Shown here: in pieces, positions 1-64,000 of the stretch
Layout of the letters: each line of letters starts with the position of its first letter
How positions within the stretch are numbered: position 1 is the stretch's first letter
Virus record (IMG/VR): IMGVR_UViG_3300046092_000062
Coordinates: 186,001 to 250,000 of that record
Reading direction: 5' to 3' (one strand)
Length of the DNA: 64,000 nt
Made by a program: the position numbers and the translations under genes
The notes under the pieces: generated by a model
Told to the model about the DNA's origin: nothing
The model's input: only the letters and a program-made list of their open reading frames with translations
The model's database searches: none

Positions 1-58
1 TACTGTAAGCAAGTCCCAGAGATAGACTCAGGGCAACTTTAAATAAAGGAACTTTATT

Positions 59-1462
59 ATGAAACTCTCTAAAAACATCATTCTCAACACCGACAGCTAC
101 AAAGTGTCAATGGGCCGCCAATACCCAGCTGGCACTACCAATGTATTCAGCTACATTGCAGCACGTGGTGGTAAATTCACATTCACGCAGTTTGTTGGAC
201 TGCAAATGTTCATCAAGGAGTATTTGCTTGAACAAATCACCAAAGAAGACATCGACATTGCAGAAGAAATCCTCACAGCGCACGGCGAGCCATTTGACCG
301 CAGCATGTGGGACTACATTGTCGAAGCACACAACGGCTACTTGCCAGTGGTCATTAAAGCCGTACCAGAAGGCACTGTTGTGCCAGTTGGCAACGCATTA
401 GTCACAATCGAAAACACTGACCCCAAGTGCCACGGTTTAACTACTTGGTTGGAAACTCCATTGCTTCGCGCAGTGTGGTACCCAACTACAGTCTCAACAC
501 AAAGCAAGTACATTAAAAACATCTTGCAAGAATACTTGGAGAAATCAGGTGATCCTGCTTCTATCGGTTTTAAACTGCACGATTTTGGTGCTCGTGGTGT
601 ATCTTCAATGGAGAGTGCTGGTATTGGGGGTGCAGCCCACTTGGTCAACTTCATGGGCACGGACACTATTACTGGTGTTCTTTACGCTCGTGAATATTAC
701 AATGCTGGTATTGCTGGATTTAGCATTCCTGCAGCCGAACACAGTACTATCACTAGTTGGGGTCGCGCAGGCGAACTGAACGCTTACAGCAACATGGTTA
801 CACAGTTTGGCAAGCCAGGCGGCATTGTTGCAGTTGTGTCTGACAGCTATAACATCTACGAAGCATGTAAAATGTGGAGCACTGGTGCGCTGAAACAGCA
901 AGTGATTGATTCAGGTGCCACAGTTGTTATCCGTCCTGACTCAGGTGATCCTGTTGACGTGATGCCAAAGATGATTGCAATTCTTGCAGAAGGTTTTGGT
1001 TACACTACAAACGACAAGGGCTACAAAGTTCTCAACAATGTGCGTATGATCTGGGGTGATGGTATTAACCCATTGTCAATCCAAAGCATCTTGCGCACAA
1101 TGGTTGACGTGGGTGGTTGGAGTGCAGACAACTTTGCGTTTGGTATGGGCGGTGCTTTGTTGCAAGCAATTGATCGTGATACACAAAAATGGGCTATGAA
1201 ATGCTCAAGTGCATGTATCGATGGTGAATGGGTTGATGTTTACAAAGACCCAATCACTGACAGCGGCAAAGCTTCACTCAAAGGTCGTGTCAAGTTGTGG
1301 ACCAACAGTGGTGGCGAGTTTGCGACAAGTGTGCAAGCCCCTACTGGTTGGAGCGACAAGGGCATCGGTGGTTGGGTTGATGCAATGAAAACTGTCTACA
1401 TGGATGGTGCATTGTTTAACGAAATCACCTTTGAAGAAGTTCGTGCTAACAGCATGAAATAA
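59..1462 (+). CDS. nadV: nicotinamide phosphoribosyltransferase (NAMPT)
   Basis: TDSYKVS, LHDFGARG, SIPAAEHS, VSDSY, VIRPDSGDP, IWGDGI and FGMGG motifs typical of NAMPT; 467 aa. Confidence 0.95.
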   Translation: MKLSKNIILNTDSYKVSMGRQYPAGTTNVFSYIAARGGKFTFTQFVGLQMFIKEYLLEQITKEDIDIAEEILTAHGEPFDRSMWDYIVEAHNGYLPVVIKAVPEGTVVPVGNALVTIENTDPKCHGLTTWLETPLLRAVWYPTTVSTQSKYIKNILQEYLEKSGDPASIGFKLHDFGARGVSSMESAGIGGAAHLVNFMGTDTITGVLYAREYYNAGIAGFSIPAAEHSTITSWGRAGELNAYSNMVTQFGKPGGIVAVVSDSYNIYEACKMWSTGALKQQVIDSGATVVIRPDSGDPVDVMPKMIAILAEGFGYTTNDKGYKVLNNVRMIWGDGINPLSIQSILRTMVDVGGWSADNFAFGMGGALLQAIDRDTQKWAMKCSSACIDGEWVDVYKDPITDSGKASLKGRVKLWTNSGGEFATSVQAPTGWSDKGIGGWVDAMKTVYMDGALFNEITFEEVRANSMK

Positions 1463-1477
1463 TGAGTAACAAGGGCA

Positions 1478-1506
1478 TTGACTAACATCGGTGCTCTTGT
1501 TATAAT
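1478..1506 (+). promoter_or_regulatory. sigma70-type promoter upstream of tRNA/groES
   Basis: TTGACT-17 nt-TATAAT; overlaps inverted repeat TAACAAGGGCA...TGCTCTTGTTA. Confidence 0.85.
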
Positions 1507-1514
1507 TACAAAAT

Positions 1515-1589
1515 GCGCTAGTAGCTAAATGGTATAGCAGGAGTTTCTAAACCTCTGAATCGCGGGTTCGATTCCCGCCTAGCGCACCA
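1515..1589 (+). tRNA. tRNA with CUA anticodon (amber suppressor type)
   Basis: Cloverleaf: acceptor GCGCTAG/CTAGCGC, D stem GCTA/TAGC, anticodon stem GGAGT/CCTCT with loop TTCTAAA (CTA at 1547-1549), T arm GCGGG-TTCGATT-CCCGC, A73 plus encoded CCA. Confidence 0.85.
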
Positions 1590-1698
1590 TAGTTAAGTAC
1601 ATTAGCGGTTTGCCTGGGAACCAGTAGAGCGATCTATCCAGGACGGAACAAAGTGGGCAAGTTGGTTCTTGCTACTCCGGCAGTGTACTTAACTATGG
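1587..1698 (+). ncRNA. candidate structured RNA between tRNA and groES
   Basis: 15-bp perfect closing inverted repeat (1587-1601/1684-1698) with internal stems CCTGG/CCAGG, TAGA/TCTA and GCAAG/CTTGC. Confidence 0.5.
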
Positions 1699-1714
1699 TT
1701 AATAAGGAAATAAC

Positions 1715-1999
1715 ATGCAAGTAATGCACGACAGAGTTTTAATTAAGAAACTCGAACCCGAAACAAAATCCGCAGGTGGCATTATGCTAACGACTTCAGT
1801 AACTCCAGTTTACGAAGCTGAAGTTGTAGCAGTAGGCACAGGCAAGCCCGTTAAAGACGGCGCACCTATTCCACTTACGGTAAAAGTTGGTGACCGAGTG
1901 ATGTACAATCCTTCTGCTACTATTACTGTAACAGTCAAGGGCGAAACTTTGCTAGTAATCAAGGAAGAAGAAATCTTCGCTATTTTGGACAACGAGTAA
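1715..1999 (+). CDS. groES: co-chaperonin GroES
   Basis: HDRVLIK, SAGGIML mobile loop, VAVGTG, VKVGDRV, LVIKEEEIFAIL. Confidence 0.92.
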   Translation: MQVMHDRVLIKKLEPETKSAGGIMLTTSVTPVYEAEVVAVGTGKPVKDGAPIPLTVKVGDRVMYNPSATITVTVKGETLLVIKEEEIFAILDNE

Positions 2000-2013
2000 A
2001 TTAAGGAACTCAA

Positions 2014-2943
2014 ATGGGATGCTGGAATCAAACCTGTGGACTGTCGCAGCTACACATTCGCGCCAATCAAGACGTGGTTGTGTTTGCGCTAGTTAAGAAC
2101 AACGGTGTAGACAGTCTTTGTTACACTACCCCATTTTACGCACCAGTAATGATGCCGTTCTATGCCAAGTACAATGACTACGGCGGTGCAGAAGACTGCA
2201 CAGGACTTGGGGTCAACTTGGTTATGAATGCAATCAAGGAAGACCTGGTTGAGCTGCCATTGGGTGCAAATCAATACCACGACATTGCAGTCAAACGCGA
2301 AGGTTTTGATACCGATGTGTTCTTTGAAGCGGTACATGAAAGTCGCTTGTTTATCAAAGGCAATTACAATCGCCAGCGCCAGCATGTGGGATTTGTAATG
2401 ATCCACAAGGATGTTTTTGATCACGTGATTGAGAACCGTGTCGTTGAACGCTACGTAGGCGCCAACAATGGTACTACCGGTTGGGACAATGCCTACATTC
2501 ACATCACCTTTGCTGATGTAGCTAACGATATTGAGGCATGTGTAGAGCACCTGTTTACATCGGGCAAGAAAGATCTATTCCGCTTTGATCCATTGCGTGG
2601 CCTACGTACTATTAACGAAGGCAAAGAAAAAGCCCAAGTAAATACTGCGGCACAGTGGCTAGCACATGACGAGTATCGTTACAGCAGTTTGGTTCGTCCT
2701 AGTCTTATGGTTTGCGACTATGTTGAAGCCGACGATCGAGAAGGCCTTAAAGGGATGTTAACTGAGTATCTCAAAGCCATGTGGATCGACGGATTTATGA
2801 TGGAGACACGTAAGTTCTGGAGCCCGCAATCGGGGGCCGGTAGCCAACAACAAGACCCTGAAGGTTACTTGCTGCTAATTGATGCAATGAAGAAAGTGCT
2901 AGACGCCGAGAAACGTAAACACGAAGAAGACTATTGTGACTGA
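2014..2943 (+). CDS. hypothetical protein
   Basis: 309-aa ORF with AAGGA SD. Confidence 0.8.
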   Translation: MGCWNQTCGLSQLHIRANQDVVVFALVKNNGVDSLCYTTPFYAPVMMPFYAKYNDYGGAEDCTGLGVNLVMNAIKEDLVELPLGANQYHDIAVKREGFDTDVFFEAVHESRLFIKGNYNRQRQHVGFVMIHKDVFDHVIENRVVERYVGANNGTTGWDNAYIHITFADVANDIEACVEHLFTSGKKDLFRFDPLRGLRTINEGKEKAQVNTAAQWLAHDEYRYSSLVRPSLMVCDYVEADDREGLKGMLTEYLKAMWIDGFMMETRKFWSPQSGAGSQQQDPEGYLLLIDAMKKVLDAEKRKHEEDYCD

Positions 2944-3229
2944 TTACCTATTGCGCAACGCCCTTAATTCAGATGACGTAGCGTTTCTTAACGAAACTGA
3001 TATGGACTTTGAACTGGTTAACACACATGGTCTCAAACCCGAGTCCAGTATGTTTGACAGTGGGTGGCGCGATATGGCAACCGAACAACGTATTGTTCAT
3101 CATCTCGATCGTGTGGTGTTTAGAAATGTTACCCCAGCGCAGTACACATATCTACAACTTCGCTATCGAGATCGCCTAAATGAATTGACAGACGGCCTAA
3201 AAGGCATATATAATATTACAACGACATAA
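2936..3229 (+). CDS. hypothetical protein, divergent LRW-like tail
   Basis: GTG start; YTYLQLRY resembles CMLQLRY of 18697. Confidence 0.6.
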   Translation: MTDYLLRNALNSDDVAFLNETDMDFELVNTHGLKPESSMFDSGWRDMATEQRIVHHLDRVVFRNVTPAQYTYLQLRYRDRLNELTDGLKGIYNITTT

Positions 3230-3282
3230 CAAAGGAGAAACTCATGTCACAAGCCTAGATCAACTACCAATGTAAGGAATTA

Positions 3283-3819
3283 GTGTTCCACTTCAATAAG
3301 GGACATCTTACAGATCCAACCATCCCCATGTGGGTTATCAAAACACACGGAGTCACCTTTTACGTGAACCACGTGACAGCAGAAATACCTTGGAGCACCA
3401 AGGAAACACCAAACAATCCCAGTACCAAAGGCAGCATCAAGTTTAAACGATGTAAGTTGACCATTGACTCCGATAACTGTGCAACGTTATCCAAGTTGGG
3501 TTTACTAGACCGTAACTTGCCGACGCCACACCTGCCTTATGATCGCATTATTGTGCCTATGTACTGCGATTTAACTAATGCTATCATCGACCGTGAGTTT
3601 AAGCATGGTATGATCAAGCATGTAGATGGAGCATGTGGCAGTGAGTACATCATTACTGAAATTACAAATAGAGATGATATGCTAATGTTGGCACTCAAGT
3701 ATCCTAATCAGTATCGTGTGCTAAATGCAAATGAAGCATACTACAAGGATTATGATAACAAGCACATTCATATTGAGATGCGTGGTAATGAAGGATTTAA
3801 CGATGAAGAAGACGATTGA
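3283..3819 (+). CDS. hypothetical protein with internal LRW-like motif
   Basis: GTG start after AAGGA; internal TNRDDMLMLALKY. Confidence 0.7.
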   Translation: MFHFNKGHLTDPTIPMWVIKTHGVTFYVNHVTAEIPWSTKETPNNPSTKGSIKFKRCKLTIDSDNCATLSKLGLLDRNLPTPHLPYDRIIVPMYCDLTNAIIDREFKHGMIKHVDGACGSEYIITEITNRDDMLMLALKYPNQYRVLNANEAYYKDYDNKHIHIEMRGNEGFNDEEDD

Positions 3820-3979
3820 CTTAAAAGTTCCATATAAAGATATACACGAGGTTAGGCAGGCCCTTAAAGAGTCTAAAATAAAGCACTGGCCGTTTAAACG
3901 AGCATGGCCGGGGTATATAGTTACAATCGAAGATGGGCCTATGAGCACGTTTTTTGCGTTAAAGTTTACTAATACTTGA
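3803..3979 (+). CDS. LRW-family mini-protein (outlier before array I)
   Basis: AAGGA SD, ATG 3803; tail IEDGPMSTFFALKFTNT. Confidence 0.65.
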   Translation: MKKTIDLKVPYKDIHEVRQALKESKIKHWPFKRAWPGYIVTIEDGPMSTFFALKFTNT

Positions 3980-4024
3980 GTATTACTTTTTTTGGTTGAC
4001 CCATAATGAGCGTTCATGTATAAT
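3970..4024 (+). promoter_or_regulatory. early promoter with upstream palindromic box
   Basis: AATACT-TG-AGTATT palindrome, T-tract, TTGACC(3996)-17-TATAAT(4019). Confidence 0.85.
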
Positions 4025-4052
4025 ACATATATCGCAAACAAAAGGGTCAACC

Positions 4053-4409
4053 ATGAAATTCTTTCAAGAAACTACTGACTACAAAGACAAGATTTCAAAC
4101 GGCATCTACTTGCTGTCAGATGACAAGACACGTATGTTTGCCTATGTTGCACCAGGCAACAACACTGCAAAAGAATTCAAGCGCCCGATTCGCATCGACA
4201 CTCGTGGCCGCAGCTTCAAGCCTGTTACTAATACCTTCAACTATGTGATCCCTGCAGAAGTTGCCCCAGAAGTCCCGCAGTGGATTGTTAAAGGCAGCAA
4301 AGGCGATGAGTACATTGTGCGCAAAGACGGCTTGATGTATTCATGTACATGCAGCGGATTTAAATTTCGCGGTAGCTGCAAGCACGTCACGGAGATCAAA
4401 GGCGCATGA
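4053..4409 (+). CDS. SWIM-type zinc finger protein
   Basis: C-terminal YSCTCSGFKFRGSCKHV (CxC-xn-CxH). Confidence 0.75.
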   Translation: MKFFQETTDYKDKISNGIYLLSDDKTRMFAYVAPGNNTAKEFKRPIRIDTRGRSFKPVTNTFNYVIPAEVAPEVPQWIVKGSKGDEYIVRKDGLMYSCTCSGFKFRGSCKHVTEIKGA

Positions 4410-4615
4410 TTAAACGTCAGTATCATTACTATGGTGGCCGCAACGGCGATGCCTACTTCTGCAACTTTGTTGATGCAGCGGGCGGGCAAGAACACATTCG
4501 TACTGAACTAGCTAAGTGGAAAGCAACAGTTGCTAAAAGCAAAGCCAAATACACCTACAATGTCAAGTTCCACGACGAGCAGTTATACATGTTTTTTAGG
4601 ATCAAGTTTTCATGA
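4406..4615 (+). CDS. LRW-family mini-protein I-1
   Basis: tail FHDEQLYMFFRIKFS. Confidence 0.75.
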   Translation: MIKRQYHYYGGRNGDAYFCNFVDAAGGQEHIRTELAKWKATVAKSKAKYTYNVKFHDEQLYMFFRIKFS

Positions 4616-4863
4616 CAGAAGCGTGGATATTCGTTAATGGACAGAAGGTTCAGATTCCTCAGCATCCTTACCAAGCCAGGGAGTTTAGATGGCATTTGGG
4701 CGCAGAGTATAATTCTGCATTGGAGTGGGAAAATCCCGAGTTTGACAACATAAAAACTTGGTGCGAGCAAACTTGTGTTCCGCATACTTACAGAATGTTT
4801 TTGAGAAGTGTTTGGTTCTTTCGTGAGTCCGATGCCTTATTGTGCAAGTTGAGGTGGGTATGA
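4612..4863 (+). CDS. LRW-family mini-protein I-2
   Basis: WCEQ core; tail FFRESDALLCKLRWV. Confidence 0.85.
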   Translation: MTEAWIFVNGQKVQIPQHPYQAREFRWHLGAEYNSALEWENPEFDNIKTWCEQTCVPHTYRMFLRSVWFFRESDALLCKLRWV

Positions 4864-5090
4864 ACTGGCAGTTTTGGCGTAAGCAATATCGAGTGGCTGT
4901 GACAGAAAATGATTACAATGCTAAGATTGTAAAGCACATGGGCACTACTGGAAAACTCCATATGCAGTTTTTCGACTTTGTTAAGCAAGAGTTCAATGCT
5001 GATCGTGAGTGGAGTTGGAAGACCAGAGAGAATTTCCTAGTGTTTGATAATGAACATGACTACGCTATGTTTCTGTTAAGGATGCTGTGA
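4860..5090 (+). CDS. LRW-family mini-protein I-3
   Basis: start ATG 4860 (ATGA overlap); tail FDNEHDYAMFLLRML. Confidence 0.85.
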   Translation: MNWQFWRKQYRVAVTENDYNAKIVKHMGTTGKLHMQFFDFVKQEFNADREWSWKTRENFLVFDNEHDYAMFLLRML

Positions 5091-5341
5091 TGTTGATCGA
5101 ACTCGACGATGAATATCGTATGATTGGGTACTACATCGCCGTACTAGAAGATCCAATTGACAGCGGGCACGATTTGTGGTATCACGAATCATTCAAAGAC
5201 ACCGATGAATGGTGTGAGCAAACCTTTGGGGCGCAGGACATGTGGGGAGAAAATCCTGCTACAGGGTGGAAGCGTATGCGTAACAGATACTTCTTTACTA
5301 CAGATGCTGCCCGCGGGTTATTTGTATTGAGGTTTACATGA
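5087..5341 (+). CDS. LRW-family mini-protein I-4
   Basis: WCEQTFG core; tail FTTDAARGLFVLRFT. Confidence 0.85.
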   Translation: MMLIELDDEYRMIGYYIAVLEDPIDSGHDLWYHESFKDTDEWCEQTFGAQDMWGENPATGWKRMRNRYFFTTDAARGLFVLRFT

Positions 5342-5559
5342 TTGAAGTAGATATCGATAAAGAAGGCGGATATGGTCGTCACCACTGGTGGGAAAACTTT
5401 CGCGACTATGCTGAGGAACAGGGGTATAATTTCGATAATGCTGAGAATATCACCAAAGCACTTGCAGAATGGAACGCTATTGATAAGGACCCAGATTCCA
5501 CCAAGTTCTACTTTGAAAACGAGCAGGACCACTTGCTGTTTATGTTGAGGTTTACATGA
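5338..5559 (+). CDS. LRW-family mini-protein I-5
   Basis: tail FENEQDHLLFMLRFT. Confidence 0.85.
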   Translation: MIEVDIDKEGGYGRHHWWENFRDYAEEQGYNFDNAENITKALAEWNAIDKDPDSTKFYFENEQDHLLFMLRFT

Positions 5560-5840
5560 AAGTAAAAGACACACTGCAAATTGATTTGATCTACGGCACA
5601 CTCCGTCAACGCCTGCGGGAGTTTGTAGCAGAGACTCCTTGCTTGTATACAAATGACGGAGACGCTGTTAACCTTGTGTGTCATTATTTCCCCTGTTGGC
5701 AGTACAATGGTGCTGCACCGTTTGAAGAAGTTATGCTGTGGTGTGAAGAACATTTCGGCCGTGATTGGATTTGGAGATTTGAAACAATTTTCTTCAAGCA
5801 CGAACGTGATCGTGCAGTATTCTTATTGAGGTGGTCATGA
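5556..5840 (+). CDS. LRW-family mini-protein I-6
   Basis: WCEEHFG core; tail FKHERDRAVFLLRWS. Confidence 0.85.
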   Translation: MKVKDTLQIDLIYGTLRQRLREFVAETPCLYTNDGDAVNLVCHYFPCWQYNGAAPFEEVMLWCEEHFGRDWIWRFETIFFKHERDRAVFLLRWS

Positions 5841-6058
5841 CAACTCTTTACATCTCCGGGGATTACGACCAAAGCCCACTGGCATACAAAAACTTCTATC
5901 GAGCAGTGATAGAACCCAGGTTAATGGAAGTACACCGTGAATCAATTAGCGGAAGTGATCTCCTTAAAGAGTACAATGCACATTGGGATAATACATCTAA
6001 GAGCATTGTGTTTGACACTGAACACGATTTGACAATGTTTATGTTGAGGTGGGCATGA
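5837..6058 (+). CDS. LRW-family mini-protein I-7
   Basis: tail FDTEHDLTMFMLRWA. Confidence 0.85.
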   Translation: MTTLYISGDYDQSPLAYKNFYRAVIEPRLMEVHRESISGSDLLKEYNAHWDNTSKSIVFDTEHDLTMFMLRWA

Positions 6059-6306
6059 TTGTAAAAGAGTATTACCAAAACATTAACTGTAGCAAACCCA
6101 GGGACTACTTTGAGCGTTGGTATGCAGACGTGTGGGCACGACGAATCGGCACAAAGATCGCACAGCCCGGAGTGTTAGCTCGTGTACTCGAAGAAGAAAT
6201 TGCTCAAGTTGGTGCTTATCTCGAGGACAAAGATCGCGGGTACAAATTTGTAGCAACATTCAAAGACGAGCACGACTATACCATGTTTGTATTGAGGTGG
6301 TCATGA
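6055..6306 (+). CDS. LRW-family mini-protein I-8
   Basis: tail FKDEHDYTMFVLRWS. Confidence 0.85.
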   Translation: MIVKEYYQNINCSKPRDYFERWYADVWARRIGTKIAQPGVLARVLEEEIAQVGAYLEDKDRGYKFVATFKDEHDYTMFVLRWS

Positions 6307-6530
6307 AACTACGTGCCGACATTCGTCCATACTTTCAGAAGATTGCTGATTACTATTGGGACAACATTGGTCGTGACTTCTACAACGAAGGGCATCACAT
6401 AACCATTTGGGACTGGCTCAAGCGTGATTACTCTGTGGTTAAGATTGGGCAAATTGGCAGCAAGACTGAGTTATGGGTTACATTTCCAGATGAGCAGCAC
6501 ATGACTATGTTTATGTTGAGGTGGACATGA
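6303..6530 (+). CDS. LRW-family mini-protein I-9
   Basis: true start ATG 6303 (track ORF extended upstream); tail FPDEQHMTMFMLRWT. Confidence 0.85.
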   Translation: MKLRADIRPYFQKIADYYWDNIGRDFYNEGHHITIWDWLKRDYSVVKIGQIGSKTELWVTFPDEQHMTMFMLRWT

Positions 6531-6727
6531 AACAAGAGCTAACTATGCGCATGGATTGCGAATACACTTACATTCCATTTGCCAATAGCCGCACCAGCAT
6601 CGATTGGATAGAAGCACTACTTTGGTGCGAAGAGTTCGAAGGCATTGGACACTTTAGCATGGGAGGACATGGCATTTACTTCGAAAAGGAAAAAGATGCT
6701 ATAATGTTTACATTAATCAACTCATGA
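6527..6727 (+). CDS. LRW-family mini-protein I-10
   Basis: WCEE core; tail FEKEKDAIMFTLINS. Confidence 0.85.
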   Translation: MKQELTMRMDCEYTYIPFANSRTSIDWIEALLWCEEFEGIGHFSMGGHGIYFEKEKDAIMFTLINS

Positions 6728-7005
6728 AAAAGCAATATACAAGAGACTCCCTTATGAAAAAGGCACGTATTGAATCCGACCAGCTAAACACTATCTTCCA
6801 GAAGTGGGCGGCAAACAATGGGTATAAGACCTCAGGACATTGGATTGATCACCTTGATCGACTTAACCTGCGTTACGGCCCTGGCCAAGCGTTTGATCAT
6901 TATGTTTGGTCATGCGGTGGCCGCATTTACACAGAATACAGCAAGCGTTATGCAGACTTCTTTGAAGACGAAGATTTGATAATGTTTACATTAAGGCACC
7001 TATGA
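6724..7005 (+). CDS. LRW-family mini-protein I-11
   Basis: tail FEDEDLIMFTLRHL. Confidence 0.8.
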   Translation: MKKQYTRDSLMKKARIESDQLNTIFQKWAANNGYKTSGHWIDHLDRLNLRYGPGQAFDHYVWSCGGRIYTEYSKRYADFFEDEDLIMFTLRHL

Positions 7006-7187
7006 TAACAACTTTACGAGCATGGTCCAGAGTTAGTGTAAGAGACATTCAACCAGCAGTAGCATGGTGCAGTGAGAATCTTACCCACAATGATTGGGTG
7101 TGCAGTTCGATCCCAAACGACAACGAATTTAGCTTTCGATTCCGTAACGAAAAGATTGCTACAGAGTTTGCACTGAGATTTGCATGA
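7002..7187 (+). CDS. LRW-family mini-protein I-12
   Basis: WCSENL core; tail FRNEKIATEFALRFA. Confidence 0.85.
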   Translation: MITTLRAWSRVSVRDIQPAVAWCSENLTHNDWVCSSIPNDNEFSFRFRNEKIATEFALRFA

Positions 7188-7429
7188 TACGATTAGATCT
7201 TGTTAAAGACTATGCACCTATTCCGATATGGAACAAATTTGTTGGACACCTGCAAGAACAAGTGGGACCACAGGCAGTAACTGACGCTTATGTTAATACC
7301 GCACTAGCTGAGTACTGTGCAGTGTATTATATGGAAGAGGTGGGTAACATATATGAAAGTTCTGTGCTACACTGGATTGAGTTTGAAGATGAAGAATTGT
7401 ACTCTTGGTTTATGTTGAGGTGGGCATGA
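7184..7429 (+). CDS. LRW-family mini-protein I-13
   Basis: tail FEDEELYSWFMLRWA. Confidence 0.85.
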   Translation: MIRLDLVKDYAPIPIWNKFVGHLQEQVGPQAVTDAYVNTALAEYCAVYYMEEVGNIYESSVLHWIEFEDEELYSWFMLRWA

Positions 7430-7683
7430 TTAGCATATTGTTATCAGACAAGGGCAGTACTCCCGAACAAGCATGGTGGTGGAAGTTTTTACACGGCACG
7501 GATAAACGTAGCGGTCCGTCAACTACAGAAGACCGCATTGAAGCTATCAACTTGGAATTGCTAAATTGGTCAGCGCAGCTATGGCGACACGAGCAAACGG
7601 CTACGCGCCACAATGCCCGAAGCGCATACATTGATTTCTACGACGAACAAGCGTACACTTGGTTTGTGCCGAGGTGGTCATGA
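7426..7683 (+). CDS. LRW-family mini-protein I-14
   Basis: tail FYDEQAYTWFVPRWS (Pro at the conserved Leu). Confidence 0.85.
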   Translation: MISILLSDKGSTPEQAWWWKFLHGTDKRSGPSTTEDRIEAINLELLNWSAQLWRHEQTATRHNARSAYIDFYDEQAYTWFVPRWS

Positions 7684-7874
7684 TTGAAATTAAAATCAGC
7701 AAGAAACTTCGTAATGTATACGGGGAAAGTGGTACTCAGGTTGCTTGGAAATGGTGCTTAGATAACTTTGGCCCACCGGAACCAAACGGTAAGCGTTGGG
7801 CATGGGACACTATGCGCACATTTTGGTTTCATAAAGAAGAAGATGCTACACTGTTTGCACTGAGGTGGTTATGA
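7680..7874 (+). CDS. LRW-family mini-protein I-15
   Basis: WCLDNFGP core; tail FHKEEDATLFALRWL. Confidence 0.85.
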   Translation: MIEIKISKKLRNVYGESGTQVAWKWCLDNFGPPEPNGKRWAWDTMRTFWFHKEEDATLFALRWL

Positions 7875-8098
7875 CAACAATTTCAATGAGCCATAATGTT
7901 CTAACAAATGCAGGGTGGATCCGCATACCGCTTGACGCTGAAAAAGTTATGCAAGCTCGACGACATGAAAGTTATTTTGAATTTTTTGAAACTGCACACA
8001 TTCGCAACCGGTATGCAATCTTTAGTGTGCCCAATGGATACGATTTCTTTTTTCGAAATAAAAAAGATGCTACAGAGTTTGTGTTGAGGTGGGCATGA
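7871..8098 (+). CDS. LRW-family mini-protein I-16
   Basis: tail FRNKKDATEFVLRWA. Confidence 0.85.
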   Translation: MTTISMSHNVLTNAGWIRIPLDAEKVMQARRHESYFEFFETAHIRNRYAIFSVPNGYDFFFRNKKDATEFVLRWA

Positions 8099-8385
8099 CT
8101 AAAGAAGAATGGACGAAATGGAATCGCAAGATACAACTAAACAGCATCTACGGTTTAAATCTCTGTAAAGAAATAGTGGCACCAAGGGATCAAGCACTAA
8201 CAGCGATACAAAACGCATGGGCTCAATGGCACTGTGATATCAAACACAACGTAACAGACTTTGGGTTTAAAGACTGGTGCAAGCGTGAGCATGGGTTTGA
8301 ATACCAACAGAATAGTGACCGGAGTGTTGTCACTACTGTACTTGACGAGCAAAAGTATGCTTGGTTCTTACTAAAGTGGGCATGA
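8095..8385 (+). CDS. LRW-family mini-protein I-17 with N-terminal PolB motif-B-like fragment
   Basis: N-term NRKIQLNSIYG; tail VLDEQKYAWFLLKWA. Confidence 0.85.
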   Translation: MTKEEWTKWNRKIQLNSIYGLNLCKEIVAPRDQALTAIQNAWAQWHCDIKHNVTDFGFKDWCKREHGFEYQQNSDRSVVTTVLDEQKYAWFLLKWA

Positions 8386-8388
8386 AAG

Positions 8389-8598
8389 ATGCAAGTAGAG
8401 AAAATGTTCCATCACACTGTGCCTAGCTCTAATGTGTGCATACAAGCCAGTAAATGGTTGCTGGAAGAGCGTGGATACAAGTTCGTCATTGAAGCCGAAA
8501 CAGAAGGACGCGGCAACAGTTCTAGATACACTGGCAGATACACATTCAAGTTCTTGTGTGAGCAAGAGTATATGTGGTTTCTAATGAGGTGGGCATGA
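8389..8598 (+). CDS. LRW-family mini-protein I-18 (close paralogue of 23627)
   Basis: tail RYTGRYTFKFLCEQEYMWFLMRWA. Confidence 0.85.
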   Translation: MQVEKMFHHTVPSSNVCIQASKWLLEERGYKFVIEAETEGRGNSSRYTGRYTFKFLCEQEYMWFLMRWA

Positions 8599-8599
8599 C

Positions 8600-8779
8600 A
8601 TGTTAACATACCGTATGATTGACTGGGTCAACATTCAACAACGCATGATTGAAGGCGGACTCAGTGATATTCCCAATGGGCGATTTCATGACAGCTACCG
8701 TAAGGACGATTACTTGTACTTTATGGTTGAGTTCGACACACCCGAGGATGAAATGATGTTTTTATTGAGGTGGGCATGA
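8600..8779 (+). CDS. LRW-family mini-protein I-19 (59 aa, missing from ORF track)
   Basis: hand translation MLTYRMIDWVNIQQ...FDTPEDEMMFLLRWA. Confidence 0.8.
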   Translation: MLTYRMIDWVNIQQRMIEGGLSDIPNGRFHDSYRKDDYLYFMVEFDTPEDEMMFLLRWA

Positions 8780-9000
8780 ACTCAAAACAAAGACGACGTG
8801 ATCGCAGAGCATGGAAACACGACATTGTGTTTACACACGAACAAGTTTATGAACGTGGTTACAACGACATGTGGGACTGGTGTGTTACTGTTTTTAATAA
8901 CAGGGGCAACAAGTGGAGAGAGCCGTATGGTCCTCCGGGCGTTAGATGGCAGTTTACCAAGCCAGAATACGCTGTGATGTTTGCACTACGCTGGCAATAA
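8776..9000 (+). CDS. LRW-family mini-protein I-20
   Basis: DWCVTVF core; tail FTKPEYAVMFALRWQ. Confidence 0.85.
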   Translation: MNSKQRRRDRRAWKHDIVFTHEQVYERGYNDMWDWCVTVFNNRGNKWREPYGPPGVRWQFTKPEYAVMFALRWQ

Positions 9001-9002
9001 AG

Positions 9003-9058
9003 TAGTACTTGAGTATTACATTTTTTTGGTTGACCCAAAATGGTTTTGGTTGTATAAT
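9003..9058 (+). promoter_or_regulatory. early promoter with palindromic box (near-copy of 3970 element)
   Basis: TAGTACTTGAGTATTAC, T-tract, TTGACC(9030)-17-TATAAT(9053). Confidence 0.85.
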
Positions 9059-9090
9059 ATACACATAGCAAAGCAAAACAGGACTCAAAG

Positions 9091-9357
9091 ATGACACGCA
9101 AAATGAATCAACCAAAGACTATTTTGAAGAACATCATGGAAGATGCTTCTTGGCCCAGCGAGGCCCGTGCAAAAGCAGCTTGGACTGATGAGAAAATTGC
9201 TGCTGATTTGGCAGATTTTGCTGAGCAGATGTGGCACAATCAGTACATTGAAGTTGATGTTAGCAAGGTAACTGGTGACGCTTTCCGTGCAGCAGCCGCA
9301 AAGCGCGAAGAATACCTTAAAGATTTGTGGGCCGGTTGCCCAGAAGAAAACATGTAA
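9091..9357 (+). CDS. hypothetical protein
   Basis: 88-aa ORF directly downstream of promoter. Confidence 0.65.
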   Translation: MTRKMNQPKTILKNIMEDASWPSEARAKAAWTDEKIAADLADFAEQMWHNQYIEVDVSKVTGDAFRAAAAKREEYLKDLWAGCPEENM

Positions 9358-9362
9358 AACGG

Positions 9363-9401
9363 TTGCACCATAATGATTTTGGTGCTATAATATACACATA
9401 G
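9363..9401 (+). promoter_or_regulatory. early promoter for ligase operon
   Basis: TTGCAC-17-TATAAT; 9368-9401 identical (34 nt) to 44367-44400. Confidence 0.85.
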
Positions 9402-9421
9402 AACGAAACAAAGGAACACAA

Positions 9422-10738
9422 ATGAACAAGCCATGGGACGTAATCGCAGAACTCGAAAGTGACAACAGCCGCCTGTTTAAGGAAGCAGTTATTGCCCGTG
9501 AGAGCAAAGCCGGTAACACAGAAGTGTTTCGGGGTTTTCGTGCTGCATACGATGCAATGGTGACATTCGGTGTTAAGAAAGTTGATGTCAAAACTGGCGA
9601 CGGCCCTGGCATCAGCTCGGGCGCATTTTGGGACATTGCCCGCAAACTTGCAGACCGTGAACTCACAGGTGGTGCTGCTCAAACTGCTATCAACTTCTTG
9701 CGTATGCAAGCAACAGAAGAAGAATGGAACAACTGGTATCGTCGCATCTTGATCAAGGACATGCGTTGCGGTGCTAGCGACAGTATTGTTAACAAGGTTG
9801 CTGATCCCAAATACCATGTGCCAGTTTTTGAATGCCAACTTGCGCACGATGGTGCCAAGCACGAAGGCAAGATCAAAGGTCACAAGACTATCGAAGTCAA
9901 GCTGGATGGTATGCGTGTGCTTACCATTGTTTACCCAACAGGTCAAGTTGATCAATACAGCCGCAATGGTAAAGAGCTGGTTAACTTTGAAGTTGTTAAG
10001 CAACAGATTGCCAAGCACGCCAAGTTCTTTAAAGAGCCAATGGTACTCGACGGTGAGATCATGAGCGCCAGCTTCCAAGACTTGATGAAGCAGGCCAAGC
10101 GCAAGACCAACGTCGACGCAGATGATGCAGTGCTTAACTTGTTTGACATTATCCCACTCGACGAGTTCCAAGCAGGTGTGGGTTCACGTACCCAAGCAGA
10201 ACGCAGCGTGGATCTTTTGGCTTGGTTTACACCTTGCGAAGATCACATGCCCAACGTCACTGTGGTGGGTCAAGAAGATGTGGATCTCGATACCCCAGAA
10301 GGCTACGCACGGTTCAAAGAGATCAATGCACAAGCCATTGCAGCAGGTTACGAAGGCATTATGCTTAAAGAACCCAATGCAGTTTACGAGTGCAAGCGCA
10401 CAGTGAGCTGGCTCAAAATCAAGCCCTTCATTGAAGTGTCACTGACTGCGGTTGCCATTGAAGAAGGTACTGGCAAGAACGTGGGCAAAATGGGTGCAGT
10501 GTTGTTTGAAGGCACAGACGACGGCAAGTTCATCCGCGTAAGCGTTGGTGGCGGCTGGAGCGATAAGGATCGTGCAGACATTTGGGCTGCTCGCAATACA
10601 CCAGAATCTGTTGTAGGCGATGTAGGCGAAGTTCGTGCAGATGCTGCTACGCTGAATCAAGACAGCACAGATGTTTGGAGCTTGCGATTCCCACGTTTTA
10701 AAACATGGCGCGGCTTTGCTAAAGGTGAGAAGCTGTGA
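9422..10738 (+). CDS. lig: ATP-dependent DNA ligase
   Basis: motif I EVKLDG, SRNGK, LDGEI, FDII, EGIMLK, WLKIK, OB-fold end SLRFPRF. Confidence 0.95.
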   Translation: MNKPWDVIAELESDNSRLFKEAVIARESKAGNTEVFRGFRAAYDAMVTFGVKKVDVKTGDGPGISSGAFWDIARKLADRELTGGAAQTAINFLRMQATEEEWNNWYRRILIKDMRCGASDSIVNKVADPKYHVPVFECQLAHDGAKHEGKIKGHKTIEVKLDGMRVLTIVYPTGQVDQYSRNGKELVNFEVVKQQIAKHAKFFKEPMVLDGEIMSASFQDLMKQAKRKTNVDADDAVLNLFDIIPLDEFQAGVGSRTQAERSVDLLAWFTPCEDHMPNVTVVGQEDVDLDTPEGYARFKEINAQAIAAGYEGIMLKEPNAVYECKRTVSWLKIKPFIEVSLTAVAIEEGTGKNVGKMGAVLFEGTDDGKFIRVSVGGGWSDKDRADIWAARNTPESVVGDVGEVRADAATLNQDSTDVWSLRFPRFKTWRGFAKGEKL

Positions 10739-10911
10739 TACCTTATACTGATTACGAACGATTAGCCTTACTCGAAGAACTTGAGCGAGGTGAGAAAATC
10801 ATTCTTCCCATTAGCGAAAACCACGCTTATGAAATGATATACGTGGCTGCAAAATACATCCAAGATCGCAAAAACGAAACTTGGTCAGCATTGACTAAGG
10901 AATACAAATGA
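10735..10911 (+). CDS. hypothetical protein (58 aa, not in track)
   Basis: GTGA overlap with ligase stop; MIPYTDYERLALLEELERGEK... Confidence 0.6.
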   Translation: MIPYTDYERLALLEELERGEKIILPISENHAYEMIYVAAKYIQDRKNETWSALTKEYK

Positions 10912-11037
10912 TTCAAACTCTTGCTGATTGGTTGTTTGCTGATGCGTGGCAACAATGCGCTGCTCGTTACGAGTATGCTGCAAAAACTTTTAAGGTTACC
11001 AATGACGCCTGAAATTTTTCACCGCAATCGTTTAGTG

Positions 11038-11244
11038 ATGGCACAGTACAAACTCAATGACAATGTGGTTGTTAAACAGGGCACTGATGCCCAACTTGGA
11101 ACCATTGTTGATTATGATGCGTGGAATGCTGACAGCAAAGTGTACTTGGTTATCAAAATGCACACCGTGGGCAGACTGCGAAGAGAAGACGCAGTTACAC
11201 ACTGGACCATTGACCCCGACCTAACTTATGTGAAGCACGTATGA
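11038..11244 (+). CDS. hypothetical protein
   Basis: likely start ATG 11038 within track ORF 10921-11244. Confidence 0.6.
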   Translation: MAQYKLNDNVVVKQGTDAQLGTIVDYDAWNADSKVYLVIKMHTVGRLRREDAVTHWTIDPDLTYVKHV

Positions 11245-11501
11245 GCAAGCGTATAAATGAACTTGCTATCCGAGCCGGGGGAATCTGGCAGGGTGGCTAT
11301 GTTGACAACCGTGCCGGCGATGGCATATGGACTGAACAAAAGTTTGTCCACGGTGGCGACATGAATGTAGAACAATTCGCCCGGTTGTTAGTCAATGAAT
11401 GTATGGAGCAGGTTTGGTACACTCGTGAAGATGGTATCAATGGCAATGTTTCTGAAGTTATCAAGGACAGGATTAAACAACATTTCGGAGTTGAAGAATG
11501 A
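11241..11501 (+). CDS. FGVE-family small protein
   Basis: RINELA...FARLLVNEC...HFGVEE. Confidence 0.8.
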   Translation: MSKRINELAIRAGGIWQGGYVDNRAGDGIWTEQKFVHGGDMNVEQFARLLVNECMEQVWYTREDGINGNVSEVIKDRIKQHFGVEE

Positions 11502-11764
11502 GCAAAGGTAGCGAACTTTTTGATGCAGTGACAAAACTAGACCATCCTTTGGCTCGTAAATTGAAAGAACTACACGCAGAGGCTTTTGCGTTGCCAACCA
11601 CCGATGACGCTGAAAAGTTTTTAACAGAGTGGAAAAAGAACAATCCTGAAGAAGCACGAGCCATGCACGAGTTTATATTTGGGGATTTAATGGATGAACG
11701 AGAAAGTCGCCGTGAAGTTAAATCAGAGTTAGGTTACAGTCGCATTGGGAGGAACAATGTATGA
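11498..11764 (+). CDS. hypothetical protein
   Basis: coupled by ATGA overlap. Confidence 0.7.
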   Translation: MSKGSELFDAVTKLDHPLARKLKELHAEAFALPTTDDAEKFLTEWKKNNPEEARAMHEFIFGDLMDERESRREVKSELGYSRIGRNNV

Positions 11765-11979
11765 ACGAACGAATCCAAGAACTTGCACTTAAATGTACAC
11801 CGGCATATCAGCAACCAAATTTTGATGCTGAAAAGTTCGCCGAGTTGATTGTTTTGGAATGCCTTGCTATTGCTAAAAACAGAGAAGATGAACTGGAAAG
11901 TGCTGGCCTTCTCAGCGAATCAAATGCAGTAGGCAATGTGTCATATCGAATTTCACGACAATTTGGAGTTAAACGATGA
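11761..11979 (+). CDS. FGVE-family small protein
   Basis: MNERIQELA...EKFAELIVLEC...QFGVKR. Confidence 0.8.
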   Translation: MNERIQELALKCTPAYQQPNFDAEKFAELIVLECLAIAKNREDELESAGLLSESNAVGNVSYRISRQFGVKR

Positions 11980-12299
11980 CAACACGTAGAAAGATTACCG
12001 ACATGGTAGATGATGTCTCCACCTGGGAGTTTGAAGGCACTCTAGCAACAGTGTTGGAACGTGTGCAAGCGTTGATCCAAAAACACGGTCCAGATGCACG
12101 GCTTGATTATAACCGAAACTTCTATTACGATTACGATAACGACCCAACACCTCGCTTTGAGTTGTATGTCGAGCGAGAAGAAAATGATGAAGAATTTAAC
12201 AAGCGTCTAGCCGAACAAGCTGAGTATGACCGCCAACGTGAAGCAGCCGAGAAAGCCGAGTTTGAACGTTTGAGTAAAAAGTTTGGAGATGTAAAATGA
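11976..12299 (+). CDS. hypothetical protein, C-terminal coiled coil
   Basis: ATGA overlap; E/R/A-rich tail. Confidence 0.75.
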   Translation: MTTRRKITDMVDDVSTWEFEGTLATVLERVQALIQKHGPDARLDYNRNFYYDYDNDPTPRFELYVEREENDEEFNKRLAEQAEYDRQREAAEKAEFERLSKKFGDVK

Positions 12300-12423
12300 A
12301 AACCTTTCTAGCAGTAATCGGTGGGTTTGTATTGTGCTTGGCAATACTGGGATCACTTAATGTAGGCAACTTTGTGTTAATGTATAGCCCAGACAAAATT
12401 TCTTGCGTTAAAGGAGATAAAGA

Positions 12424-12732
12424 ATGAAAATGTATATTTGTATTAAGGATGACTTGCCTACTGGTATGGCAATGAACTCCGCAGCACATGCTGGCCTTAT
12501 GTGCCACTTGCAGTTCAGCGACGACGGTGATTACTTAGACTGGCTCAGTAATAGCTTCAAGAAAGTAACCTGTGCAGTAACAGCCGCAGAGTTTGCTATG
12601 CTGAAAACTGTAGAAGATCATTTGGTAGTAACCGAAAGCCGTCTCAACGGGCAGGAAGTTGCTATTGTACTCAAACCGCGCCAACCAAACGAGTGGCCAG
12701 AGTTTGTTAACATGCTGAAGCTGTGGAAATGA
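12424..12732 (+). CDS. Pth2-like peptidyl-tRNA hydrolase fold protein
   Basis: KMYICIKDDL...G.A...AAHA, W...FKKV, terminal LKLW pattern of the PTH2 family. Confidence 0.6.
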   Translation: MKMYICIKDDLPTGMAMNSAAHAGLMCHLQFSDDGDYLDWLSNSFKKVTCAVTAAEFAMLKTVEDHLVVTESRLNGQEVAIVLKPRQPNEWPEFVNMLKLWK

Positions 12733-13082
12733 TACGAGAAATCGGACATGCCCTCCGCATCCTAAAAGAGTTTATCTTTTGGGCGTTATCTAAAATTGGT
12801 ATGTACTTTGTGGGTCGTCACATAGAATATGCCAAGTCGTTGATAAAAGAACCGGGGTTTACCACTTTTATGACCGCTGCGATTTTAGCAATTGGGTGCA
12901 TACCTGTTGCATTAGGCTCGCTAGTCTACACTGGCGAAACTGCATCATCAGTGCTCGCTGTAAAGATTTGGTTCTGGACCGTGCTTTCATACTACATGTT
13001 TACATTGGTAACCATTGCTTTCAAAGCGTTTCTTTTAGAACGTGAAGAGCTCATGAATCGGTTAAGAGACACAAACATTTAA
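12729..13082 (+). CDS. membrane protein
   Basis: two hydrophobic segments. Confidence 0.7.
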   Translation: MIREIGHALRILKEFIFWALSKIGMYFVGRHIEYAKSLIKEPGFTTFMTAAILAIGCIPVALGSLVYTGETASSVLAVKIWFWTVLSYYMFTLVTIAFKAFLLEREELMNRLRDTNI

Positions 13083-13111
13083 TAGACAACAATTCAACAA
13101 ACGTATATAAT
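13083..13111 (+). promoter_or_regulatory. sigma70-type promoter
   Basis: TAGACA-17-TATAAT. Confidence 0.7.
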
Positions 13112-13132
13112 ACACTTTTAAAGGAAAACATT

Positions 13133-13300
13133 ATGACATGCAGAGGTTACGATCCTAAAGCTGTGAAACTCTCCAGCTTGGTTAAGATGGCATCGTCTAC
13201 TATTGTAGACAAGCAAGTTCGTGGAGCATTTCTCCGCAGCTTCACAAAGATTGCTGAAGCTGACGCTCGCCAAAAGGGCGGACGTAAGGACTCCAAGTGA
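13133..13300 (+). CDS. small basic hypothetical protein (55 aa, not in track)
   Basis: AAGGA SD; MTCRGYDPKAVKLSSLVKM... Confidence 0.65.
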   Translation: MTCRGYDPKAVKLSSLVKMASSTIVDKQVRGAFLRSFTKIAEADARQKGGRKDSK

Positions 13301-13599
13301 GTCTAGAGTACACTTTCGGCCCATTGGGTGACGATGAATTTGCGCTGGGCACCCGTTACAAAGAGATTCAAAAGCTCTTGTGGGAACACCAATGCGAAGT
13401 CACTTTCACTAAAGTAGATGGAAGTGTGCGAACAATGCCCTGCACCCTAAAGGCAGAGGCATTGCCTGCTCGTGATGCTGCAACGCTACACGAGACACGA
13501 TTGCTGAACCACAAGACTCTTAGTGCTTGGTGTTTAGACAAGAGCGAATGGCGCAGTTTTAGAACTGCTAACGTTACTCACATTAAGGTGATCACATGA
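13297..13599 (+). CDS. WYL-like/SH3 beta-barrel protein
   Basis: VTFTKVDGSVRTMPCTL...DKSEWRSFR pattern. Confidence 0.65.
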   Translation: MSLEYTFGPLGDDEFALGTRYKEIQKLLWEHQCEVTFTKVDGSVRTMPCTLKAEALPARDAATLHETRLLNHKTLSAWCLDKSEWRSFRTANVTHIKVIT

Positions 13600-13823
13600 A
13601 AGACGCACTAGTGGGCTTTGTATATGTAACCGCATTTATTCTGGTCTCATGGGGATGCGGTACTTTAATTGGGTTAGCCATTGGCTCTGCTGCAAAGGAA
13701 TACTCAGACCCCCGTACTGCACCAATTTGGTACTGTATCGAAGGCAAGCTATACGAAAAGATTGGTGATACCTACGCTAGTATAGTTCCTGCCCGTACCT
13801 GTTTGCCGGTGAGCAAAGACTAA
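13596..13823 (+). CDS. membrane-anchored protein
   Basis: N-terminal TM helix, Cys pair. Confidence 0.65.
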   Translation: MKDALVGFVYVTAFILVSWGCGTLIGLAIGSAAKEYSDPRTAPIWYCIEGKLYEKIGDTYASIVPARTCLPVSKD

Positions 13824-13824
13824 C

Positions 13825-14034
13825 ATGACCACTAGCAAGATTGACCCAAGCGAGCTAACTCCTGAATGGGAACAAACAGGAGAGAACTCGTGGGTGGTCA
13901 CTTTAGCTGAAGACGGTGACGACATTGTTATGCCTATTCCCGACGAACTATTAGCTGCACAAGGGTGGGCCATTGGCGATACTCTTGTATGGGATATTCG
14001 AGATGATGGCACTATCTTTCTAACTAAGCAATGA
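13825..14034 (+). CDS. AbrB/MazE-like swapped-hairpin protein
   Basis: IVMPIPDELL..QGW.IGDTLVW pattern. Confidence 0.7.
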   Translation: MTTSKIDPSELTPEWEQTGENSWVVTLAEDGDDIVMPIPDELLAAQGWAIGDTLVWDIRDDGTIFLTKQ

Positions 14035-14594
14035 CTATTAGCAAAAGCCCCGAGCGTAATACATTTCAAACGCAGAGTTACCGAGAAAAATTGTTGGTTG
14101 ATCCAACGGATGAAGAGGCCCTGCAAATGATTGAACATTACGAAGAATGGAACCACAAAGCTGACCTGAGGACTCAAGACCCCGAATGGCAAAAGGACAA
14201 CATGGAGTACGATCTTCGTACAACAGATTGGATCTTGGAAAAAGTGCGCAGCGATGATGTGTACGCACAGAATCTCTATGCTGCCATGTGTAACAATGAC
14301 TTCCAGAAGCTAGACACTTGGCCTATCCTAACCGGTAAGACCTGGGGCTGTTCTTGGCGTTATGCTGGTGGTATTGTTGCCGATATGCAGGAAAAAGGCG
14401 ACTATATTGATTGGTATTGCAGCGGTATTCGCAATGGCGATGCAACACCCGAAGACCTAGCCGCTACTACAGAAGAGCAGTTGGCTTATCTCAAGCAATC
14501 GCAGGCCTATGTGCCCGAAAGTTTCGTTACTGATGAGATCCGAGAAGACCTACACCGCCTGGGTTGGGCAGCATTGGACAACAAGGACGAGTAA
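14031..14594 (+). CDS. hypothetical protein
   Basis: 187-aa acidic ORF. Confidence 0.75.
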   Translation: MTISKSPERNTFQTQSYREKLLVDPTDEEALQMIEHYEEWNHKADLRTQDPEWQKDNMEYDLRTTDWILEKVRSDDVYAQNLYAAMCNNDFQKLDTWPILTGKTWGCSWRYAGGIVADMQEKGDYIDWYCSGIRNGDATPEDLAATTEEQLAYLKQSQAYVPESFVTDEIREDLHRLGWAALDNKDE

Positions 14595-14684
14595 TATTAC
14601 CATAAGACTTGTTCTTATAGATAGCACTTTGCTATACTACAATCAGTTGTGCAAGACACAACAAATATTAAAGGAAATTACATT

Positions 14685-14972
14685 ATGACAACTATCAACT
14701 TAAAGCGTTTCGATTTAACTACTAAGCAAGGCAAATTGTTCAAAGCATTGGTCTTGGACAAGGAAGTTTTGAGCGAGGCACAAATTGCCAAGCGTTTCAG
14801 CATTGCTAACCCAACTGCTACCATCAGTGCAATCCGCCAACGTGGTTATGCCATTTACGGCAAGAGCCGCAAAGCAGGCAATGGCGTTCAAGTTACTGAA
14901 TACCGTTACGGCGAAGCTAGCCGCAAAATGGTTGCTATCGCTTACAAAGCAATGGCACAAGGTTTGGTCTAA
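14685..14972 (+). CDS. winged helix-turn-helix protein
   Basis: LSEAQIAKRFSIANPTATISAIRQRGY; AAGGA SD before ATG 14685. Confidence 0.65.
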   Translation: MTTINLKRFDLTTKQGKLFKALVLDKEVLSEAQIAKRFSIANPTATISAIRQRGYAIYGKSRKAGNGVQVTEYRYGEASRKMVAIAYKAMAQGLV

Positions 14973-14986
14973 TTCTAGACTGCTCC

Positions 14987-15009
14987 AAAAAGGCTCACAA
15001 GGGCCTTTT
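14987..15009 (+). terminator. intrinsic terminator
   Basis: AAAAGGCTC-ACAA-GGGCCTTTT. Confidence 0.7.
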
Positions 15010-15012
15010 CTC

Positions 15013-15041
15013 TTGACAAGATATTGGAATAGTGCTACAAT
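15013..15041 (+). promoter_or_regulatory. sigma70-type promoter
   Basis: TTGACA-17-TACAAT. Confidence 0.75.
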
Positions 15042-15064
15042 AGCACATTACTAAAGGAACTATC

Positions 15065-15907
15065 ATGCGTGTTAGCGTAATGAGTGATTTACACTTGGAT
15101 TTTGCAGACTTGACCTTGCCCGGAGGCGATGTTCTTATTCTCAGCGGTGACGTTTGCGAAGCCAAGCGTTTCAAGAAAGCAGATTACAACCCAGCAATGG
15201 TATTGCTAGAGCACGAGCGCAAAGACCAGCGCCCCGATCGTTGCAGCCGCTTCTTAGAGGAAGAGTGCGCCAAGTACCGCGAAGTCATTTACGTAATGGG
15301 TAACCATGAGCACTACGGTTACCAGTTCCACAAGACATACGATCACATCAAGAGCCAGTTGCCGTCTAACGTGCATCTGCTAGAGAAAGAATCGTACGAA
15401 ATTGATGGTGTAATATTCTTGGGCGGGACATTGTGGACTGATATGAACAATCATGATCAGCTTACACTATACCACATGAAGAGCATGATGAACGACTACC
15501 GTCAAGTAACTATGCTAAATGAGGCCAATGGTGCTTACCACAAGTTGCAGCCCGAGAAGACTGTGACTGAGCACATTAAGACCAAACAATACTTTACTCA
15601 GCAGTTGAGCGAGAACCGTATGAGTGGCCGTAACAAGCCAGTGGTGGTGTGTACCCATCACAGCCCTAGCAAGTTAAGCACTCATCCGCGTTACGCAGAC
15701 GATGTTATCATGAACGGTGCTTACAGCAGCGATCTCAGTGAGTTTATCTTAGACAATCCTGAGATCAAAGTTTGGACACACGGGCATACACATCATCAGT
15801 TTGACTACATGGTCGGTGACACTCGTGTTATTTGCAATCCACGTGGTTACAAAAACTATGAGCAACAAGCAGAAGAATTTGACCCAACATTTGGGTTCGA
15901 TATTTAA
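15065..15907 (+). CDS. calcineurin-like metallophosphoesterase
   Basis: SDLH, GDV, GNHE, THH, HGHTH motifs. Confidence 0.92.
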   Translation: MRVSVMSDLHLDFADLTLPGGDVLILSGDVCEAKRFKKADYNPAMVLLEHERKDQRPDRCSRFLEEECAKYREVIYVMGNHEHYGYQFHKTYDHIKSQLPSNVHLLEKESYEIDGVIFLGGTLWTDMNNHDQLTLYHMKSMMNDYRQVTMLNEANGAYHKLQPEKTVTEHIKTKQYFTQQLSENRMSGRNKPVVVCTHHSPSKLSTHPRYADDVIMNGAYSSDLSEFILDNPEIKVWTHGHTHHQFDYMVGDTRVICNPRGYKNYEQQAEEFDPTFGFDI

Positions 15908-15945
15908 CTCCTAGAGAGTTATCTTATTACATAAAGGAAATTAAA

Positions 15946-16500
15946 ATGAAAAAAATCTTAGCAATTTTAGCATTGGCTGTTATTTCTGCCACTGCAATGG
16001 CAGGCGATTCAGCAACAGTTGAATATCAAAATTTAAATAACATTGGGTCAGCTGATCAAAAGAATATCGGGCTGTCTGTTAAGCACGAGTTTTCACAATC
16101 AGTTGCAGGTGATATTGGCATTTCTAACACCGTCACTGAAGGCACAAGTGCATTGTCTACTCGCACAGAACTCGGTGCAACGTACTCGGCTCCGATCGGA
16201 TTTAATCTGAAAGGCTATGTGCGCGGCGCAATGGGCCAGAAGTTTACTAACACAGGAGACTACACTTACTACGCAGTTGAGCCGGGTGTTTCTACATCAT
16301 TTGGTGCTGTGACTGTTAAAGCTGGTTACCGTTACCGCTCGGCCATTGACCCAACTACTAATAACGACCAAACCCATACAGCACGAATTGGTGTTGCATA
16401 CGCATTGACCAAGAACGACACTGTTGGTTTACGCTTTGATCGTGTGCGCGGTGATTCTGTACAAAACGTTACAGCCGTTAACTACACACGCGGGTTCTAA
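15946..16500 (+). CDS. outer-membrane beta-barrel protein (porin-like)
   Basis: signal peptide ending AMA, amphipathic strands, C-terminal YTRGF beta-signal. Confidence 0.75.
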   Translation: MKKILAILALAVISATAMAGDSATVEYQNLNNIGSADQKNIGLSVKHEFSQSVAGDIGISNTVTEGTSALSTRTELGATYSAPIGFNLKGYVRGAMGQKFTNTGDYTYYAVEPGVSTSFGAVTVKAGYRYRSAIDPTTNNDQTHTARIGVAYALTKNDTVGLRFDRVRGDSVQNVTAVNYTRGF

Positions 16501-16509
16501 TCAAACCTG

Positions 16510-16555
16510 TTGACTTTAGTTAACACAGAGCCTATACTGCGGTATAGGCTTTTTT
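16510..16555 (+). terminator. terminator overlapping a promoter
   Basis: AGCCTATAC-TGCG-GTATAGGCT-T5; TTGACT(16510)-17-TATACT(16533). Confidence 0.75.
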
Positions 16556-16567
16556 ACGAGGTAAATT

Positions 16568-16948
16568 TTGGCATACATTTTAAATAATCACAAGCATACC
16601 GGCAACTTATTTGTTGGCACAGCAACTACAGCAGCTAATCCATATTCGGTTAGTGGGGCAAATGGATATACCAATACTACATGGACCACTGCCGCCAACC
16701 CAATGACTGTTACACAACAAGCAACTATCCAGCTAAATGGCGAAAAGGCAGACATTGTTATAAACGGCAAGAGTCTCAAGGATACGTTGGAGGCATTGGA
16801 ATCGAGGTTGGCCATGTTGAAACCTGATGTCTCACTCGAAACCGAATGGGCAGAACTAAAACGGTTAGGCGATGAATACCGTAAATTGGAACTAGAGATT
16901 AAGGAAAAGATGAAAACTTGGGACACCCTTAAGAACACCTCACTTTGA
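16568..16948 (+). CDS. hypothetical protein, C-terminal coiled coil
   Basis: TTG start after GAGG. Confidence 0.7.
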   Translation: MAYILNNHKHTGNLFVGTATTAANPYSVSGANGYTNTTWTTAANPMTVTQQATIQLNGEKADIVINGKSLKDTLEALESRLAMLKPDVSLETEWAELKRLGDEYRKLELEIKEKMKTWDTLKNTSL

Positions 16949-16973
16949 CACATAAAGGCATTTAGTGTATAAT
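16945..16973 (+). promoter_or_regulatory. consensus sigma70 promoter heading array II
   Basis: TTGACA-17-TATAAT. Confidence 0.85.
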
Positions 16974-16979
16974 AGTACT

Positions 16980-17162
16980 ATGAACTCTATCACAATCAAT
17001 GGTGCCGATAAGGCACTCGAAGCAGGCGGCTGGTGCAGAAAACAATTTGGTATTAAGGGATGGACAATAGACTTGAACAGTATGTTGGGCAACAATCCCA
17101 CGTATAGGTTTGATTTCTCTAGTCCCGCTGATGCTACACTATTTGCATTAAAATGGCGGTAA
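16980..17162 (+). CDS. LRW-family mini-protein II-1
   Basis: WCRKQFG; tail FSSPADATLFALKWR. Confidence 0.85.
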   Translation: MNSITINGADKALEAGGWCRKQFGIKGWTIDLNSMLGNNPTYRFDFSSPADATLFALKWR

Positions 17163-17410
17163 CTTTAGTCGTTCATGAATTTACACTAGGTGACGTAGAT
17201 GATCCCGAAATCTACGCAGCCGTGCCCTTGTATGAATGGCAATTGAGTGATGCCGGTAAATGGGTTATGGAAAATGCTATTGAAACTCCCCAGTGGGGCA
17301 GAATCAATGATCATCTCACGTACTCACTTCGTTACAGAGTAACTGCAAAGCTCAAAGATGAGGATGCAACCTTTTTCAAGTTAAAGTATGATCACACTAA
17401 CCGACGCTGA
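17153..17410 (+). CDS. LRW-family mini-protein II-2
   Basis: tail LKDEDATFFKLKY. Confidence 0.8.
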   Translation: MAVTLVVHEFTLGDVDDPEIYAAVPLYEWQLSDAGKWVMENAIETPQWGRINDHLTYSLRYRVTAKLKDEDATFFKLKYDHTNRR

Positions 17411-17615
17411 GTGGCGTAATATTAGAAATCAAATCAGAATTGAATACGCCGACAAGCCCAGTGTTTGGCTATTGCGCTCTGTAATGAAGCGTGAGTTAGG
17501 ATTTACTGACCGCCATCATCAAGTATACAGAGAACAAACAGGTTACATCACTACTGTCTACTTGGACTTCTTTAATGATGCAGCAGAAACAATGTTTAGA
17601 TTGAAGTACTTATAA
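17388..17615 (+). CDS. LRW-family mini-protein II-3
   Basis: tail FFNDAAETMFRLKYL. Confidence 0.8.
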   Translation: MITLTDAEWRNIRNQIRIEYADKPSVWLLRSVMKRELGFTDRHHQVYREQTGYITTVYLDFFNDAAETMFRLKYL

Positions 17616-17831
17616 TTGGAATTCATTGCACGTATACTGCCCAAGTTAATTGCTGGTGTCCTAAGCATTATGGATGCCAGTCGCTTGCGGGATAAAGTAT
17701 ACCAGCAACAACACGAGCATGAGTTGATGTGGACTGCACTAGATGATATCGCACGTATGCACCCAGATCATCCGTCAGGAAAAATGGCAAAGAAAACACT
17801 AGATGAAGTTACTACACGCTACGGTAGGTAG
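17616..17831 (+). CDS. hypothetical protein (non-LRW)
   Basis: 71-aa ORF abutting previous stop. Confidence 0.65.
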   Translation: MEFIARILPKLIAGVLSIMDASRLRDKVYQQQHEHELMWTALDDIARMHPDHPSGKMAKKTLDEVTTRYGR

Positions 17832-18219
17832 GTTTCAGGCATGGCGCCATGCACGTTACCTCAAAAAGAAGGGCTGGACCCAGCGCCAGTTTGACCTCAT
17901 CAACGATCCTGATTTTTGCGCACGTGGCAGCAGTATTCGTAAAGATGTCTATCGCGGCTATCCCTACTTAATCTCGTTTGACGACACAGTACCAATGGAA
18001 CGGCGATATGGTCAAGGATGGATCACCGTAGTTGATAATATGACAGCGTGGTGCGAAGCGAATGTTACAGGCAAATGGAGAGAAGATATCCTTGCAGTCG
18101 ACAAGAGTTGGGACGACGAATGGACGCAAGGGTGCATGGGCCTAAGCCACAACATTCTATTCTTTGCATTTAACAATGAGCAAGATGCAGTAATGTTTAG
18201 TCTATACTGGAGTGTGTAA
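17803..18219 (+). CDS. LRW-family protein II-4 with long N-terminal extension
   Basis: AWCEAN core; tail FNNEQDAVMFSLYWSV; start uncertain. Confidence 0.8.
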   Translation: MKLLHATVGRFQAWRHARYLKKKGWTQRQFDLINDPDFCARGSSIRKDVYRGYPYLISFDDTVPMERRYGQGWITVVDNMTAWCEANVTGKWREDILAVDKSWDDEWTQGCMGLSHNILFFAFNNEQDAVMFSLYWSV

Positions 18220-18437
18220 TGAACATCGAATTCAAACATCGCCCGGACCGATACTACGAGTGGGAAATGTACTACAGTCCACAGGGCCCCGAAATGGGCG
18301 AAGTATACGGTTGGTGCTGGGAAACATTCGGTCACCCAGGACTAGCATTAGGTAATGGAACTTGGGATAACCACGGCGGATGGATTAAGTTTCGCAGAGA
18401 AGAAGATATGACTATGTTTATGTTGAGGTGGAGCTAA
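18219..18437 (+). CDS. LRW-family mini-protein II-5
   Basis: WCWETFG; tail FRREEDMTMFMLRWS. Confidence 0.85.
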   Translation: MNIEFKHRPDRYYEWEMYYSPQGPEMGEVYGWCWETFGHPGLALGNGTWDNHGGWIKFRREEDMTMFMLRWS

Positions 18438-18703
18438 TGGAATTATTTTATGGTGGCGGCGGACGCAGTAACCCGGACTTTATACACAAGGTGCGGGTTA
18501 GCAAAAAACGTGCAGGTGATGTTAGTCCACTGATGAAGTGGTGCGACGATTACCCAACTGGTGATAAGGGCTACTTTAAACGCTACTACATCGATTGGCG
18601 TGGTGACACAAAGAGCTGGGATAGTGACTATGTTACATTCCAATTTGAATGGGAACAAGCTGCTATCATGTTTGCTCTAAGTTTTGCGGACAGCGTATGC
18701 TAA
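18437..18703 (+). CDS. LRW-family mini-protein II-6
   Basis: KWCDD; tail FEWEQAAIMFALSF. Confidence 0.8.
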   Translation: MELFYGGGGRSNPDFIHKVRVSKKRAGDVSPLMKWCDDYPTGDKGYFKRYYIDWRGDTKSWDSDYVTFQFEWEQAAIMFALSFADSVC

Positions 18704-18981
18704 CAACAGTAAGAATTTGGGTACTAGATCACAATGTTATCCCCGACCAATCCGATGTAGACTACTGCAAGAACAACGGCATACAACTAGACGCCCAGCA
18801 AGGTGAGCATCAGCGTATCGAAACTGGCAGCGGGCAGGTCTATCACTACCGCACCTCACCCGGGGTCATAAAGCTAACCACATTTGACGAGAAAAGCGAA
18901 TGTATGTTACAATTACGCTACGCAGGTAGAATCCATCTAATGCAACAAATTTACACCGAGTCTGTAACACATTCGTATTAA
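18697..18981 (+). CDS. divergent LRW-like protein II-7
   Basis: FDEKSECMLQLRY; similar to 2936. Confidence 0.65.
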   Translation: MLTTVRIWVLDHNVIPDQSDVDYCKNNGIQLDAQQGEHQRIETGSGQVYHYRTSPGVIKLTTFDEKSECMLQLRYAGRIHLMQQIYTESVTHSY

Positions 18982-19310
18982 TGAAAGTTCGTCTTAAAAA
19001 TGGCCGCATTGGAGAGCATCGCCTTAAGTGGGACAACAACCCAATGGGCATTGCGCCATTGCTAATAGGATCGGAGACTGTGGAATTGGATATCACTGAA
19101 CGAATTTACAACGGGCCCGACTGCTACCCGTGGCGCAAGACGTTTGCACTTTGGCCAGTTAAAACAATAGGTGGTAGCCGCATTTGGTTACGCACTGTTT
19201 ACAAACAACGATTCTGGGCAGTGTGGGGCAAAGGCTTTCACATGGAGCCCTGGGTTGAATATGCAACACTATTTGAGATTTTAAAACATGAACCTAAATC
19301 ATCTATCTGA
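18981..19310 (+). CDS. Trp-rich hypothetical protein (non-LRW)
   Basis: WRKTFALWPVKT.GG..IWL..VY. Confidence 0.75.
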   Translation: MKVRLKNGRIGEHRLKWDNNPMGIAPLLIGSETVELDITERIYNGPDCYPWRKTFALWPVKTIGGSRIWLRTVYKQRFWAVWGKGFHMEPWVEYATLFEILKHEPKSSI

Positions 19311-19764
19311 CGTAGAGCTGCTACGCTACTTGGATTTGACTAGCACTGATCCATTGGTTATTCGTTTGATCAACATGCTGTCTGCACCTAACGGTGGGCT
19401 TGTTGGTGATTTAGTGGAAGCAGGCATGGATCCTAACACATGGGTCTTTACAGACGATCACCAAGACTACTACCCCGGAGATTACATCACCCACTTGCAA
19501 AAGATGGTTGCCTACGCAGAAGATGACCGTGCGGTAGCCGAAATGGATTTAGCGGATGCTCGTGAAGAACTTGATAAGTTAAGTCGACGCACCGTTACAG
19601 AACTTCTAGTAGATGCGCAGCGGGCAATTGACTCTGCAAAATCCAATCACCTTTACGCAGTTAGAGAAGCTGAAAAAGCTCACGAAGTAATTGACAAGGT
19701 ACAAGCAGAGAATAGACATCTCAAAGAGCAATTGGGCATGTGGAATATTTTAGGGACAGAGTAA
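19288..19764 (+). CDS. coiled-coil hypothetical protein
   Basis: heptad-like C-terminal half. Confidence 0.75.
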   Translation: MNLNHLSDVELLRYLDLTSTDPLVIRLINMLSAPNGGLVGDLVEAGMDPNTWVFTDDHQDYYPGDYITHLQKMVAYAEDDRAVAEMDLADAREELDKLSRRTVTELLVDAQRAIDSAKSNHLYAVREAEKAHEVIDKVQAENRHLKEQLGMWNILGTE

Positions 19765-19765
19765 C

Positions 19766-20032
19766 ATGGACAACGTTATTCACAGCAACAAATATTTCCG
19801 ATTAACTAAATGGCGCCATCGCAAAAGCGACAAGGTGCATTATCGCGTTGAGATGACATACAGTTGGTTGAATCTGGACCAAGAAGCAGGGGAGAAAAGT
19901 TTTCCTGAGCAAGTTCGCGATGTAATCGACCCAACTCGTTGTCGTGCTGGGCAAGCTGGCAACCACTGGAAATACCGTAACTTAGAAGAAGCTACAAAAG
20001 CCTATACATTTTTAGTAATGAAATTCTCATGA
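19766..20032 (+). CDS. LRW-family mini-protein II-8 (divergent)
   Basis: tail YRNLEEATKAYTFLVMKFS. Confidence 0.7.
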   Translation: MDNVIHSNKYFRLTKWRHRKSDKVHYRVEMTYSWLNLDQEAGEKSFPEQVRDVIDPTRCRAGQAGNHWKYRNLEEATKAYTFLVMKFS

Positions 20033-20310
20033 GTTATAAACTTAAACTAGCACACAAGCATCACGATCAATTAGATCAAATTGAAGCATGGCTCAACGCT
20101 AACGTTGGCCCTGGTAGCAAACGACATGCAAACAACACCTGGCTCGGTGCCGAAGATTGGTACTGCTATGAAGAAGCACTAGTTCCGGGCAGCGAGGAAG
20201 AGGAAGAAGAGTATTACGACAACGATGACAATCTTGAAGATATTTCAGATTTGATCTTTGTATTCCGCCGCGAAAGCGATCTGTTAATGTTTAGTTTGAA
20301 ATGGGCATAG
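20029..20310 (+). CDS. LRW-family mini-protein II-9 with acidic insertion
   Basis: SEEEEEEYYDNDDNLED; tail FRRESDLLMFSLKWA; TAG stop. Confidence 0.85.
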   Translation: MSYKLKLAHKHHDQLDQIEAWLNANVGPGSKRHANNTWLGAEDWYCYEEALVPGSEEEEEEYYDNDDNLEDISDLIFVFRRESDLLMFSLKWA

Positions 20311-20311
20311 C

Positions 20312-20668
20312 ATGTCTAGTCCTTTTAAACTCACAGATCTCCCCAACAACACTTGGTCAGTAACATGGACCGAGAATAACTTTGCACATAATGCTAAACA
20401 GCGAGACAAGTTAGTAGATATTCTGTTTAGCGAAATTGGATGCCGCGACGTTGGCCTAGGCATTAAACTAAACAATGGCGAACTAGAAACACTGTGGATT
20501 GGTGAAAAAGAGTATTTTCAACGGTCCGACATAGCCCACGGATGGGAAGACATGTATGTTGTTCGTGGTGTTGTGTTCATTCACGAACACGAAGCTAGGG
20601 AGTTTCATCAATTGATGGAAAGTCGATTGGCTTGGTACTACTTAAAGCAAGGTGCAGCAGTTGCTTGA
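20312..20668 (+). CDS. divergent LRW-like protein II-10
   Basis: FIHEHEAREF followed by a helical extension. Confidence 0.65.
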   Translation: MSSPFKLTDLPNNTWSVTWTENNFAHNAKQRDKLVDILFSEIGCRDVGLGIKLNNGELETLWIGEKEYFQRSDIAHGWEDMYVVRGVVFIHEHEAREFHQLMESRLAWYYLKQGAAVA

Positions 20669-20879
20669 AATTCCATACCCAACCCTAATGAATGGCAGTC
20701 GCACGTTCTCTATGGAAACTCTACAAAAGTGGCTTGACGCACACTTTCCTCAAGAACGTTCCTGCATTGTCCGTGTTGCTATTGTTAACAAAGGGCCTGG
20801 GAGGTACGGCGACGAACGATGGGCGATTCGTTTTTATCGGGATGAAGATGCAACACTGTTTGGATTGTTATGGCAGTAA
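20652..20879 (+). CDS. LRW-family mini-protein II-11
   Basis: tail FYRDEDATLFGLLWQ; start GTG 20652 or ATG 20688. Confidence 0.8.
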   Translation: MQQLLEIPYPTLMNGSRTFSMETLQKWLDAHFPQERSCIVRVAIVNKGPGRYGDERWAIRFYRDEDATLFGLLWQ

Positions 20880-21127
20880 CCTATAAAACTAATCCGGGAT
20901 TCCCAGGTGTTAATTTTCCCGTGTTGCACCGTGTTGTCTATGCACACACCATCGATGGTGTCCCAGCACAATGGCAAATCAGCTACAAGGATTATATAGT
21001 CAATGAATGGCTTAAAGCAAACACACGCCATCCTTACTACCACAGTCCCGGGTATCTTCGTGAAAAGTTCATTGAGTTTGAATGTGATGAAGAAGCAGTG
21101 CTATTCGCACTAAAGTGGGCAAAGTAA
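20870..21127 (+). CDS. LRW-family mini-protein II-12
   Basis: tail FECDEEAVLFALKWAK. Confidence 0.85.
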   Translation: MAVTYKTNPGFPGVNFPVLHRVVYAHTIDGVPAQWQISYKDYIVNEWLKANTRHPYYHSPGYLREKFIEFECDEEAVLFALKWAK

Positions 21128-21357
21128 TGTACAGCAAGACTCACCGATTTTTTAAATTCAAACACGTTCCCAAGGACTTTATATGGGGCAGTGAGGAAAT
21201 TGACCTGTGCCGCCTGCACATTGGTGACAACCGTATCACGATGCCGCTTGTGGACCGCGAATGGTTTAGTTCGCCCGATGGTGTATGGATTCGACATGAT
21301 TGTCTGGATAACGAAATCATAACTTGGTTTGCACTGAAAGCAAGCAATGAAGTTTGA
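21127..21357 (+). CDS. LRW-family mini-protein II-13
   Basis: tail LDNEIITWFALKA. Confidence 0.75.
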   Translation: MYSKTHRFFKFKHVPKDFIWGSEEIDLCRLHIGDNRITMPLVDREWFSSPDGVWIRHDCLDNEIITWFALKASNEV

Positions 21358-21607
21358 ACTGCTAGAAGGGCGCATACACGGAGCCCGTTACTACACAGTT
21401 AGACCAGACTTTAATTGGTGGCTTTCGGGCAGCTTAAACAATACAAATGCCACCTGGCGTGATATGTTAGAATGGTGTGTAGAAGTATTCGGTCCTAGCG
21501 CAGAAATGGGTGTGTGGGAACCCGGTGCTCGTTGGTATGCTAACAATGCAAAGTTTTGGTTTCGTAATGCAGAAGATAGGACAGCGTTTTTGCTGAGATG
21601 GTCATGA
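21347..21607 (+). CDS. LRW-family mini-protein II-14
   Basis: EWCVEVFGP; tail FRNAEDRTAFLLRWS. Confidence 0.85.
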   Translation: MKFELLEGRIHGARYYTVRPDFNWWLSGSLNNTNATWRDMLEWCVEVFGPSAEMGVWEPGARWYANNAKFWFRNAEDRTAFLLRWS

Positions 21608-21837
21608 AACCAGACCTAGTCCAATTTTACTGCGAACGAGATCCCTATTACGCTAAATCACGTGAGTACTACATGATGAACGTAAATCATTACGAAACTC
21701 CTTATTACCTTTGGATGATACAGGAATATCGCACTGTGCTGTTAAACAAACAGGGTAGCTGGAGCGACAGGGCTGAACAGCATTGGGGCTTTATTAATGA
21801 ATCGGATAGAACAATTTTTATGTTGAGATGGTCATGA
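21604..21837 (+). CDS. LRW-family mini-protein II-15
   Basis: tail FINESDRTIFMLRWS. Confidence 0.85.
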   Translation: MKPDLVQFYCERDPYYAKSREYYMMNVNHYETPYYLWMIQEYRTVLLNKQGSWSDRAEQHWGFINESDRTIFMLRWS

Positions 21838-22064
21838 CAACTACTGTTGAATTTGGTAAAGATCGTTATCACTTACAGGGTGAAATGGAAGAATGGTGCG
21901 AGCACAATATTGGGTCTAATCCTCGTTATAGCAACCACGTTTGGTCCAAGCCAGTTGAGTGGGAAGGGTTAGGCACATGGTGCATGGCTAGTGCGTTTGG
22001 CACAACATTTTTCTACTTTAAACATCGCAAAGATGCAACCTTCTTTGCATTGAAATGGAAATAA
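21834..22064 (+). CDS. LRW-family mini-protein II-16
   Basis: EWCEHNIG; tail FKHRKDATFFALKWK. Confidence 0.85.
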   Translation: MTTTVEFGKDRYHLQGEMEEWCEHNIGSNPRYSNHVWSKPVEWEGLGTWCMASAFGTTFFYFKHRKDATFFALKWK

Positions 22065-22065
22065 T

Positions 22066-22428
22066 ATGGATGATCGGAATCTTTGGCACCTGCTATGTGA
22101 TTGGGTAAAATTTGGTAAGTTTATAGAATGGAAAGAATGGTTTTACTGGACCATTGTGCCTGGCACTAGCATTGGGGTCATTTGGCCAAATGGCCCAATT
22201 TCTCTGGGTTGTGATCCTGATGGCGAAGAGGTAATCGTCGACTCCGCTGATCCAAACGATCACTATCGCCCATGGTTAGAAGAGCATGTCGGGCGTCAGG
22301 GCATTGATTGGGAATGGAGAATGGGAACTTTTGGATTTTGGACAGATGAAATAGATACTCTAGACATTAAGTTTCGAGTGGGAAAGACAAAGTATGCTAC
22401 AATAGCAGCATTGATGTGGGGCCAATGA
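22066..22428 (+). CDS. LRW-family protein II-17, extended N-terminus
   Basis: WLEEHVG core; tail KYATIAALMWGQ. Confidence 0.75.
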   Translation: MDDRNLWHLLCDWVKFGKFIEWKEWFYWTIVPGTSIGVIWPNGPISLGCDPDGEEVIVDSADPNDHYRPWLEEHVGRQGIDWEWRMGTFGFWTDEIDTLDIKFRVGKTKYATIAALMWGQ

Positions 22429-22628
22429 GAACCAAAACTACAAGAGAACTATATCCGTACCATGTGCGCTTTAAGCGTACAGGAGATTGGTATGGCAATG
22501 ATGGTACTTGGTATCAAATTAGCACATGGCTTCGAGAACACTTTGGGCAGAATTGGGAATATCTTGACAGTATGTTTATGTTCTCTAAGGAAGAACACAA
22601 AATGCTTTTTATAATGAGATGGCTATGA
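22425..22628 (+). CDS. LRW-family mini-protein II-18
   Basis: WLREHFG; tail FSKEEHKMLFIMRWL. Confidence 0.85.
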   Translation: MRTKTTRELYPYHVRFKRTGDWYGNDGTWYQISTWLREHFGQNWEYLDSMFMFSKEEHKMLFIMRWL

Positions 22629-23044
22629 CAAAACGCAACACCGTAGTAATGGATATCGAAACCACAACAGCAGTAATGCCGCGTGGGTCTTCTTCTGTTT
22701 TTCAGGGCATCACAGGTGGAATACATCCTGGAGAAATGATGATTTATGCCGGGGGCAGACAAACTGGCAAGTCCACACTGTCTTACCATATATTAAAGAG
22801 CAGATACTACGAAATGGGCATCAAGGAACAAATCCAGACGTTGGATACGTTTACACTAGATGGTGCTACATGGTACACTGTACACTGTCGTCCTTCGACT
22901 ATTAGTGGGTGGGTGCAAGAGCAAGACTCCGATATGTGGTGCCGACACTACAACACAGGCGCACTGCGAGTTGAATACCCCACGTTTAACAACTACAACA
23001 TACACGAAGAACTGTATTCAATGTTATTGTTGAAATGGTCATGA
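22625..23044 (+). CDS. LRW-family protein II-19 with DnaB-like Walker A fragment
   Basis: GGIHPGEMMIYAGGRQTGKST; tail IHEELYSMLLLKWS. Confidence 0.8.
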   Translation: MTKRNTVVMDIETTTAVMPRGSSSVFQGITGGIHPGEMMIYAGGRQTGKSTLSYHILKSRYYEMGIKEQIQTLDTFTLDGATWYTVHCRPSTISGWVQEQDSDMWCRHYNTGALRVEYPTFNNYNIHEELYSMLLLKWS

Positions 23045-23406
23045 AAATCTTAAAACAAACTGTAGCAGCTAAGACTTGCACCCTCAAAGCCAATTGGACT
23101 ATTGATCGCTCAGCAGACAATAGCTTTACGATCGGTGATGATACGTGGCAAGAGGTTGGGGCAGCACTACGAAAAGAGATTGATGAAGAAATTGTTAACA
23201 ATATTAGAAGGCATGAGCTTATGTTAAAAGGATGGGTCAAGGCCCCGTTTACTAGCGACAAGTTTGCTACACCAGGCAACCACCAGATAGCAGAAGTTAC
23301 TGCATGGATTCACATGAACACCACGGCGCAATATCAAATCTTCGGCCGAGAGTTCTGGTTCTCAAGCAAGGAAGACTTAACACTGTTTGTACTGAGGTGG
23401 GCATGA
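23041..23406 (+). CDS. LRW-family protein II-20 with major-capsid (gp23-like) fragment
   Basis: ILKQTVAAKT..LKANWT...AAL.KEIDEEIV; tail FSSKEDLTLFVLRWA. Confidence 0.8.
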   Translation: MKILKQTVAAKTCTLKANWTIDRSADNSFTIGDDTWQEVGAALRKEIDEEIVNNIRRHELMLKGWVKAPFTSDKFATPGNHQIAEVTAWIHMNTTAQYQIFGREFWFSSKEDLTLFVLRWA

Positions 23407-23630
23407 GCTATACACTGTACCCCGACGAAGACATTCTAAAGAAGCAACGATATATCGTTAAGTACAGAGGGAGCCTGTATGGGCACCGCGACGAGATGCT
23501 TGCCTGGTGTGTAGAACAGTTTGGTCCACATTCACATGCCTACAAAAATCCACGATGGAGTGAAAACTGGGACCGATTCTGCTTTAAGAATGAAAGCGAC
23601 ATGATGCTGTTTATGTTGAGATGGTCATGA
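23403..23630 (+). CDS. LRW-family mini-protein II-21
   Basis: WCVEQFGP; tail FKNESDMMLFMLRWS. Confidence 0.85.
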   Translation: MSYTLYPDEDILKKQRYIVKYRGSLYGHRDEMLAWCVEQFGPHSHAYKNPRWSENWDRFCFKNESDMMLFMLRWS

Positions 23631-23893
23631 CAGATACAGATAAATTAGAGTGGTCAGATATTTGCCGCCATGAGCATAAGTGCAAGGGTGATGAATTGTT
23701 ATATCACACTGTGCCTAGCTATAGTGTATATGTCAGGGCATCTAAATGGTTGCGGGAAGAGCGTGGGTACAAGTTTATCAGCGTAGAGGGTGAAACGGAA
23801 GAACATAGTGCTGGTTGGCGTTACACGGGTAGGTATACTTTTAAGTTCTTGTGCGAGCAAGAGTATATGTGGTTTAAGTTGAGGTGGTCGTGA
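23627..23893 (+). CDS. LRW-family mini-protein II-22 (close paralogue of 8389)
   Basis: tail RYTGRYTFKFLCEQEYMWFKLRWS. Confidence 0.85.
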   Translation: MTDTDKLEWSDICRHEHKCKGDELLYHTVPSYSVYVRASKWLREERGYKFISVEGETEEHSAGWRYTGRYTFKFLCEQEYMWFKLRWS

Positions 23894-24180
23894 TGAGTAG
23901 ACCAGGTTTTAATTCACAAGAGTGGTTTCGGGCCAAGCATGACCCAAAACATGATATGGTACATGGCGATAGACTGTATTACGTTGAGCCAGGTTGCGAA
24001 TACGGGTTCAAAGAAGATGACGGATATGTGTGGAATCGCATAAGCTGTAGCTATTGGTTCGGGGACTGGATTGAAGAAAATGGCGGTGAGGGACGTTGGC
24101 GAGCATACGGCGGCAGGCATCGTGCTATCTACATTGTGCGCGAAGACCTACTAGCGTTTATTAAGTTAAAGTGGCTATGA
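23893..24180 (+). CDS. LRW-family mini-protein II-23
   Basis: DWIEENG; tail VREDLLAFIKLKWL. Confidence 0.8.
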   Translation: MSRPGFNSQEWFRAKHDPKHDMVHGDRLYYVEPGCEYGFKEDDGYVWNRISCSYWFGDWIEENGGEGRWRAYGGRHRAIYIVREDLLAFIKLKWL

Positions 24181-24377
24181 AATACTGGAACAAAGACAAA
24201 CGTGTTCGGCAAAACCATTGGTATACAATTACTTCGCCTACATGGTGGTCGTATGCTGATACTAAACTAGAGTTGCAGAGATTTGACAGTCCGGGTAAGT
24301 TTTATCTATATTACGGCAGTAGAACAATTTGGTTTGAGCGTGAACAAGACGCAGTATTTTTTAGATTGAAGATGTGA
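24177..24377 (+). CDS. LRW-family mini-protein II-24
   Basis: tail FEREQDAVFFRLKM. Confidence 0.8.
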   Translation: MKYWNKDKRVRQNHWYTITSPTWWSYADTKLELQRFDSPGKFYLYYGSRTIWFEREQDAVFFRLKM

Positions 24378-24378
24378 T

Positions 24379-24570
24379 ATGAAGCAATATGGCCTAGCGA
24401 TTGAACGTTGGGGGCATCCACGTAAGGCAACTATATGGCATTGGCTTAAACAAAACTTTGGCCCCGAGGGTGATCGTTGGGGCACACAGTATGACTACGG
24501 ACTGGACAATCTCTGGATGAATGAAGATGTTTACATCATGTATAAATTAAAATGGGAACAACATGACTGA
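24379..24570 (+). CDS. LRW-family mini-protein II-25
   Basis: WLKQNFGP; tail MNEDVYIMYKLKW. Confidence 0.8.
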   Translation: MKQYGLAIERWGHPRKATIWHWLKQNFGPEGDRWGTQYDYGLDNLWMNEDVYIMYKLKWEQHD

Positions 24571-24961
24571 TAAGAATACCTCAGATCAAATGAAAATCTT
24601 GATCCCAATGATCCGTAAGGTCATGCCCACAATGATCGCAACTGACATCATTGGTGTGCAGACAATGGATATGGGAATCGAACTTGAAACCGGGGAGACT
24701 TACGTGGATGAAGCCGCTAGTCATGCAACCGAAAACAACATCGTGGAATGGTATTGGGCACGATTGCCCCTGTCTGCAGGAGCATTCTGGAACATCAAAG
24801 GAACCCAGGCGCATTACAAACAAGTTGATGCATGGTGTGAAGAAACATTCGGACCACGCTGCTCCAACGAGCATCCTGAATTTATATGGGATAAAATTAA
24901 CTACCGTTATTGCTTTAAACATTCCGAAGATAGGACAGCATTCGTGCTGAAGTGGGGCTAA
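24563..24961 (+). CDS. LRW-family protein II-26 with major-capsid Gol-region fragment
   Basis: ILIPMIRKVMPTMIATDIIGVQTM; WCEETFGP; tail FKHSEDRTAFVLKWG. Confidence 0.85.
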   Translation: MTDKNTSDQMKILIPMIRKVMPTMIATDIIGVQTMDMGIELETGETYVDEAASHATENNIVEWYWARLPLSAGAFWNIKGTQAHYKQVDAWCEETFGPRCSNEHPEFIWDKINYRYCFKHSEDRTAFVLKWG

Positions 24962-24998
24962 TATTTCACGCTACGTACTGCCAACACAGTCCGAGCAA

Positions 24999-25175
24999 AT
25001 GGACGCATGGTTCAATGGCGGGCACTTAATTGTGCTAACAGACATTATGTATTGGAGCGCTCACTACCAAGACTTAGCAGACTGGTGTAAAGGAAACGAT
25101 TCCCAAGTGCAAGGAATGACAGTGGTAGTACCCAATGAAAAAGTATTAACTTTATTCTGCCTACGCTGGTCGTAA
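24999..25175 (+). CDS. LRW-family mini-protein II-27 (58 aa, missing from track)
   Basis: hand translation MDAWFNGG...ADWCKG...VPNEKVLTLFCLRWS. Confidence 0.75.
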   Translation: MDAWFNGGHLIVLTDIMYWSAHYQDLADWCKGNDSQVQGMTVVVPNEKVLTLFCLRWS

Positions 25176-25185
25176 TAAGTACAGT

Positions 25186-26394
25186 ATGATCCACCCATTC
25201 TCCGACAAAAATAAGTTCGGATACTACACAATCGGTCAGTATACCACTTACTCAAAGCTAGAAGCATTTGAGATTTCTTCAAAGACTCAACAACCTATTA
25301 GTAGATATTTCAATGATGAAGTCTACACCGCTGCTAATCCGTTAAACGAGCCTCCGTTATCACTGTGGGAATACTACACCCAACGAGCTCAACAGATTCG
25401 CAACAGTTATGATTATGTAGTTGTTATGTACAGCGGCGGAGCAGATAGCAAAACTGTGCTTGACTCATTTGTTAAAAACAACATTCATGTAGATGAGATT
25501 GCTCAGTTTACACATGCAGAGGGTTCGGGCAAAAACGCATTCATGGATAGAGAAGTTTGGAAAGTGGCAGCGCCAACTACTCAAGCAATCGTTGACAACA
25601 ACCCACTCACTAAGCATAGACTCATTGATGTATCTAAGCATTACTACTCGCAGTTTGATGACGCAAACTTTAAATTTGACTTTATCTACCAAGTAAACAA
25701 TTTCCTGCACCCACTTGCTAGTATCCGATGCAGATTAAGAGAATATGTCGACGATTGGAAACATATCATCGATTCTGGAAAAAGATTATGTTTAGTGTGG
25801 GGAGGTGAAAAGCCATTGGTATTTTACAGCGGTATACACAAAAAGCACGTTTTTATGTTTTCTGACTGTATTGATAATATGGTACCACCGTCTGTTCAGC
25901 AAGAGAATAACCCCGGATGGTTTGATGAGTTGTTTTACTGGACTCCGGACATGCCCGAGATTGCAATTAAACAGGCGCACGTTGTAAAAAACTGTTTTAG
26001 GGATCCTACTAATTCTCTTGGTTACTTAGAAAGGACCAAGGCACCGTCAGCATCAGCATTTGAACAAATTGTAAATGAAGATGCCAATCGACGCAGTGGT
26101 TCGACTGTTATCAATGGCGTTAGGTGGTTTTTGAAACGCGAAGCGTTGCATCAATTGATATACCCTACATGGAATCCGTACACGTTTTCAGACGGAAAAC
26201 CCCCGTCTATTATTACACATCCACGTGACCAATGGTTCTGGAACGACACTAGTGCATTAAATACTGCACGGACTAACTATATGCAGGGCATTGTAAAGTT
26301 TAAACAAATGGTTCCAGTTTCTGCACTAAAAGACCCAACTAATTTTGAAACTGGTTTGAAATTTATTAATACTAAAATGTACCCTGTAGAATAA
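25186..26394 (+). CDS. PP-loop (adenine nucleotide alpha-hydrolase) family protein
   Basis: VVMYSGGADS PP-loop; 402 aa; TAAGTA at 25176. Confidence 0.7.
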   Translation: MIHPFSDKNKFGYYTIGQYTTYSKLEAFEISSKTQQPISRYFNDEVYTAANPLNEPPLSLWEYYTQRAQQIRNSYDYVVVMYSGGADSKTVLDSFVKNNIHVDEIAQFTHAEGSGKNAFMDREVWKVAAPTTQAIVDNNPLTKHRLIDVSKHYYSQFDDANFKFDFIYQVNNFLHPLASIRCRLREYVDDWKHIIDSGKRLCLVWGGEKPLVFYSGIHKKHVFMFSDCIDNMVPPSVQQENNPGWFDELFYWTPDMPEIAIKQAHVVKNCFRDPTNSLGYLERTKAPSASAFEQIVNEDANRRSGSTVINGVRWFLKREALHQLIYPTWNPYTFSDGKPPSIITHPRDQWFWNDTSALNTARTNYMQGIVKFKQMVPVSALKDPTNFETGLKFINTKMYPVE

Positions 26395-26397
26395 TAG

Positions 26398-26426
26398 TTG
26401 CGCTAAATGGCATCATATGCTATAAT
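26398..26426 (+). promoter_or_regulatory. sigma70-type promoter
   Basis: TTGCGC-17-TATAAT with extended TG. Confidence 0.7.
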
Positions 26427-26431
26427 ACAGT

Positions 26432-26647
26432 ATGGAAAAGAAAATCAAATGGCTACACGAAGGTACACTACTTCGTGCCACTGTGCCCGTTGCACCACGT
26501 GGATTTGAAAGATCCCTTCGCGAAGAAGACATGGATCCAATCCAAGAATGGTGTGACGAAGTTGGGTACGGACGCCGCATGAGCTTTGACACGTTTAAAT
26601 TTAAAACACAGGCAGAGATAACTGCATTTCTACTAAAATGGTCTTAA
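26432..26647 (+). CDS. LRW-family mini-protein II-28
   Basis: EWCDE; tail FKTQAEITAFLLKWS. Confidence 0.85.
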   Translation: MEKKIKWLHEGTLLRATVPVAPRGFERSLREEDMDPIQEWCDEVGYGRRMSFDTFKFKTQAEITAFLLKWS

Positions 26648-26910
26648 TCGACAATGACATCAGCAGCATGTACCCAGGCAGCGTTGAAAACCCAAGAAGC
26701 AGAGTATTTTGGGCACAAATTGATGAGGAACATCGCATGAGAGTACTAAACAAGAAGTATTGGCCGTATCATGTTAAAGCCGAGACAACCGATAAACAAG
26801 AGCGCTGGTGCTATGAGAATCTCAAAAGTAGCGAATGGCGTAATGTTGGCAGTTACTTTGCATTCAAGCGAGAGCAAGATGCAATGATGTTTACACTAAA
26901 GTGGTCCTAA
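26638..26910 (+). CDS. LRW-family mini-protein II-29
   Basis: N-term DISSMYP; RWCYENL; tail FKREQDAMMFTLKWS. Confidence 0.85.
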   Translation: MVLIDNDISSMYPGSVENPRSRVFWAQIDEEHRMRVLNKKYWPYHVKAETTDKQERWCYENLKSSEWRNVGSYFAFKREQDAMMFTLKWS

Positions 26911-27200
26911 TGGATTTTGAATTTGTCGATAAATGCAGAGCCAAACTAAAACCTCTTGGGGTTAAAGTTAGCATTGACATCATTGATGATTGCTACTATG
27001 CAACATTTGATGGGACCAAGTCCTTAATGAAAACTAAGTGGGTTGAACTGTTTGGTATTTCATTTGGGCAGATTGCAATGCGTACACTAATGGAATTCCA
27101 CTCTGCCTTAGATGTAAAAGAGCCTGCTGATAACATAGCAGTTTTTAAAATTGGCACCCTTTTTGATATACTGAGCAAGCAACATGAGCAGACACTATAG
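26910..27200 (+). CDS. hypothetical protein
   Basis: TAATG coupled. Confidence 0.65.
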   Translation: MDFEFVDKCRAKLKPLGVKVSIDIIDDCYYATFDGTKSLMKTKWVELFGISFGQIAMRTLMEFHSALDVKEPADNIAVFKIGTLFDILSKQHEQTL

Positions 27201-28029
27201 TAGCAGCGCACCAGTTAGCTGGTTGCGTAACAAACTTAACATTGACAAGCCCTATGCCTTGCCGTGGGGAGGATTTGAGAAGTGGGAAGCCGAATTGAAA
27301 GCACAACGACCTATAGCATATTTCTTTACTGAAGTACTTCCTGACTGGATTGAGTACCCTGCCAAGTGGACCATCGATCCCATCAATGACGTTCGTTATT
27401 ACTTTCGAAATCGTTGGATTACAAAAACCCATTACATAAAGACTAGACTGCAACCCGGCAAGTGGTACGAGTATGAAACTAGAATTTTGCACGGACTTTT
27501 TAGTGAACTTGTGGACTTTGTTGAAATCGATAAGGCCAGTCATGCAGTTGCATGGGGCTCCAAAGAAGATCGAGCAAAATACAGTATCCCGTGGTGGAAG
27601 AAATTTCGCTTGGCTTATTGGGGAGAGTGGCGTTGCCCCCAAGCAGGACTCGATCACTTGCGTTGGGAAATCGATCTCGATAACCCCGATAAGGATGTAA
27701 GCGAGCGTTGCGATAGTCAAGCGCAGGCTGCACGTGAGACTATGATCTTATACACCTGGTGGAAAGAAATCCGCAGTGTGCGAACCGATAATGCTGCATA
27801 CGAAATATCTGGGTGGGACGATTTTAACGTGCGTATGGATGCCGAGCACGGGGACAACTGGTTATGGGGATCTTTGGGCAATGGTAGACGCGGTAAACTC
27901 ACTGTTACTGAACAACAAGAGTACGATGCTATCCGTGCCACCATCGATCAACTTGAACAAGATTGGGAGCGAGAAGACGAAGAGATGATGATCCGCTTAA
28001 TCAAGTTGCGTAAAAGTCTTTGGACTTGA
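27184..28029 (+). CDS. Trp-rich hypothetical protein
   Basis: 281-aa ORF. Confidence 0.8.
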   Translation: MSRHYSSSAPVSWLRNKLNIDKPYALPWGGFEKWEAELKAQRPIAYFFTEVLPDWIEYPAKWTIDPINDVRYYFRNRWITKTHYIKTRLQPGKWYEYETRILHGLFSELVDFVEIDKASHAVAWGSKEDRAKYSIPWWKKFRLAYWGEWRCPQAGLDHLRWEIDLDNPDKDVSERCDSQAQAARETMILYTWWKEIRSVRTDNAAYEISGWDDFNVRMDAEHGDNWLWGSLGNGRRGKLTVTEQQEYDAIRATIDQLEQDWEREDEEMMIRLIKLRKSLWT

Positions 28030-28054
28030 CCCATAATGATTTACCTAGTATAAT
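28026..28054 (+). promoter_or_regulatory. early promoter (TTGACCCATAATG class)
   Basis: TTGACC-17-TATAAT. Confidence 0.8.
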
Positions 28055-28072
28055 TGCTACACTGGAGTTAAC

Positions 28073-28474
28073 ATGACATTGGATTTGATCGTTGAATTTG
28101 TGGTTTTCTTTTTGCAATTTATGTTTTGGATGCTGGTGTTTAGCCTTTGCATCCGTGCAGTGACCGGAGGGTCTGCTTCAATTGAGGAAGAAAAAGAAGA
28201 GCTTAAAGACAAACTTACCAAACTCATACACGTTGTTAAGCCCGAAAAGCACGGCGACATGATTTATTGGTTTGACTACGACACAGATGCTTTCTTGGGA
28301 CAAGGACATACCGATGAGGAAATAATTGCACAGATCAAAGCAAGGTTTCCGTCGCATATTTTTATCATCAACGAAGGTCAAAGCAGCATCAGCGCACCCG
28401 ACTGGAAGGCTGCACCACTAGCTGCACTACTTGAGTCAAAATCTGTTAACAATATTGTTGGACGTATCAAATGA
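28073..28474 (+). CDS. membrane-anchored hypothetical protein
   Basis: N-terminal TM helix. Confidence 0.7.
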   Translation: MTLDLIVEFVVFFLQFMFWMLVFSLCIRAVTGGSASIEEEKEELKDKLTKLIHVVKPEKHGDMIYWFDYDTDAFLGQGHTDEEIIAQIKARFPSHIFIINEGQSSISAPDWKAAPLAALLESKSVNNIVGRIK

Positions 28475-28866
28475 GTATGCACCTACACCACCCTAGCCTT
28501 AGCATGACTGGCAAAAAGCGGGGCAAGATGAAATTTAAAAGCGCAGAAGCCAAACGCGAGTTTGAGCAACTGGATAAAGAGTGGAAAGATCTGCTCAAAC
28601 GTCAAGGTGCGGAGCTTGAAGAAAAGCGCCGCCAACGTGCGCTCAAAGCTGAGCCGCTTGCATACAAACTAAGTGCTCCTGCTGGGCGGGATACAGGACC
28701 ACGTATCCCAAGTTTGAACTCAGGTGCTGGTGTGGCCACTATGGCTCCTGCAAAAGTCTACACAGGCACAAAAGTAAAAGGTATTGCTACTATGCACAAG
28801 AGCAACGCCGTTCCAGTGTTTAGTGATGAAGAGGCTGTTGAAATCAGTCGTATGCGCCGTGGTTAA
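28471..28866 (+). CDS. basic hypothetical protein
   Basis: C-term YTGTKVKGIATMHKSNAVPVFS motif common in large phages (recalled). Confidence 0.75.
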   Translation: MSMHLHHPSLSMTGKKRGKMKFKSAEAKREFEQLDKEWKDLLKRQGAELEEKRRQRALKAEPLAYKLSAPAGRDTGPRIPSLNSGAGVATMAPAKVYTGTKVKGIATMHKSNAVPVFSDEEAVEISRMRRG

Positions 28867-29134
28867 TTATCAATACTACTGCGAAGTTAACTGGGACCGT
28901 CCTAGCCGCCCCAGGGGTGTTTATACGTTTGAGTCGCCTGATCACAAATATGCCACTAGATTATATTATGACGCAGTTCAATGCAGTGATGTAATATGGC
29001 GCCAAGGCCCTAAGGGCGGGGTCAAAATAGTTAAGGATCGCCGGGCAGTTTACCCGGTGGGCTATATTACTAGCAGCGAAAAACATATGAAAAAGTTCAT
29101 GTTTATTAAACTAACTGCCAAACCTTTGGCATAA
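28859..29134 (+). CDS. hypothetical protein
   Basis: probable GTG start within track ORF 28784-29134. Confidence 0.6.
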   Translation: MVNYQYYCEVNWDRPSRPRGVYTFESPDHKYATRLYYDAVQCSDVIWRQGPKGGVKIVKDRRAVYPVGYITSSEKHMKKFMFIKLTAKPLA

Positions 29135-29175
29135 GTAAACAGCGTACATAACGAAAGGATAACGCAGAAAACACC

Positions 29176-29397
29176 ATGGCAAAATCAGACGACATTATTC
29201 GCATGGCTGGCAAAGTAGAAGAAGTTCTACCCAACGCTATGTTTAGAATTGTGCTTGAAAACAAGCATACCATTACCGCAACTATTGGCGGTAGACTACG
29301 CAAAAACAATATTCGCATCTTGCTCGGCGATAGCGTAGAAATTGAAATGAGCCCATACGATATGGATCGCGGGCGTGTAGTGTATCGCAATAAATAA
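29176..29397 (+). CDS. infA: translation initiation factor IF-1
   Basis: [18 protein letters not shown]...[33 protein letters not shown]. Confidence 0.95.
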
Positions 29398-29940
29398 GTG
29401 ATGCACTCCATACGTAACACCCTAACACTATTAGAATCCCCAACCGAATTAGCGCAGATTAAACTGCCATACAGCCGCACTGCACTCTCACCAGTTATGA
29501 GTAGTGCAACAGTTGATAGTCATTACGGAAAACTATACAAGGGCTACGTAGATCGCTATAACAAAGGCGAAGGCGACAAAACCTTCAACGAAGCAGGTGC
29601 TTACTTACACGGCATATTCTTTGGTCAATTTAGAGCACCACGTTCTACTGCACCCAAAGGACACATATTAGATCTAATCAATCGCCACCACACATCATTT
29701 GTGGATTTTAAAAAGAATTTCAAAGAAGAAGCGTTAAAGATGCAAGGCTCTGGTTGGATTTATCTAAGCAAGAGCGGGGCAATTAAGACCATTGGTAATC
29801 ACGCTAAACGCACAGATATAGCATTGCTAGTTGATATGTGGGAACATGCTTACACAAACGACTACAGCACAAACAAAGCAAAGTATCTGGACAGCATCTG
29901 GCGCATAATGGACTGGGACGCAATTAACAGACGTTTGTGA
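29398..29940 (+). CDS. sod: Fe/Mn superoxide dismutase
   Basis: HYGK, LHGIFF, GSGW and DMWEHAY; all four metal ligands appear present. Confidence 0.88.
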   Translation: MMHSIRNTLTLLESPTELAQIKLPYSRTALSPVMSSATVDSHYGKLYKGYVDRYNKGEGDKTFNEAGAYLHGIFFGQFRAPRSTAPKGHILDLINRHHTSFVDFKKNFKEEALKMQGSGWIYLSKSGAIKTIGNHAKRTDIALLVDMWEHAYTNDYSTNKAKYLDSIWRIMDWDAINRRL

Positions 29941-30005
29941 CATATAGCCCGATATTGGGCTTGTACATGTTTTGGTAAATACTCATATAGTATGGATACC
30001 ACAAC

Positions 30006-32294
30006 ATGAGTTCAGACGTAAGATTCGTAAACACAGGCGCCGTTGCAAACGACGGAACAGGCGATGCAATTCGCACAGCATTTACTACTGTAAATAGTAA
30101 CTTCAGCAACATCGATGCCAGAATTAGCACCGGTAATTTCGGCGTTGTTTACAGCGGCACTTACATTCAAGCCAACTTGTTGTTAACAAGTCTCGGCCCA
30201 ACACTAACCGACTCATTAGAAGTCTACAGTACTGCAAATATTGCAGGTAATGTGCAGATCGCTAACCTAACAGTTAATAACGCATTTGTTGCAAGTAGAA
30301 TTACTTCCACTGGTAACACTTATGTACAAGATAGTTTGAATGTTACTAACGACATACAAGTTACTAGAAACGTGGTAATTGGCGGTAACTTAACGGTGCT
30401 TGGTAACTCTGTAACCGTTAGTTCCGCAGACTTGGCAGTGCAGGACAGCCTAATTAACTTACACACCGTTGGCCTTGATCCGTTAACATTCGACGACGGC
30501 AAGGACATTGGCTTAAAATTCCATTATTACAAAACATCTGACAAACATGCTGCTCTTGTGTGGGCCAATGATAGCCAAGCATTAGAGTTCTACGCTGACG
30601 GAATTGAATCAGTTGGTAACACATTTAGCGGAACTTACGGTAACGTAAAGGTAGGCAGCTTATTTGTTACTAACACCACAGCAACTACCGACACAACCAC
30701 CGGCGCTATTGTTACTCGAGGTGGTATTGCGGCTGCTGGTAACATCGCTGCAACCAATTTCTTAGGTAACGTATACGGTACCCAAGCCAACGTAGCCAAC
30801 TTATCTGTATCGGGCTCAGTTCTTGGCAGTTTATATTTTAGCGGAGCCGATACCATTTATATTAACGGTTCCGCAGTTGCTACATCAGCTGCATCGTTTA
30901 CAGGTGGTACTGTACCTGGATACACTTTATTCAATGCAGTAGTAGAAGCTCGTGGTAACATTTTCGCTAACAGCCAAGTTGCTAGCACTAGCACAACAAC
31001 TGGTGCGTTAGTTGTTAATGGCGGAGCAGGTATTAGTGGTACAGTATACGCAGGTAGCGTTAATGCTCCAATCGGAACTGGTACTGCCAACTCAGGCGCA
31101 TTTACTACTATCACGTCCACTGGCATTATAAACGCAAGCGGTAACATTGTTGCCGGTGCAACAACTCACAGCGTTGGTATTACTACTGGTGCTCTTGTTG
31201 TTAAGGGCGGTGTAGGTATTGCTGGTAACTTGTATGTAGGCGGTAGTATTAACAACACGCCAATTGGCGTATACGGATCAAGTATTGGTAACTTTATCAG
31301 CATTGGTGACCAAGGTCCTGGATACGGTATCTTTACTCGTTTACAAATCAACAACACCACAGCAAGTGCAAACTTAACCACTGGTGCCGTAATTGTAGCA
31401 GGTGGTGTTGGTGTAAGCGGTAACGTATATGCAAACGGCATGTATGCCAACAACATCGGCTTCGCTAACGGTGCGCCGTTTGTGTCAACTGCTATTGCCA
31501 ACACCGCAGATATTACTGCTAACATCCCAAGTGGACCTAGCGTAGGTGTTAGTTTAACTACTACTGGCGTAACTGCCGGTACTTACGGTAATGTAACCTA
31601 TTACCCAATCGTCACAGTCGACAGTAAAGGTCGCGCAACTTCAGTGGCATCTCAAGTTATTAACTTGCCGCTAACTGGCACGAGTGGCACTGGTGCAGCT
31701 AACGGTTCGTTAACCTTTGCCGGATCAAGTGGTGTTACTGCAACCGTAAGTGGCGGTACTGTAACCATTGCTACTCCACAAGATGTTCGCACTAGCGCAG
31801 CACCAACTTTTGCTGGTATTAACGTAAGCGCAGCGATTGTTCCAACTGGTAACGCCACTGTTAACTTAGGTAGCCCAACTGCATGGTTTAATAATATCTA
31901 CGGTGTATCAAGTCAAGCAAAATACGCTGACTTGGCAGAAAAGTACACAAGCGATAGCGATTATACCCCAGGTACTGTGTTAGTATTTGGTGGCGCACAA
32001 GAAGTTACAATCGCCGCAGAGTTTGCAGATACTAGAGTCGCTGGTGCAGTTACAACTGATCCAGCTTACTTGATGAATGCCGAACTAGATGGTGTTGCTA
32101 TTGCATTGCGTGGACGTATTCCAGTTAATGTAATTGGCAAGGTTGCTAAAGGTGATTTGCTTGTCACAAGTACAACACCAGGATGTGCGGTAAGTGTTGG
32201 GAACGACAAGACCTACGGTCCTGCGGTATTTGCCAAGGCACTTAACAATAAAGAAAACGATGGCATTGGCCAAATTGAAGCGGTAATACTATAA
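30006..32294 (+). CDS. tail fibre / virion structural protein
   Basis: N-term NDGTGDAIRTAF; G/T/N-rich beta repeats; C-term ADLAEKY..PGTVL chaperone-like domain. Confidence 0.75.
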   Translation: MSSDVRFVNTGAVANDGTGDAIRTAFTTVNSNFSNIDARISTGNFGVVYSGTYIQANLLLTSLGPTLTDSLEVYSTANIAGNVQIANLTVNNAFVASRITSTGNTYVQDSLNVTNDIQVTRNVVIGGNLTVLGNSVTVSSADLAVQDSLINLHTVGLDPLTFDDGKDIGLKFHYYKTSDKHAALVWANDSQALEFYADGIESVGNTFSGTYGNVKVGSLFVTNTTATTDTTTGAIVTRGGIAAAGNIAATNFLGNVYGTQANVANLSVSGSVLGSLYFSGADTIYINGSAVATSAASFTGGTVPGYTLFNAVVEARGNIFANSQVASTSTTTGALVVNGGAGISGTVYAGSVNAPIGTGTANSGAFTTITSTGIINASGNIVAGATTHSVGITTGALVVKGGVGIAGNLYVGGSINNTPIGVYGSSIGNFISIGDQGPGYGIFTRLQINNTTASANLTTGAVIVAGGVGVSGNVYANGMYANNIGFANGAPFVSTAIANTADITANIPSGPSVGVSLTTTGVTAGTYGNVTYYPIVTVDSKGRATSVASQVINLPLTGTSGTGAANGSLTFAGSSGVTATVSGGTVTIATPQDVRTSAAPTFAGINVSAAIVPTGNATVNLGSPTAWFNNIYGVSSQAKYADLAEKYTSDSDYTPGTVLVFGGAQEVTIAAEFADTRVAGAVTTDPAYLMNAELDGVAIALRGRIPVNVIGKVAKGDLLVTSTTPGCAVSVGNDKTYGPAVFAKALNNKENDGIGQIEAVIL

Positions 32295-34729
32295 TGATTG
32301 TTTGGAACACACCAGCTGGTCGACTAGGTACTCTTAAAGAACTCGATTTCAACGAGATCGTATTAAGTGCAACTGATCTCAATACTGGACCATTGACATA
32401 TATACACCTGTCGGGATCTATGCCCCCAGGTATGTATGTCACGTCCGACGGTGTAGTTAAAGGTGTGCCGAATATCACCGGCACAGTTAGCGGAAATTCC
32501 GCAACGTATGTGTTCTCTATTAGAGCTGCAAACGCCAGCGGAAACATAGCTGATAGAACTTTTAGTTTGGTAATTACAAACCAAAGTGTATTAACAATTG
32601 AACCTCGCAGCCTAAGCCTTGGCGCATTTGACGACGGCAAACTTATTTCATACCAGTTCCATGCAATAACAGACAATCCGGGGGCAAACCTAACGTGGAC
32701 TGTTATCAGTGGGTCATTACCAATTGACATTAGAACTGGACAACCAATCACGTTAAGTCAAACTGGCTTACTTGAAGGGCACATTGCAAGACTAATTGAT
32801 ACCACTAGTGGAACCGCAGGATACGGCGTAGAAGCCGACGATTCATTCCCGTTTGACTTTAGTGCAGGCAGCAAAGACAAGGTTTACAGCTTCGAAATTC
32901 AAGTAACCGACGGGTACTCATACGACACTGTGCCTGTTACGATTGCTATTGTAAGTAAAGGAAACTTTACTGCTGATAACGACATCACTATCATCAATAA
33001 CACATCATTGCTCGTTGACGCAGATAATAAGTATGTTCCAGTTATCGTGACTGATCCATCAAACATCCCTGTGCTCGAAGAGGGAAGTAAATTTAGTTTT
33101 AAATTTGATGCAATTGACCCCGAAGACGATGTAGTCTATTGGTCTGCTAATGCAGGATTACCAAACGGATTAACTATCAGTAGTGTAACTGGATGGGTGT
33201 CTGGCACAATTCCGATCCAAACTGAAGAGCAAAAGACCTACACATTCAATGTAACTGCATACAAACGAGACAAACCCACGTATGTTAGCGTTCCTGTGCA
33301 AGTTAACATCACCACTGTTAGAGATTCCAGCAACTATATTACTTGGGCAAGCCCAAGTACGCTAGGTAGCATCATCAACGGTACTGCAAGCGAGTTTAAA
33401 ATTTCTGCAATTAGCAACCTAGGTAAAGAAATTAAGTATACTAAGTTGGATCTACCAAGTGATCGCTTACCTCAAGGTCTAAAGATGTTAGACACTGGTG
33501 AGATTATTGGTCGTGCTACGTTTCAATACTTTAGCATCGATGGTCATAGCAGCAAAATATCCGTCGAAGATGCCAGTTCTATTGTAGTCGGGATGACTGT
33601 TGAAGGCCCAGGTGTTGCTAGCGGGTGTACAGTGACTCAACTAATTGATGCGCATACTGTGGAAATTCAGCCTGCAATTTACGTCACTGAGGGTACGCAA
33701 ATCACTTTTGCAGATTTACTACACAGTGTTGAAGTAATTACTCGAACAACCAGCTTGAGTAGTACTACTTCAATTGACGACAATAAAACCACATTCGACA
33801 GTACATTTAAATTTACTGTAAATGCCGTAACTGCTGACCAAACTGCGTCTGCGACTAAAGAGTTTACTATCGCAGTTAATAACTACAATCGCGCTCCATA
33901 CGAAAACGTATACCTAAAGGCATTGCCAAGCATTGACCAGCGCCGTACATTTGACAGCATCATCAGCAACACAGACATTTTCCCAGATGAGTTGATTTAT
34001 CGCCCATTGGATCCATGGTTTGGTAAGGCCAAAGACATTAAACTGCTTTTTGTGCCCGGGCTAACTGCAAGTGACCTAAGCACGTTTGCTAATGCTATCC
34101 AAAATAACCACTACAATAAGAAGATCAACTTCGGTAAGATTAAAACGGCCCGTGCTGTTGATGAAAAATTCAACACCAAATATGAAGTTGTTTACCTTGA
34201 AGTCGAAGATACTAATGCAGGTGCTGCACTGAGTCAAGAGCCGGCTATCAGTCATTATTACAACAATATCTACCACACACTCTACCCAAACAGTTTTAGA
34301 AATATGACTTATAGATTAGCCAATGGTGTTGGGTATAGTAATAGAGGCGCACTACCAGACTGGATGACTAGTCCACAAGAAGATGGTAAGGTATTGGGAT
34401 TAACTAGGGCAGTTGTTTTAGCATATACTGTGCCGGGCGCATCAAAGTTAATTGCATATCGTCTAAACAACAACCAAATCACATTTAATAACATCCAATT
34501 TATTGCCGATCGTTATCAAATTGACGCTGGCATGATTGACAATTACAACACAGCCACTAACGCATTTATACCAAGTGCAGAAACCACGTTCGATTTTAGC
34601 GGATTTAGCGCAATACGCACTATTTTCGATAGCAACGATACTAGATTCTATAGCAATAGAGACAATTACGCCGAACCAGAATCTGGCGATAAATATATTA
34701 TGTTCACACAACACGGAGTTTTTAAATAA
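32294..34729 (+). CDS. Ig-like repeat virion (baseplate/tail) protein
   Basis: repeated W.T.AG.LG / LP.GL.L...G.I.G Ig-like units; 811 aa. Confidence 0.7.
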   Translation: MIVWNTPAGRLGTLKELDFNEIVLSATDLNTGPLTYIHLSGSMPPGMYVTSDGVVKGVPNITGTVSGNSATYVFSIRAANASGNIADRTFSLVITNQSVLTIEPRSLSLGAFDDGKLISYQFHAITDNPGANLTWTVISGSLPIDIRTGQPITLSQTGLLEGHIARLIDTTSGTAGYGVEADDSFPFDFSAGSKDKVYSFEIQVTDGYSYDTVPVTIAIVSKGNFTADNDITIINNTSLLVDADNKYVPVIVTDPSNIPVLEEGSKFSFKFDAIDPEDDVVYWSANAGLPNGLTISSVTGWVSGTIPIQTEEQKTYTFNVTAYKRDKPTYVSVPVQVNITTVRDSSNYITWASPSTLGSIINGTASEFKISAISNLGKEIKYTKLDLPSDRLPQGLKMLDTGEIIGRATFQYFSIDGHSSKISVEDASSIVVGMTVEGPGVASGCTVTQLIDAHTVEIQPAIYVTEGTQITFADLLHSVEVITRTTSLSSTTSIDDNKTTFDSTFKFTVNAVTADQTASATKEFTIAVNNYNRAPYENVYLKALPSIDQRRTFDSIISNTDIFPDELIYRPLDPWFGKAKDIKLLFVPGLTASDLSTFANAIQNNHYNKKINFGKIKTARAVDEKFNTKYEVVYLEVEDTNAGAALSQEPAISHYYNNIYHTLYPNSFRNMTYRLANGVGYSNRGALPDWMTSPQEDGKVLGLTRAVVLAYTVPGASKLIAYRLNNNQITFNNIQFIADRYQIDAGMIDNYNTATNAFIPSAETTFDFSGFSAIRTIFDSNDTRFYSNRDNYAEPESGDKYIMFTQHGVFK

Positions 34730-35670
34730 TGACAAGCCAAGTTAATCCATTCAACATTGACGGTACGTACCCTGTAGCCGGTCAAGACAACGACAGTCAA
34801 GGTTTCCGCGATAATTTTACCAATACTCGCAATAACTTTGCTTTCGTTAAAAGCGAATTAGAAGATCTGCAATCTAAAGTATTGCTTAAATCTGCACTAA
34901 ACAACACAACACTAGACAACGATCTGAGCGCCAGTGGTACCACATTGAACCATGCTCAGTTAACTGCATTTAGCGAAACATTTTATAACAATGGTTCGTT
35001 GCTAGGCAGTCAAACCATTGACTACAACCAAGGTAACTACCAACGTATTACTACTGGTGGTAGCTTAACAGTTGGTTTTAACAACTGGCCAGCAACCGGC
35101 GTTATGGGACGTTTGATCCTTTGGGTTAGCGTTACTAGCACTGCATATACACTAACTTTGCCAGCACAAGTTACCCTAGGTTTCCCAACTGAAATCGCAG
35201 GAGACGTTGCTAACGTTATTACATTTGATGCAACTGGCGATTATTTGTACGAGTTTATTAGTAGCGACAACGGTGCTAACTTCTTTGTTGTTGATATGAC
35301 CCGCGATGCAAGCAAAGTACACGGTAACTTAACAGTTACTGGCAACTTAATCACTAACAGTGGTCGCATCGAATCCGGATACCAATACAGTGCTGCCACT
35401 AACGGCTTCCAACTTACTGCAAGCCCAGCAGTGTCTCGTGTGATCTTAAATCCCGCTGGTACATTATCTAATGGTAATGTTACACTACCATCTGGTAACG
35501 TCGACGCTAGAACCATTAGCATTAGTTCAACCGAAACTATTACAGCATTCGCAGTTAACGGCAATACCGGAACCAGCGTTAAACCTAGTGGCAACATTAC
35601 TTTGACTGCTGGTACTCAAGTTAGTTACTTCTTCCATGCAAGCCAGTCTACTTGGTATAAGATTTCTTAA
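34729..35670 (+). CDS. virion structural protein
   Basis: YPVAGQDNDSQGFRDNF N-terminus; beta-rich; follows tail genes. Confidence 0.65.
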   Translation: MTSQVNPFNIDGTYPVAGQDNDSQGFRDNFTNTRNNFAFVKSELEDLQSKVLLKSALNNTTLDNDLSASGTTLNHAQLTAFSETFYNNGSLLGSQTIDYNQGNYQRITTGGSLTVGFNNWPATGVMGRLILWVSVTSTAYTLTLPAQVTLGFPTEIAGDVANVITFDATGDYLYEFISSDNGANFFVVDMTRDASKVHGNLTVTGNLITNSGRIESGYQYSAATNGFQLTASPAVSRVILNPAGTLSNGNVTLPSGNVDARTISISSTETITAFAVNGNTGTSVKPSGNITLTAGTQVSYFFHASQSTWYKIS

Positions 35671-35686
35671 TTAAATACCAAACCAT

Positions 35687-35715
35687 TTGACTCCTAGATT
35701 GGGTTAGTTTATACT
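35687..35715 (+). promoter_or_regulatory. sigma70-type promoter inside hairpin
   Basis: TTGACT-17-TATACT; ACTCCTAG/CTAGGAGT inverted repeat. Confidence 0.7.
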
Positions 35716-35735
35716 AGCTTAACTAGGAGTTTTTC

Positions 35736-36149
35736 ATGACCAATCATATCGATCTAAACAAATACACACAATTCGTAAATGCTGTGACCAGCAAAGAGTC
35801 TAACAACTACGACCATTTGCAACAACGTGTTAGCGAATTGCGCGACACCACAAACGTAAACATCAGCTTGCTAATGACAGCATGTTTTGGACTTGCAGCC
35901 GAAAGCGGTGAGTTTATCGAAATCCCAAAGAAGATCCTGTTCCAAGGTAAGCCACTTACCGAAGAAAACATCTTTCACATGAAGCGCGAACTTGGTGACG
36001 TTATGTGGTATTGGGTCAACGCTTGTCGCGCTTTGAACCTAGATCCTAACGACGTCATTCAAGAAAACGTAAATAAGTTAGAGAGCCGTTACCCCGGTGG
36101 TAGCTTTGATGCTCATTACAGTGAAAATCGAAAAGACGGCGACCTTTAA
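35736..36149 (+). CDS. MazG-like nucleotide pyrophosphohydrolase
   Basis: GLAAESGEF.E..KK...ELGDVMWY...N..KL..RYP. Confidence 0.88.
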   Translation: MTNHIDLNKYTQFVNAVTSKESNNYDHLQQRVSELRDTTNVNISLLMTACFGLAAESGEFIEIPKKILFQGKPLTEENIFHMKRELGDVMWYWVNACRALNLDPNDVIQENVNKLESRYPGGSFDAHYSENRKDGDL

Positions 36150-36158
36150 GGAAGCAAT

Positions 36159-36404
36159 ATGCACCCATTAGCACCAGACTTATCAAATTTAAGTCAAGAT
36201 GAACTTTTTCAAAAGTACACTGACTTACAAAAGAGATACAACCAAGCGTGGCGTTCTGGCCCACAAAGCATTATGCCACAAATCCAAATGATGATGGACC
36301 ATTACCAAAATGAAATTAGCGAACGCAGTCGTAAGCAAATGGAAGAAATGGAAAAACGTCTCGAGGGTGGCAAAGGCTACAAAGGTATCATTGATATTTC
36401 ATGA
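36159..36404 (+). CDS. hypothetical protein
   Basis: helical 81-aa ORF. Confidence 0.75.
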   Translation: MHPLAPDLSNLSQDELFQKYTDLQKRYNQAWRSGPQSIMPQIQMMMDHYQNEISERSRKQMEEMEKRLEGGKGYKGIIDIS

Positions 36405-36916
36405 ACTACGATCAATTTGGCAGAGCGTACACAACATCAAACGAGTTAGCAGAATTGTTGTATTCTAATCCAGGATTAGACATCAGCAAGTTCTTTGTAA
36501 CCGACACTGATCAATACAACAAATGTGTTGAGAAGGTGTTTTATGCTGACATGCCAATGTTGACCTCGTACACTCCGCTGGATATGAATCCCGAAGAGTT
36601 TGATCAAATGATGCAAAGCCACTGGCACATGCCAGAGGAATACCAAACGTTAGACATAGCCCAATGGCTATTAGACCAATGTAAGTCTCAAGAAGAGCTA
36701 CAACGAGTAGGCGAAGAGTTACTGTTATACCAAGACAGGGACTTATTCAACCTACTCCGATATCTAAAATACATGGTCGATACGTTTCGAAAAAATAATA
36801 TAGTTTGGGGACTAGGTCGAGGTAGTAGTGTGGCTAGCTATGTGTTATACTTGTTAGGAGTACACAAAGTTAACAGTATCTATTATGATTTAGATATCTC
36901 TGAATTTTTAAGATAA
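36401..36916 (+). CDS. DNA polymerase III alpha (DnaE)-like fragment
   Basis: WGLGRGSSVASYVLYLLGV...DISEFL matches the DnaE GRGS helix region. Confidence 0.7.
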   Translation: MNYDQFGRAYTTSNELAELLYSNPGLDISKFFVTDTDQYNKCVEKVFYADMPMLTSYTPLDMNPEEFDQMMQSHWHMPEEYQTLDIAQWLLDQCKSQEELQRVGEELLLYQDRDLFNLLRYLKYMVDTFRKNNIVWGLGRGSSVASYVLYLLGVHKVNSIYYDLDISEFLR

Positions 36917-36925
36917 GGAAAACAA

Positions 36926-37315
36926 ATGAAAAAAGTCTATACAACTGCCCAAGGCAAACAAATCTCCATTGACAATGTACGTCTATCTAACGAGGACGTT
37001 ATTGCAGTAGGTAACATGAAAGTGAATGCCCGCGGAGATCAGTTAGGCCCCGGTGGCGTTCCAGAAGGTTCGCGCCAACAGGCGGTAAATCAATATTACA
37101 ATTTACACACACCTGTAGTAGGGGCCCCGGTGGCAATGGCACCAGGCAGTGGCGTAATTGAAAACAAGCCCGTAGTTACACCTACTCCACCAGCACCAGT
37201 GCAATCAGCTGATCCTCTTATCGACGAGCAAGATGCAGCGCCAATTGAAGCACCAAAGCTCCGTGGCAGTTTAGCTGACTCTGTTGCTAAGAAAACAGGA
37301 CCATCACGGATCTAA
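36926..37315 (+). CDS. hypothetical protein
   Basis: AAGGA SD; Pro-rich tail. Confidence 0.75.
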   Translation: MKKVYTTAQGKQISIDNVRLSNEDVIAVGNMKVNARGDQLGPGGVPEGSRQQAVNQYYNLHTPVVGAPVAMAPGSGVIENKPVVTPTPPAPVQSADPLIDEQDAAPIEAPKLRGSLADSVAKKTGPSRI

Positions 37316-37317
37316 TT

Positions 37318-37746
37318 ATGGCAAGAGAAGAAAAGTTATTTGAACGTACTGGCAAATTAGCTGCTACTAACCAAGTGCCCGGCATCCGTGCTATCCATGA
37401 TCACGTTATTGTAACTGATATGGATTTTGCAGGACGTAGATTGTCGAGCGGTATTTGGATGCTCAATGATGACGGCAAAAGCGAAGGTATTCGACCTCGC
37501 TGGGGCAAAGTCTATAAAGTAGGCCCGGACCAAGTTGATGTTAAAGTCGGACAATGGGTTTACGTCGAACACGGACGTTGGACACGTGGTCTTGAAATTG
37601 ATATTGACGGTAACGAGTTTACAGTTCGTCGTGTTGATCCCAAGTGCATTATCTTTGTACAAGACGAAGAACCCACTGCCGATGATACTATTTCAACTGC
37701 GGTGTCAGGCGAGAAGAAAACTAGAGAAAACTGGGCAGAGCAATAA
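37318..37746 (+). CDS. divergent GroES-like co-chaperonin
   Basis: IRAIHDHVIV, SGI, V.KVGP, VKVGQWV. Confidence 0.7.
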   Translation: MAREEKLFERTGKLAATNQVPGIRAIHDHVIVTDMDFAGRRLSSGIWMLNDDGKSEGIRPRWGKVYKVGPDQVDVKVGQWVYVEHGRWTRGLEIDIDGNEFTVRRVDPKCIIFVQDEEPTADDTISTAVSGEKKTRENWAEQ

Positions 37747-37748
37747 TC

Positions 37749-37925
37749 ATGAATCAAATTGAAATTCAACCAAAAGACCCCAGTAAAGGTCATTTTTATG
37801 TTAGCCTCATTAAGAGCGTACTACGCATTGGTGCAGGGGTATCGTTAATTATGGTGGGCTTCCCCGAAGCAGGGACATTGTTCATCGTCGCTGAATGTTT
37901 AGGAATTTTAGAGGAGTTAGTATAA
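37749..37925 (+). CDS. small membrane protein (58 aa, not in track)
   Basis: hand translation MNQIEIQPKDPSKGHFYVSLIKS...LGILEELV. Confidence 0.65.
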   Translation: MNQIEIQPKDPSKGHFYVSLIKSVLRIGAGVSLIMVGFPEAGTLFIVAECLGILEELV

Positions 37926-38137
37926 TGGATATGGATGTAGCAGCAGTATTTTTAGCATCAAGCGTTTTAATCGGTATGGGCGCGATTGCCATTGGCATTA
38001 CCATCATTGTGATGAACAACTTGTTTGCAAAATATTGGAAGCCAGTGCAGTGGAGCATTATTCCCGAAGCACTGCGTATGCCACCAACACGATTTGCTGA
38101 GCCACACGAGGTTCACGAACAGAAGGACCCAAAATGA
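37925..38137 (+). CDS. small membrane protein
   Basis: single long TM helix. Confidence 0.65.
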   Translation: MDMDVAAVFLASSVLIGMGAIAIGITIIVMNNLFAKYWKPVQWSIIPEALRMPPTRFAEPHEVHEQKDPK

Positions 38138-38427
38138 GCGACGGTGGTAAGGGCAGTAACCCTCGCCCGTTTAGCGTAAGTCAGCAAGAGTTCGGTGCAA
38201 GTCATGAGCAGGCGTTTGGCGAAAAGAAGCGTTGGTATTTTGACAAAACATGCGGCTGTTATCGCTGCATGGGATTAAAATATGACGATCGCGGAATGCC
38301 ACTTACAATGAGCACGTTTATTATGTGTCCAGACTGTGGTAACAAACGTTGCCCTAAGTCAACGGATCACACATTGGCCTGTACTAATAGCAACGAGCCG
38401 GGACAAGCAGGATCAAGATATGAATGA
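38134..38427 (+). CDS. Cys-rich (Zn-binding) hypothetical protein
   Basis: CGCYRC, CPDCGNKRCP, H..ACT. Confidence 0.7.
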   Translation: MSDGGKGSNPRPFSVSQQEFGASHEQAFGEKKRWYFDKTCGCYRCMGLKYDDRGMPLTMSTFIMCPDCGNKRCPKSTDHTLACTNSNEPGQAGSRYE

Positions 38428-38599
38428 ACAAATTAAAGCATTAGCAGTCCGTGCCAAGATTCAAATGTGTAGTCACGAACGCCTACAAGAGTTTGCTGAA
38501 TTGGTTATCGATGAGTGCAAAGCAGCACTAGAGAAAACAGACCCAACAACATCACAACGCGGCATTGAAGCCATTAACAGAGAGCTAGGAATCAAATGA
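38420..38599 (+). CDS. FGVE-family small protein
   Basis: MNEQIKALA...EFAELVIDEC...ELGIK. Confidence 0.75.
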   Translation: MNEQIKALAVRAKIQMCSHERLQEFAELVIDECKAALEKTDPTTSQRGIEAINRELGIK

Positions 38600-39513
38600 A
38601 AGAGCTATGGACTGAAAAGTATCGACCAAAGACTGTAGGCGACTATGTGTTTACTGATGCAAGTCAACGTAAACAAATTGAGTCTTGGATTCGCGATAAG
38701 ACTATCCCGCATCTGCTACTAAGCGGCAGTCCGGGCACAGGCAAAACAACTCTTGCTAAAGTTCTTATCAATGAACTGGGCATTGAAGACTACGATGTAC
38801 TACAGATCAACGCAAGTCGTGACAACGGCGTGGACTTTATTAAAAGCAAGGTCGAAGGCTTTGTGCAAACAATGCCATTTGGTCGCTTTAAAGTTGTGCT
38901 AATGGACGAAGCTGATTACTTGTCGCATAACGCACAGGCTATCATGCGCGGACTGTTAGAAACATACGCAAGCCAAGCACGTTTTATCTTTACATGTAAC
39001 AAGCCACACAAGATCATGGATGCACTGCATTCACGTTGCCAAGGCTTTCACATTGACAAAACAGATGAAACAGAGTTCACTGCCCGTGTTGCAACTATTC
39101 TTGTAACCGAAGGCGTCGAGTTTGACCTTGACACACTAGACAGCTATTGCAAAGCCACTTATCCAGACTTGCGTAAGTGCTTGAACTTGCTGCAAGCTAA
39201 CAGTACCGAAGGTACTCTAGACAAGCCCGGAGAAAATGATCGTGGCGTTAGAGACTGGAAACTGGATGCAGTTGAACTAATGAAGAGCGGTCGTATTCGC
39301 GAAGCTCGTCAAGCAATTATCAACAATGGCGACAACCACGAAGAGATCTTCCGTTGGATGTACGACAACTTGAACATTTGGTCTAAGACCGAATCTGGAC
39401 AAGACGAGGCAATCATTGTCATTCGCAAGGGACTTGTAAACCACAGCATGGTTGCAGATCCCGAAATCAACCTATCGGCTACACTAGTCGAATTAACACA
39501 AATTACATCATGA
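38596..39513 (+). CDS. clamp loader subunit (RFC small / T4 gp44-like)
   Basis: LWTEKYRP, GSPGTGKTT, INAS, LMDEAD, SRC, DLR. Confidence 0.92.
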   Translation: MKELWTEKYRPKTVGDYVFTDASQRKQIESWIRDKTIPHLLLSGSPGTGKTTLAKVLINELGIEDYDVLQINASRDNGVDFIKSKVEGFVQTMPFGRFKVVLMDEADYLSHNAQAIMRGLLETYASQARFIFTCNKPHKIMDALHSRCQGFHIDKTDETEFTARVATILVTEGVEFDLDTLDSYCKATYPDLRKCLNLLQANSTEGTLDKPGENDRGVRDWKLDAVELMKSGRIREARQAIINNGDNHEEIFRWMYDNLNIWSKTESGQDEAIIVIRKGLVNHSMVADPEINLSATLVELTQITS

Positions 39514-39911
39514 GCAATAAAGACATCTATCTAGTAGCATATTATGGCATGAAGCCAAAGCCAGGAGTCCGCACCAACGTTAAAGGTTGGATGGATAATA
39601 AAGACAACATTCGCTACGACGAAAAAGTTGAAATCACACGCGGTTTAAAGAACAGCGCACACACTGCAAAGATTGTGCTTAATTTCTCTAACAAGACTGT
39701 TACACGTAACGGCTTTAACGAAAATCGTGACTTCAAAGAACTGTTTAAGTATTTCTTTGCAGGATATCATCAGTACATGACTACAGTTATGAAACAGTTG
39801 GATCCAGAGTTCATGGACATTATTGTCTCAGAGCTAGAAGCCGAAATGGAAGCAGCAGACGCGGCAGCAGCGGCCGAGATTGAAAATGCCCAAGCAGTTC
39901 CAGCTGAGTGA
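39510..39911 (+). CDS. hypothetical protein
   Basis: coupled to clamp loader. Confidence 0.75.
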   Translation: MSNKDIYLVAYYGMKPKPGVRTNVKGWMDNKDNIRYDEKVEITRGLKNSAHTAKIVLNFSNKTVTRNGFNENRDFKELFKYFFAGYHQYMTTVMKQLDPEFMDIIVSELEAEMEAADAAAAAEIENAQAVPAE

Positions 39912-40212
39912 TGCAGGCGATAGGGGTTGGTTTGTAGGGCAATTTGATAAGGCTGTTTTTAAAACAGATATCTTAGAAGCTGCCTTCCAAACTAACTACC
40001 AGGGCGAGACTAGTGTGGCACATTACCACAAAATCGCCACGGAAATCAATCTAATTACGGCAGGCAAGGTTCAAATTAACGGGGAAATCTACACCGCAGG
40101 CATGGGAATTATATTCTATCCCAACGAAGTGTGTCAGTGCAGCTACTTAGAAGATACCACTACTATGGTCATCAAGGTTCCGGGACCACTTAACGATAAA
40201 TATCCTATATGA
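39880..40212 (+). CDS. cupin-like protein
   Basis: GWFVG.F, H.HKIATE, G.V..NG. Confidence 0.6.
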   Translation: MKMPKQFQLSDAGDRGWFVGQFDKAVFKTDILEAAFQTNYQGETSVAHYHKIATEINLITAGKVQINGEIYTAGMGIIFYPNEVCQCSYLEDTTTMVIKVPGPLNDKYPI

Positions 40213-40454
40213 ACCCAGCAATGCTTAGACTAATGAAGGCAAAGAAGAAGCGTCCAGTGGACCCTAATGCTCCGCCTCGTCCCAACTTATTGAGCCACGA
40301 AAAAGTCCTTAAAGACACCAAGTTAACTATGGACCAAATGGCTGCTAAAATTAATCGATTAGAACAACGACTAGAAGCTACTGAATCTAAATTACGCTAC
40401 CAAACACAATATCTATCTCAATTACACGCTAGCCTTGCTAGCAAGAAAAAGTAA
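40209..40454 (+). CDS. coiled-coil hypothetical protein
   Basis: heptad pattern. Confidence 0.7.
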   Translation: MNPAMLRLMKAKKKRPVDPNAPPRPNLLSHEKVLKDTKLTMDQMAAKINRLEQRLEATESKLRYQTQYLSQLHASLASKKK

Positions 40455-40920
40455 CATTATCGTAACATAAGGTTGGCAGGCCGGTTAAAATTCTGCTGGG
40501 TAAGCATCTGATGTGTGTGCCGATGCCCAATTCTGTCATTACGGACGGACTTCAATTCTCTACCCTTGTGATGCAAGGATGCCTTAAAACGATGCCCCTC
40601 TGCGGTAATAACGTTTGAATTGTCGGATACAGGTTGAGTGTAGCGTGAGCTAACTTAGATCCATTACGTCCATTGCACATTGACACCGAGGTGCATTAAA
40701 AATCGTAGTAGGTAGGGTAAGGTACAGAGCCCAGAGACGTGGAATCCAAAACACCTATTGTCGTTTAAACGAGAGCAACTCGGATGAAATCCTTTTGACA
40801 TCCATTTATTGGGTGTCATTCTCACTCCACAATCTGGATGAATATCTCATACATCACTTCTTACTACTTCAAACAAATGCGTTAAGCGATAGCTTATAAG
40901 CAGATGTACGCAGTACATCT
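40455..40920 (+). ncRNA. candidate large structured non-coding RNA
   Basis: about 460 nt without a credible ORF in a gene-dense genome, with many nested helices; strand not established. Confidence 0.55.
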
Positions 40921-40925
40921 TTCAT

Positions 40926-40981
40926 GTAATACAAAGTATTACATAATTTTGGTTGACCCATAAAGATTTCCTTGTTATAAT
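40926..40981 (+). promoter_or_regulatory. early promoter with palindromic box
   Basis: GTAATAC-AAA-GTATTAC; TTGACC(40953)-17-TATAAT(40976). Confidence 0.85.
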
Positions 40982-41010
40982 AAACGCATAGCAAATAATT
41001 AAGGGTTACC

Positions 41011-41184
41011 ATGAACAAATCTGATGCTGTGAGAATCTTGTTTAAACTTGCTAAACTCAAACAGGTTTGTCGTTATACCAGCATGAATATAGTGCATGTT
41101 GGGGAAGTCTGGGTTGAAGCATGGTCTAGCCCTGCAGATCTAAACACTATGCAATTAAACAATTGGACTTACCAAGTTCTCTAA
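41011..41184 (+). CDS. hypothetical protein (57 aa, not in track)
   Basis: between two early promoters; MNKSDAVRILFKL... Confidence 0.55.
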   Translation: MNKSDAVRILFKLAKLKQVCRYTSMNIVHVGEVWVEAWSSPADLNTMQLNNWTYQVL

Positions 41185-41191
41185 CCGAAAT

Positions 41192-41220
41192 TTGACCTTA
41201 AATGGTTTTGGTGCTATAAT
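41192..41220 (+). promoter_or_regulatory. early promoter
   Basis: TTGACC-17-TATAAT with TGGTTTTGGTGC spacer shared with 9030 and 9363. Confidence 0.85.
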
Positions 41221-41251
41221 ACTAGCATAGTAAGCAAAACAGGAGTTTGAT

Positions 41252-41638
41252 ATGGCCCGCGAAACAGCAGCACAGCGTAATGCACGATTTGATGCAGAAC
41301 GTGAAGCACAACGCCAACAAGAAATGGCAGCTTATCCTTCTCGTTTAATGTCGGCTCTTGAGCGTGTGAATAATCAATACGATTGGCAACTCACTGTTGT
41401 GGATGCCGTGTTCCTTGTGACTAATCCTCACAGTCGCGCCTATCACAATAAAGAATATCGTATGAGCTATGCCTACGATACAGTTTCTCAAGAGTCCTTA
41501 GAGGATCTTGAATACATGCTAACAGATTTGGAAGAAGCTCAAGCAGAAGCCAAGCGCCAATCGGCAGTCAAAGCAGAAGCTCAACGCAAAGTGCGCGAGT
41601 TGCTGAATGACGAAGAACGTGCATTGTTGGGGCTCTAA
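41252..41638 (+). CDS. hypothetical protein
   Basis: AGGAG SD. Confidence 0.75.
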   Translation: MARETAAQRNARFDAEREAQRQQEMAAYPSRLMSALERVNNQYDWQLTVVDAVFLVTNPHSRAYHNKEYRMSYAYDTVSQESLEDLEYMLTDLEEAQAEAKRQSAVKAEAQRKVRELLNDEERALLGL

Positions 41639-41642
41639 TAAC

Positions 41643-42281
41643 ATGGCAATCAACGTACTAGACACTCTTGCGCTGGCAGTAGCAGCATATCGCATCAATG
41701 GCAATCAGGTTGTCAATGCTACTACACTTGCGCAACCAGTTACCAATGCCGCTATGGTCAAAAGCCATATGCTGCATTGTACTAGCATTGAAGTGCTTAA
41801 CGAAGATCGCGTTCGCGCACAAGAGATTAAAGATGCTATTGTGCAGCAGGTTTTGTTGGCTCGCCTGACAGGTAAGGAATTAGGCAATTTTGTTGAGCGT
41901 GTGGGTTTGATTGTAGAGAAAGAATCTACAGGCCGCGGCGATGTTGGCATCATTGTTTGGATTCCCAAAATCTATGCAGACCTTCAAGCTGAGCAGAACC
42001 AAGCGCATGAGCTGACTATTAACGGGTACAGCAGCAAGTATATTGGCCGCATTGGTGACAAAGTTGAGCTGGAGTTCACTACAGTAATCAAGCGTTGGAA
42101 TAAGACTTATCTCTGCTATCGCTACACAGGACACGACAACAACGGCAATCTAGTGGGATTTTTCTGTAAGCATGAATATCCCCCAACCGTTAAATTGCGG
42201 GCCAAAGTCAAGGCACAAGAAGAAAGCAAGTTTAGTGGTGGTAAGATCACGTATCTAAACTACACAAAGGAAATAAAATGA
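41643..42281 (+). CDS. hypothetical protein, possible C-terminal OB fold
   Basis: SKYIGRIGDK.. followed by beta-rich tail. Confidence 0.7.
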   Translation: MAINVLDTLALAVAAYRINGNQVVNATTLAQPVTNAAMVKSHMLHCTSIEVLNEDRVRAQEIKDAIVQQVLLARLTGKELGNFVERVGLIVEKESTGRGDVGIIVWIPKIYADLQAEQNQAHELTINGYSSKYIGRIGDKVELEFTTVIKRWNKTYLCYRYTGHDNNGNLVGFFCKHEYPPTVKLRAKVKAQEESKFSGGKITYLNYTKEIK

Positions 42282-42496
42282 TGGCCGTATTTGGTTGGAT
42301 TTGTTTAGTGGTGTTTATGCTGTCAGCAACCGCGTCATGGTTTATTATGTGGATTTGCCACAGTGGACCTTGGACAATTGGTGGCGCAGAAAATTCGTGG
42401 GCTAGCCGTATTTCGATTAACGTTGCTGGTATTGCAGTTGCAGGACTGTGGTACTTGGTCTTTACTGAAGCTCCTTTTACATTGGCATTAAAATGA
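42278..42496 (+). CDS. membrane protein
   Basis: two TM segments. Confidence 0.7.
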   Translation: MMAVFGWICLVVFMLSATASWFIMWICHSGPWTIGGAENSWASRISINVAGIAVAGLWYLVFTEAPFTLALK

Positions 42497-42714
42497 TTCA
42501 CTTTGATTTTATTGTGGAAGATGTTGACGCTGAAAATCTCATGTGGGCTATCCGTGAATCAGCATTGCGTAATGATGAAGCCATTATGGACTACGAGGCT
42601 CGAACAGACTTAACACAAGAACAGAAAGATTCGTATATTGACTGGCTCAAAGCCAATAAAGCATATATGCTGGGCTTGATTGAAAAAATGACCAACACAC
42701 GGGTGGAAGAATGA
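42493..42714 (+). CDS. hypothetical protein
   Basis: ATGA coupled. Confidence 0.7.
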   Translation: MIHFDFIVEDVDAENLMWAIRESALRNDEAIMDYEARTDLTQEQKDSYIDWLKANKAYMLGLIEKMTNTRVEE

Positions 42715-43118
42715 TTCCAGAAGAACACAAAACAGCACTTATTACCAATGGCTTGCATTTTATGAGGGCCATTACGGAAGCCTACGGCGCAGACAAAGGA
42801 CTAGAATTGTGGGAACAGGTTACAAGTGTGCTAGATCCCGATGTTAAAGGACAAATATTCTTTGCAATGATCACTGGTCAATACAATGATCGTATCCTGT
42901 TAAAAGGCCTTACACACTATGCGACTAACAATGCAGTGGCCTGCATCAAAGAGATTCGCACGTGGACGGGCTTGGGTCTTAAAGACAGCAAAGACATTTA
43001 CGACCGCTTGCGTAATCGCACGTATGAAAGCAGTCCTAGCCAAGAGTTCATTAAGGTCGGGCCAGAGCAGTACAGTCAAGCAGTTGCGGGTCTTCGTAAC
43101 GCAGGATTTACAATATGA
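42711..43118 (+). CDS. protein with ribosomal L7/L12 C-terminal-like motif
   Basis: AVACIKEIRTWTGLGLKDSKDIYD resembles L7/L12 K..VIK.VR..TGLGLKEAK.LVE. Confidence 0.7.
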   Translation: MIPEEHKTALITNGLHFMRAITEAYGADKGLELWEQVTSVLDPDVKGQIFFAMITGQYNDRILLKGLTHYATNNAVACIKEIRTWTGLGLKDSKDIYDRLRNRTYESSPSQEFIKVGPEQYSQAVAGLRNAGFTI

Positions 43119-43477
43119 CACACAACAGAGATAAAACTTGGCGCACAGCAGATGGTCGTAGCATACCAGTTAAAGACATGACGTTGGGCCACTTGGTCAA
43201 TGTGGTTAACTGGATCCTAGACAATCCACGCAGCTACCCACCTAGCGCACTTACATTAATGGTGTCAGAAGCCAGTTTTCGACAAACTGTATTGTTTGCA
43301 GAAGGTTCTGCATACCCGCAGTTAGTTGGCAACCGCTGGAAGATTGTTGATCCAGTTACTGGTGTAACTAAGATTGAAAAGCCGCCAGAAGACTATATTG
43401 AAGCAGTTAAAGACAATCCAGCATACACAGCAATGTTCAAACGAACTCAAGAGAAACGTAAAAAGGAACGACAATGA
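43115..43477 (+). CDS. hypothetical protein
   Basis: W.TADGR.IP.KDM...HL.N pattern. Confidence 0.7.
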   Translation: MTHNRDKTWRTADGRSIPVKDMTLGHLVNVVNWILDNPRSYPPSALTLMVSEASFRQTVLFAEGSAYPQLVGNRWKIVDPVTGVTKIEKPPEDYIEAVKDNPAYTAMFKRTQEKRKKERQ

Positions 43478-43716
43478 CTGACCGTATCCAAGTACTATAC
43501 ATGCAGGCCATTGAATATGCAGATAGTGTAGTACCTGCTGAACGCCGATACAATGACATTTATTATGCGATTGCCTCTGGTAAACATGCTAAGTTAATTG
43601 TTGACGATTGTCTGGACCAGTTAGAAAAAATTAACGGTGGTTCTACTGATGAATGGGACAAAGCAGTTCGTAGTGGCATTACTACAATCAAAGAACATTT
43701 TGGAGTTGAATCATGA
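43474..43716 (+). CDS. FGVE-family small protein
   Basis: AKLIVDDC...IKEHFGVES. Confidence 0.8.
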   Translation: MTDRIQVLYMQAIEYADSVVPAERRYNDIYYAIASGKHAKLIVDDCLDQLEKINGGSTDEWDKAVRSGITTIKEHFGVES

Positions 43717-43877
43717 CAAAAGATAACATGTGGTGTATTGTGTTGGGGTTCTTTATTTTCTCAATCCTTAACACCATGCCGTTTGCTGATGCTGAAAAGT
43801 ATCGCCGGGCGAAACAAGAGTGTGAGAAATCTCTTCCCCGTGATCAACAATGTAAAATCATCGGAGTCCCAGAATGA
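43713..43877 (+). CDS. small membrane protein (54 aa, not in track)
   Basis: ATGA coupled on both sides. Confidence 0.6.
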   Translation: MTKDNMWCIVLGFFIFSILNTMPFADAEKYRRAKQECEKSLPRDQQCKIIGVPE

Positions 43878-44191
43878 ACTACGAGCACATTCTTTGGTGT
43901 AACGAAGATAACCACGACAAAGTGTGGGGCATGATTCGAATTGCAGAGGTGGACATAGTCTACAGTGGCAGCAGAGTTAATACTTACAAGTACGTGACTT
44001 TCTGGGGCCGACGTGGTAAGAAACTCCAAACGAAGATTGCCGATGCTTTCTTTATGGACGCAGAACATCAACGTGATAAAAAGCTCAAGAGGGGCTACAA
44101 GATCGTTTCCAAATCAGAACTGGATGCAGTGTATCCGGAGTTTGAAGAAGACTTAGAGAAAACAGCCGTTTGGGCTATGTTAGGAGCATAA
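43874..44191 (+). CDS. WGR-domain-like protein
   Basis: DKVW...FWGRRG...K.KRGY. Confidence 0.65.
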   Translation: MNYEHILWCNEDNHDKVWGMIRIAEVDIVYSGSRVNTYKYVTFWGRRGKKLQTKIADAFFMDAEHQRDKKLKRGYKIVSKSELDAVYPEFEEDLEKTAVWAMLGA

Positions 44192-44361
44192 ATGTTAGCT
44201 ATACAAATCATCGTTACTTTTGGCGTCATCTTTGTTGCAGGTATGCACTATGCAATGTGGGACAATTTTCAGGAGCGCAAAAGTGTATACTTTTGTTTAG
44301 GTTTAACTGTAATTGGGTTTTGGAACTTGATCAGCCTTGTTGGCTATGTTGCAAAGCACAG

Positions 44362-44400
44362 TTGACCCATAATGATTTTGGTGCTATAATATACACATAG
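44362..44400 (+). promoter_or_regulatory. early promoter
   Basis: TTGACC-17-TATAAT; 34 nt identical to 9368-9401. Confidence 0.85.
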
Positions 44401-44420
44401 CAGCAAAGTAAGGAAGCATA

Positions 44421-45158
44421 ATGAGTCAAGTTCTTGTTTGGAAAAGTGATGCAGATGGCAAGTTGTTTGAAGACAAGGCCAAGTACACCACTCACCTACG
44501 TAAACTTGGTGCTGCACGAGCACAGGTGCGCCGCTTAGAAAAACGTGCTGCCGAACGCGAAGTGTTCCTGGACACAATGGGACAGGTTGGATCCTTTGAT
44601 GAGCTGCAACAGTTTATCGTTGATCATTGGAGCTTCTTCCGTGACAACATGATCCAGCATAATAGCTGGCGCAAACGTAACCAATATCCCAAGAAGGCTG
44701 ATCAGCTAATTGGATTAACGCTGTCTGGCTTGCACTTTGTCCGGGATCTAAGCAATAGCCACTCTTGCCCACGCAAAGGTGTTACTAACTTTGATCGTCG
44801 TGGTGATCACAATAAAGGCAAGCCCACTGGTTATTCAGGCTGGCGCGGTCGTATCACTTACAGCGTAACAAGTTCAAGTAGCTTTGGTAGTGACTACTTC
44901 AATGGCACTCCTATCTGTACTGGATCGGGCGGTGGCGGAGACGAACGCCTTAGCTACGATTTGAGCTTGTGGGCAGCAGACTTTCCAGTAATGTGGGAAG
45001 AACAGGCCAAACAGCTCTGGATTCAGAAGGAAAATCAAGACCGTGCATTTGCTTGGCGTCAACTTGGTGGGGCACCCGCTGGTTTGGTTGAAGTCACTGA
45101 AGTACCAGCAGACTGGGTGTTGCCTGATCCTTTAGCAGCAACATCGTACTATGCTTGA
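44421..45158 (+). CDS. hypothetical protein
   Basis: 245-aa ORF with AAGGA SD. Confidence 0.8.
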   Translation: MSQVLVWKSDADGKLFEDKAKYTTHLRKLGAARAQVRRLEKRAAEREVFLDTMGQVGSFDELQQFIVDHWSFFRDNMIQHNSWRKRNQYPKKADQLIGLTLSGLHFVRDLSNSHSCPRKGVTNFDRRGDHNKGKPTGYSGWRGRITYSVTSSSSFGSDYFNGTPICTGSGGGGDERLSYDLSLWAADFPVMWEEQAKQLWIQKENQDRAFAWRQLGGAPAGLVEVTEVPADWVLPDPLAATSYYA

Positions 45159-45375
45159 TGTTGGCTTAAAGCACTTTTTCATGCACTTACCATGTGGCGG
45201 TATAGCAGAATTTGATCACAGCTCGGGTTGTGCTCATCGCTGCACCGAGTGCCTAGCGGTAGTGGGAAGTGTGGGCATGCCACGTGAATGCAAAGAGCAG
45301 ATGGATATGTACGAGTCTTGGCAACAGCTCGGAGGCAAAGGTTGGAACTACATCTTAGGGCAAGCATATGAATGA
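45151..45375 (+). CDS. Cys-rich (Zn-finger-like) protein
   Basis: LPCGG...RCTECLAVVGS. Confidence 0.65.
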   Translation: MLDVGLKHFFMHLPCGGIAEFDHSSGCAHRCTECLAVVGSVGMPRECKEQMDMYESWQQLGGKGWNYILGQAYE

Positions 45376-45571
45376 AGCAGAGAACACTATGCGAGCATTA
45401 AAGGACGAACCTTTGCTGGCTACCAGCTTCTTGTGCCGATTAGGCTGGCACAACTGGACCAAGTACGGTGAACCAAAAGCCCGCAAAGAAGGTGTATGGA
45501 CTATTGACTACCAAGCCAGACATTACGGTAACTGTAATGTACTGAACATAAAGCAATTACGGAGGTACTAA
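45368..45571 (+). CDS. hypothetical protein
   Basis: LC..GWH.W pattern. Confidence 0.6.
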   Translation: MNEAENTMRALKDEPLLATSFLCRLGWHNWTKYGEPKARKEGVWTIDYQARHYGNCNVLNIKQLRRY

Positions 45572-45883
45572 TGACTAACCGTATCAAGAATGAAAAATTG
45601 CGCCTAGTAGTTGAAATCATTTGTGCTATACCATTCATTCCCTTCTTTCTATTTTTGATCGTGTGGTTAAACTGGTTAGGCCCATGGTATGAACGAGTAA
45701 CTGGTAAAGAAATGTGGAATCCAAAATGAAAACATATCAAGTATATTATCTGGTTAGTGTAGAGGGCATTGAGGCCGGACCTTTCCCTACAGTGGATGCA
45801 GCCGTGCATGGCAAGAGCAAGTTCATTCCACCATTTCAAAGTTTGCTCTCTATAGTTAAGAGCACAATTCAAGCGGAGCCATT

Positions 45884-46126
45884 ATGAATCCCATTACTGA
45901 TGTCATTGGTCAAGAGATCAAAGCAGATGACTTTGTGGTCTTCTACAGCAATATCTACAAAGTCAAATCTGTAGGCACTACCAAGTATGAAAACGGTAGC
46001 GGCATGGTACGGATGAAGATCGTGGATAATCCCGATGCAAAGACCGTGCATAAACACAGCAAGGACATTGCTAAACTGGATCAACAACAAGTGCTGGTGT
46101 GGATGTTAAAGAAGGGTTACAAGTGA
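45884..46126 (+). CDS. hypothetical protein (KOW/SH3-like)
   Basis: D..G.EI...D.V pattern also seen at 48254. Confidence 0.65.
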   Translation: MNPITDVIGQEIKADDFVVFYSNIYKVKSVGTTKYENGSGMVRMKIVDNPDAKTVHKHSKDIAKLDQQQVLVWMLKKGYK

Positions 46127-46389
46127 AACTCTGTTACGAAGGTTGGGCAATGAAGGACGGTAATAGCAGCGGGCGTTGTTGCTGCAACTGCGAATATCAA
46201 TTTGAAGTTATGCGACATCCGTGGAACATTATGAGTGGTGGTCGCATGAAAGGTCCTGTTTCGCAAAACGCAGGGTGGGGTTGCTATGCAATGGGCGCAG
46301 AAATTGGTGAGAAGAAGGTTACCTTCATGGAAGACGAACATAGTGTGTGCGAAATGCACACCTGGAAAACAATTAAGGAAAACAAATGA
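46123..46389 (+). CDS. Cys-rich hypothetical protein
   Basis: CCCNC...CEMH. Confidence 0.65.
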   Translation: MKLCYEGWAMKDGNSSGRCCCNCEYQFEVMRHPWNIMSGGRMKGPVSQNAGWGCYAMGAEIGEKKVTFMEDEHSVCEMHTWKTIKENK

Positions 46390-46880
46390 ACATTTATTTA
46401 GATATGGACGATGTGGTTTGCGATTGGAAAGTCCACGCACAAAACATTCTTGGCATGACATGGGACGACACCATTGGTGAACGTATTCCGCAAAAGGACT
46501 GGGATCGTCTTAAAGATGACGAACGCTTTTACTTGAACTTGCCCTTGAAGCCAGGCGCACATGACTTGGTTGCATACTGTCAAGCACTTACACAAGAGAC
46601 TGGCGGAACACTGCGATTCTTGTCAGCTCTGCCACATGACTACAGTGTGCCCTTTGCTGCACAGGATAAAGTATGGTGGGCAGACAAGCACTTTCCCGGC
46701 ATCCCTGTGTTCCTGGGCCCTTTTAGCCATGACAAGTATCGTTATGTTAAAAACCCAACTGACATCTTAATTGATGATCGTCACAGTAATTGCAGCGAGT
46801 GGATTGCAGCAGGCGGCATTGCCCATGTGTATACAACTTGGGAAAAGTGCGAAGCTTGGTTCAAGGAGTTGCAAGCATGA
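46386..46880 (+). CDS. HAD-family 5'(3')-deoxyribonucleotidase-like protein
   Basis: IYLDMDDV, LSA, K..W, ILIDDR, EW..AGG. Confidence 0.85.
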   Translation: MNIYLDMDDVVCDWKVHAQNILGMTWDDTIGERIPQKDWDRLKDDERFYLNLPLKPGAHDLVAYCQALTQETGGTLRFLSALPHDYSVPFAAQDKVWWADKHFPGIPVFLGPFSHDKYRYVKNPTDILIDDRHSNCSEWIAAGGIAHVYTTWEKCEAWFKELQA

Positions 46881-47038
46881 AAGATATCGAGATTGAACAG
46901 TACTGTGATGGATGGACAGTAAACGTAGATGGCAAACGGTTCAGTTGGTCCCATAATGACGAAGATATGGGCACAGAAGGTATCAAAAAACTATTGGAAC
47001 ATCTTGGCCATAAAGTCACAGTCGAGGAGTGTTATTAA
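46877..47038 (+). CDS. small hypothetical protein
   Basis: ATG 46877 coupled to previous stop. Confidence 0.6.
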   Translation: MKDIEIEQYCDGWTVNVDGKRFSWSHNDEDMGTEGIKKLLEHLGHKVTVEECY

Positions 47039-47265
47039 TGAACGAACGAATCAAACAACTTGCTGAACAGGCTTTACAACTTGTAGCAGATGAACACACC
47101 AATGGTGACGAATCTAGACTCAATACAGATTCATATCATGTAAAAGATTTGATTCAGGAAAAGTTCGCTGAGTTGATTGTTCGGGAATGTGCTAGTCATT
47201 TGAATTGGGTCGGTGATGATGCTGCTGGTATTGAGTTGTTAGAACATTTCGGAGTTGAAGAATGA
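47038..47265 (+). CDS. FGVE-family small protein
   Basis: MNERIKQLA...EKFAELIVREC...LEHFGVEE. Confidence 0.8.
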   Translation: MNERIKQLAEQALQLVADEHTNGDESRLNTDSYHVKDLIQEKFAELIVRECASHLNWVGDDAAGIELLEHFGVEE

Positions 47266-47555
47266 TTAGTTTTAGTTTTAATTTGCGTAACCCGTTTAGT
47301 GATCGTTGGGACAATATCTACAATCGCAGCGCCGTAGTTGACCGGTTGCACAAGGCTGTGGAGTTTGAAGTCTATCGTGACACAACGATTATCAGCTTTG
47401 CATTCCGTTGGAACATTAGACAAGACCATGCTGGCATGAACTTGGAACTTGGCTTGTTGGGTTACACTGTATCAGCACAGTATTACGACACACGCCACTG
47501 GAATGACGAAGCAGGTCGTTTCAACATCTACGACAGTGCAGGTAACGCATCATGA
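47262..47555 (+). CDS. hypothetical protein
   Basis: ATGA coupled. Confidence 0.7.
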   Translation: MISFSFNLRNPFSDRWDNIYNRSAVVDRLHKAVEFEVYRDTTIISFAFRWNIRQDHAGMNLELGLLGYTVSAQYYDTRHWNDEAGRFNIYDSAGNAS

Positions 47556-47758
47556 GTGAAATCATTGGCTACGATCGAGTGGGCAAAGACCAGTACCAAC
47601 CCATACATCAGCCACAACAAGGTTACATCTACACCGCTGCGATGATCGCATGTTGCAAGTGTAACCAACTAATTAGTGGCATGGGCGGACCACGTCCTAA
47701 AGCTCTTTGCGTCAAGTGTGCAACAGAAGCTGGAATTCCCAATGAAGTACATAACTAA
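47552..47758 (+). CDS. Zn-finger-like small protein
   Basis: CCKC...CVKC. Confidence 0.6.
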   Translation: MSEIIGYDRVGKDQYQPIHQPQQGYIYTAAMIACCKCNQLISGMGGPRPKALCVKCATEAGIPNEVHN

Positions 47759-47958
47759 CAGATACCAAAATATCCGTTTACCTTTTGCGGAAGATATGTT
47801 ACAATGGCTGCAAGAGACATATCCGTTTTCTAATTATCACGTGGTGGAGCAATGATGGTACCAGTAAGTTACATGGTAGGTTGGATGTTGTGGACTGCAA
47901 TATGTTTTTGGTTAGTTGGGTATTTCACTGGCAAAGCAGATGCCAAAAGGAAACGTAG

Positions 47959-48252
47959 ATGAGTGAACAAACATTTTTTAAAATCCGTCATAAAAAGACA
48001 GGACGTTACAGCAAGGGCGGCGTCTATGTTAACGCAGATGGCAACAACAGCTATTGGGTCGAAAAAGGCGGCAAGACTTGGGACACCTTAGGTAAACTTC
48101 GCGCACACATTACTAGTCATATTGGCAAGTACAGTGGCGCCACAGACATGAGCGAGTGGCAAGTAATTGAATATCGTTGCGTTCCTACTGATTACAAGAT
48201 GGTACACGAAATCGTCAAGCCAGAAAAACTTATCGAGATGTTGAAAGCATAA
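47959..48252 (+). CDS. hypothetical protein
   Basis: 97-aa ORF. Confidence 0.7.
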   Translation: MSEQTFFKIRHKKTGRYSKGGVYVNADGNNSYWVEKGGKTWDTLGKLRAHITSHIGKYSGATDMSEWQVIEYRCVPTDYKMVHEIVKPEKLIEMLKA

Positions 48253-48253
48253 C

Positions 48254-48514
48254 ATGGCAACTAAAGAAATTCCAGTACACAAAGATAAACTAGGGCGTGA
48301 CATTACACTCGGTGACTGTGTTGCAGTAGCGCATCACAACGGCATGGAAGTTGCTAAGGTTGTTAAAATCAACCCCAAGATGGTTAAGGTTGAAATCCTT
48401 AACGTGGAAAAGCGCACATGGTACAGCGGCGAACACAACAAGTACGGCGTACAGATGGTAGTGATTGATAGCCAAGAAGTTACTATGTACCTGCTAAGAG
48501 GCAACAATGGCTAA
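48254..48514 (+). CDS. hypothetical protein (KOW/SH3-like)
   Basis: DKLGRDITLGDCV. Confidence 0.7.
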   Translation: MATKEIPVHKDKLGRDITLGDCVAVAHHNGMEVAKVVKINPKMVKVEILNVEKRTWYSGEHNKYGVQMVVIDSQEVTMYLLRGNNG

Positions 48515-48743
48515 TTACGCAGAATACTTTGCAGCACGTGACGCAGACCTGCTTAAGCCCAAATACAATTACGGCGATAGAGTGTTTGGTCACTGGAACA
48601 AGATCCCATTCATTGCAATGGTAGTCCGAGAAGAAAACAAGCAGGTTCTAGTACATACAGATTTGCCAATTAGATTCGAAGAAGCTAATCACAGTATCCT
48701 GCGTTTGTCGCGCACTCATGTCACACTGTTAAAGGAGATGTAG
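48507..48743 (+). CDS. hypothetical protein
   Basis: PKY.YGDRVFG.W. Confidence 0.7.
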   Translation: MANYAEYFAARDADLLKPKYNYGDRVFGHWNKIPFIAMVVREENKQVLVHTDLPIRFEEANHSILRLSRTHVTLLKEM

Positions 48744-48744
48744 C

Positions 48745-48894
48745 ATGAATTTTAGATCATGGTGCCAGGAAAAATGGTATGAGCATCAAGCAGAGCTAGA
48801 AAGCTACGGGCAAGCATTGCCATATACTGCACAGGAATATTTTGCCAAGTACAAATACTGGTTTAAACGTGAATATCAACATCAAGTAAAATGA
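48745..48894 (+). CDS. small hypothetical protein (49 aa, not in track)
   Basis: AAGGAG SD; MNFRSWCQEKWYEH... Confidence 0.6.
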   Translation: MNFRSWCQEKWYEHQAELESYGQALPYTAQEYFAKYKYWFKREYQHQVK

Positions 48895-49373
48895 CTAAGA
48901 AAATCTATTACGAAAAAGTCGGGAGCAGGTACAAGCCAGTACATGAGTACGATAGCGATCTAATGGATGCTTTTCCAAAAGGGGTACATCTTGTTATTTG
49001 CCACCCTGGCGGGGTTAGTCGTAGATACAATATCGATCCCAACTATGCTGCAATGATTGCAGCAGGACGATTAGCTGAAGATGCAATTAGCAGTGCTATT
49101 GTTGCTGCTACAGACCTGCGTATGCAAAAACAAACCCAAAGCAAGACACCGCTAACTCCTAGTCAGAAGGCAGCATGGGATAATCTAGTTGCTGAGTTTG
49201 GGGATAGTGCAAAGACATTGGAATGGCCTAGTGCCCGTGAAGCCTGTGAAGATGCAGTTAAAATCATGACCCGGGAAGCAGAGAACCTAATGCAGCATGA
49301 AAGTGTGCGTCAGGCATACGAGCACTTTCAAATGGTATGCAACCTAACGAAAGAACACAATGGCAACAGTTGA
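48891..49373 (+). CDS. hypothetical protein
   Basis: 160-aa ORF. Confidence 0.75.
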   Translation: MTKKIYYEKVGSRYKPVHEYDSDLMDAFPKGVHLVICHPGGVSRRYNIDPNYAAMIAAGRLAEDAISSAIVAATDLRMQKQTQSKTPLTPSQKAAWDNLVAEFGDSAKTLEWPSAREACEDAVKIMTREAENLMQHESVRQAYEHFQMVCNLTKEHNGNS

Positions 49374-49581
49374 AACTTATGTAGAAGTTGACGTGGACTT
49401 AACTGACTTTGATACATACGATCTAATTGAAGAATTAGAAAAGCGTGGCAAAGGCTTTGAAGTTGACAGCAATACACCATCAGAGTTAGTTACAAAGATT
49501 TACGAACTACGCCGTACTGGGCGAGATTATCAACGCGAGCTAGATGAGTTGATTTACGTGGCAATTGGTCGCATAGCTTAA
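49360..49581 (+). CDS. small acidic hypothetical protein
   Basis: VEVDVDLTDFDT.DLIEELE.RG. Confidence 0.7.
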   Translation: MATVETYVEVDVDLTDFDTYDLIEELEKRGKGFEVDSNTPSELVTKIYELRRTGRDYQRELDELIYVAIGRIA

Positions 49582-49585
49582 AAGA

Positions 49586-49625
49586 ATATGCGCCAACACT
49601 AGTTGGATGTAGTGTTAGCGCATAT
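49586..49625. terminator. bidirectional hairpin between convergent genes
   Basis: ATATGCGCCAACACTA-8 nt-TAGTGTTAGCGCATAT (15/16 paired). Confidence 0.7.
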
Positions 49626-49654
49626 AAGCGGATAAGGTTAGTAAGTAACTATAC

Positions 49655-50413
49655 TCATACCTCCTTATAGATCTTCAATATCTCGAGAACAGCAGGATGT
49701 CGCATAATATCCTTGCCTGTGAATTCCACTCCGCTGACGTATTTGCAATTACGGTAATCATCAACTAGACGTTTAAAGTCTAGTAAGCCGTTATCTGCTT
49801 CTTTACGGTCTGCTTGGCGTGTGTCACCTGTAACTACAATTTTGGAACCTTCACCGAGGCGTGTTAGCAGCATCTTCATCTGCGATGGTGTGGCGTTTTG
49901 CATTTCGTCTGCAATAATCCAACTATTTTTAAAGGTACGTCCTCTCATATATGCTAGTGGAGAGATCTCAATTTGTTTTTCTTCTAGCATTTTTGTGACT
50001 TCAATTGGTCTATAGTATTCTTCGATGTAATCTAAAATAGGTCTAGTCCATGGTGCCATTTTTGCATTAAGGTCGCCTGGTAGGAACCCGTGCTGCTCAT
50101 CATCAACTCCGACGGCTGGTCGAGTGATAACGATCTTGGAACATTCGCCAGCTCTAAATGCTTTTAGTGCCGCTAATACGGCTAGCATTGTTTTACCAGT
50201 ACCTGCTGGGCCAGTGGCGAATAGAATAATTCTTTGGGGATCTGTTAATAGATCAATGTAGTCTTCTTGTGCTAAAGACTTTGGGGAAAGGTTAATTGGT
50301 CTTTGTTTTTGGGGACGATATGTATCGATGTTAATGGTGTTATCGTTGCGATTGTTTGATTGGGTGATTGCTGGTTGAGCATTTGATGCTCGGCCTTTAC
50401 GCTGTTTAGACAA
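49655..50413 (-). CDS. phoH: PhoH family protein
   Basis: GPAGTGKT, GFLPG, PLAYMRGRTF, DEMQN, TGD..Q, RHP; likely TTG start at 50413 after AAGGAGG. Confidence 0.93.
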   Translation of the reverse strand: MSKQRKGRASNAQPAITQSNNRNDNTINIDTYRPQKQRPINLSPKSLAQEDYIDLLTDPQRIILFATGPAGTGKTMLAVLAALKAFRAGECSKIVITRPAVGVDDEQHGFLPGDLNAKMAPWTRPILDYIEEYYRPIEVTKMLEEKQIEISPLAYMRGRTFKNSWIIADEMQNATPSQMKMLLTRLGEGSKIVVTGDTRQADRKEADNGLLDFKRLVDDYRNCKYVSGVEFTGKDIMRHPAVLEILKIYKEV

Positions 50414-50547
50414 ATGTGCCTCCTTGGGGTGCGTGAATTTTTCCATTTTACTGTGGATCAGTAAAACAGTCTGTCCACGCAAATATTTACGGAGGTTGCC
50501 CCAGACCAATTAACAGGGTTTATAACTTTTGGTGACCGGCATAAGTA

Positions 50548-51087
50548 TTAAGCTGTGCGCGATACTTTCCACTCTGCATATAAGCGATTCTGCGTATCCC
50601 ATCTACATTCTACTAAGCGGCAATTAAACAAGTCTGCTAACCGCACATGCTCCTCAACACTCCATGGATAGAAATCTATGTCGTTACATTCTGTGTTACC
50701 ATGATCTTTGCGCCCAGGATTGCAACGCCAATAAATCCTAGCTTCGCTTTTAAGCAACCCAAGCACTATAGCAATTTGATCTTCGATGTTTTTCCTATCG
50801 CCAAAGTTAATTGACCCCAAACAAAACGCAACATCAAACGGTGCAGGGGTGTGGTACTCTTCTAGTGTGCATTTAACATCAGCTTGGTCAAATGCTGGAT
50901 CAATACCCACTAGATCGGGGATGTGTCCTTTAAACGGATTCATTCCGCAGCCCACATCAAGTACACGCTCACCTGGCTTAATTTTGTCCACTAAGGCCCA
51001 CCCAGTGTAAGTATATTGATCAAGAGTGCGATCGCGCTTTGCCCATACGTTGGCAAAATAGTCATTAAGGTAAGGTTGATTAATCAT
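50548..51087 (-). CDS. class I SAM-dependent methyltransferase
   Basis: RVLDVGCG motif I, GIDP, FD...LGSINF. Confidence 0.75.
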   Translation of the reverse strand: MINQPYLNDYFANVWAKRDRTLDQYTYTGWALVDKIKPGERVLDVGCGMNPFKGHIPDLVGIDPAFDQADVKCTLEEYHTPAPFDVAFCLGSINFGDRKNIEDQIAIVLGLLKSEARIYWRCNPGRKDHGNTECNDIDFYPWSVEEHVRLADLFNCRLVECRWDTQNRLYAEWKVSRTA

Positions 51088-51119
51088 ATAAAATTGTCTA
51101 CAATGTGTATTTAAATACT

Positions 51120-51695
51120 ATGCTACCAAATCGAATATTTTTTACCGGAGTGCCCGGAAGCCGCTGGAGCGGCATTGCACAATTACTAGAAACACTGCCA
51201 GAATTCAATACACAGGATCGTAATAGAGATCGGGTATTCACACATGCAAAATATGGAGGGCATTGTGGCGCATACTTCGGGCCCGGTATGGAACTCGAAG
51301 ATCGATTAGATGCTGACTACATTGACAGCGCATGGGCAAAAGAGGGTGGTACTAAGATTGTAAAGAGCCACAATTGGGCATACAAGCTGCATGACGTAAA
51401 AGCGGCATTTCCCGATGATTGGATCATGCTAGTCTACCGCCCCGATATGTCTAGTTATACTTGGTGGCACGAAGCAGGCGGATTTGATATTGAGTACCCT
51501 GACTACAGTTGGTACCGGGACAGTCCAACTATGTTACACGAGATTGGCATTCAAAATAAAAAGATACTGGAGTTTGCACACCAGCATGATGCAACCTGGA
51601 ACTACTTTAATGATGCGTGGATCAAAAATAATTTTGGTCACGAAGTACAATTAACTAAACAATGGAGCGACATACTAGTCACAATTATCAAATGA
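51120..51695 (+). CDS. hypothetical protein (P-loop/sulfotransferase-like)
   Basis: IFFTGVPGSRWS N-terminal loop; TAAATA just upstream. Confidence 0.6.
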   Translation: MLPNRIFFTGVPGSRWSGIAQLLETLPEFNTQDRNRDRVFTHAKYGGHCGAYFGPGMELEDRLDADYIDSAWAKEGGTKIVKSHNWAYKLHDVKAAFPDDWIMLVYRPDMSSYTWWHEAGGFDIEYPDYSWYRDSPTMLHEIGIQNKKILEFAHQHDATWNYFNDAWIKNNFGHEVQLTKQWSDILVTIIK

Positions 51696-52654
51696 AAAAA
51701 TTACTAATTACCCTTTTATTAATTCCCATCTTAGCATTTGCATGGGAACCCACTAAGCCAATTACGGTTATCATTGGCAACCAGCCTGGCTCGGGAAACG
51801 AAGTTGGATTCCGTGCAATCAGCGCCGTAGTTAACAAGACCAATCCCGCAGTGTTTGTCATTGAACTTAAACCGGGTGCAGACAGTGTTGTAGCTATGAA
51901 CGCTTTGTATAACGCCAAGCCCGATGGGCACACGATTGCTATCCCTAGCTACATGAGCACCTATGTAACCAATGACATTTGGCAAAAAGATATTAAACAA
52001 TTTCAATACAACAGTTTCACTACTGCATTTGGGATGGGCAAAAGCCCATTAGCTATTGTTGCTAATCCCAAGAGCAAGATTAATACGCCTGCGGAACTTG
52101 CCAAGTTAGTTAAGGAAACTGATAAACCAATTACGTTTGCTATCGGTGGCGGAGCGCATAGAATGGCTTACGAGTTCTTTATGATGAAAGCCAATGGTAA
52201 CAAAGAACAAGTTAAATTTACACAATTCCCTGGACCGTTGCAGGCAGTTACAGCAGTTGCCGGTGATGGGGGCATGGAGTTTGGCATTATGCCCATTGCG
52301 ATCGCTTTGCCATTGGTCCAAAGCGGGCATGTTAAAGTTATTGGCATCACTGGCGAAAAGCGCCTTGCTAACTTACCAGCGGCAGAGCCTATTCGAGTGG
52401 GAGGCAGTTACATTAACGTATTTGCAGCGTGGGCGCTCGCATTGCCCCCAAATACTCCTAAAGAGATTGTGGACTGGTATTCTAAGAATTTTATACCTGC
52501 ATTGCGTAGCCCGGAAATCAAGCAGTATTATGATGCTAACTTGATCTTTATTGACGACCGAGAACTAACCCCTGCAGGTTTTAACAGAAACATTGAACAT
52601 CTACGCAGCGTATTCATCCCGCTGAGCCAACAAGTCAACCTCTTAGCCAATTGA
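51692..52654 (+). CDS. Bug/TctC-family tripartite tricarboxylate transporter substrate-binding protein
   Basis: signal peptide, W.PTKPIT.I, KPGA, A.PDGHT, G.VKVIG.TG..RL..LP. Confidence 0.82.
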   Translation: MKKLLITLLLIPILAFAWEPTKPITVIIGNQPGSGNEVGFRAISAVVNKTNPAVFVIELKPGADSVVAMNALYNAKPDGHTIAIPSYMSTYVTNDIWQKDIKQFQYNSFTTAFGMGKSPLAIVANPKSKINTPAELAKLVKETDKPITFAIGGGAHRMAYEFFMMKANGNKEQVKFTQFPGPLQAVTAVAGDGGMEFGIMPIAIALPLVQSGHVKVIGITGEKRLANLPAAEPIRVGGSYINVFAAWALALPPNTPKEIVDWYSKNFIPALRSPEIKQYYDANLIFIDDRELTPAGFNRNIEHLRSVFIPLSQQVNLLAN

Positions 52655-52682
52655 CATAAATACACTAAAGCGGAATAAAACA

Positions 52683-53255
52683 ATGGCTCAGAGCATTAAA
52701 GATGTAATTAACAATACAAAAACACTGTCAATGACAGACAGTGCATTGGCTACCCTTATGGACTTTGAACGTGTAATCGACGAGTTAGACTTGTATGCGT
52801 TTAAAAACTGGAAGAACGGGGAGCTAGTAGAAGGCCCAATTTACGAAAAGTACTTTGTTACTTGCACGTTTATGTGGCCACACAAATTTATGCCTGATCC
52901 ACGTGCAGCAGAGCGCCTAGCAGAATACAACTGCGAAGTCTATTACAAGCGAGACACTCTGGAATATCCGATTAAAGTTAAAAACCCCAACGACTTTAAG
53001 CCTGGTACAAAGATGCCCAAGAAAGGCGAGAGCCCGGTTTGGTTAGTTAAGATTGTGATGCCTAAGACGCTTATGCAAGAAATCCATCAAGGTAGTTTGG
53101 AACTCGAGTCTGGTAGTATTGATATGGAAGACATTGAGCAAGCATACGAAACTGGTCAAGACGATAAGATGTACAAGACCGGCAACGCAGAACAAGTAAA
53201 TCCACAACAAGGAATGGGCAATGAACAACCAGCACCAGCAGCACCAGCAGCTTAA
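52683..53255 (+). CDS. hypothetical late-region protein
   Basis: TAAATA upstream; 190 aa. Confidence 0.75.
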   Translation: MAQSIKDVINNTKTLSMTDSALATLMDFERVIDELDLYAFKNWKNGELVEGPIYEKYFVTCTFMWPHKFMPDPRAAERLAEYNCEVYYKRDTLEYPIKVKNPNDFKPGTKMPKKGESPVWLVKIVMPKTLMQEIHQGSLELESGSIDMEDIEQAYETGQDDKMYKTGNAEQVNPQQGMGNEQPAPAAPAA

Positions 53256-53787
53256 AGAGGGTCTAGAGTACGGCGATTTAAAGCGCCTTATTCACCCCGA
53301 GTTGCACATTGACGAATACAAGAGCAAGCTAGGGCGCGACGAAGATGTTGCAGTACTAAGTTTTAAACTTGCCACAAAAGAACCAGCAGAAGACCTAGTT
53401 AGCTTTTGCGAAAAAGGCTACGAGTGGGTAATTGACGCTGATGTTAGTAGCGGCGAATTAGATGACGGCGCATACTTGGTATTTGTTGAATTAGAACGTG
53501 ACTACGATCTTCCTAAGCATGTACACAAACTGTTACAAGACATGATGAACTTGACAGAGCAGAGCATTGAAGATTGGCGTGTGCGTTACCGTTCAGACGA
53601 AACTGATCACGAAGCAACTGTTAACAGCATTGCCGACTTAGTTCCGTTATCTGCTAAATCATACAATGAGCGTTACGGCAAAGAAGACATTGATAAAATG
53701 AAGGCCGCAGCAGGAGTTGAAGTAACTACTAAAGCTCCTAAGAACGATTTCACTGAATCTCTAAGAATCGCAGCAGGAATCCGCTAA
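53221..53787 (+). CDS. hypothetical late-region protein
   Basis: acidic 188 aa. Confidence 0.75.
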   Translation: MNNQHQQHQQLKEGLEYGDLKRLIHPELHIDEYKSKLGRDEDVAVLSFKLATKEPAEDLVSFCEKGYEWVIDADVSSGELDDGAYLVFVELERDYDLPKHVHKLLQDMMNLTEQSIEDWRVRYRSDETDHEATVNSIADLVPLSAKSYNERYGKEDIDKMKAAAGVEVTTKAPKNDFTESLRIAAGIR

Positions 53788-53838
53788 CCTATTTTGGCTC
53801 CTACTAGCTAAATACTGTAGCTATTTAGGAGCTTTTCA

Positions 53839-54465
53839 ATGAGTTTAAACCTGTCGCTCGACCAATTAAAACAAATCATTCCCGGTAACAAACACGTAGA
53901 GCATTGGCACGAAGCCTTGTGCGAAATCCTTCCGGACTACGATATTGACACACCCCAACGCCTTGCGGCATTCCTTGCACAATGCGCCCACGAAAGCGGC
54001 GGCTTCACTGCTATTAAAGAAAACTTAAACTATCGTCCTGCTACACTAGTGACATTGTTTAAGAAGTACTTTGACCTTGAAACTGCTACTCGCTATTGCG
54101 CCATGCCAGATAAGCAAGCTGCGATTGCTAACAGAATTTACGCTAACCGTATGGGCAATGGCCCTGAAGAATCAGGCGACGGCTATCGCTATTGCGGTCG
54201 TGGCTTGATCCAGTTAACTGGTAAAGACAACTATACCCGTTATGCACAAAGTCTTGAAATTGATGTAGAAGAAGCTAGCGAGCATTTAACTACATTCGAA
54301 GGTTGTGTACAAAGTGCAGCTTGGTTCTGGGAAGCTAATAACTTAAACCAGTGGGCTGACAAGGGCGATATCCTAACACTAACCAAGCGCATCAACGGTG
54401 GTACTATTGGTTTAGAAGATCGCATTAAGCATTACCAACACGCATTGCACGTACTAGGCGCTTAA
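53839..54465 (+). CDS. glycoside hydrolase family 19 endolysin
   Basis: AAFLAQCAHES, ENLNY, GRGLIQLTG..NY, SAAWFW, INGG..GL.DR. Confidence 0.92.
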   Translation: MSLNLSLDQLKQIIPGNKHVEHWHEALCEILPDYDIDTPQRLAAFLAQCAHESGGFTAIKENLNYRPATLVTLFKKYFDLETATRYCAMPDKQAAIANRIYANRMGNGPEESGDGYRYCGRGLIQLTGKDNYTRYAQSLEIDVEEASEHLTTFEGCVQSAAWFWEANNLNQWADKGDILTLTKRINGGTIGLEDRIKHYQHALHVLGA

Positions 54466-54466
54466 C

Positions 54467-54928
54467 ATGTGGTTGCTACATTTCCTTCCTGACAGCTTTC
54501 TGCAATTTGTAGTTCACGCTATCTTAATTGCGGGTATCATTGGTACGTTCCTGAGTTTCTTTGTTGTTAACAGGATTCTTATGGCTCTGCCAATGTTGTC
54601 TAGTTATGTTAATGTGGCACAGCTTGTTAGTGCAATTACTTTGGCAGCAGGTGTTTACTTTGAAGGTGGGTATGCAGCGGAAACGCAATGGCGTGCCCGC
54701 GTTGCTGAAATGGAAGTTAAAGTGGCAGCAGCAGAAGCTGAAGCTAAAACTGCCAATGATAAACTAGCAAAGAAGAGTAAAGAAAAGGTTCGAGTGATTC
54801 GTGAGAAGGCTGTAGTGGTTAAACAATACATCACTCGTGAAGTTACCAAATATGATGCTACCTGCAAGATCCCAGAACCAGTAGTTAAGGCGCACAATGC
54901 AGCAGCGAAAAACGAGACAATTAAATGA
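54467..54928 (+). CDS. putative inner-membrane spanin (Rz-like)
   Basis: N-terminal TM helices, Ala/Glu/Lys coiled coil, C-terminal C.IP; directly follows endolysin. Confidence 0.65.
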   Translation: MWLLHFLPDSFLQFVVHAILIAGIIGTFLSFFVVNRILMALPMLSSYVNVAQLVSAITLAAGVYFEGGYAAETQWRARVAEMEVKVAAAEAEAKTANDKLAKKSKEKVRVIREKAVVVKQYITREVTKYDATCKIPEPVVKAHNAAAKNETIK

Positions 54929-55818
54929 AAATAACTGAAATTATATTAGAAAACTTTGCAGATGGTCGACACCCCGAAGATAAGGGCGACAGCAAACGTC
55001 ATGGCATCCCAAAACATGCAACCCTTGCACAGTTAGATAGTATGACTCATGCAGGTGGCCGTAAAGGTCAATTAGCACACTGGCAAGCTAATATGCGTCG
55101 TGGTCGAGCTAAAAATGAAGCCGAAGGCGATGCCGAAGGATTGCCTCATTTAACTAAAGAATTGCTAACACACATTGTTCAGCAAATTGGTACCGAAGGT
55201 GCCCACGCTATTATCAAAAGCCTAGAGTGGGGCGATGGTGCAGCAGATGAATTGCTGGATCTAATCAAACATGATTTGGAACAAGACATCGGAATTGAAG
55301 AGAGTGTTAAGCAGAGATTGGATAAAAGCTGTTGGGCTGGGTATCACAAAGCTGGTACCAAAATTAAAGGCGGAGTTAGAGTTAACAACTGCGTAGCCAA
55401 TGAATGTGAATGCGACGATGAAGAGCAAAATCTAAACGAACAGTTTGACTTAATCGAGTCATGGGTCGAAAGTTTAGCTGAAGCACACGGGGTCGACAGT
55501 GAACTGATATGGGAAGACTTTGAATCAGTTGATGACGAAGAGTTGCTTGCTGAAACCGCTGCATGGAGAACTAGCAAGGGTAAGAATAAAAACGGCGGAC
55601 TAAACGCCAAAGGTGTTGCTAGCTATCGTCGCGAGAATCCGGGTAGCAAACTGCAAACTGCGGTTACTACTAAGCCTAGCAAACTTAAAAAAGGTTCTAA
55701 AGCAGCCAAGCGCCGCAAGAGCTTCTGCGCCAGAATGTCGGGCGTTAAAGGCCCAATGAAAAAGCCGAATGGTAAGCCAACTCGTAAAGCACTAGCTTTG
55801 CGTAAATGGAATTGCTAA
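54925..55818 (+). CDS. modular acidic/basic protein, possible internal head protein
   Basis: modules ENFADG, CW.GY.K.G..CV, acidic block, K.GGLN.KG...SFCARM. Confidence 0.7.
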   Translation: MKITEIILENFADGRHPEDKGDSKRHGIPKHATLAQLDSMTHAGGRKGQLAHWQANMRRGRAKNEAEGDAEGLPHLTKELLTHIVQQIGTEGAHAIIKSLEWGDGAADELLDLIKHDLEQDIGIEESVKQRLDKSCWAGYHKAGTKIKGGVRVNNCVANECECDDEEQNLNEQFDLIESWVESLAEAHGVDSELIWEDFESVDDEELLAETAAWRTSKGKNKNGGLNAKGVASYRRENPGSKLQTAVTTKPSKLKKGSKAAKRRKSFCARMSGVKGPMKKPNGKPTRKALALRKWNC

Positions 55819-56087
55819 TGAAATACACGTTAATCGCGTTTGCACTATTATTATCAGGATGTAGCACAACTGCACCGGTTGTAGCTAAGTTCCCCGACGA
55901 ACCAGGCAAAGCCGCTATGGAATCATGTCCACAGCTGACGACAGTAGAGAACGGGGTGAAGTTGAGTGAGTTGACTGCGACGGTAACGCAGAATTACAGC
56001 ACCTACTACGAGTGTGCAGTAAAGGTTGATACCTGGCAGGAATGGTATCGTGTACAAAAACAAATATTTGAGGGAGTATCTAAATGA
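55818..56087 (+). CDS. putative outer-membrane spanin lipoprotein (Rz1-like)
   Basis: lipobox LLSGC, Pro-rich, additional Cys. Confidence 0.7.
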   Translation: MKYTLIAFALLLSGCSTTAPVVAKFPDEPGKAAMESCPQLTTVENGVKLSELTATVTQNYSTYYECAVKVDTWQEWYRVQKQIFEGVSK

Positions 56088-56160
56088 GCGACCGTAAAGA
56101 AGAATGTCCACACTGTGGCCATAAGCATCCAAAGAACTAAAACTATAAAGGAGATCGAAG

Positions 56161-56706
56161 ATGGCAGAAGAAATCAAGGAAGTAAAACCCCTTTCACGTT
56201 CAGAGCGTGAAGCACAAATTAAAGACAAAGCAGGTCTAGTAATCGTTATCATGGCATTGTTCATGGCAGTTACCACATACTTTGCTAACCAGCACTCAGG
56301 TGCAGCATTGAAGAACATGTTAAAGGCAACTGATACATACGCTTTCTTCCAGTCTAAGAGCATCAAGCAAACTATTGCTGAAGGTCAACGTGATGACTAT
56401 ATTGCTCGTGGTGACAAGGCCAAAGCCGGATCATTGCAGGCAAAGATTGATCGTTACGAAAGTGATCCAGTTAAAGGCGAAGGCAAGAAGGAATTGCTAG
56501 CAAAAGCACAAGCATACGAAGCTGCCCGCGATGAAGCAAGTAAGCACAGCCCATGGTTGACGTTTGCTAGCATGGCGTTCCAGTTGGCTATCGTATTGTT
56601 GAGTGCAAGTATCTTGTCAGTTAACAATAAGATGTATAAGTTTAGTGAAGTGGTTGCTGTCATTGGCATTGTTTTACTAAGTCAAGGCATTTGGCTTTGG
56701 TTCTAA
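56161..56706 (+). CDS. membrane protein (DUF4337-like)
   Basis: TM-coiled coil-2TM topology; FFQSKSIKQ motif recalled from the family. Confidence 0.6.
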   Translation: MAEEIKEVKPLSRSEREAQIKDKAGLVIVIMALFMAVTTYFANQHSGAALKNMLKATDTYAFFQSKSIKQTIAEGQRDDYIARGDKAKAGSLQAKIDRYESDPVKGEGKKELLAKAQAYEAARDEASKHSPWLTFASMAFQLAIVLLSASILSVNNKMYKFSEVVAVIGIVLLSQGIWLWF

Positions 56707-56715
56707 GGAGTAAAC

Positions 56716-57237
56716 ATGTTTAAGAAATCAACTAAACCAGAAGTAGAAGTAGTCGAAGCAGAAGTGTTAGGCAAAGGCGAATGGATGCAGAAATACTGGC
56801 GTCCTTGTGCAGCGTTTATGTACATGATTTGCTGTTTAGCAGACTTTGCTATCTTCCCAATCATGTTTACCGTTGTGCAGTTTTGGGAAATGCAAGCAGC
56901 AAATGATGCGTTCCGTCAATGGGTACCGATTACATTACAGGGCGGTGGCTTGTTCCACGTGAGTATGTGTGCGGTATTAGGCGTAAGTGCATATGGTCGT
57001 ACCCAAGAGAAGTTAGCAGGACAGTCATCTGTGCCAGACGCAGCAGGATTGCCTAGCCCAACATTATCTACAGCGACACCAGCAGTGGCACCAACTACAA
57101 CTCCTGCGCCAGCAGCGACTCCAGTTGCAACTCCTGCACCAGCAGCGTTTACCCCAACCTTTGCTGCACCAACTGTGGTAGCAACAACAGCAAGTGGCAA
57201 GAAGATTGTCCCAGAAGCTGAACAACCATTACTATAA
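56716..57237 (+). CDS. putative holin
   Basis: WM.K.WRP, 2 TM segments, LG..AYGRT.EK, Ala/Pro/Thr-rich tail; lysis context. Confidence 0.55.
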   Translation: MFKKSTKPEVEVVEAEVLGKGEWMQKYWRPCAAFMYMICCLADFAIFPIMFTVVQFWEMQAANDAFRQWVPITLQGGGLFHVSMCAVLGVSAYGRTQEKLAGQSSVPDAAGLPSPTLSTATPAVAPTTTPAPAATPVATPAPAAFTPTFAAPTVVATTASGKKIVPEAEQPLL

Positions 57238-57246
57238 GGAAATAAT

Positions 57247-57444
57247 ATGAAAGATTTATTAGCAATCGTAATCGCAGTGTGTGCATTGACTGCACATGCT
57301 GGCGGCGAAAAGAAAGAAGTCTGTACTGACGTAAAAGACAAAGCAGGCAAAGTGGTTAAGAACAAAGATGGTAGCACAAAGCAATCTTGTAAGACTATCA
57401 AGGTCCACAAGAAAGTTGAAGGCGAAAAAGTACCAACTAAGTAA
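57247..57444 (+). CDS. small secreted Lys-rich protein
   Basis: signal peptide ending AHA; Cys pair. Confidence 0.65.
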   Translation: MKDLLAIVIAVCALTAHAGGEKKEVCTDVKDKAGKVVKNKDGSTKQSCKTIKVHKKVEGEKVPTK

Positions 57445-57447
57445 CAC

Positions 57448-57495
57448 TTGACACCAAATGAAAAGTCCTGTATAATATACATACAGGACTTTTTT
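57448..57495 (+). promoter_or_regulatory. sigma70 promoter with -10 inside a terminator-like hairpin
   Basis: TTGACA-17-TATAAT; AAAAGTCCTGTA/TACAGGACTTTT. Confidence 0.75.
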
Positions 57496-57711
57496 ATGAA
57501 CCCAATTTATGAACTATTAACTAAACATCAGTATGATGTATGGGATGTTCCTACACAGTTTCAAATTAGGAATGAAATTCTAGCTTTGGGAATCCCAGGT
57601 CTAGTAGATGTACAGTTTAACCTTAAAAGGTCAGAAGCTAAGGTAACGCCGGTGTTTGCGACCGAACAAGACTATACTTGGTATCAATTAAAATATGTCA
57701 ACTCACTATGA
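57496..57711 (+). CDS. orphan LRW-like mini-protein
   Basis: tail FATEQDYTWYQLKY. Confidence 0.65.
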   Translation: MNPIYELLTKHQYDVWDVPTQFQIRNEILALGIPGLVDVQFNLKRSEAKVTPVFATEQDYTWYQLKYVNSL

Positions 57712-58540
57712 AACGCTTGGCTTAACAGAGTCAGCAACACAAGACGATATCAAAAAAGCATATCGCAGTCTTGCTAGCAAGAACCATCCCGACAAAGGTG
57801 GAGACACAGCTAAGTTCCAGGAAATCCAAGCAGCATACGCAGCAATTGAAACTCCCGAAAAGCGTGAGCAATACGATGCTGAACGCCGTAACCCATTTGG
57901 CAATAGACAGCACGGCTTTAATACCAGCAATATGGATATTAATGACCTAATGCGTAACTTTGGGTTTGCATTTAATGGTGCCGGATTCCAACAGCGCCAG
58001 CAACGTAATCGAGACATTCGGGTTACAGTACAAATAAACTTAGCAGAAACACTAGAAGTTCAAAAGCGCACATTAAATATTAACACAAATCGGGCAACTG
58101 CGGACCAAGTGGTTGATATCGAAATTCCACGTGGCGTGTATTCGGACAGCAGCATTAAGTATCCGGGCCTCGGCGACAACCTTTTTACCACATTGCCCCG
58201 TGGTGATTTGTACGTTAATATTGTTGTTATGCCGCACCCGCGATTCCAAATTAATGGAATTGATTTGTTCACATCCATTGACATTGATTGCCTTGATGCT
58301 ATAATTGGATGTAGCAAAGAGTTTACCACTTTAGACAACCGAACTTTTAGTCTCACAGTGCCGCAAGGTACGCAGCCCGGGACTAAATTTAAAATTGGAG
58401 GACAAGGTCTTTATGCGCTAAATCAATCTAACAGGGGTAATTTGTATTTGATTGCAAATATCACTGTTCCAACAAATTTAACAGAAACTCAGGTAGAAGC
58501 CATTCGTCAACTAACTAAAAATCAAGATGCTACAAACTAA
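57695..58540 (+). CDS. dnaJ: DnaJ/CbpA-type J-domain co-chaperone (no Zn finger)
   Basis: J domain with HPD; G/F region; C-terminal GDLYV, G.QPG. Confidence 0.9.
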   Translation: MSTHYETLGLTESATQDDIKKAYRSLASKNHPDKGGDTAKFQEIQAAYAAIETPEKREQYDAERRNPFGNRQHGFNTSNMDINDLMRNFGFAFNGAGFQQRQQRNRDIRVTVQINLAETLEVQKRTLNINTNRATADQVVDIEIPRGVYSDSSIKYPGLGDNLFTTLPRGDLYVNIVVMPHPRFQINGIDLFTSIDIDCLDAIIGCSKEFTTLDNRTFSLTVPQGTQPGTKFKIGGQGLYALNQSNRGNLYLIANITVPTNLTETQVEAIRQLTKNQDATN

Positions 58541-60818
58541 TCCAGAAATTGACCACATCGTTGCAGAAGCAACAAACCTTGCAAAAGAACACAAACACGA
58601 GTACGTGGTTGCGGAACACATGTTGCTTTGCCTTGTTAAGTACAAGCCATTTAATGAATTGATTTACGGCTACGGTATCGACACTGATGGCTTGATCAAA
58701 GATCTTGAGACATACATTGCAGGACTAACCGACTTGGTTAACCCCAATGTCACTGAGCCAAAGAAGACTCATGCACTGGAACGTGTGTTTAATCGAGCAT
58801 TCACGCAGGTGTTGTTCTCTGCACGTACACACGTTCAAGTCATTGACTTGTTCCTAAGCCTGCATTCTGAGAACAGCACCTATGCACACTACTTCATGGT
58901 CAAGTATGGCATGGACCGTGCAAAACTTGTTGATTACTACAACAAGCACTACACAGAAGAAGCACATCGCAAAGAAGCTGGAAAAGAGAAAGCCGACGAG
59001 TTCATTGAACAGTACTGTGCTAACCTGAACAAGCAGGCAATTGAAGGAACAATCGATCCAGTAATCGGACGCGAGTACGAGTTGGACGAAATTGCAGAAG
59101 TTCTAGCCAAGCGTAACAAGAGCAACGTGTTGCTGATTGGTGATCCAGGTGTAGGTAAGACTGCTATTGCAGAAGGTCTTGCACTCAACATTGTCAACGG
59201 CACTGTGCCCGAGTACTTGAAAGATCACACTGTCTACAACTTGGACATTGGTAGCTTGCTTGCTGGATCTAAGTACCGCGGTGAGTTTGAAGAAAAGTTC
59301 CAGGACGTTATCAAAGGGCTCAAAGCAAAAGGCAAGGCAATCTTGTTTATTGACGAAGCGCACCAAATGCGCGGAGCAGGTTCTGGTAGCAACAGCAGCG
59401 TTGACTTTGGCAACATGATTAAGCCTGCATTGACTAAAGGCCAAATCAAAGTGTTGGCAAGTACAACATGGGAAGAATACAGCCAGAGCTTTGAGAAGGA
59501 TCGTGCATTGATGCGCCGTTTCCAACGTATTACCGTCGATGAGCCAACTCCAGCAGTTGCTAAGGACATTCTCAAAGGTCTCAAAGAGAAGTTTGAATTA
59601 TTCCATGGTGGTGTTATTACAGATGAAGCCATTGACGCAGCAGTTGATCTCAGCGTTCGTTACCAAACTGACAAGAAGCTGCCCGACAAAGCAATTGACT
59701 TGATTGACAGCACATGTGCTCGTCTTAAGATTAAGACTGTGGACTTTGTTGTTACACGTAGCCATATAGTGGATGCAATCAGCAAGTTTACTAAGATCCC
59801 AGTTGAACAAATTGGCAATACCAACAACGGTGGTGCAATCACTAACCTCGAAAGCAATATTAAAGTTAAACTGTACGGGCAAGATTCAGCAGTTGATTCT
59901 GTGCTGGAAAAGATCTATGTGGCGCGAGCTGGATTGAAGAGCTTGAACAAACCCGTTGGTAACTTCTTGTTCCTTGGCCCAACTGGTACAGGTAAGACTG
60001 AACTGGCTAAGTTGCTTGCAGAGAACTTAGGCATGAAACTGTTGCGTTACGATATGAGCGAGTATCAAGAAAAGCACAGCGTAGCTAAATTGATTGGTGC
60101 GCCTCCTGGCTACGTCGGCTACGACGATGGCAACTTGGGCGGCGGCATGTTGATTAGTGACGTTGAGAAAAGCCCTAACAGTATCATCTTAATGGATGAA
60201 ATTGAAAAGGCTCACCCCGACGTGTCTAACATCTTGTTGAGCTTAATGGATGAAGGTATGGTTACTAGCAGCAACGGCAAGAAAGCTGACTGCCGTAACT
60301 GTATTGTGATCCTTACAAGTAACTTGGGTGCAGCAGCAAACGAGCGTAACAACATTGGTTTTGGTCGCAGTATGCAAAAGACTGACGAAGACGACAAAGC
60401 AGTTAAGGACTTCTTTAAGCCAGAGTTCCGTAATCGCTTAGACGGCATTGTTAAGTTCAACAAGCTGGACCAATTGAGTATGCGCAAGATTGTCAGCAAG
60501 TTTGTTAACGAAATTAACGTGTTGCTTGCAGAACGTCAGATCAAAGTGCGCTTGAGCGAGTCAGCAATTGACGAAATCATTGCCACAGGCTTTGATGCTA
60601 AGATGGGTGCTCGACCTGTTCAACGTAAGATTAACGACTTGATTAAAGTACCATTGAGTAAGAAAATCTTGTTTGATAACATCGGTCCTAACACTATCAT
60701 GGTAGTGGACTATGTTAACAAAGAGTTCACCTTTGAAGCACAATCAGCGTTTGATATCGCACCACAACCTACCGTAAACGAAGATGGATTCATTGTTCTG
60801 GACCAACCTAAATCCTAA
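58527..60818 (+). CDS. clpA: ClpA-type AAA+ chaperone
   Basis: two NBDs GDPGVGKT and GPTGTGKT, FIDEAH, LPDKAID, MGARP; no long ClpB middle domain. Confidence 0.9.
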   Translation: MLQTNPEIDHIVAEATNLAKEHKHEYVVAEHMLLCLVKYKPFNELIYGYGIDTDGLIKDLETYIAGLTDLVNPNVTEPKKTHALERVFNRAFTQVLFSARTHVQVIDLFLSLHSENSTYAHYFMVKYGMDRAKLVDYYNKHYTEEAHRKEAGKEKADEFIEQYCANLNKQAIEGTIDPVIGREYELDEIAEVLAKRNKSNVLLIGDPGVGKTAIAEGLALNIVNGTVPEYLKDHTVYNLDIGSLLAGSKYRGEFEEKFQDVIKGLKAKGKAILFIDEAHQMRGAGSGSNSSVDFGNMIKPALTKGQIKVLASTTWEEYSQSFEKDRALMRRFQRITVDEPTPAVAKDILKGLKEKFELFHGGVITDEAIDAAVDLSVRYQTDKKLPDKAIDLIDSTCARLKIKTVDFVVTRSHIVDAISKFTKIPVEQIGNTNNGGAITNLESNIKVKLYGQDSAVDSVLEKIYVARAGLKSLNKPVGNFLFLGPTGTGKTELAKLLAENLGMKLLRYDMSEYQEKHSVAKLIGAPPGYVGYDDGNLGGGMLISDVEKSPNSIILMDEIEKAHPDVSNILLSLMDEGMVTSSNGKKADCRNCIVILTSNLGAAANERNNIGFGRSMQKTDEDDKAVKDFFKPEFRNRLDGIVKFNKLDQLSMRKIVSKFVNEINVLLAERQIKVRLSESAIDEIIATGFDAKMGARPVQRKINDLIKVPLSKKILFDNIGPNTIMVVDYVNKEFTFEAQSAFDIAPQPTVNEDGFIVLDQPKS

Positions 60819-61539
60819 GATCGTTTGCGAAGATACACGTAAGCAGTTCTATGGCCAGTTTTGTTATAAGCTGGTCATAGAGGCTCACGGTAGTAGGTCT
60901 ATCACCGAAACGAGGCCCGATGATTGCATTGCAAATCATTTAGCTGATAGACGATCTAAGCAAAAGCATATTAACTACGGCGGCAGTTGGGCGACACAAT
61001 CCACTTGGGCACAGCGGCAAGCAGATGAACTAAAAAAATCGGACCCGGTATTCCTTGAAGAATTGCGAAGTATCAAAAATGGGTATGGTAATCGGATCCG
61101 AATGCGCATTGAAGAGCCCTGGTTACAGATTTATACCAGAGACGAACAGACTCTCAAAGACATTGCCGCAAGACTAAATCACGATCAAACTATTGCTAGC
61201 AGACTATTAAGTGTTAGTACACCGGCTAGCCCAGAACAGCAGACATTGCTAGAAGCGGGTCATATTATTGCAGCACCTAATTCCAAGCAAGAATACAAAT
61301 ACAAGATAGTGCTCAGAGACGGTTCCTACAGCATGGAAACCAAGCAGTCAATTGTTAATTATTTAAAAACAATGGGCAATGAAGTTAAAGTTTCCGCAGC
61401 TAATATGAACATGTTATCAGGCCCATTGAAATACATATGGGGATGTTTTGTTTATACCAACGACCCATCTATTACAACAATGATCGGTTTAATTGCTCCG
61501 GGAATGGTTGGAAAAATTCACGAGATCGTGAAACTGTGA
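60784..61539 (+). CDS. hypothetical protein
   Basis: 251-aa ORF. Confidence 0.75.
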   Translation: MDSLFWTNLNPKIVCEDTRKQFYGQFCYKLVIEAHGSRSITETRPDDCIANHLADRRSKQKHINYGGSWATQSTWAQRQADELKKSDPVFLEELRSIKNGYGNRIRMRIEEPWLQIYTRDEQTLKDIAARLNHDQTIASRLLSVSTPASPEQQTLLEAGHIIAAPNSKQEYKYKIVLRDGSYSMETKQSIVNYLKTMGNEVKVSAANMNMLSGPLKYIWGCFVYTNDPSITTMIGLIAPGMVGKIHEIVKL

Positions 61540-61572
61540 AATAAATACTACTATAATATCAAGGAGCCTAAG

Positions 61573-61740
61573 ATGGCAAAAATTCAAGAACAAGTAATCG
61601 TAATCAGACTTAGCAAACTAGTTAAGGATTCTGATGATCACTTTCCAGATCTAGCAACTGAAGAAGTTGTTGCTAGCCTAGAACAAGTAACACAAGAATT
61701 GGTTGCAGCCGGCGTAGTCGTCGAAGTTGCGGCTGGATAA
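61573..61740 (+). CDS. small hypothetical protein (55 aa, not in track)
   Basis: AAGGAG SD, TAAATA upstream; MAKIQEQVIVIRLSKL... Confidence 0.7.
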   Translation: MAKIQEQVIVIRLSKLVKDSDDHFPDLATEEVVASLEQVTQELVAAGVVVEVAAG

Positions 61741-61759
61741 CTCACACAAGAAAGTAAAC

Positions 61760-62650
61760 ATGGTTAAAAAAGTAACTACACCTGCCTCCGGGCAATCTAC
61801 CTCTGACGCTATTGCCGCAATCAAAGCAGCAGCAGAAGCAGCACAACAAACAGCAGCACCTGCTCCAAAGCCACAAGGTACACCGTTTGATTTCTCTAAG
61901 TGCCATTTGCACATTGGTATTCCTTGCTATGGCGGCATGATGAGCGAGCCAACTGTTACCAGTTTGTTGCGTTTTATTTTGCTTGCACAACAAGTGGGAC
62001 TAAACTGGAGCTTGGATACAATGGTCAATGAATCATTGGTTACTCGTGCTCGTAACAACTTAATGGCTAAGATGATGACCAACGAGCAAGCTACCCACTT
62101 TTTCTTCATTGACGCAGACATTAGGTTCGAACCAGATGCTCCTTTAAAAATGATGGCATGTGATAAGGACGTTATTGGCGGCTTGTACCCTAAGAAAGCA
62201 CTCCCAGTTAACTACGTTATTAACTTGAACCCACAAACAAAGGTGCAAGGCGATATCTTTACAGTAGACACCATGGGCACGGGATTTTTGATGTTTAAAC
62301 GTGATGTTTACGCTAAGTTAATCGCGGCGCACCCGGAAACCAAGTATGTTGACGATGTGGGCCTAGGTAAACAATACGAGCCAATGATGTACAGCATCTT
62401 CGATTGTGAGATTGACGAACGCGGTCATTACTTGAGCGAAGACTGGTTGTTCTGCCGCAGATGGCAAAAGCTAGGTGGCGAGATTTGGGCACACGGTAAA
62501 GTATTGTTGAACCACATTGGTCACTACGAGTTCCAAGGCGACTTGAGCAAGATGCCACAGTTTGGCGCACCAGTTGCACAAGCAGAAGGCCAACAGTTAC
62601 CGCAGGCATTAACTGATGCTATGAATATGGCTGTTAAAAAGGACGCATAA
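61760..62650 (+). CDS. GT-A fold glycosyltransferase-like protein
   Basis: IGIPCYGG, ESLVTRARN, FIDADI (DXD), LSEDWLFC. Confidence 0.72.
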   Translation: MVKKVTTPASGQSTSDAIAAIKAAAEAAQQTAAPAPKPQGTPFDFSKCHLHIGIPCYGGMMSEPTVTSLLRFILLAQQVGLNWSLDTMVNESLVTRARNNLMAKMMTNEQATHFFFIDADIRFEPDAPLKMMACDKDVIGGLYPKKALPVNYVINLNPQTKVQGDIFTVDTMGTGFLMFKRDVYAKLIAAHPETKYVDDVGLGKQYEPMMYSIFDCEIDERGHYLSEDWLFCRRWQKLGGEIWAHGKVLLNHIGHYEFQGDLSKMPQFGAPVAQAEGQQLPQALTDAMNMAVKKDA

Positions 62651-63120
62651 TGCAAGAAATTGAAAAGATCAAGTTTCGAGTTGGTATCAGTGGTACCTAC
62701 TGGGACAAGAAACCCCAGTTTAGCATTGCAATCTCTGGCAAAGAATATACAGCAGGTTATATCACTTCTCCGTCAGGGGAAACAGAATACCATGAATTTC
62801 TAGTAGACCTAGTTGACGGAGATCATCGGCTGGAAATTTCGCTGTTGAACAAAGATAGTTCAGACACCGTTAAAGACAATGACGGCGAGAACTTTACTAT
62901 CGTTAAGGATATGCTGCTCAACATCGATCATATCGAAATTGATGACATTGACATTGGGCATTTGCGTCATCTCAAGAGCCATTATGTGCCTGTGAAAAAA
63001 CAGGTATACAACGGTGCCATTGTTGATCGCATCGAGCAGTGCGTAAACATGGGATGGACTGGTACATACATCCTTGAATTTAGCAGTCCTTTCTACCTTT
63101 GGCTATTGGAAAACCTATAA
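62650..63120 (+). CDS. hypothetical protein
   Basis: beta-rich 156 aa. Confidence 0.7.
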   Translation: MQEIEKIKFRVGISGTYWDKKPQFSIAISGKEYTAGYITSPSGETEYHEFLVDLVDGDHRLEISLLNKDSSDTVKDNDGENFTIVKDMLLNIDHIEIDDIDIGHLRHLKSHYVPVKKQVYNGAIVDRIEQCVNMGWTGTYILEFSSPFYLWLLENL

Positions 63121-63157
63121 GCCATTTTAGACTAAATACAGCAATAACGGAATTTTT

Positions 63158-64000
63158 ATGTTTATTGCTGAAATGTTTACCGAAGCGGCACAACCGCAAG
63201 TAGTTGTAATTTATCCAGGGCGTTTCCAGCCCTTCCATCTAGGACATCGCGACGTATTTGAAAGCCTACAAGCCAAATACGGTCGCGACAGCGTCTACAT
63301 TGCAACCAGCAACAAGACAGAGCTGCCTAAAAGTCCCTTTAACTTCACAGACAAGACCATCTTAATGCACGCCGCAGGTGTGCCTAACGATCGCATCTTA
63401 GAAGTTAAAAGCCCTTACATCCTCCCCCCACAATTTGACCCTGCATCTACTGTGTTTGTAGTTGCAGTTGGCGCCCCCGACGCAGATCGTCTAAAGCCTG
63501 GTACATACAAGAAAGATGGCCAGCCTAGTTACTACCAAAAGTTTGAAGATCTAAGCAAGTGCCAAACTGCCGACAAGCATGGCTACGTTATTATTGCAGC
63601 AGAACGCAAGAAAGTCATCACAATCAATGGTCAGCAGTACGATGCTAGTCACGGCACTGAAAATCGCGCATTGTGGAACAGTATCCGTAGCGACGCTAAA
63701 GCACGTGGCGAATACCTATTGCAAATGTACGGACGCAATGACCCAGAAGTGGGCCGCATCTTAGACAAAATCCCAATGAATGAGGACTCTATCAGTCCAC
63801 ATGCTACAGACAGCGCAAGTGCTATTCCTGGCATTAGTGAGCATATTGTCAAACACGGTAGCCAATACCGTTTGCTTAGTAAGCACGGTAACAAAAATCT
63901 AGGTACTTTCCCAACTAAAGCTGCCGCACAAAAGCACGAACGTGAAGTGCAGTACTTTAAACATGCAGACGAAGGTATGGAAGAAGCATACGACCACAAT
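63158..64000 (+). CDS. HxGH nucleotidyltransferase (NadM/cytidylyltransferase-like), 3'-truncated by window end
   Basis: open frame of 281 codons to the end; YPGRFQPFHLGH; SPF.F..K; absent from track because no stop is in the window. Confidence 0.75.
   Translation, partial: MFIAEMFTEAAQPQVVVIYPGRFQPFHLGHRDVFESLQAKYGRDSVYIATSNKTELPKSPFNFTDKTILMHAAGVPNDRILEVKSPYILPPQFDPASTVFVVAVGAPDADRLKPGTYKKDGQPSYYQKFEDLSKCQTADKHGYVIIAAERKKVITINGQQYDASHGTENRALWNSIRSDAKARGEYLLQMYGRNDPEVGRILDKIPMNEDSISPHATDSASAIPGISEHIVKHGSQYRLLSKHGNKNLGTFPTKAAAQKHEREVQYFKHADEGMEEAYDHN

What the first reader, a model, noticed from the sequence alone, without database searches (positions are those of the whole stretch)
22625..23044. 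Replicative-helicase Walker A fragment fused to an LRW module
Seen: GITGGIHPGEMMIYAGGRQTGKSTL, with no downstream Walker B or helicase core before the LLLKWS tail; upstream VVMDIET resembles an exonuclease DxE motif. Established: GG..PGE..I.AG....GKS is the DnaB/T4 gp41 H1 motif. It is too short to be a helicase, so it is a captured peptide (inference).
Basis: partly seen in the sequence, partly recalled or inferred. Interest (0 to 1): 0.75.

Follow-up and report, generated by a model that had tools for sequence, protein, structure and literature searches.

The report
Helicase P-loop relic on LRW protein
A small, conserved gene of an uncultured freshwater jumbo phage joins a roughly 35-residue leftover of a helicase/RecA-type ATP-binding motif to an undescribed phage-only "LRW" domain. 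Several sister genes carry leftovers of the capsid protein or ribonucleotide reductase instead, so this looks like a recurring, unexplained habit of a very large gene family.

Summary
It is more than chance: a profile of the ORF and its relatives aligns to the H1/Walker A motif of the phage's own gp41-like helicase (hhalign 87.5 %, E 3.6e-6). The helicase is also the best match among 181 long ORFs (0 of 100 shuffles reach its score).

There is no Walker B and no helicase core. Residues about 70-141 are a divergent copy of a ~65-aa "LRW" domain. About 41 tandem, translationally coupled paralogs in this genome share that domain, as do 2,792 protein clusters in metagenomes. It is absent from Pfam and PHROGs, from solved structures by sequence, and from sequenced phage isolates as far as one canonical member was searched.

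The gene is under purifying selection (dN/dS 0.17). The GG..G…GKS core survives in relatives only 20-40 % identical, so the fragment is kept rather than junk.

Sister LRW genes carry fragments of the major capsid protein (two in this window) and of the NrdA N-terminus. The reading of VVMDIET as an exonuclease motif is at chance level. An RNR-like stretch (aa 15-37) is borderline.

The function is unknown. My best guess (about 0.35) is a displayed mimic of a conserved core-protein segment. The rivals are a working phosphate-binding loop and a decaying relic.

The parts
22619..23044 (+). Target gene, 141 aa from the ATG at 22619. The likelier start is the ATG at 22625, which overlaps the upstream stop (ATGA).
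   Evidence: ORF list and sequence. Junction alignment. Orthologs at 78-87 % identity, two of which start at MTK. dN/dS 0.17 against the ortholog in L006. Identical contigs in independent samples.
22700..22801 (+). RecA/DnaB-superfamily H1 segment (aa 28-61): ..GG.xPGE..I.AGG...GKST plus the start of helix alpha1.
   Evidence: hhalign to the own gp41-like helicase aa 163-190, 87.5 %, E 3.6e-6. hmmsearch E 8e-4. PHROG UvsX-like and DnaB-like hits. PDB FlaH E 0.013. Shuffle test 0/100.
22751..22777 (+). Walker A-like loop GGRQTGKST (aa 45-53).
   Evidence: Read directly from the sequence. G46, R47, Q48, T49, G50 and S52 are invariant among the orthologs and P0006. G50 and S52 are invariant, and K51 nearly so, across the wider subfamily including L009, L010, P0088 and P0012. 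The RQTGKST heptapeptide also occurs in the own TerL, but the DNA is not identical.
22661..22729 (+). RNR-large-subunit-like stretch (aa 15-37). Borderline; it overlaps the start of the H1 segment.
   Evidence: phrog_84 E 0.003, phrog_3844 E 0.037, Pfam Ribonuc_red_lgC E 0.084. The own NrdA aa 613-636 is the top hit among 181 ORFs, but 5 of 60 shuffles reach the score. Absent from P0006, L010 and P0012.
22643..22663 (+). VVMDIET (aa 9-15). No assignable origin.
   Evidence: No significant similarity to the own PolB ExoI motif, the helicase Walker B or any long ORF. A similar VVYDIE occurs in P0088 only.
22826..23041 (+). Divergent LRW domain (aa ~70-141): beta-hairpin, two helices, a strand, and a C-terminal helix ending LLLKWS.
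   Evidence: Alignments A1 and A3. AF2 pLDDT 75-84 for this part. The nearest ESM-Atlas shapes are 83-87-aa viral hypothetical proteins, TM 0.58-0.59. The leave-one-out family HMM gives only E 0.056, so this is a divergent member. dN/dS 0.07.
23030..23044 (+). Junction TTGAAATGGTCATGA: the last codons of the gene, its stop, and the overlapping start of the next LRW gene.
   Evidence: Alignment of 30 junctions. The consensus TTGAGGTGGKCATGA is a Shine-Dalgarno-like GAGGTGG plus an ATGA overlap.
4842..26910 (+). Array of at least 30 LRW-family genes, interrupted by a few other genes. About 41 family members in the whole genome.
   Evidence: Strong sigma-70-like promoters lie on the + strand inside the array and no T4 late-promoter motif occurs in the window.
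23035..23406 (+). Next paralog. Its aa 3-58 are a fragment of the major capsid protein (own MCP aa 151-210, 43 % identity).
   Evidence: Pfam Gp23 E 7e-5 and phrog_138. blastp E 2.8e-7. Shuffle test 99 against 44 +/- 4. tblastn hits lie under features annotated as capsid proteins where the record is annotated.
24563..24961 (+). Paralog whose aa 11-35 are the most conserved N-terminal gp23 segment (own MCP aa 59-83, 56 % identity).
   Evidence: Pfam Gp23 E 3.2e-6, above the cut-off. blastp E 1.4e-5. Shuffle test 86 against 40 +/- 4. tblastn to RaK2-type MCPs.
20870..21127 (+). Paralog whose orthologs in other phages begin with the first 31 residues of NrdA. The copy in this window has decayed.
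   Evidence: P0196 aa 1-31 against own NrdA aa 1-31: score 63 against a null of 39 +/- 4, 0/100. The window copy is not significant.

Best explanation
What it is (confidence about 0.85).
This is a genuine, conserved gene in a translationally coupled array of small genes in a freshwater T4-like jumbo phage. Its timing (early) is not known. The product has two parts.
1. A C-terminal LRW domain of about 70 aa. It is a divergent copy of an undescribed, phage-restricted alpha/beta module that exists in about 41 paralogs here and in thousands of metagenomic clusters.
2. An N-terminal extension of about 70 aa. Its core (aa 28-61) descends from the beta1 / Walker A / alpha1 element of a RecA/DnaB-superfamily ATPase, most like the phage's own gp41-type helicase. 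It cannot be a helicase or any complete NTPase.

How it most likely works (inference, confidence about 0.35).
The LRW domain is the stable, folded body of a fast-diversifying family. The N-terminal extension is a flexible, displayed copy of one of the most invariant segments of a core phage protein. In this gene that is the P-loop face of a RecA-type ATPase. In sister genes it is a conserved stretch of the major capsid protein or the NrdA N-terminus.

Such a segment would compete for whatever normally binds it on the full-length protein. That could be a host sensor of conserved phage proteins, or a partner or assembly factor of the parent protein, possibly that of a co-infecting relative.

Shown: the homology of the fragment, its conservation, the family context and the array architecture. 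Inferred: early expression, display, and mimicry.
For: Homology of the fragment
- hhalign 87.5 %, E 3.6e-6 to the own helicase H1 motif.
- The helicase is the first non-self hit in the phage proteome, E 8e-4.
- Shuffle test 0/100.
- PHROG and PDB profile hits are all RecA/DnaB/KaiC-type.
- All 40 listed weak tblastn hits in phage isolates that carry an annotation lie in helicase, primase-helicase, RecA or UvsX genes.

The gene is real and constrained
- dN/dS is 0.17 overall, 0.27 for aa 1-81 and 0.07 for aa 82-141.
- Identical sequence occurs in independent samples.

The fragment is retained over deep time
- The P-loop core persists in lineages only 20-40 % identical overall: P0006, the L010/L011 ORF, P0088 and P0012 keep GG and GKS, and the L009 ortholog keeps TGKST after losing GG.

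The pattern recurs in the family
- MCP fragments occur in two paralogs of this window, with Gp23 Pfam hits in three of the 150 representatives scanned and matches to the own MCP in others (P0035, P0129, P0148, P0149).
- NrdA N-terminus fragments occur in P0196 and P0254.

The segment is displayed rather than folded
- AF2 gives pLDDT below 50 for aa 1-54 in the deeper model, while the LRW part reaches 75-84.

Setting and turnover
- Perfect or near-perfect sigma-70-like promoters lie on the coding strand, and there is no T4 late-promoter motif in 64 kb.
- Neighbouring genes are NAMPT, DNA ligase and a clamp loader.
- Whole-gene gains and losses occur at junctions in relatives.

Background from the literature
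- Bacterial STAND/Avs receptors are reported to sense MCP, DNA polymerase and the RecA-type ATPase domain of primase-helicases and RecA (PMC13581612).
- The most conserved gp23 segment (Gol) is the trigger of the Lit system (PMC3014915).
Against: - There is no experimental or computed evidence of any binding partner. The co-folding test with the own helicase returned 'no answer'.
- The known Avs sensors recognise folded domains over large interfaces (PMC13581612). A 35-residue piece from the core of a RecA fold is not an obvious surface epitope.
- A copy of a trigger peptide could harm the phage rather than protect it.
- One ortholog has GES instead of GKS (P0005). The L009 ortholog has lost about 30 N-terminal residues and the GG pair.
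- The NrdA fragment of the sister gene has decayed in this very phage, which shows that captured pieces are not always maintained.
- Early transcription is inferred from consensus matches only. The promoter count is not above the shuffled expectation.
- The metatranscriptome contigs come from relatives and could be DNA carry-over.
Confidence: 0.35

Rival explanations
1. Working mini P-loop. The beta / Walker A / alpha element still binds phosphate (a nucleotide, polyphosphate or nucleic-acid backbone). The LRW domain supplies folding or oligomerisation, so the protein is a small ligand- or nucleic-acid-binding factor rather than a mimic.
For: The residues that stay invariant are those that make a phosphate-binding loop: G33 and G34, G50, K51 (nearly invariant) and S52, followed by a predicted helix at aa 53-68. 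They persist across lineages 20-40 % identical. From my own knowledge, not tested here, isolated beta-(P-loop)-alpha polypeptides have been reported to bind nucleotides and nucleic acids when they self-assemble.
Against: There is no Walker B, catalytic Glu or Arg finger. P0005 has K51 replaced by E. In L009 the first Walker glycine and the GG pair are lost. AF2 gives low confidence for the loop. This explanation covers only this subfamily, not the capsid and NrdA fragments of sister genes.
Confidence: 0.2
2. Relic of recombination. The LRW domain alone is the functional unit. The N-terminal piece is debris from an illegitimate recombination event that happened to provide an in-frame leader, and it is drifting away.
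For: Constraint is weaker on the N-terminus: dN/dS is 0.27 for aa 1-81 and 0.42 for aa 9-61, against 0.07 for the LRW part. The N-terminus is predicted disordered. The L009 ortholog is truncated. The NrdA fragment of a sister gene is decaying. The array recombines at its junctions. Many LRW paralogs have no extension.
Against: dN/dS is still well below 1. The motif survives in proteins whose remaining sequence has diverged to 20-40 % identity, where neutral sequence would be unrecognisable. The conserved positions coincide with the functional positions of the parent motif.
Confidence: 0.25
3. The fragment comes from the large terminase (Q-motif plus Walker A) rather than a helicase, and the protein interferes with or is linked to DNA packaging.
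For: The exact heptapeptide RQTGKST is shared with the own TerL Walker A. P0006 and P0088 have a Y/W-Q pair about 25 residues upstream of the loop, as terminases do (the terminase pattern is from my own knowledge).
Against: TerL scores only 4.6 bits (E about 2-4) against the N-terminal profile, while the helicase scores E 8e-4. No terminase family appears among the Pfam or PHROG hits. The DNA of the shared heptapeptide matches at 16 of 21 positions, differing at five mostly synonymous sites, so there was no recent exchange. The GG..PGE..I.AG part has no counterpart in TerL.
Confidence: 0.08

Closest known systems
DnaB / T4 gp41 replicative helicases, and the wider RecA/KaiC/UvsX ATPases
   Same: It shares the H1 region: the GG..G.. 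strand, the Walker A GxxxxGKS/T loop and the start of the following helix. Profile-profile support points to the phage's own helicase.
   Different: Only about 35 of about 300 core residues are present. There is no Walker B, H3, H4, arginine finger or N-terminal domain. The protein is 141 aa against 479 aa. The rest of the protein is an unrelated domain.
Hyperplastic regions and tandem small-gene families of T4-like and jumbo phages
   Same: A long run of small, same-strand, tightly packed genes of unknown function, with overlapping stops and starts, sits next to nucleotide-metabolism and replication genes and shows rapid gain and loss.
   Different: Here about 41 genes belong to one family. 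That family has no entry in Pfam or PHROGs, and several members carry recognisable pieces of core genes. One canonical member found no match in sequenced phage isolates.
Gol peptide of T4 gp23 (trigger of the Lit protease through EF-Tu)
   Same: Sister genes (24563-24961; P0035, P0129, P0040) display the most conserved N-terminal gp23 segment. The literature describes Gol as the most conserved gp23 region (PMC3014915).
   Different: This concerns the paralogs, not the target gene. The equivalence of the two segments rests on my recollection of the T4 coordinates and was not verified. No Lit-like system is known for the unknown host.
Phage anti-defence proteins that work by mimicry or sequestration (DNA mimics, signal sponges, antitoxin mimics)
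   Same: They are small, diversifying phage proteins. The proposed mechanism is competition for a binding site.
   Different: No described anti-defence protein that I found consists of a fragment of the phage's own conserved core protein on a carrier domain (literature searches). No functional data exist for LRW proteins.

Membership tests
DnaB/gp41-type replicative helicase | H1 / Walker A motif in the characteristic GG..G..x.I.G.xGxGKS/T context | tested here: met
   hhalign 87.5 %, E 3.6e-6 to the own helicase aa 163-190. hmmsearch E 8e-4.
DnaB/gp41-type replicative helicase | Walker B (H2), H3 and H4 motifs and a complete RecA-like core of about 250-300 residues | tested here: not met
   The Pfam DnaB_C match covers only model positions 10-45 of 255, at E 0.053, below the cut-off. 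Residues after aa 69 align with LRW paralogs. Aa 3-27 show no Walker B-like match.
DnaB/gp41-type replicative helicase | N-terminal primase-interacting domain; length about 450-500 aa | tested here: not met
   The protein is 141 aa, while the own helicase is 479 aa with PF20307 and PF03796.
Self-contained small P-loop NTPase domain | Walker A plus Walker B on a folded alpha/beta core that reaches a curated family threshold | tested here: not met
   The best Pfam hits are AAA_14 at 15.9 bits (cut-off 27) and DnaB_C at 13.3 bits (cut-off 27). AF2 pLDDT is below 50 for aa 1-54. The Foldseek PDB search has no match at E <= 0.001 (best E 0.27), and VIA-align finds nothing at Z >= 5.
LRW small-protein family (defined here: profile A3) | C-terminal ~65-aa module: YYTV-like hairpin, W..WC.E.FG helix, F.F strand, and E.D...F.LRW helix ending within 1-3 residues of the stop | tested here: met
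   It aligns over its whole length and ends in LLLKWS. The predicted topology is the same and the nearest Atlas shapes are viral 83-87-aa proteins. It is a divergent member: the leave-one-out HMM gives E 0.056. It is linked by relatives P0088 and P0012, which have the same N-terminal motif and a canonical LRW domain (E 5.9e-8 and 1.3e-9).
LRW small-protein family (defined here: profile A3) | Position in the tandem array, with the ATGA / Shine-Dalgarno junction to both neighbours | tested here: met
   ATGA overlaps occur at 22625-22628 and 23041-23044.
Family B DNA polymerase 3'-5' exonuclease (ExoI DxE) | ExoI motif within an exonuclease domain, with ExoII and ExoIII | tested here: not met
   Only D-I-E is present. 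There is no significant similarity to the own PolB (aa 106 FDIEV) or to any profile.
Ribonucleotide reductase large subunit | Barrel domain; here only the conserved loop around own NrdA aa 613-636 | tested here: inconclusive
   phrog_84 E 0.003 and Pfam E 0.084. The own NrdA is the top of 181 ORFs, but 5 of 60 shuffles reach the score. The stretch is 23 residues and is not conserved in the wider subfamily.

The most novel reading that the evidence does not exclude
The LRW array is a phage-encoded library of displayed 'self-epitopes'. Each carrier domain presents one of the most invariant segments of a core phage protein: the RecA/helicase P-loop, the Gol-like and other capsid segments, or an RNR segment. 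These are made before the real proteins appear. They would occupy or blunt host pattern-recognition receptors that sense those proteins, or poison the homologous assemblies of competing phages. This would be a new class of counter-defence or inter-phage weapon, built by repeatedly capturing fragments of the phage's own genes.
Probability: 0.12. Interest if true: 0.9.

Novelty: new variant of a known kind. Interest (0 to 1): 0.62.

Why it matters
If the fragments are functional, this is a simple and evolvable way for a virus to turn its own most constrained sequences into tools. Those are the sequences that immune sensors are known to exploit. The LRW family would then be a large untapped source of such tools.

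Even if the function turns out differently, three things stand. First, the work defines a very large, unannotated phage protein family: 2,792 clusters at 50 % identity and about 41 copies in one genome. Second, it shows how the array is built, with the C-terminal codons doubling as the ribosome-binding site of the next gene. Third, it documents repeated in-frame capture of pieces of core genes. That bears on how new phage genes arise and on annotation, because such ORFs give weak 'capsid' or 'helicase' hits that are easily misread.

Tried and rejected
1. Exonuclease DxE reading of VVMDIET, and my own idea that it is the helicase Walker B strand. Neither has significant similarity.
2. Complete small P-loop family. 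No family reaches threshold and the model is not folded there.
3. Terminase origin. There is an exact RQTGKST match to the own TerL, but the profile prefers the helicase and the DNA is not identical.
4. PolB motif B (KIQLNSIYG, gene 8089-8385) and motif A (DISSMYPG, gene 26638-26910) seen by eye in two paralogs. They are not significant by the shuffle test and have no profile hit, so I do not count them.
5. AlphaFold with only seven close sequences gave pLDDT 41 and was unusable.
6. Co-folding of the protein with the own helicase returned 'no answer', which is evidence neither way.
7. Fold searches of the LRW domain found nothing. Foldseek PDB gave a best E of 0.27, VIA-align wide a best Z of 3.9 (ACT-like, generic), and the ESM Atlas returned only other viral hypothetical proteins. 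The profile against PDB sequences found nothing.
8. Sequenced phage isolates: no DNA match to the region, and no tblastn match to a canonical LRW member.
9. Names from source databases were all 'hypothetical'.
10. The literature search for fragment decoys found no precedent.
11. Evidence of transcription. One metatranscriptome holds contigs of relatives over parts of the array, but DNA carry-over cannot be excluded.
Full report
Where the window lies.
The window is bases 186,001-250,000 of a 320,767-bp viral contig, estimated 92 % complete. The contig encodes a gp23-type major capsid protein (MCP), a gp41-like helicase, class I NrdA, a family B DNA polymerase and a T4-type large terminase. It is therefore a T4-like jumbo phage. 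It has no close relative among 50,697 sequenced phage records. Near-identical DNA turns up in more than twenty freshwater metagenomes.

The observation.
The ORF at 22619-23044 (+) encodes 141 aa. The upstream gene's TGA overlaps an ATG at 22625 (ATGA). Contigs from two other freshwater samples cover the gene without a single difference. Comparison with the ortholog on a 354-kb contig (87 % identity) gives dN/dS of 0.17. This is a real protein-coding gene on the + strand.

Is the P-loop segment more than chance?
Yes, on five counts.
- A profile of the ORF and eight relatives, compared with a profile of the phage's own helicase, aligns aa 28-54 to helicase aa 163-190, the H1/Walker A motif. The probability is 87.5 % and the E-value 3.6e-6.
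- An HMM of the N-terminal 66 residues, searched against all 2,174 ORFs of the genome, finds that helicase first (E 8e-4). A RecA/UvsX-like ORF comes next, at E 0.13.
- In a Smith-Waterman test of aa 1-81 against the 181 ORFs of at least 200 aa, the helicase is the best hit. Its score is 65 against a null of 46.6 +/- 4.1, and no shuffle in 100 reaches it.
- PHROG profiles give UvsX-like at E 6.4e-4 and DnaB-like at E 4.6e-3. The best solved-structure relative is the RecA/KaiC-type ATPase FlaH, at E 0.013.
- All of the listed weak tblastn hits in phage isolates that carry an annotation fall in helicase, primase-helicase, RecA or UvsX genes.

The source is therefore a RecA/DnaB-superfamily ATPase, with the helicase the best single candidate. 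One oddity remains: the heptapeptide RQTGKST is identical to the Walker A of the phage's own terminase. The DNA there differs, however, and the terminase scores far lower against the profile.

What is not supported.
VVMDIET has no significant similarity to the phage's PolB ExoI motif, to the helicase Walker B strand or to anything else.

The stretch at aa 15-37 resembles the conserved loop of RNR large subunits (phrog_84 E 0.003, Pfam E 0.084). The own NrdA aa 613-636 is the top hit among the 181 long ORFs, but 5 of 60 shuffles do as well. The stretch is also missing from the more distant relatives. I call it borderline.

The rest of the protein: the LRW family.
Residues about 70-141 align with the C-terminal ~65 residues of the neighbouring genes. 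A leave-one-out HMM finds about 41 such ORFs in the genome at E < 0.01, almost all in window 4,400-26,900 on the + strand. The target itself is a divergent member, at E 0.056.

The domain has a YYTV-like hairpin, a W..WC.E.FG helix, an F.F strand and a final helix E.D...F.LRW that stops one to three residues before the stop codon.

The paralog profile finds 2,792 clusters at 50 % identity with E <= 0.001 among 1.84 billion representatives. None of the listed relatives has a Pfam domain, and all but one of those that carry a name are called 'hypothetical'. Neither Pfam nor PHROGs has the domain. Isolate phages lack it.

With 150 sequences, AlphaFold models aa 70-141 at pLDDT 75-84, in the order strand, strand, helix, helix, strand, helix. 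It leaves aa 1-54 below 50. Foldseek against the PDB, VIA-align and a PDB sequence profile give no convincing relative. The ESM Atlas returns only other short viral proteins.

How the array is built.
An alignment of 30 gene ends gives the consensus TTG AGG TGG KCA TGA. The codons for L-R-W spell a Shine-Dalgarno-like GAGGTGG, and the stop overlaps the next start (ATGA). The genes are therefore translationally coupled. The protein motif is kept even where no gene follows and other codons are used.

Relatives seen in other samples skip whole genes exactly at these junctions, so the array expands and contracts by recombination there.

Several perfect or near-perfect sigma-70-type promoters lie on the coding strand inside the array, for example at 16945 with 12 of 12 matches. 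The T4 late-promoter octamer is absent from all 64 kb. Neighbouring genes are NAMPT, an ATP-dependent DNA ligase, a phosphoesterase and a clamp-loader ATPase. This fits early or middle expression but does not prove it. One metatranscriptome contains contigs of relatives over parts of the array, and DNA carry-over cannot be excluded.

The fragment is old and kept.
Beyond the 78-87 % orthologs, several more distant proteins share the pattern. Most have the N-terminal GG..PGE…G(R)xxGKS element followed by an LRW domain:
- P0006 (39 % identical);
- an ORF on two 175-300-kb contigs (L010 and L011);
- P0088;
- P0012.
The L009 ortholog keeps only a degenerate G…TGKST.

Across all of them G34, G50 and S52 are invariant, and G33, G38 and K51 are nearly so. 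The surrounding sequence has diverged to 20-40 % identity. Neutral sequence would not stay recognisable over that distance, and dN/dS of the N-terminal half is 0.27.

The signal is not uniform, though. One ortholog has GES in place of GKS. The L009 ortholog has lost about 30 N-terminal residues and the GG pair.

The same habit in sister genes.
- The next gene (23035-23406) begins with a copy of own-MCP aa 151-210: 43 % identity, E 2.8e-7, shuffle score 99 against 44 +/- 4.
- Gene 24563-24961 begins with own-MCP aa 59-83, the most conserved N-terminal gp23 segment: 56 % identity, with the Pfam Gp23 match above its cut-off.
- Their tblastn hits fall under features annotated as capsid proteins in the records that carry annotation, in jumbo and T4-like isolates.
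- Metagenomic LRW proteins carry the same two MCP segments, plus the MCP propeptide region and the C-terminal FYCPYVPL segment.
- Orthologs of gene 20870-21127 start with the first 31 residues of NrdA (score 63 against 39 +/- 4). The copy in this phage has decayed beyond recognition.
- Two by-eye resemblances to PolB motifs A and B in other paralogs did not pass any test.

In-frame capture of pieces of core genes at the N-terminus of LRW genes is therefore recurrent. Some captures are maintained and some decay.

What it does.
Nothing here measures function. The anatomy is a folded carrier domain of a fast-diversifying family. It carries a flexible N-terminal copy of a highly invariant piece of a core protein, and that piece is retained over deep time.

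My preferred reading (about 0.35) is molecular mimicry. The displayed segment competes for something that binds the same segment on the full-length protein. Bacterial receptors that sense MCP, DNA polymerase and RecA-type ATPase domains are documented (PMC13581612). The most conserved gp23 segment is the classical Lit/EF-Tu trigger (PMC3014915). The source proteins therefore match known sensor targets.

Against this, known sensors read whole folds, the P-loop lies in the core of the RecA fold, and a trigger copy could backfire.

The rivals are:
- a still-functional phosphate-binding loop (0.2), which explains the conserved glycines, lysine and serine but not the sister genes;
- a slowly decaying recombination relic (0.25), which is supported by the weaker constraint, the truncation in L009 and the decayed NrdA piece;
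- a terminase rather than helicase origin (0.08).

The co-folding test with the own helicase gave no answer.

Comparison and novelty.
The gene is not a member of the DnaB/gp41 family, because only the H1 feature is met. It is not a complete P-loop domain either. It is a member, though a divergent one, of a large family that no database describes.

I found no published description of phage proteins built from fragments of the phage's own conserved core proteins on a common carrier. I therefore rate it a new variant of known kinds: small-gene arrays of large phages, and gene-fragment fusions. There is a modest chance (about 0.12) that it represents a new counter-defence or competition principle.

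Noticed in passing
window 1515-1589 (+): A tRNA gene with anticodon CUA, a potential amber suppressor (ARAGORN calls it tRNA-Pyl; Rfam tRNA 66.7 bits). TAG is the rarest stop among long ORFs of the genome (19 of 268). Whether the phage reads TAG through late in infection was not examined.
   Followed up: partly
window 4842-26910, gene junctions (e.g. 23030-23044): The last codons of LRW genes (TTG AGG TGG KCA TGA) encode L-R-W-S/A-stop. At the same time they form a Shine-Dalgarno-like GAGGTGG and an ATGA stop/start overlap for the next gene. The protein motif and the translation signal of the neighbour share the same bases.
   Followed up: yes
window 23389-23614, 23406-23910, 24175-24378, 21093-22246: Contigs of related phages in other samples skip whole LRW genes, with breakpoints at the gene junctions. 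This indicates frequent gain and loss by recombination between junction repeats.
   Followed up: partly
window 24563-24961 and 23035-23406: Two LRW paralogs start with fragments of the major capsid protein (own MCP aa 59-83 and 151-210). By my recollection the first corresponds to the Gol region of T4 gp23, the Lit/EF-Tu trigger. I did not verify the T4 coordinates.
   Followed up: partly
window 20870-21127; proteins P0196, P0189, P0254: Orthologs of this LRW gene in other phages begin with the first 31 residues of NrdA, position 1 aligned to position 1. The copy in this window has decayed. This suggests capture of a gene start, followed by drift.
   Followed up: yes
window 59-1462: A nicotinamide phosphoribosyltransferase (NAMPT) gene, i.e. 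NAD salvage, lies a few kb upstream of the array. Such genes have been linked to countering NAD-depleting defences.
   Followed up: no
window 25186-26394: A 402-aa ORF with an SGGxDS PP-loop motif and no Pfam hit. It has a paralog at genome 151137-152324. It interrupts the LRW array.
   Followed up: no
L010 and L011 1887-2351: In two related contigs a 154-aa ORF lies about 150 bp upstream of the first gene of the LRW cluster (about 0.6 kb upstream of the P-loop-bearing gene). By eye it looks like a macro-domain (ADP-ribose-binding) protein. It was not scanned against any family library.
   Followed up: no
proteins P0008 and P0045: Some metagenomic proteins contain two LRW domains in tandem. 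They are probably fusions of neighbouring array genes caused by loss of the stop at the junction.
   Followed up: no

What the first reader, a model, noticed from the sequence alone, without database searches (positions are those of the whole stretch)
23041..23406. Second, different major-capsid fragment fused to an LRW module
Seen: KILKQTVAAKTCTLKANWT...AALRKEIDEEIVNNIRR precedes a standard EVTAWI...FVLRWA module. Established (recalled): gp23-type capsid proteins carry I.KQ.V.AK.R.L.A.WT.E..QD...L..EI..EI over the P-domain and spine helix. Two independent captures from the same gene, 1.5 kb apart, argue against chance. Inference: could poison capsid assembly of competing phages or titrate capsid sensors.
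Basis: partly seen in the sequence, partly recalled or inferred. Interest (0 to 1): 0.82.

Follow-up and report, generated by a model that had tools for sequence, protein, structure and literature searches.

The report
Capsid-protein fragment fused to phage module
A freshwater jumbo phage carries a small, conserved gene whose front end is an old, heavily diverged copy of about 58 residues from the middle of a major capsid protein, joined to a widespread but undescribed small phage domain; what it does is unknown, and a role as a mimic of unassembled capsid protein is a testable idea, not a result.

Summary
ORF 23041-23406 (+; alternative ATG at 23035) has two parts:
- **N-terminal ~58 residues:** homologous to the basic P-domain strand plus spine helix of gp23-type capsid proteins. 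Support: Pfam Gp23 E=7e-5, PHROG major head E=2e-4, tblastn hits only inside capsid genes, hhalign 97.5% probability (equivalent to T4 gp23 residues 254-315).
- **C-terminal part:** one of about 45 "LRW" modules found in this window.

The gene and the second capsid-fragment fusion (24563-24961) occur together in five related metagenomic loci, and both are under purifying selection. They are therefore old, maintained genes, not debris.

The LRW module is a large, unnamed, phage-only family: 4224 cluster representatives, no Pfam or PHROG model, and a confident predicted fold with no PDB analogue. Other LRW subfamilies also carry capsid-like N-termini. The array changes by whole-gene gain and loss at conserved overlapping junctions.

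The donor was a PA5oct/Phosso-type capsid protein, the phage's own broad clade. I could not retrieve the phage's own capsid gene.

Function is not shown. I favour mimicry of unassembled capsid protein aimed at a host factor (about 0.3). A capsid-unrelated structural helix is about equally likely. Capsid poisoning is possible but unsupported.

The parts
23041..23406 (+). Chimeric gene (121 aa from the ATGA-coupled start at 23041; 123 aa from the in-frame ATG at 23035, the numbering used in this report)
   Evidence: ORF list and sequence. An identical protein, P0001, is on contig Ga0456271_000003. Orthologues are 67-83% identical.
23044..23106 (+). aa 4-24: derived from the basic P-domain beta-strand of the capsid protein (capsid consensus ILKETVEAKTRRLSARWTFE)
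   Evidence: Alignment A2 and hhalign. AF2 gives low confidence or coil here. This part is lost or scrambled in orthologues L099 and L101.
23107..23136 (+). aa 25-34: degenerate remnant of the short acidic P-domain helix; variable, with a 5-6 residue deletion in three orthologues (L006, L100, L101)
   Evidence: Alignments A1 and A2. The role of this element in T4 gp23 is taken from PMC9546572.
23137..23226 (+). aa 35-64: long helix; aa 35-59 derive from the capsid spine helix (EIDxE(I/L)xN motif kept)
   Evidence: AF2 helix 35-64, pLDDT 86-94; A2 and hhalign. Invariant in all six orthologues: W38 E40 L45 I49 D50 E52 I53 V54 N55 I57 R59.
23227..23274 (+). aa 65-80: linker (GWVKAPFTSDKF...) that takes the place of the second strand of the first hairpin seen in typical family members
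   Evidence: AF2 beta-bridge at residues 68-69 compared with the typical-member model, strands 3-10 and 13-20. Nearly invariant in orthologues.
23275..23403 (+). aa 81-123: LRW module (helix, beta-hairpin, helix; ends FVLRWA)
   Evidence: Family HMM E=4e-14. AF2 elements H82-95, E100-103, E106-109, H112-122. dN/dS about 0.05-0.12 in most pairs.
23041..23044 (+). ATGA overlap of this gene's start with the upstream LRW gene's stop (translational coupling and conserved recombination junction)
   Evidence: Sequence. 24 of 36 family genes end in an ATGA or GTGA overlap; TGGTCATGA and TGGGCATGA each occur 7 times in the window against about 0.24 expected.
24563..24961 (+). Companion fusion: aa 5-38 (nt 24575-24676) derive from the most conserved N-arm block of the capsid protein (LIPxIRKVMPxxIAxDIxGVQ), joined to an LRW module
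   Evidence: Pfam Gp23 27.2 bits, above the gathering score; phrog_138; tblastn hits only in capsid genes; aligns to T4 gp23 98-118. Found together with the target's orthologue in L006, L098, L099 and L101.
19981..25175 (+). The LRW gene array that holds both fusions (about 22 members). Further arrays lie at 4376-9000, 16956-18703 and 26426-26910.
   Evidence: Motif scan and HMM search of all ORFs.

Best explanation
**What it is (well supported, about 0.9).** This is an old chimeric accessory gene of a freshwater PA5oct-related jumbo myovirus. An internal piece of about 58 residues from a PA5oct/Phosso-type gp23-like capsid protein became the N-terminus of one member of a very large family of small phage proteins, the LRW domain family (full form: hairpin, helix, hairpin, helix). 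The piece comprises the basic P-domain strand, a remnant of the short acidic helix, and the spine helix. It replaces the first strand of the domain. The gene sits in an array of translationally coupled cassettes. These cassettes are gained, lost and probably recombined at their conserved '...LRW(S/A)-stop/ATG' junctions.

**How it most likely works (inferred, about 0.3).** The LRW domain would act as a stable carrier. It would present a peptide that imitates an element of free, unassembled capsid protein. The protein would then engage a factor that normally recognises nascent capsid protein, most plausibly a host factor (an immune sensor, a chaperone, or a translation-factor-type partner), so that the factor is occupied or blunted.

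The neighbouring fusion would do the same with the N-arm block. In T4, that block is reported to bind EF-Tu and to trigger the Lit protease.
For: **Homology of aa 1-59 to capsid proteins:**

**Donor type:** the orthologue profile scores 34-44 bits on PA5oct-like, Phosso and Vibrio 2.275.O capsid proteins, against 22.7 bits on T4 and 24.8 on RaK2. The phage itself is PA5oct-related (clamp loader 57% identical).

**Maintained, not debris:**
- Orthologues at 67-83% identity.
- Both fusions occur together in L006, L098, L099 and L101.
- dN/dS for the capsid-like part is mostly about 0.3-0.5, and about 0.05-0.12 for the LRW part in most pairs. For the companion's capsid-like part it is mostly 0.05-0.25.
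- An ESM Atlas cluster of 113 members has the same architecture.

**Helix retained:** AF2 helix 35-64, with invariant polar residues D50, E52, N55 and R59.

**Recurrence:** capsid-like N-termini also occur on other LRW subfamilies elsewhere. P0176, P0228, P0282 and P0311 carry N-arm-type pieces; P0136 carries a spine-helix-type piece.

**Cassette dynamics:** junction statistics; gene-precise deletions in relatives (23389->23614, 24175->24378); differing gene content in L006.

**Background:** capsid proteins are common triggers of bacterial defence, including the Gol peptide of gp23 (PMC9712102; PMC3014915).
Against: - No experiment or co-fold was done; the partner is unknown.
- Orthologues L099 and L101 have lost or scrambled the strand part, so only the helix is needed.
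- Positions identical to the capsid consensus are not more conserved among orthologues than other positions (7 of 22 versus 8 of 40, p=0.23).
- The fragment is only about 35-43% identical to any capsid protein, while these capsid proteins are 71-100% identical to one another. A precise mimic surface may therefore no longer exist.
- Ascertainment bias: only captures from highly conserved proteins can be recognised at all, so the apparent preference for capsid motifs may be overstated.
- Expression is not shown. There is only a relative's contig in an RNA library, which can contain DNA.
Confidence: 0.4

Rival explanations
1. Exaptation with no capsid-related role. A stray capsid-gene piece supplied an amphipathic helix that now serves only as a structural or oligomerisation element, replacing the first strand of the LRW domain. 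The protein does whatever other LRW proteins do.
For: - Only the helix is kept in all orthologues; the strand part is dispensable.
- Capsid-identical positions are not preferentially conserved.
- The linker and LRW part are far more constrained than the capsid-like part.
- AF2 places the helix confidently next to the module.
- Heavy divergence from all capsid proteins.
Against: - Capsid-derived N-termini recur on several LRW subfamilies, and a second one is conserved beside this gene. That is more than one accident would give.
- Invariant polar residues on the helix (D50, E52, N55, R59) suggest a binding face rather than mere packing.
Confidence: 0.3
2. Capsid-assembly interference or regulation. 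The basic strand and spine-helix mimic would dock on capsid protein, or on its scaffold, of a co-infecting related phage or of the phage itself, and so disturb or time assembly.
For: - In T4 gp23 the equivalent region carries the basic strand and acidic short helix that make inter-capsomer contacts. It also carries head-length mutations (268, 275, 285, 287) and gp31-bypass sites in the spine helix (292, 306, 307) (PMC9546572).
- The strand part keeps or gains basic residues and is predicted disordered on its own, as expected for a strand that pairs on binding.
Against: - The strand is lost in two orthologues and the acidic helix is degenerate.
- Capsid proteins of this clade are nearly invariant in this region, so a poison would also hit the phage's own capsid.
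- No evidence on timing or binding.
Confidence: 0.12
3. Chance resemblance, or a decaying pseudogene fragment that is not a functional protein.
For: The single-sequence Pfam score is just under the gathering threshold (22.8 versus 24.4 bits).
Against: - Four independent searches agree, and all hits are capsid genes.
- Intact orthologues at saturating synonymous divergence, with dN/dS below 1.
- Conserved gene order in relatives.
Confidence: 0.02

Closest known systems
gp23-type major capsid protein (Pfam PF07068; T4 gp23, PA5oct major head protein)
   Same: Residues 1-59 are homologous to the P-domain strand and spine helix (T4 gp23 254-315; PA5oct capsid protein about 150-211).
   Different: Only about 15% of the capsid protein is present, with no N-arm, E-loop, A domain or P-loop. 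It is 35-43% identical, whereas the real capsid proteins of this clade are 71% or more identical to one another. It cannot form an HK97 fold.
Gol peptide of T4 gp23 (binds EF-Tu, trigger of the Lit protease)
   Same: A short capsid-protein peptide acting by itself on a host factor. The companion ORF 24563-24961 carries the homologous block (aligns to T4 gp23 98-118). That block is described as the most conserved gp23 region (PMC3014915).
   Different: Gol is part of the capsid protein, not a separate gene. The target ORF carries a different region (254-315), for which no host partner is known. The exact Gol residue range (93-122) is from my memory, not from a tool.
Partial duplications of phage structural genes, such as T4 alt.-1 and alt.-2
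   Same: Small ORFs made from a duplicated piece of a virion-protein gene. The T4 record's own note calls alt.-1/alt.-2 an old duplication of the first part of alt.
   Different: Those lie next to their parent gene and are not fused to another domain. Here the piece is internal, fused in frame to an unrelated module, lies outside the 64-kb window that lacks the capsid gene, and is conserved across divergent phages.
Satellite-encoded capsid redirectors (SaPI CpmB, P4 Sid) (from general knowledge, not tested)
   Same: Small proteins that act on a capsid protein's assembly interfaces. This is the analogue of the 'poison' reading.
   Different: They are not derived from capsid proteins, they are encoded by satellites, and no homology was seen here.

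Membership tests
Major capsid protein Gp23 (PF07068) | Whole-protein score at or above Pfam's gathering threshold (24.4 bits) | tested here: not met
   22.8 bits, E=7e-5. The companion ORF reaches 27.2 bits, but over only 27 profile positions.
Major capsid protein Gp23 (PF07068) | Coverage of the full HK97-type fold (N-arm, E-loop, P domain, A domain; about 376 profile positions) | tested here: not met
   Only profile positions 134-190 are matched. The AF2 model has one long helix plus the LRW module.
Major capsid protein Gp23 (PF07068) | Homology, meaning common descent of the matched segment | tested here: met
   hhalign probability 97.5%, E=7e-12; tblastn hits only in capsid genes; phrog_138.
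LRW small-protein family (undescribed; defined here) | C-terminal helix / beta-hairpin / helix with W..(C)..W..F.F..E.D...F.L(R/K)W at the very C-terminus | tested here: met
   HMM E=4e-14; AF2 elements H82-95, E100-103, E106-109, H112-122; ends in RWA.
LRW small-protein family (undescribed; defined here) | Full domain including the N-terminal beta-hairpin (typical member: strands 3-10 and 13-20) | tested here: not met
   In the target the first strand is replaced by the capsid-derived helix; only a beta-bridge at 68-69 remains.
LRW small-protein family (undescribed; defined here) | Location in same-strand arrays with overlapping stop and start codons | tested here: met
   ATGA overlap at 23041-23044 and again at 23403-23406.
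Phage anti-defence decoys or mimics | Binds or blocks a host immune sensor, or its trigger site | not testable with these tools
   No partner identified. I did not scan the PADLOC defence-protein library, which holds defence rather than anti-defence proteins. This remains a lead only.
Gol-type EF-Tu-binding peptide (companion ORF only) | Homology to the conserved gp23 block reported as Gol | tested here: inconclusive
   Aligns to T4 gp23 98-118. The review calls Gol the most conserved gp23 region in the first quarter of the protein. Exact Gol residues were not verified with a tool, and EF-Tu binding is untested.

The most novel reading that the evidence does not exclude
The LRW arrays may be a display system. 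A small, stable, fast-shuffling phage domain would present short conserved peptides taken from the phage's own essential proteins: the capsid N-arm (Gol-type) block, the capsid spine helix, and possibly others. Early in infection these proteins would then act as decoys or antagonists for host factors that recognise those peptides, such as Lit-like or other capsid-sensing defences. This would be a new class of anti-defence protein, made from the trigger itself.
Probability: 0.15. Interest if true: 0.85.

Novelty: new variant of a known kind. Interest (0 to 1): 0.62.

Why it matters
Capsid proteins are among the commonest triggers of bacterial anti-phage systems. No phage-encoded capsid-fragment protein turned up in the few papers and reviews I searched. 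Here such genes are conserved, recur on several branches of a very large unnamed phage protein family, and come in a pair that covers two different capsid elements.

Even if the decoy idea fails, three results stand:
- A phage-only domain family of thousands of clusters with no Pfam, PHROG or PDB counterpart.
- A cassette-like way in which these arrays change.
- A clear case of an essential structural gene donating pieces to accessory genes.

Tried and rejected
**The phage's own capsid gene.** I could not retrieve it.
- Two protein-guided scans of IMG/VR and one degenerate DNA-pattern scan (checked) returned other contigs but never IMGVR_UViG_3300046092_000062 or its close relatives.
- The 120 listed capsid homologues include none from a 320,767-bp contig.
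- Walking along the contig would have needed more look-ups than allowed.

**DNA similarity.** Searches of the region against deposited phages found nothing, in both near and distant modes.

**Structure searches.**
- Target model: no PDB match (best E=0.34). In BFVD it matched only uncharacterised proteins of uncultured phages.
- Confident typical-member model: no PDB match (best E=1.3).

**The LRW module in deposited phages.** tblastn with a typical LRW member found nothing. Pfam and PHROG scans of 41 and 150 family members gave no family for the module.

**Other possible donors.**
- The P-loop-like N-terminus of ORF 22619-23044 and its look-alikes could not be assigned to a donor (tblastn none; PDB profile E of 0.13 or worse).
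- No family N-terminus matched a large ORF of this window, apart from one weak 20-residue match to the DNA ligase.

**Other tests.**
- Whether capsid-identical positions are preferentially conserved: not significant.
- Promoter and terminator scan: counts no higher than in shuffled sequence.
- Literature searches for a described family or a capsid-decoy precedent found none.

Full report
**Where the window comes from.** The target protein is found letter for letter on JGI metagenome contig 3300046092 Ga0456271_000003 (320,767 bp). This is also IMG/VR UViG_3300046092_000062, and the window is roughly bases 186,001-250,000 of it. The window encodes a NAMPT-type enzyme, an ATP-dependent DNA ligase, a clamp loader and a ClpB-like ATPase. 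The clamp loader is most similar to that of Pseudomonas jumbo phage PA5oct (57%), then Phosso and Atu_ph07. No deposited phage matches the DNA. The region is present in at least 20 freshwater metagenome samples.

**The observation.** Four independent tests tie its first ~58 residues to gp23-type capsid proteins:
- Pfam PF07068: E=7e-5, 22.8 bits, profile positions 134-190 of 376, just below the gathering score.
- PHROG 138, major head protein: E=2e-4.
- tblastn against 50,697 phage records: all 13 hits lie inside capsid genes, of the PA5oct group, Phosso and Vibrio phage 2.275.O.
- hhalign of six orthologous N-termini against nine capsid proteins: probability 97.5%, E=7e-12, target aa 5-60 aligned to T4 gp23 254-315.

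In the alignment, 22 of 62 positions equal the capsid consensus. [quoted passage not shown] Residues 268-287 lie by the short acidic P-domain helix. That helix, together with a basic P-domain strand, makes inter-capsomer contacts.

**Structure.** AF2 was run with 41 family sequences (pLDDT 81). It gives an unstructured or low-confidence aa 1-34, a long helix at 35-64, then helix 82-95, hairpin 100-109 and helix 112-122.

A typical family member (21347-21604), run with 134 sequences, gives a confident model (pLDDT 89, pTM 0.80). Its order is hairpin, helix, hairpin, helix. In the target, the capsid-derived helix stands where the first strand would be.

Neither model has a PDB analogue. The only structural neighbours are uncharacterised proteins of uncultured phages.

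**The family.** About 45 ORFs in the window carry the module. All are on the + strand, in four clusters. A profile of 36 modules finds 4224 cluster representatives at E of 0.001 or better among 1.84 billion. Most are 55-90 residues long and end in RWS, RWA or KWS. Every named hit is "hypothetical"; hits come from metagenomes, with longest contigs ranging from under 1 kb to 374 kb, several of them above 150 kb. No Pfam or PHROG model covers the module, and a typical member finds nothing in deposited phages.

Twenty-four of 36 family genes overlap the next start codon as ATGA or GTGA. The nine-base junctions TGGTCATGA and TGGGCATGA each occur seven times, against about 0.24 expected. The final S or A of "LRWS/LRWA" is thus partly dictated by the next gene's start codon.

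Relatives differ by whole genes. L006 lacks 23403-23630 and the 402-aa ORF, and has three extra members. Metagenome contigs show gene-precise deletions at 23389->23614 and 24175->24378.

**Conservation.** Five orthologues (67-83% identical) were found. In L006, L098, L099 and L101 the orthologue of the second fusion lies 1.5-1.8 kb downstream, as it does here. The L100 contig is too short to show this. An ESM Atlas cluster of 113 viral members has the same architecture.

Pairwise dN/dS values (ranges describe most pairs):

| Gene | Segment | dN/dS |
|---|---|---|
| Target | capsid-like part | about 0.3-0.5 (full range 0.17-0.52) |
| Target | linker | about 0.1-0.9, on low dS |
| Target | LRW part | about 0.05-0.12 (a few pairs up to 0.28) |
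| Companion | capsid-like part | about 0.05-0.25 (one pair 0.37) |

For the companion gene, the window-L006 pair has almost no synonymous change and is uninformative.

Two orthologues (L099, L101) have lost or scrambled the strand part but keep the helix. Positions W38, E40, L45, I49, D50, E52, I53, V54, N55, I57 and R59 are invariant. Positions that equal the capsid consensus are not significantly more conserved than the others (p=0.23).

**Donor.** The orthologue profile scores 34-44 bits on PA5oct-like, Phosso and Vibrio 2.275.O capsid proteins, but 22.7 bits on T4 and 24.8 on RaK2. The donor was therefore of the phage's own broad clade. Capsid proteins in this clade are 71-100% identical to one another, while the fragment is about 35-43% identical to them. 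The capture is thus old and has since evolved under different constraints. I could not retrieve the phage's own capsid gene.

**A wider pattern.** Among 191 family representatives from elsewhere:
- Four carry N-termini like the capsid N-arm block (P0176, P0228, P0282, P0311).
- One carries a spine-helix-like stretch (P0136).

Two of these are confirmed by Pfam Gp23. They sit on different LRW subfamilies. The cause is either repeated capture or N-terminal exchange between cassettes.

The companion ORF's block aligns to T4 gp23 98-118. A review describes the Gol peptide as the most conserved gp23 region and as an EF-Tu binder that triggers Lit (PMC3014915). Capsid proteins are frequent defence triggers (PMC9712102).

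One caution applies. Only pieces of highly conserved proteins are recognisable after long divergence, so the apparent enrichment is biased upward.

**Interpretation.**
- *Shown:* the chimeric origin, the conservation, the family and its cassette dynamics.
- *Inferred:* function. I favour presentation of a capsid-derived peptide as a mimic aimed at a host factor (about 0.3). This rests on the recurrence of capsid pieces, the paired conservation and the invariant polar helix face.
- *Rivals:* a purely structural helix is about as likely (0.3). Assembly interference is possible (0.12), but the loss of the strand in two orthologues and the near-invariance of clade capsid proteins in this region weigh against it. 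Chance or a pseudogene is essentially excluded.

**Expression.** Not demonstrated. A 1165-nt contig from a relative spans the gene in an RNA library, but such libraries can contain DNA.

Noticed in passing
window 4376-9000, 16956-18703, 19981-25175, 26426-26910 (+): About 45 paralogous small genes share the C-terminal LRW module. The family has 4224 cluster representatives in public data, no Pfam or PHROG model, and a confident predicted fold with no PDB analogue.
   Followed up: yes
window 24563-24961 (+): Second capsid-fragment fusion. Its aa 5-38 are homologous to the most conserved N-arm block of gp23-type capsid proteins (T4 gp23 98-118), probably the Gol / EF-Tu-binding region. It is strongly conserved in relatives (dN/dS mostly 0.05-0.25).
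   Followed up: partly
window 22619-23044 (+); also P0133, P0158, P0192: The LRW gene just upstream has a Walker-A-like N-terminus (GG.(K/H)PGE...GKS) shared with unrelated family members elsewhere. No donor protein could be identified (weak UvsX/DnaB/AAA hits only).
   Followed up: partly
window 23389-23614 and 24175-24378; L006 6333-7304: Whole-cassette gain and loss between close relatives, with break points in the conserved LRW 3' ends and start overlaps. Some database members (P0127, P0177, P0195, P0211, P0253) hold two or more modules in one polypeptide.
   Followed up: partly
window 1515-1589 (+): A tRNA with anticodon CUA (amber suppressor type; ARAGORN labels it Pyl) lies just after the NAMPT gene. 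TAG ends only 12 of 198 plus-strand ORFs of 60 aa or more, and no plus-strand gene in the window is visibly split by TAG. Late genes elsewhere in the genome may read TAG as sense.
   Followed up: partly
window 25186-26394 (+): A 402-aa ORF with an SGGxDS (PP-loop-like) motif interrupts the LRW array here but is absent from the same place in relative L006. It has no Pfam family.
   Followed up: no
window 59-1462 (+): NAMPT-type nicotinamide phosphoribosyltransferase (Pfam 1.8e-55). Phage NAD+ salvage enzymes have been linked to countering NAD-depleting defences; a paper on this appears in the reference list seen.
   Followed up: no
window 8095-8385 versus 9422-10738: The first 20 residues of this LRW member weakly resemble residues 110-129 of the DNA ligase encoded 1 kb downstream (40% identity, E=0.008 in a small database). 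This may be chance.
   Followed up: partly
window 13324-13599, 29176-29397, 29497-29940, 51662-52654, 58527-60818: Other cargo: a WYL_2-like ORF, an eIF-1a-like small ORF, a Fe/Mn superoxide dismutase C-terminal domain (these three from precomputed Pfam hits), a TctC-like binding protein and a ClpB-like double AAA+ ATPase.
   Followed up: no
L003 3360-4937; L104 8562-9233; L105 2643-3102: In PA5oct, T4 and RaK2 the major capsid gene is immediately followed by an annotated endonuclease gene: a Hef-like homing endonuclease in PA5oct, the homing endonuclease segD in T4, and an 'endonuclease' in RaK2. This might promote copying of capsid-gene pieces, but that is untested.
   Followed up: no

Follow-up and report, generated by a model that had tools for sequence, protein, structure and literature searches.

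A candidate new class of large non-coding RNA with a predicted pseudoknotted fold in uncultured jumbo phages

Introduction

What does a gene-sized stretch without any plausible open reading frame encode in the genome of a jumbo phage? We asked this for a locus in a 64,000-nt stretch of viral DNA (positions 186,001 to 250,000 of the IMG/VR record IMGVR_UViG_3300046092_000062, here called the window), in which positions 40455-41010 carry no plausible ORF on the gene strand. An earlier note made from the sequence alone had described the region as rich in helices and the longest non-coding stretch in the window, and had proposed an undescribed structured RNA, an intron remnant or an origin. It is in fact the second-longest same-strand gap, but the longer one (50016-50646) holds minus-strand genes. 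Our comparative data support the first of these proposals and show that the locus is one copy of a conserved RNA element of roughly 390 nt, which looks like a new class of large phage RNA.

Results

A family of homologous loci

Direct similarity searches gave little. Blastn in distant mode against 50,697 phage records found nothing, and blastn, nhmmer and tblastx against 80 syntenic clamp-loader loci found only a near-identical strain. Homologues of the downstream genes p128 and p57 did not carry the element either. In contrast, short probes were successful: a 22-mer from the region hit 10 other IMG/VR contigs exactly, a 20-mer hit 33 metagenome contigs and one MAG contig, and an independent flanking pattern added 31 more true members. 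In total, we collected 77 viral or metagenomic loci with 59 distinct full-length sequences. As both probes used to collect the family lie in or beside the core described below, the invariance of this core is partly a selection effect and more distant members would have been missed. There is one copy per carrier genome, and the five related large genomes tested (four of them at least 98% complete) lack the element, so it is accessory.

Architecture of the element

The locus has the following features, all on the + strand:

40209-40454 (+), gene p81, the last gene of the clamp-loader operon (g44 at 38596-39513, g62-like, p110, p81), ending 5 nt before the RNA
40460-40848 (+), conserved structured RNA element, the whole family-conserved span of about 390 nt
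40460-40468 (+), conserved 5' leader (TCGTAACAT; family consensus RGYGYRACA), with the likely 5' end of the RNA at about 40459-40461
40471-40498 (+), 5' H-type pseudoknot, in which GGT (40471-73) pairs with GCC (40480-82) in the loop of hairpin H1 (TGGCAG 40474-79 / CTGCTG 40493-98)
40499-40528 (+), hairpin H2 with conserved loop CTGATGTGTG
40532-40549 (+), hairpin H3 (TCTGTC/GACGGA)
40553-40622 (+), multi-branch helix H4 (CAATTC/GAATTG), enclosing the invariant CTACC, hairpin H4a (CCTTG 40564-68 / CAAGG 40574-78), the invariant GGATGCC (40577-83), H4b (AAACG 40587-91 / CGTTT 40612-16) and the inner hairpin H4c
40634-40657 (+), optional hairpin H5 capped by a GNRA tetraloop (GTGA here)
40660-40743 (+), long-range helix H6 (5' strand 40660-70, 3' strand 40736-43), enclosing H7 and the core
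40673-40696 (+), hairpin H7 with conserved loop TGACACCGAGG (40681-91)
40696-40735 (+), near-invariant 40-nt core (TTAAAAATCGT, AGTAGGT, N, then GGGTAAGGTACAGAGCCCAGA)
40707-40759 (+), core pseudoknot helix, in which AGTAGGT (40707-13) pairs with ACCTATT (40753-59), crossing H6
40776-40788 (+), box 1 (CAACTC + GGATGA)
40797-40817 (+), 3' hairpin H9 (GACATCC / GGGTGTC), the 3' strand almost invariant
40830-40842 (+), box 2 (CAATCT + GGATGA), with family conservation ending at about 40848
40849-40952 (+), variable tail with two terminator-like hairpins (40902-20 and 40924-44) followed by AATTTTGG, the probable 3' end of the transcript
40953-40981 (+), sigma70-type promoter (TTGACC-17-TATAAT) of the next operon, not part of the RNA

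Covariation supports the fold

Single-sequence folding was not significantly better than that of shuffled sequences (z = -1.43 on the + strand and 0.06 on the - strand). By the criterion of the earlier note, which took folding no better than shuffles as a refutation, the finding would have failed, but this test is weak, and the evidence for more than chance comes from comparative data. RNAalifold predicts 65 pairs, 42 of them with compensatory changes. In the central domain, 99.3% of cells are paired against 79.5% in shuffles and 31-45% in slid controls, with 212 double-change cells against 50.8 +/- 7.7. In the 5' domain, the figures are 98.3% against 81.9%, with 151 against 42.6 double-change cells. 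Covariance models of the 5' and central domains score 164.7 and 152.8 bits, respectively, in the window copy.

Most of the pairings listed in the earlier note are real and supported by covariation across the 59 distinct sequences. H3 is 96.3% paired against 64.3% in shuffles, with 96 double-change cells, and all four modelled pairs covary. For H4, RNAalifold finds double changes in 7 of 7 pairs; however, the 5'-domain covariance model did not include H4, so that this helix rests on RNAalifold alone. H4a is 100% paired with 47 double-change cells, and the only near-identical strain differs here by two exactly compensatory pairs among its 14 differences. TAGGT/ACCTA (40709/40753) is one arm of a pseudoknot, and GACATCCA/TGGGTGTC (40797) corresponds to H9, with 8 predicted pairs, 3 of them with changes on both sides and the rest switching between G-U, A-U and G-C. 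In contrast, GGAT/ATCC (40782) is not conserved, and the AGATGTAC/GTACATCT hairpin (40902) lies outside the conserved element and looks like one of two terminator hairpins.

The stem of the 5' pseudoknot changes on both sides across the family (GGU/GCC, GGC/GCC, GGCG/CGCC and AGCG/CGCU, plus GGUG/CACC read from the alignment), and H1 covaries from AU to GC. The base pairs of H2 covary (GC/UA/UG), but its inner stem shifts register between clades and only the outer pairs were counted. The stem of H5 covaries with GUGA, GCGA, GCAA, GUAA or GAGA loops, and the hairpin is missing in about 14 family members. In H6, 7 of 8 pairs show changes on both sides and over 98% of cells are paired, whereas in H7 all 5 stem pairs covary and 100% of cells are paired. 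The loop 6-mer of H7 is complementary to the invariant GGTGTC at 40812-17 in 57 of 59 sequences, with GGCACC/GGUGCC and AACACC/GGUGUU variants, which may be a tertiary or alternative pairing.

The core is invariant or nearly so in the 59 distinct sequences, including 31 found with a probe that lies outside the 20-mer, and only position 40714 is freely variable. The core pseudoknot helix is 97.1% paired, against a shuffle maximum of 92.3% and at most 55% in slid controls, and 4 of 7 pairs covary, for example AGAGAGU/ACUCUCU in three members. The variable hexamer of box 1 is identical to that of box 2 in 51 of 51 sequences, across five types (AGCAAA, AGAUGA, AGCGAA, AACAAA, GGAUGA), and no internal complementary partner for these boxes was found. 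The secondary structure of the 3' domain beyond H9 could not be settled.

Transcription signals and RNA libraries

Many homologues have motifs of their own sigma70-type extended -10 promoter and a downstream terminator-like hairpin. The -10 box ends 16-25 nt before the AAGG motif, which places the inferred start about 9-10 nt upstream of AAGG. This promoter class is strongly strand-biased in these genomes (30-35 forward against 0-1 reverse). The window copy lacks a strong promoter of its own. Its tail hairpins do not meet a strict terminator scan, and other family members carry unrelated hairpins, some with T-runs, at the same relative place.

The element is present in contigs of two metatranscriptome libraries, here called X14 and X24, although assembled contigs cannot give ends, strand or abundance and may contain DNA. 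One X14 contig runs continuously across 40186-40679 and thus spans p81 and the first 220 nt of the RNA, whereas in X24 the contigs cover a diverged copy of the element but not the flanks. In X14, the 3' half of the element (40680-40837) is almost uncovered (depth 1.56 against 29), which may reflect assembly breaks at the shared core, processing, or termination inside the element. The terminator and promoter gap 40838-41004 has no coverage, although the genes on both sides do.

Search for a protein partner

No linked protein partner was found. Several neighbours recur, namely a NUDIX/DUF6934-like protein in 22 of 59 distinct loci, a CHASE2-cyclase in 17, a phrog_18771 small protein in 17 and an amidoligase protein in 15, but none is universal and the genome of the window lacks the cyclase. 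A whole-genome comparison of three genomes with the RNA against two without it gave 7 candidates, of which the three best (a radical SAM protein, a 160-aa protein and an 88-aa protein) all occur in genomes without the RNA.

Comparison with known RNAs

Rfam, ARAGORN and the literature give no match. A scan of the whole window with Rfam 15 (4227 models) found only a tRNA at 1515-1586, and a permissive scan of 40300-41100 up to E = 10 gave one noise hit on the minus strand (SpF14, 25.8 bits against a threshold of 100), while no family reached even E = 0.1 on the + strand. ARAGORN, including its permuted-gene search, found no tRNA or tmRNA in 39500-42000.

Like GOLLD and ROOL (RF01998, RF03087), the element is a large, intricately folded, phage-borne RNA first seen in environmental sequence, without known partner protein or function and with a patchy, accessory distribution. 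However, there is no sequence or covariance-model similarity to these RNAs, for which RNA-only multimers have been reported (bioRxiv 10.1101/2024.12.08.627333). It measures about 390 nt against roughly 580-800 nt, is carried by Gram-negative-type jumbo phages related to PA5oct, and was not seen next to tRNA genes here. The models for OLE, raiA and HEARO gave no match either, and no IscB/TnpB-like or OLE-associated genes lie nearby. PA5oct, the closest cultured relative (clamp loader 57% identical), expresses the ORF-free, + strand ncRNA001-004 of a few hundred nt, of which ncRNA002 is 451 nt and highly transcribed (PMC7318152). We found no match to the core at up to 3 mismatches anywhere in PA5oct and no nhmmer hit at the ncRNA002 locus, and conserved structure has not been reported for the PA5oct RNAs.

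With bacterial RNase P RNA, the element shares a similar size, long-range helices, pseudoknots, GNRA-capped peripheral hairpins that come and go, and short conserved single-stranded blocks, but there is no hit to RF00010 or RF00011 and, judged by eye, the P4 signature blocks and their order appear to be absent. Two crossing helices that enclose a conserved core, with peripheral hairpins and a GNRA loop, are reminiscent of the P3-P7 pseudoknot of group I introns. Yet a 22-nt invariant segment sits between the two crossing strands, where group I introns have almost none, and there is no signal for RF00028 or RF00029. It is also worth noting that the G-variant of the core shares 15 identical nt (UAGUAGGUGGGGUAA) with E. 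coli 16S rRNA helix 11 (249-263), and that in both RNAs UAGGU pairs with a downstream ACCUA (3-6 of 1000 shuffles score as high). Since position 40714 is free to vary (A, G, U or C), the enclosed loop is 40 nt against 11 nt, and the A-variant of the window scores within the shuffle range (12 of 200), we regard this as a lead rather than a finding.

Discussion

Taken together, we consider 40460-40848 most likely a single-copy gene for a large, compactly folded non-coding RNA, with a probability of about 0.8. With its tail, the transcript probably runs to about 40950. The family was previously uncatalogued and is scattered among uncultured, mostly freshwater, jumbo phages. The fold has about ten helices, a 5' H-type pseudoknot and a second pseudoknot that clamps the core, and the RNA is read from the + strand. 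We infer that in most phages host RNA polymerase transcribes it early from a sigma70-type extended -10 promoter, of the kind these phages use for many genes, and that a hairpin terminator ends the transcript. In the window, it would instead be made as the 3' extension of the clamp-loader operon transcript and probably be trimmed. From context only, we further infer that the RNA works in trans and not on its neighbouring genes, that the core forms a binding or catalytic pocket, and that this pocket acts on a conserved host component, as no phage protein was found to co-occur with the RNA and its gene neighbourhood changes from phage to phage. The two identically varying boxes may be specificity elements for such a target.

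A role in cis, either as 3' UTR stabiliser or terminator module of the upstream operon or as leader or riboswitch of the downstream gene, is unlikely, although a role as a 3' UTR element is not excluded. In about 55 of 70 loci a same-strand ORF ends 8-90 nt upstream, and in the window the element is contiguous with p81 in an RNA-library contig and lacks a strong promoter. However, the neighbouring genes differ widely between loci (clamp-loader operon, NUDIX, UvdE, CHASE2-cyclase, desaturase), in more than 10 loci the upstream gene is on the other strand and the element has its own promoter, and downstream genes are unrelated and often on the opposite strand or behind a terminator and their own promoter. 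Moreover, such a fold is far more than a stabiliser needs. A highly divergent or permuted member of a known large RNA class (RNase P RNA, tmRNA, a group I or II intron, GOLLD, ROOL or HEARO) is similarly doubtful in spite of the ribozyme-like size, pseudoknots, GNRA loop and core, as the searches above gave no match and the order of conserved blocks and helices does not seem to fit RNase P or group I, although this comparison was not modelled. An intron remnant is not supported, because p81 is complete and of the same length as its homologues, and the element sits between complete, unrelated genes at different loci in different phages.

Even less likely is a DNA-level element such as a replication origin, packaging site or recombination hotspot. 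The element does lie next to replication genes in this window, at a junction that is an insertion hotspot in relatives, and 40800-41100 is AT-rich. Nevertheless, pairs switch freely between G-C, A-U and G-U on the + strand, which would be A-C mismatches on the other strand, pseudoknots and long-range helices are conserved, homologues carry their own promoter and terminator motifs, and both the varying location and the absence from five related large genomes speak against this reading. Finally, a decayed or unusual protein-coding gene is very improbable. One frame across the core is stop-free for at least 60 codons in 34 of 59 members, and some members have open frames of 58-118 codons, but the spacing between invariant blocks is 33, 34 or 35 nt, and 94-99 nt for another pair, so no frame is conserved. 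In the window copy, this frame has no start codon for 45 codons, substitutions are compensatory for pairing, and tblastx finds nothing in relatives.

In this context, a more speculative and rather unlikely possibility is that the RNA is a new natural ribozyme or an RNA-only machine. Its pseudoknot-clamped core would be an active or binding site, and its twin boxes would be programmable specificity elements that read a host RNA, for example a tRNA anticodon or another short sequence. Jumbo phages would then carry an RNA-based tool for host takeover or counter-defence.

Large, highly structured RNAs with near-invariant cores are rare, and the known ones include some of biology's central machines (ribosome, RNase P, self-splicing introns) as well as unsolved puzzles (OLE, GOLLD, ROOL, raiA). 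Ornate phage RNAs of unknown function have precedents; the family described here is new, but its mechanism is not known to be. A compact RNA with two pseudoknots and a core conserved across sequences that have otherwise drifted to about 50-60% column identity, for which no dedicated protein partner was found, is a strong candidate for a new functional RNA class. It also shows that jumbo phages exchange RNA genes as accessory cargo, alongside their auxiliary protein genes.

Genomic context of the element

The IMG/VR virus record from which the window is taken (positions 186001-250000) has 320,767 bp, is estimated to be 92% complete and represents a jumbo phage with almost all genes on the + strand. 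Its nearest cultured relative is Pseudomonas phage PA5oct, whose clamp loader is 57% identical in protein sequence. The element lies between two units, and positions 40455-41010 hold no credible ORF:

38596-39513, + strand: gp44-like ATPase of a clamp-loader operon that further comprises a gp62-like gene, p110 and p81
40209-40454, + strand: p81, the last gene of this operon
40953-40981, + strand: strong sigma70-type promoter (TTGACC-17-TATAAT), which drives the small genes p57 and p128

Searches of this region alone gave little. Rfam 15 finds nothing here at gathering thresholds, or at E up to 10 on the + strand, and ARAGORN finds no tRNA or tmRNA. The minimum free energy of the 466-nt stretch is only 1.4 sd better than dinucleotide shuffles on the + strand and no better on the - strand, and the INPHARED phage collection has no similar DNA. 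Of 80 loci from IMG/VR that encode a related clamp loader (63-100% identity), only one other strain shares the stretch, which is present there on two contigs (L010 and L011) at 97.5% identity. In the other relatives, p81 is followed either directly (about 90 nt) by the p224 homologue or by about 1 kb of unrelated sequence. The junction between p81 and p224 (40455-41606 here) is therefore an insertion hotspot, which in this genome holds the RNA gene plus p57 and p128, while a 93%-identical p128 occurs elsewhere without the RNA. The 73-aa gene at 42493-42714 is absent from the near-identical strain and from a contig of the RNA library X14, which joins 42491 directly to 42710. The following 135-aa protein (42711-43118) has a stretch resembling the ribosomal protein L7/L12 C-terminal domain, although the Pfam score (E = 2.9e-5, 24.8 bits) is just under the 25.9-bit cut-off. 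Further upstream, at 4800-24000, at least 20 small tandem genes share a 53-nt 3' block (e.g. 6006-6058, 8546-8598, 23841-23893) encoding a C-terminal ...F..E.D...MF.LRW motif, and each ends in an ATGA stop/start overlap; they form a large paralogous family of small proteins.

Collection of the family

Two observations pointed beyond this single locus. The near-identical strain differs at only 14 positions in 556, four of which convert the hairpin CCTTG/CAAGG (40564-78) to CCCAG/CTGGG, i.e. two exactly compensatory pairs. In addition, diverged contigs in a public RNA run (X24) and a DNA run (X3) matched only about 40696-40740, with flanks unlike the window, which indicated a strongly conserved core shared by other phages.

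A 22-mer from that core occurs exactly in 10 further IMG/VR contigs, whose flanks align over about 390 nt. A 20-mer scan added 33 metagenome contigs and, as the only hit in 185,579 prokaryote species genomes, one 6.1-kb contig binned with a Polynucleobacter MAG (JBBAKF010000115.1), which is probably a mis-binned phage contig but hints at a possible host group. Since these probes might only recover core-identical copies, we also scanned IMG/VR with a pattern lying beside the 20-mer. This returned 56 stretches, namely the 12 already known, 13 chance matches and 31 new true members, and in the new members the core differs at exactly one position, window 40714, which can be A, G, T or C. Altogether, 77 loci carry the element, of which 71 are full length and 59 are distinct sequences, although collection of the family depended on probes in or next to the core. 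The loci lie on contigs of up to 354 kb. The runs holding the window's sequence are mainly freshwater metagenomes, with some wastewater, and a few metagenome contigs carrying the element are marine.

Predicted structure and absence of coding potential

RNAalifold predicted 69 pairs on 12 sequences, 27 of them with compensatory double changes, and 65 pairs on 34 sequences, 42 of them with double changes. Covariance models of the central domain (R1) and the 5' domain (R2) re-aligned 59 and 58 copies, respectively. In the central domain 99.3% of cells are paired, compared with 79.5 +/- 0.6% in shuffles and 31-45% in slid controls, with 212 double-change cells against 50.8 +/- 7.7 in shuffles. In the 5' domain 98.3% of cells are paired, compared with 81.9% in shuffles and 34-51% in slid controls, with 151 double-change cells against 42.6 in shuffles. 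In window coordinates, on the + strand, the fold runs as follows:

40460-68: short conserved leader
40471-73: GGU, which pairs with GCC in the loop of hairpin H1 to form an H-type pseudoknot; family variants are GGC/GCC, GGCG/CGCC and AGCG/CGCU, and GGUG/CACC by inspection of the alignment
Hairpins H2 and H3
40553-40622: branched helix H4 with three inner hairpins and the invariant blocks CTACC and GGATGCC, resting on RNAalifold rather than on a model-based alignment
Optional GNRA-capped hairpin H5
40660-70 with 40736-43: long-range helix H6, enclosing hairpin H7 with the conserved loop TGACACCGAGG
40696-40735: the 40-nt core
40707-13 with 40753-59: second pseudoknot, AGTAGGT with ACCTATT across H6
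40797-40817: hairpin H9 in a 3' domain whose overall fold is unresolved
40776-88 and 40830-42: two boxes

The second pseudoknot is 97.1% paired, against a shuffle maximum of 92.3% and at most 55% in slid controls, and coordinated variants include AGAGAGU/ACUCUCU. Most of the pairings proposed in the earlier note correspond to these helices, with the exception of GGAT/ATCC, which is not conserved, and the hairpin at 40902, which is part of the variable tail.

Many pairs alternate between G-C, A-U and G-U, which would be mismatches on the opposite strand, so that the RNA is read from the + strand. Distances between invariant blocks vary by single nucleotides (33, 34 or 35 nt in one case and 94-99 nt in another), and no reading frame can span them. 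The one frame that is often open across the core has no start codon in the window copy.

Transcription

In many loci, including some where the upstream gene points the other way, a sigma70-type promoter with an extended -10 box ends 16-25 nt before the AAGG motif, with typical forms being TTGTGA or TTGACC, 17 nt, then TGTATACT. This puts the 5' end of the RNA about 9-10 nt upstream of AAGG, at about 40459-61 here. A subset of family members carries 3-4 repeats of TAGGCA or TAGGCT, spaced about 10 nt apart, between the promoter and the conserved 5' leader. This promoter class is common and strongly strand-biased in these genomes (30-35 forward against 0-1 reverse). Within the window a repeated sigma70-type module (TTGACCCATAATGATTTTGGTGCTATAAT and variants) is found at 3996, 9030, 9363, 28026, 40953, 41192 and 44362, and the looser motif TTGAC[CA]-N16-18-TATAAT occurs 35 times forward and once in reverse in the whole genome, with the same strand bias in related genomes. 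The RNA is therefore probably made by host RNA polymerase, like the many other genes of these phages with such promoters. Each copy is followed within about 50-100 nt by unrelated hairpins, some with T-runs, which in the window are at 40902-20 and 40924-44, followed by AATTTTGG.

The window copy, however, has only a weak candidate promoter (TTGCTA-17-TATCGT). In the metatranscriptome run X14 a single contig runs from p81 into the element (40186-40679), whereas the terminator and promoter gap 40838-41004 has no coverage, although genes on both sides do. This fits read-through from the operon and also argues against simple DNA contamination. However, the RNA evidence is from contigs only, which cannot show ends or strand, and the 3' half of the element is nearly uncovered in that run, with assembly breaks at the shared core being one possibility.

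Distribution and neighbouring genes

The window's genome has exactly one copy of the element, and five other carrier genomes have one copy each. Five large relatives, whose clamp loaders are 65-81% identical to the window's, lack it; four of these are 98-100% complete and one is 87% complete. PA5oct lacks it as well, and its four RNA-seq-defined ncRNAs (PMC7318152) are unrelated.

Neighbouring genes vary and include the clamp-loader operon, NUDIX, UvdE, CHASE2-cyclase, fatty-acid desaturase, DUF4337 and an amidoligase protein. Some recur in subsets, but none is universal. For instance, a 683-692-aa CHASE2-domain adenylate/guanylate cyclase (2322-4373 of the family locus L097 and homologues in 17 distinct family loci) often lies next to the RNA gene, sometimes upstream and sometimes downstream, but the window's genome has none. 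A comparison of three whole genomes with the RNA and two without it gave seven candidate co-occurring proteins, the three best of which all turned up in genomes without the RNA. So the RNA is an accessory, horizontally shuffled gene with no dedicated phage protein that we could find.

Comparison with known RNAs and possible function

The element resembles the "ornate" large phage RNAs GOLLD and ROOL in size class, phage carriage, patchiness and lack of a partner, but it is not a member of those families, nor of RNase P, tmRNA, group I or II introns, HEARO, OLE or raiA, as the defining models do not match and the gene context is wrong for introns; for RNase P and group I the architecture was compared with the general features of these families and not by a computed structural alignment. 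No description of the element was found in the literature that could be searched, with a small chance that it has been described elsewhere. We rate it as a new RNA class, with the caveat that the broader kind, a large phage RNA of unknown function, has precedents. The G-variant of the core (40705-40719) shares 15 consecutive identical nt with E. coli 16S rRNA 249-263 (helix 11), and only 3-6 of 1000 shuffles score as high, but the window's A-variant is not significant.

Two observations may bear on specificity. The variable hexamers of the two boxes are identical to each other in all 51 sequences where both could be read and occur in five types (AGCAAA, AGAUGA, AGCGAA, AACAAA, GGAUGA), while no complementary partner exists inside the RNA. 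Although unexplained, this concerted identity rather than complementarity suggests that both boxes read the same external partner. Moreover, the invariant GGGUGUC strand of H9 is also complementary to the H7 loop in 57 of 59 sequences, with coordinated variants, and alternative or tertiary pairing is therefore possible.

Given that this is a real RNA gene, a binder or decoy of a host macromolecule is the leading reading, with a rough probability of 45%. A ribozyme appears considerably less likely, an RNA-only assembly like ROOL or GOLLD slightly less likely still, and a cis-acting element improbable, with other functions making up the remainder. The element combines a conserved, strand-specific and pseudoknotted fold with an invariant core, a single copy per genome and an accessory distribution, whereas its mode of action is inferred: the RNA would act in trans, the core, clamped by the two crossing helices, would be the functional site for binding or catalysis, and its target would be a conserved host component rather than a phage protein.
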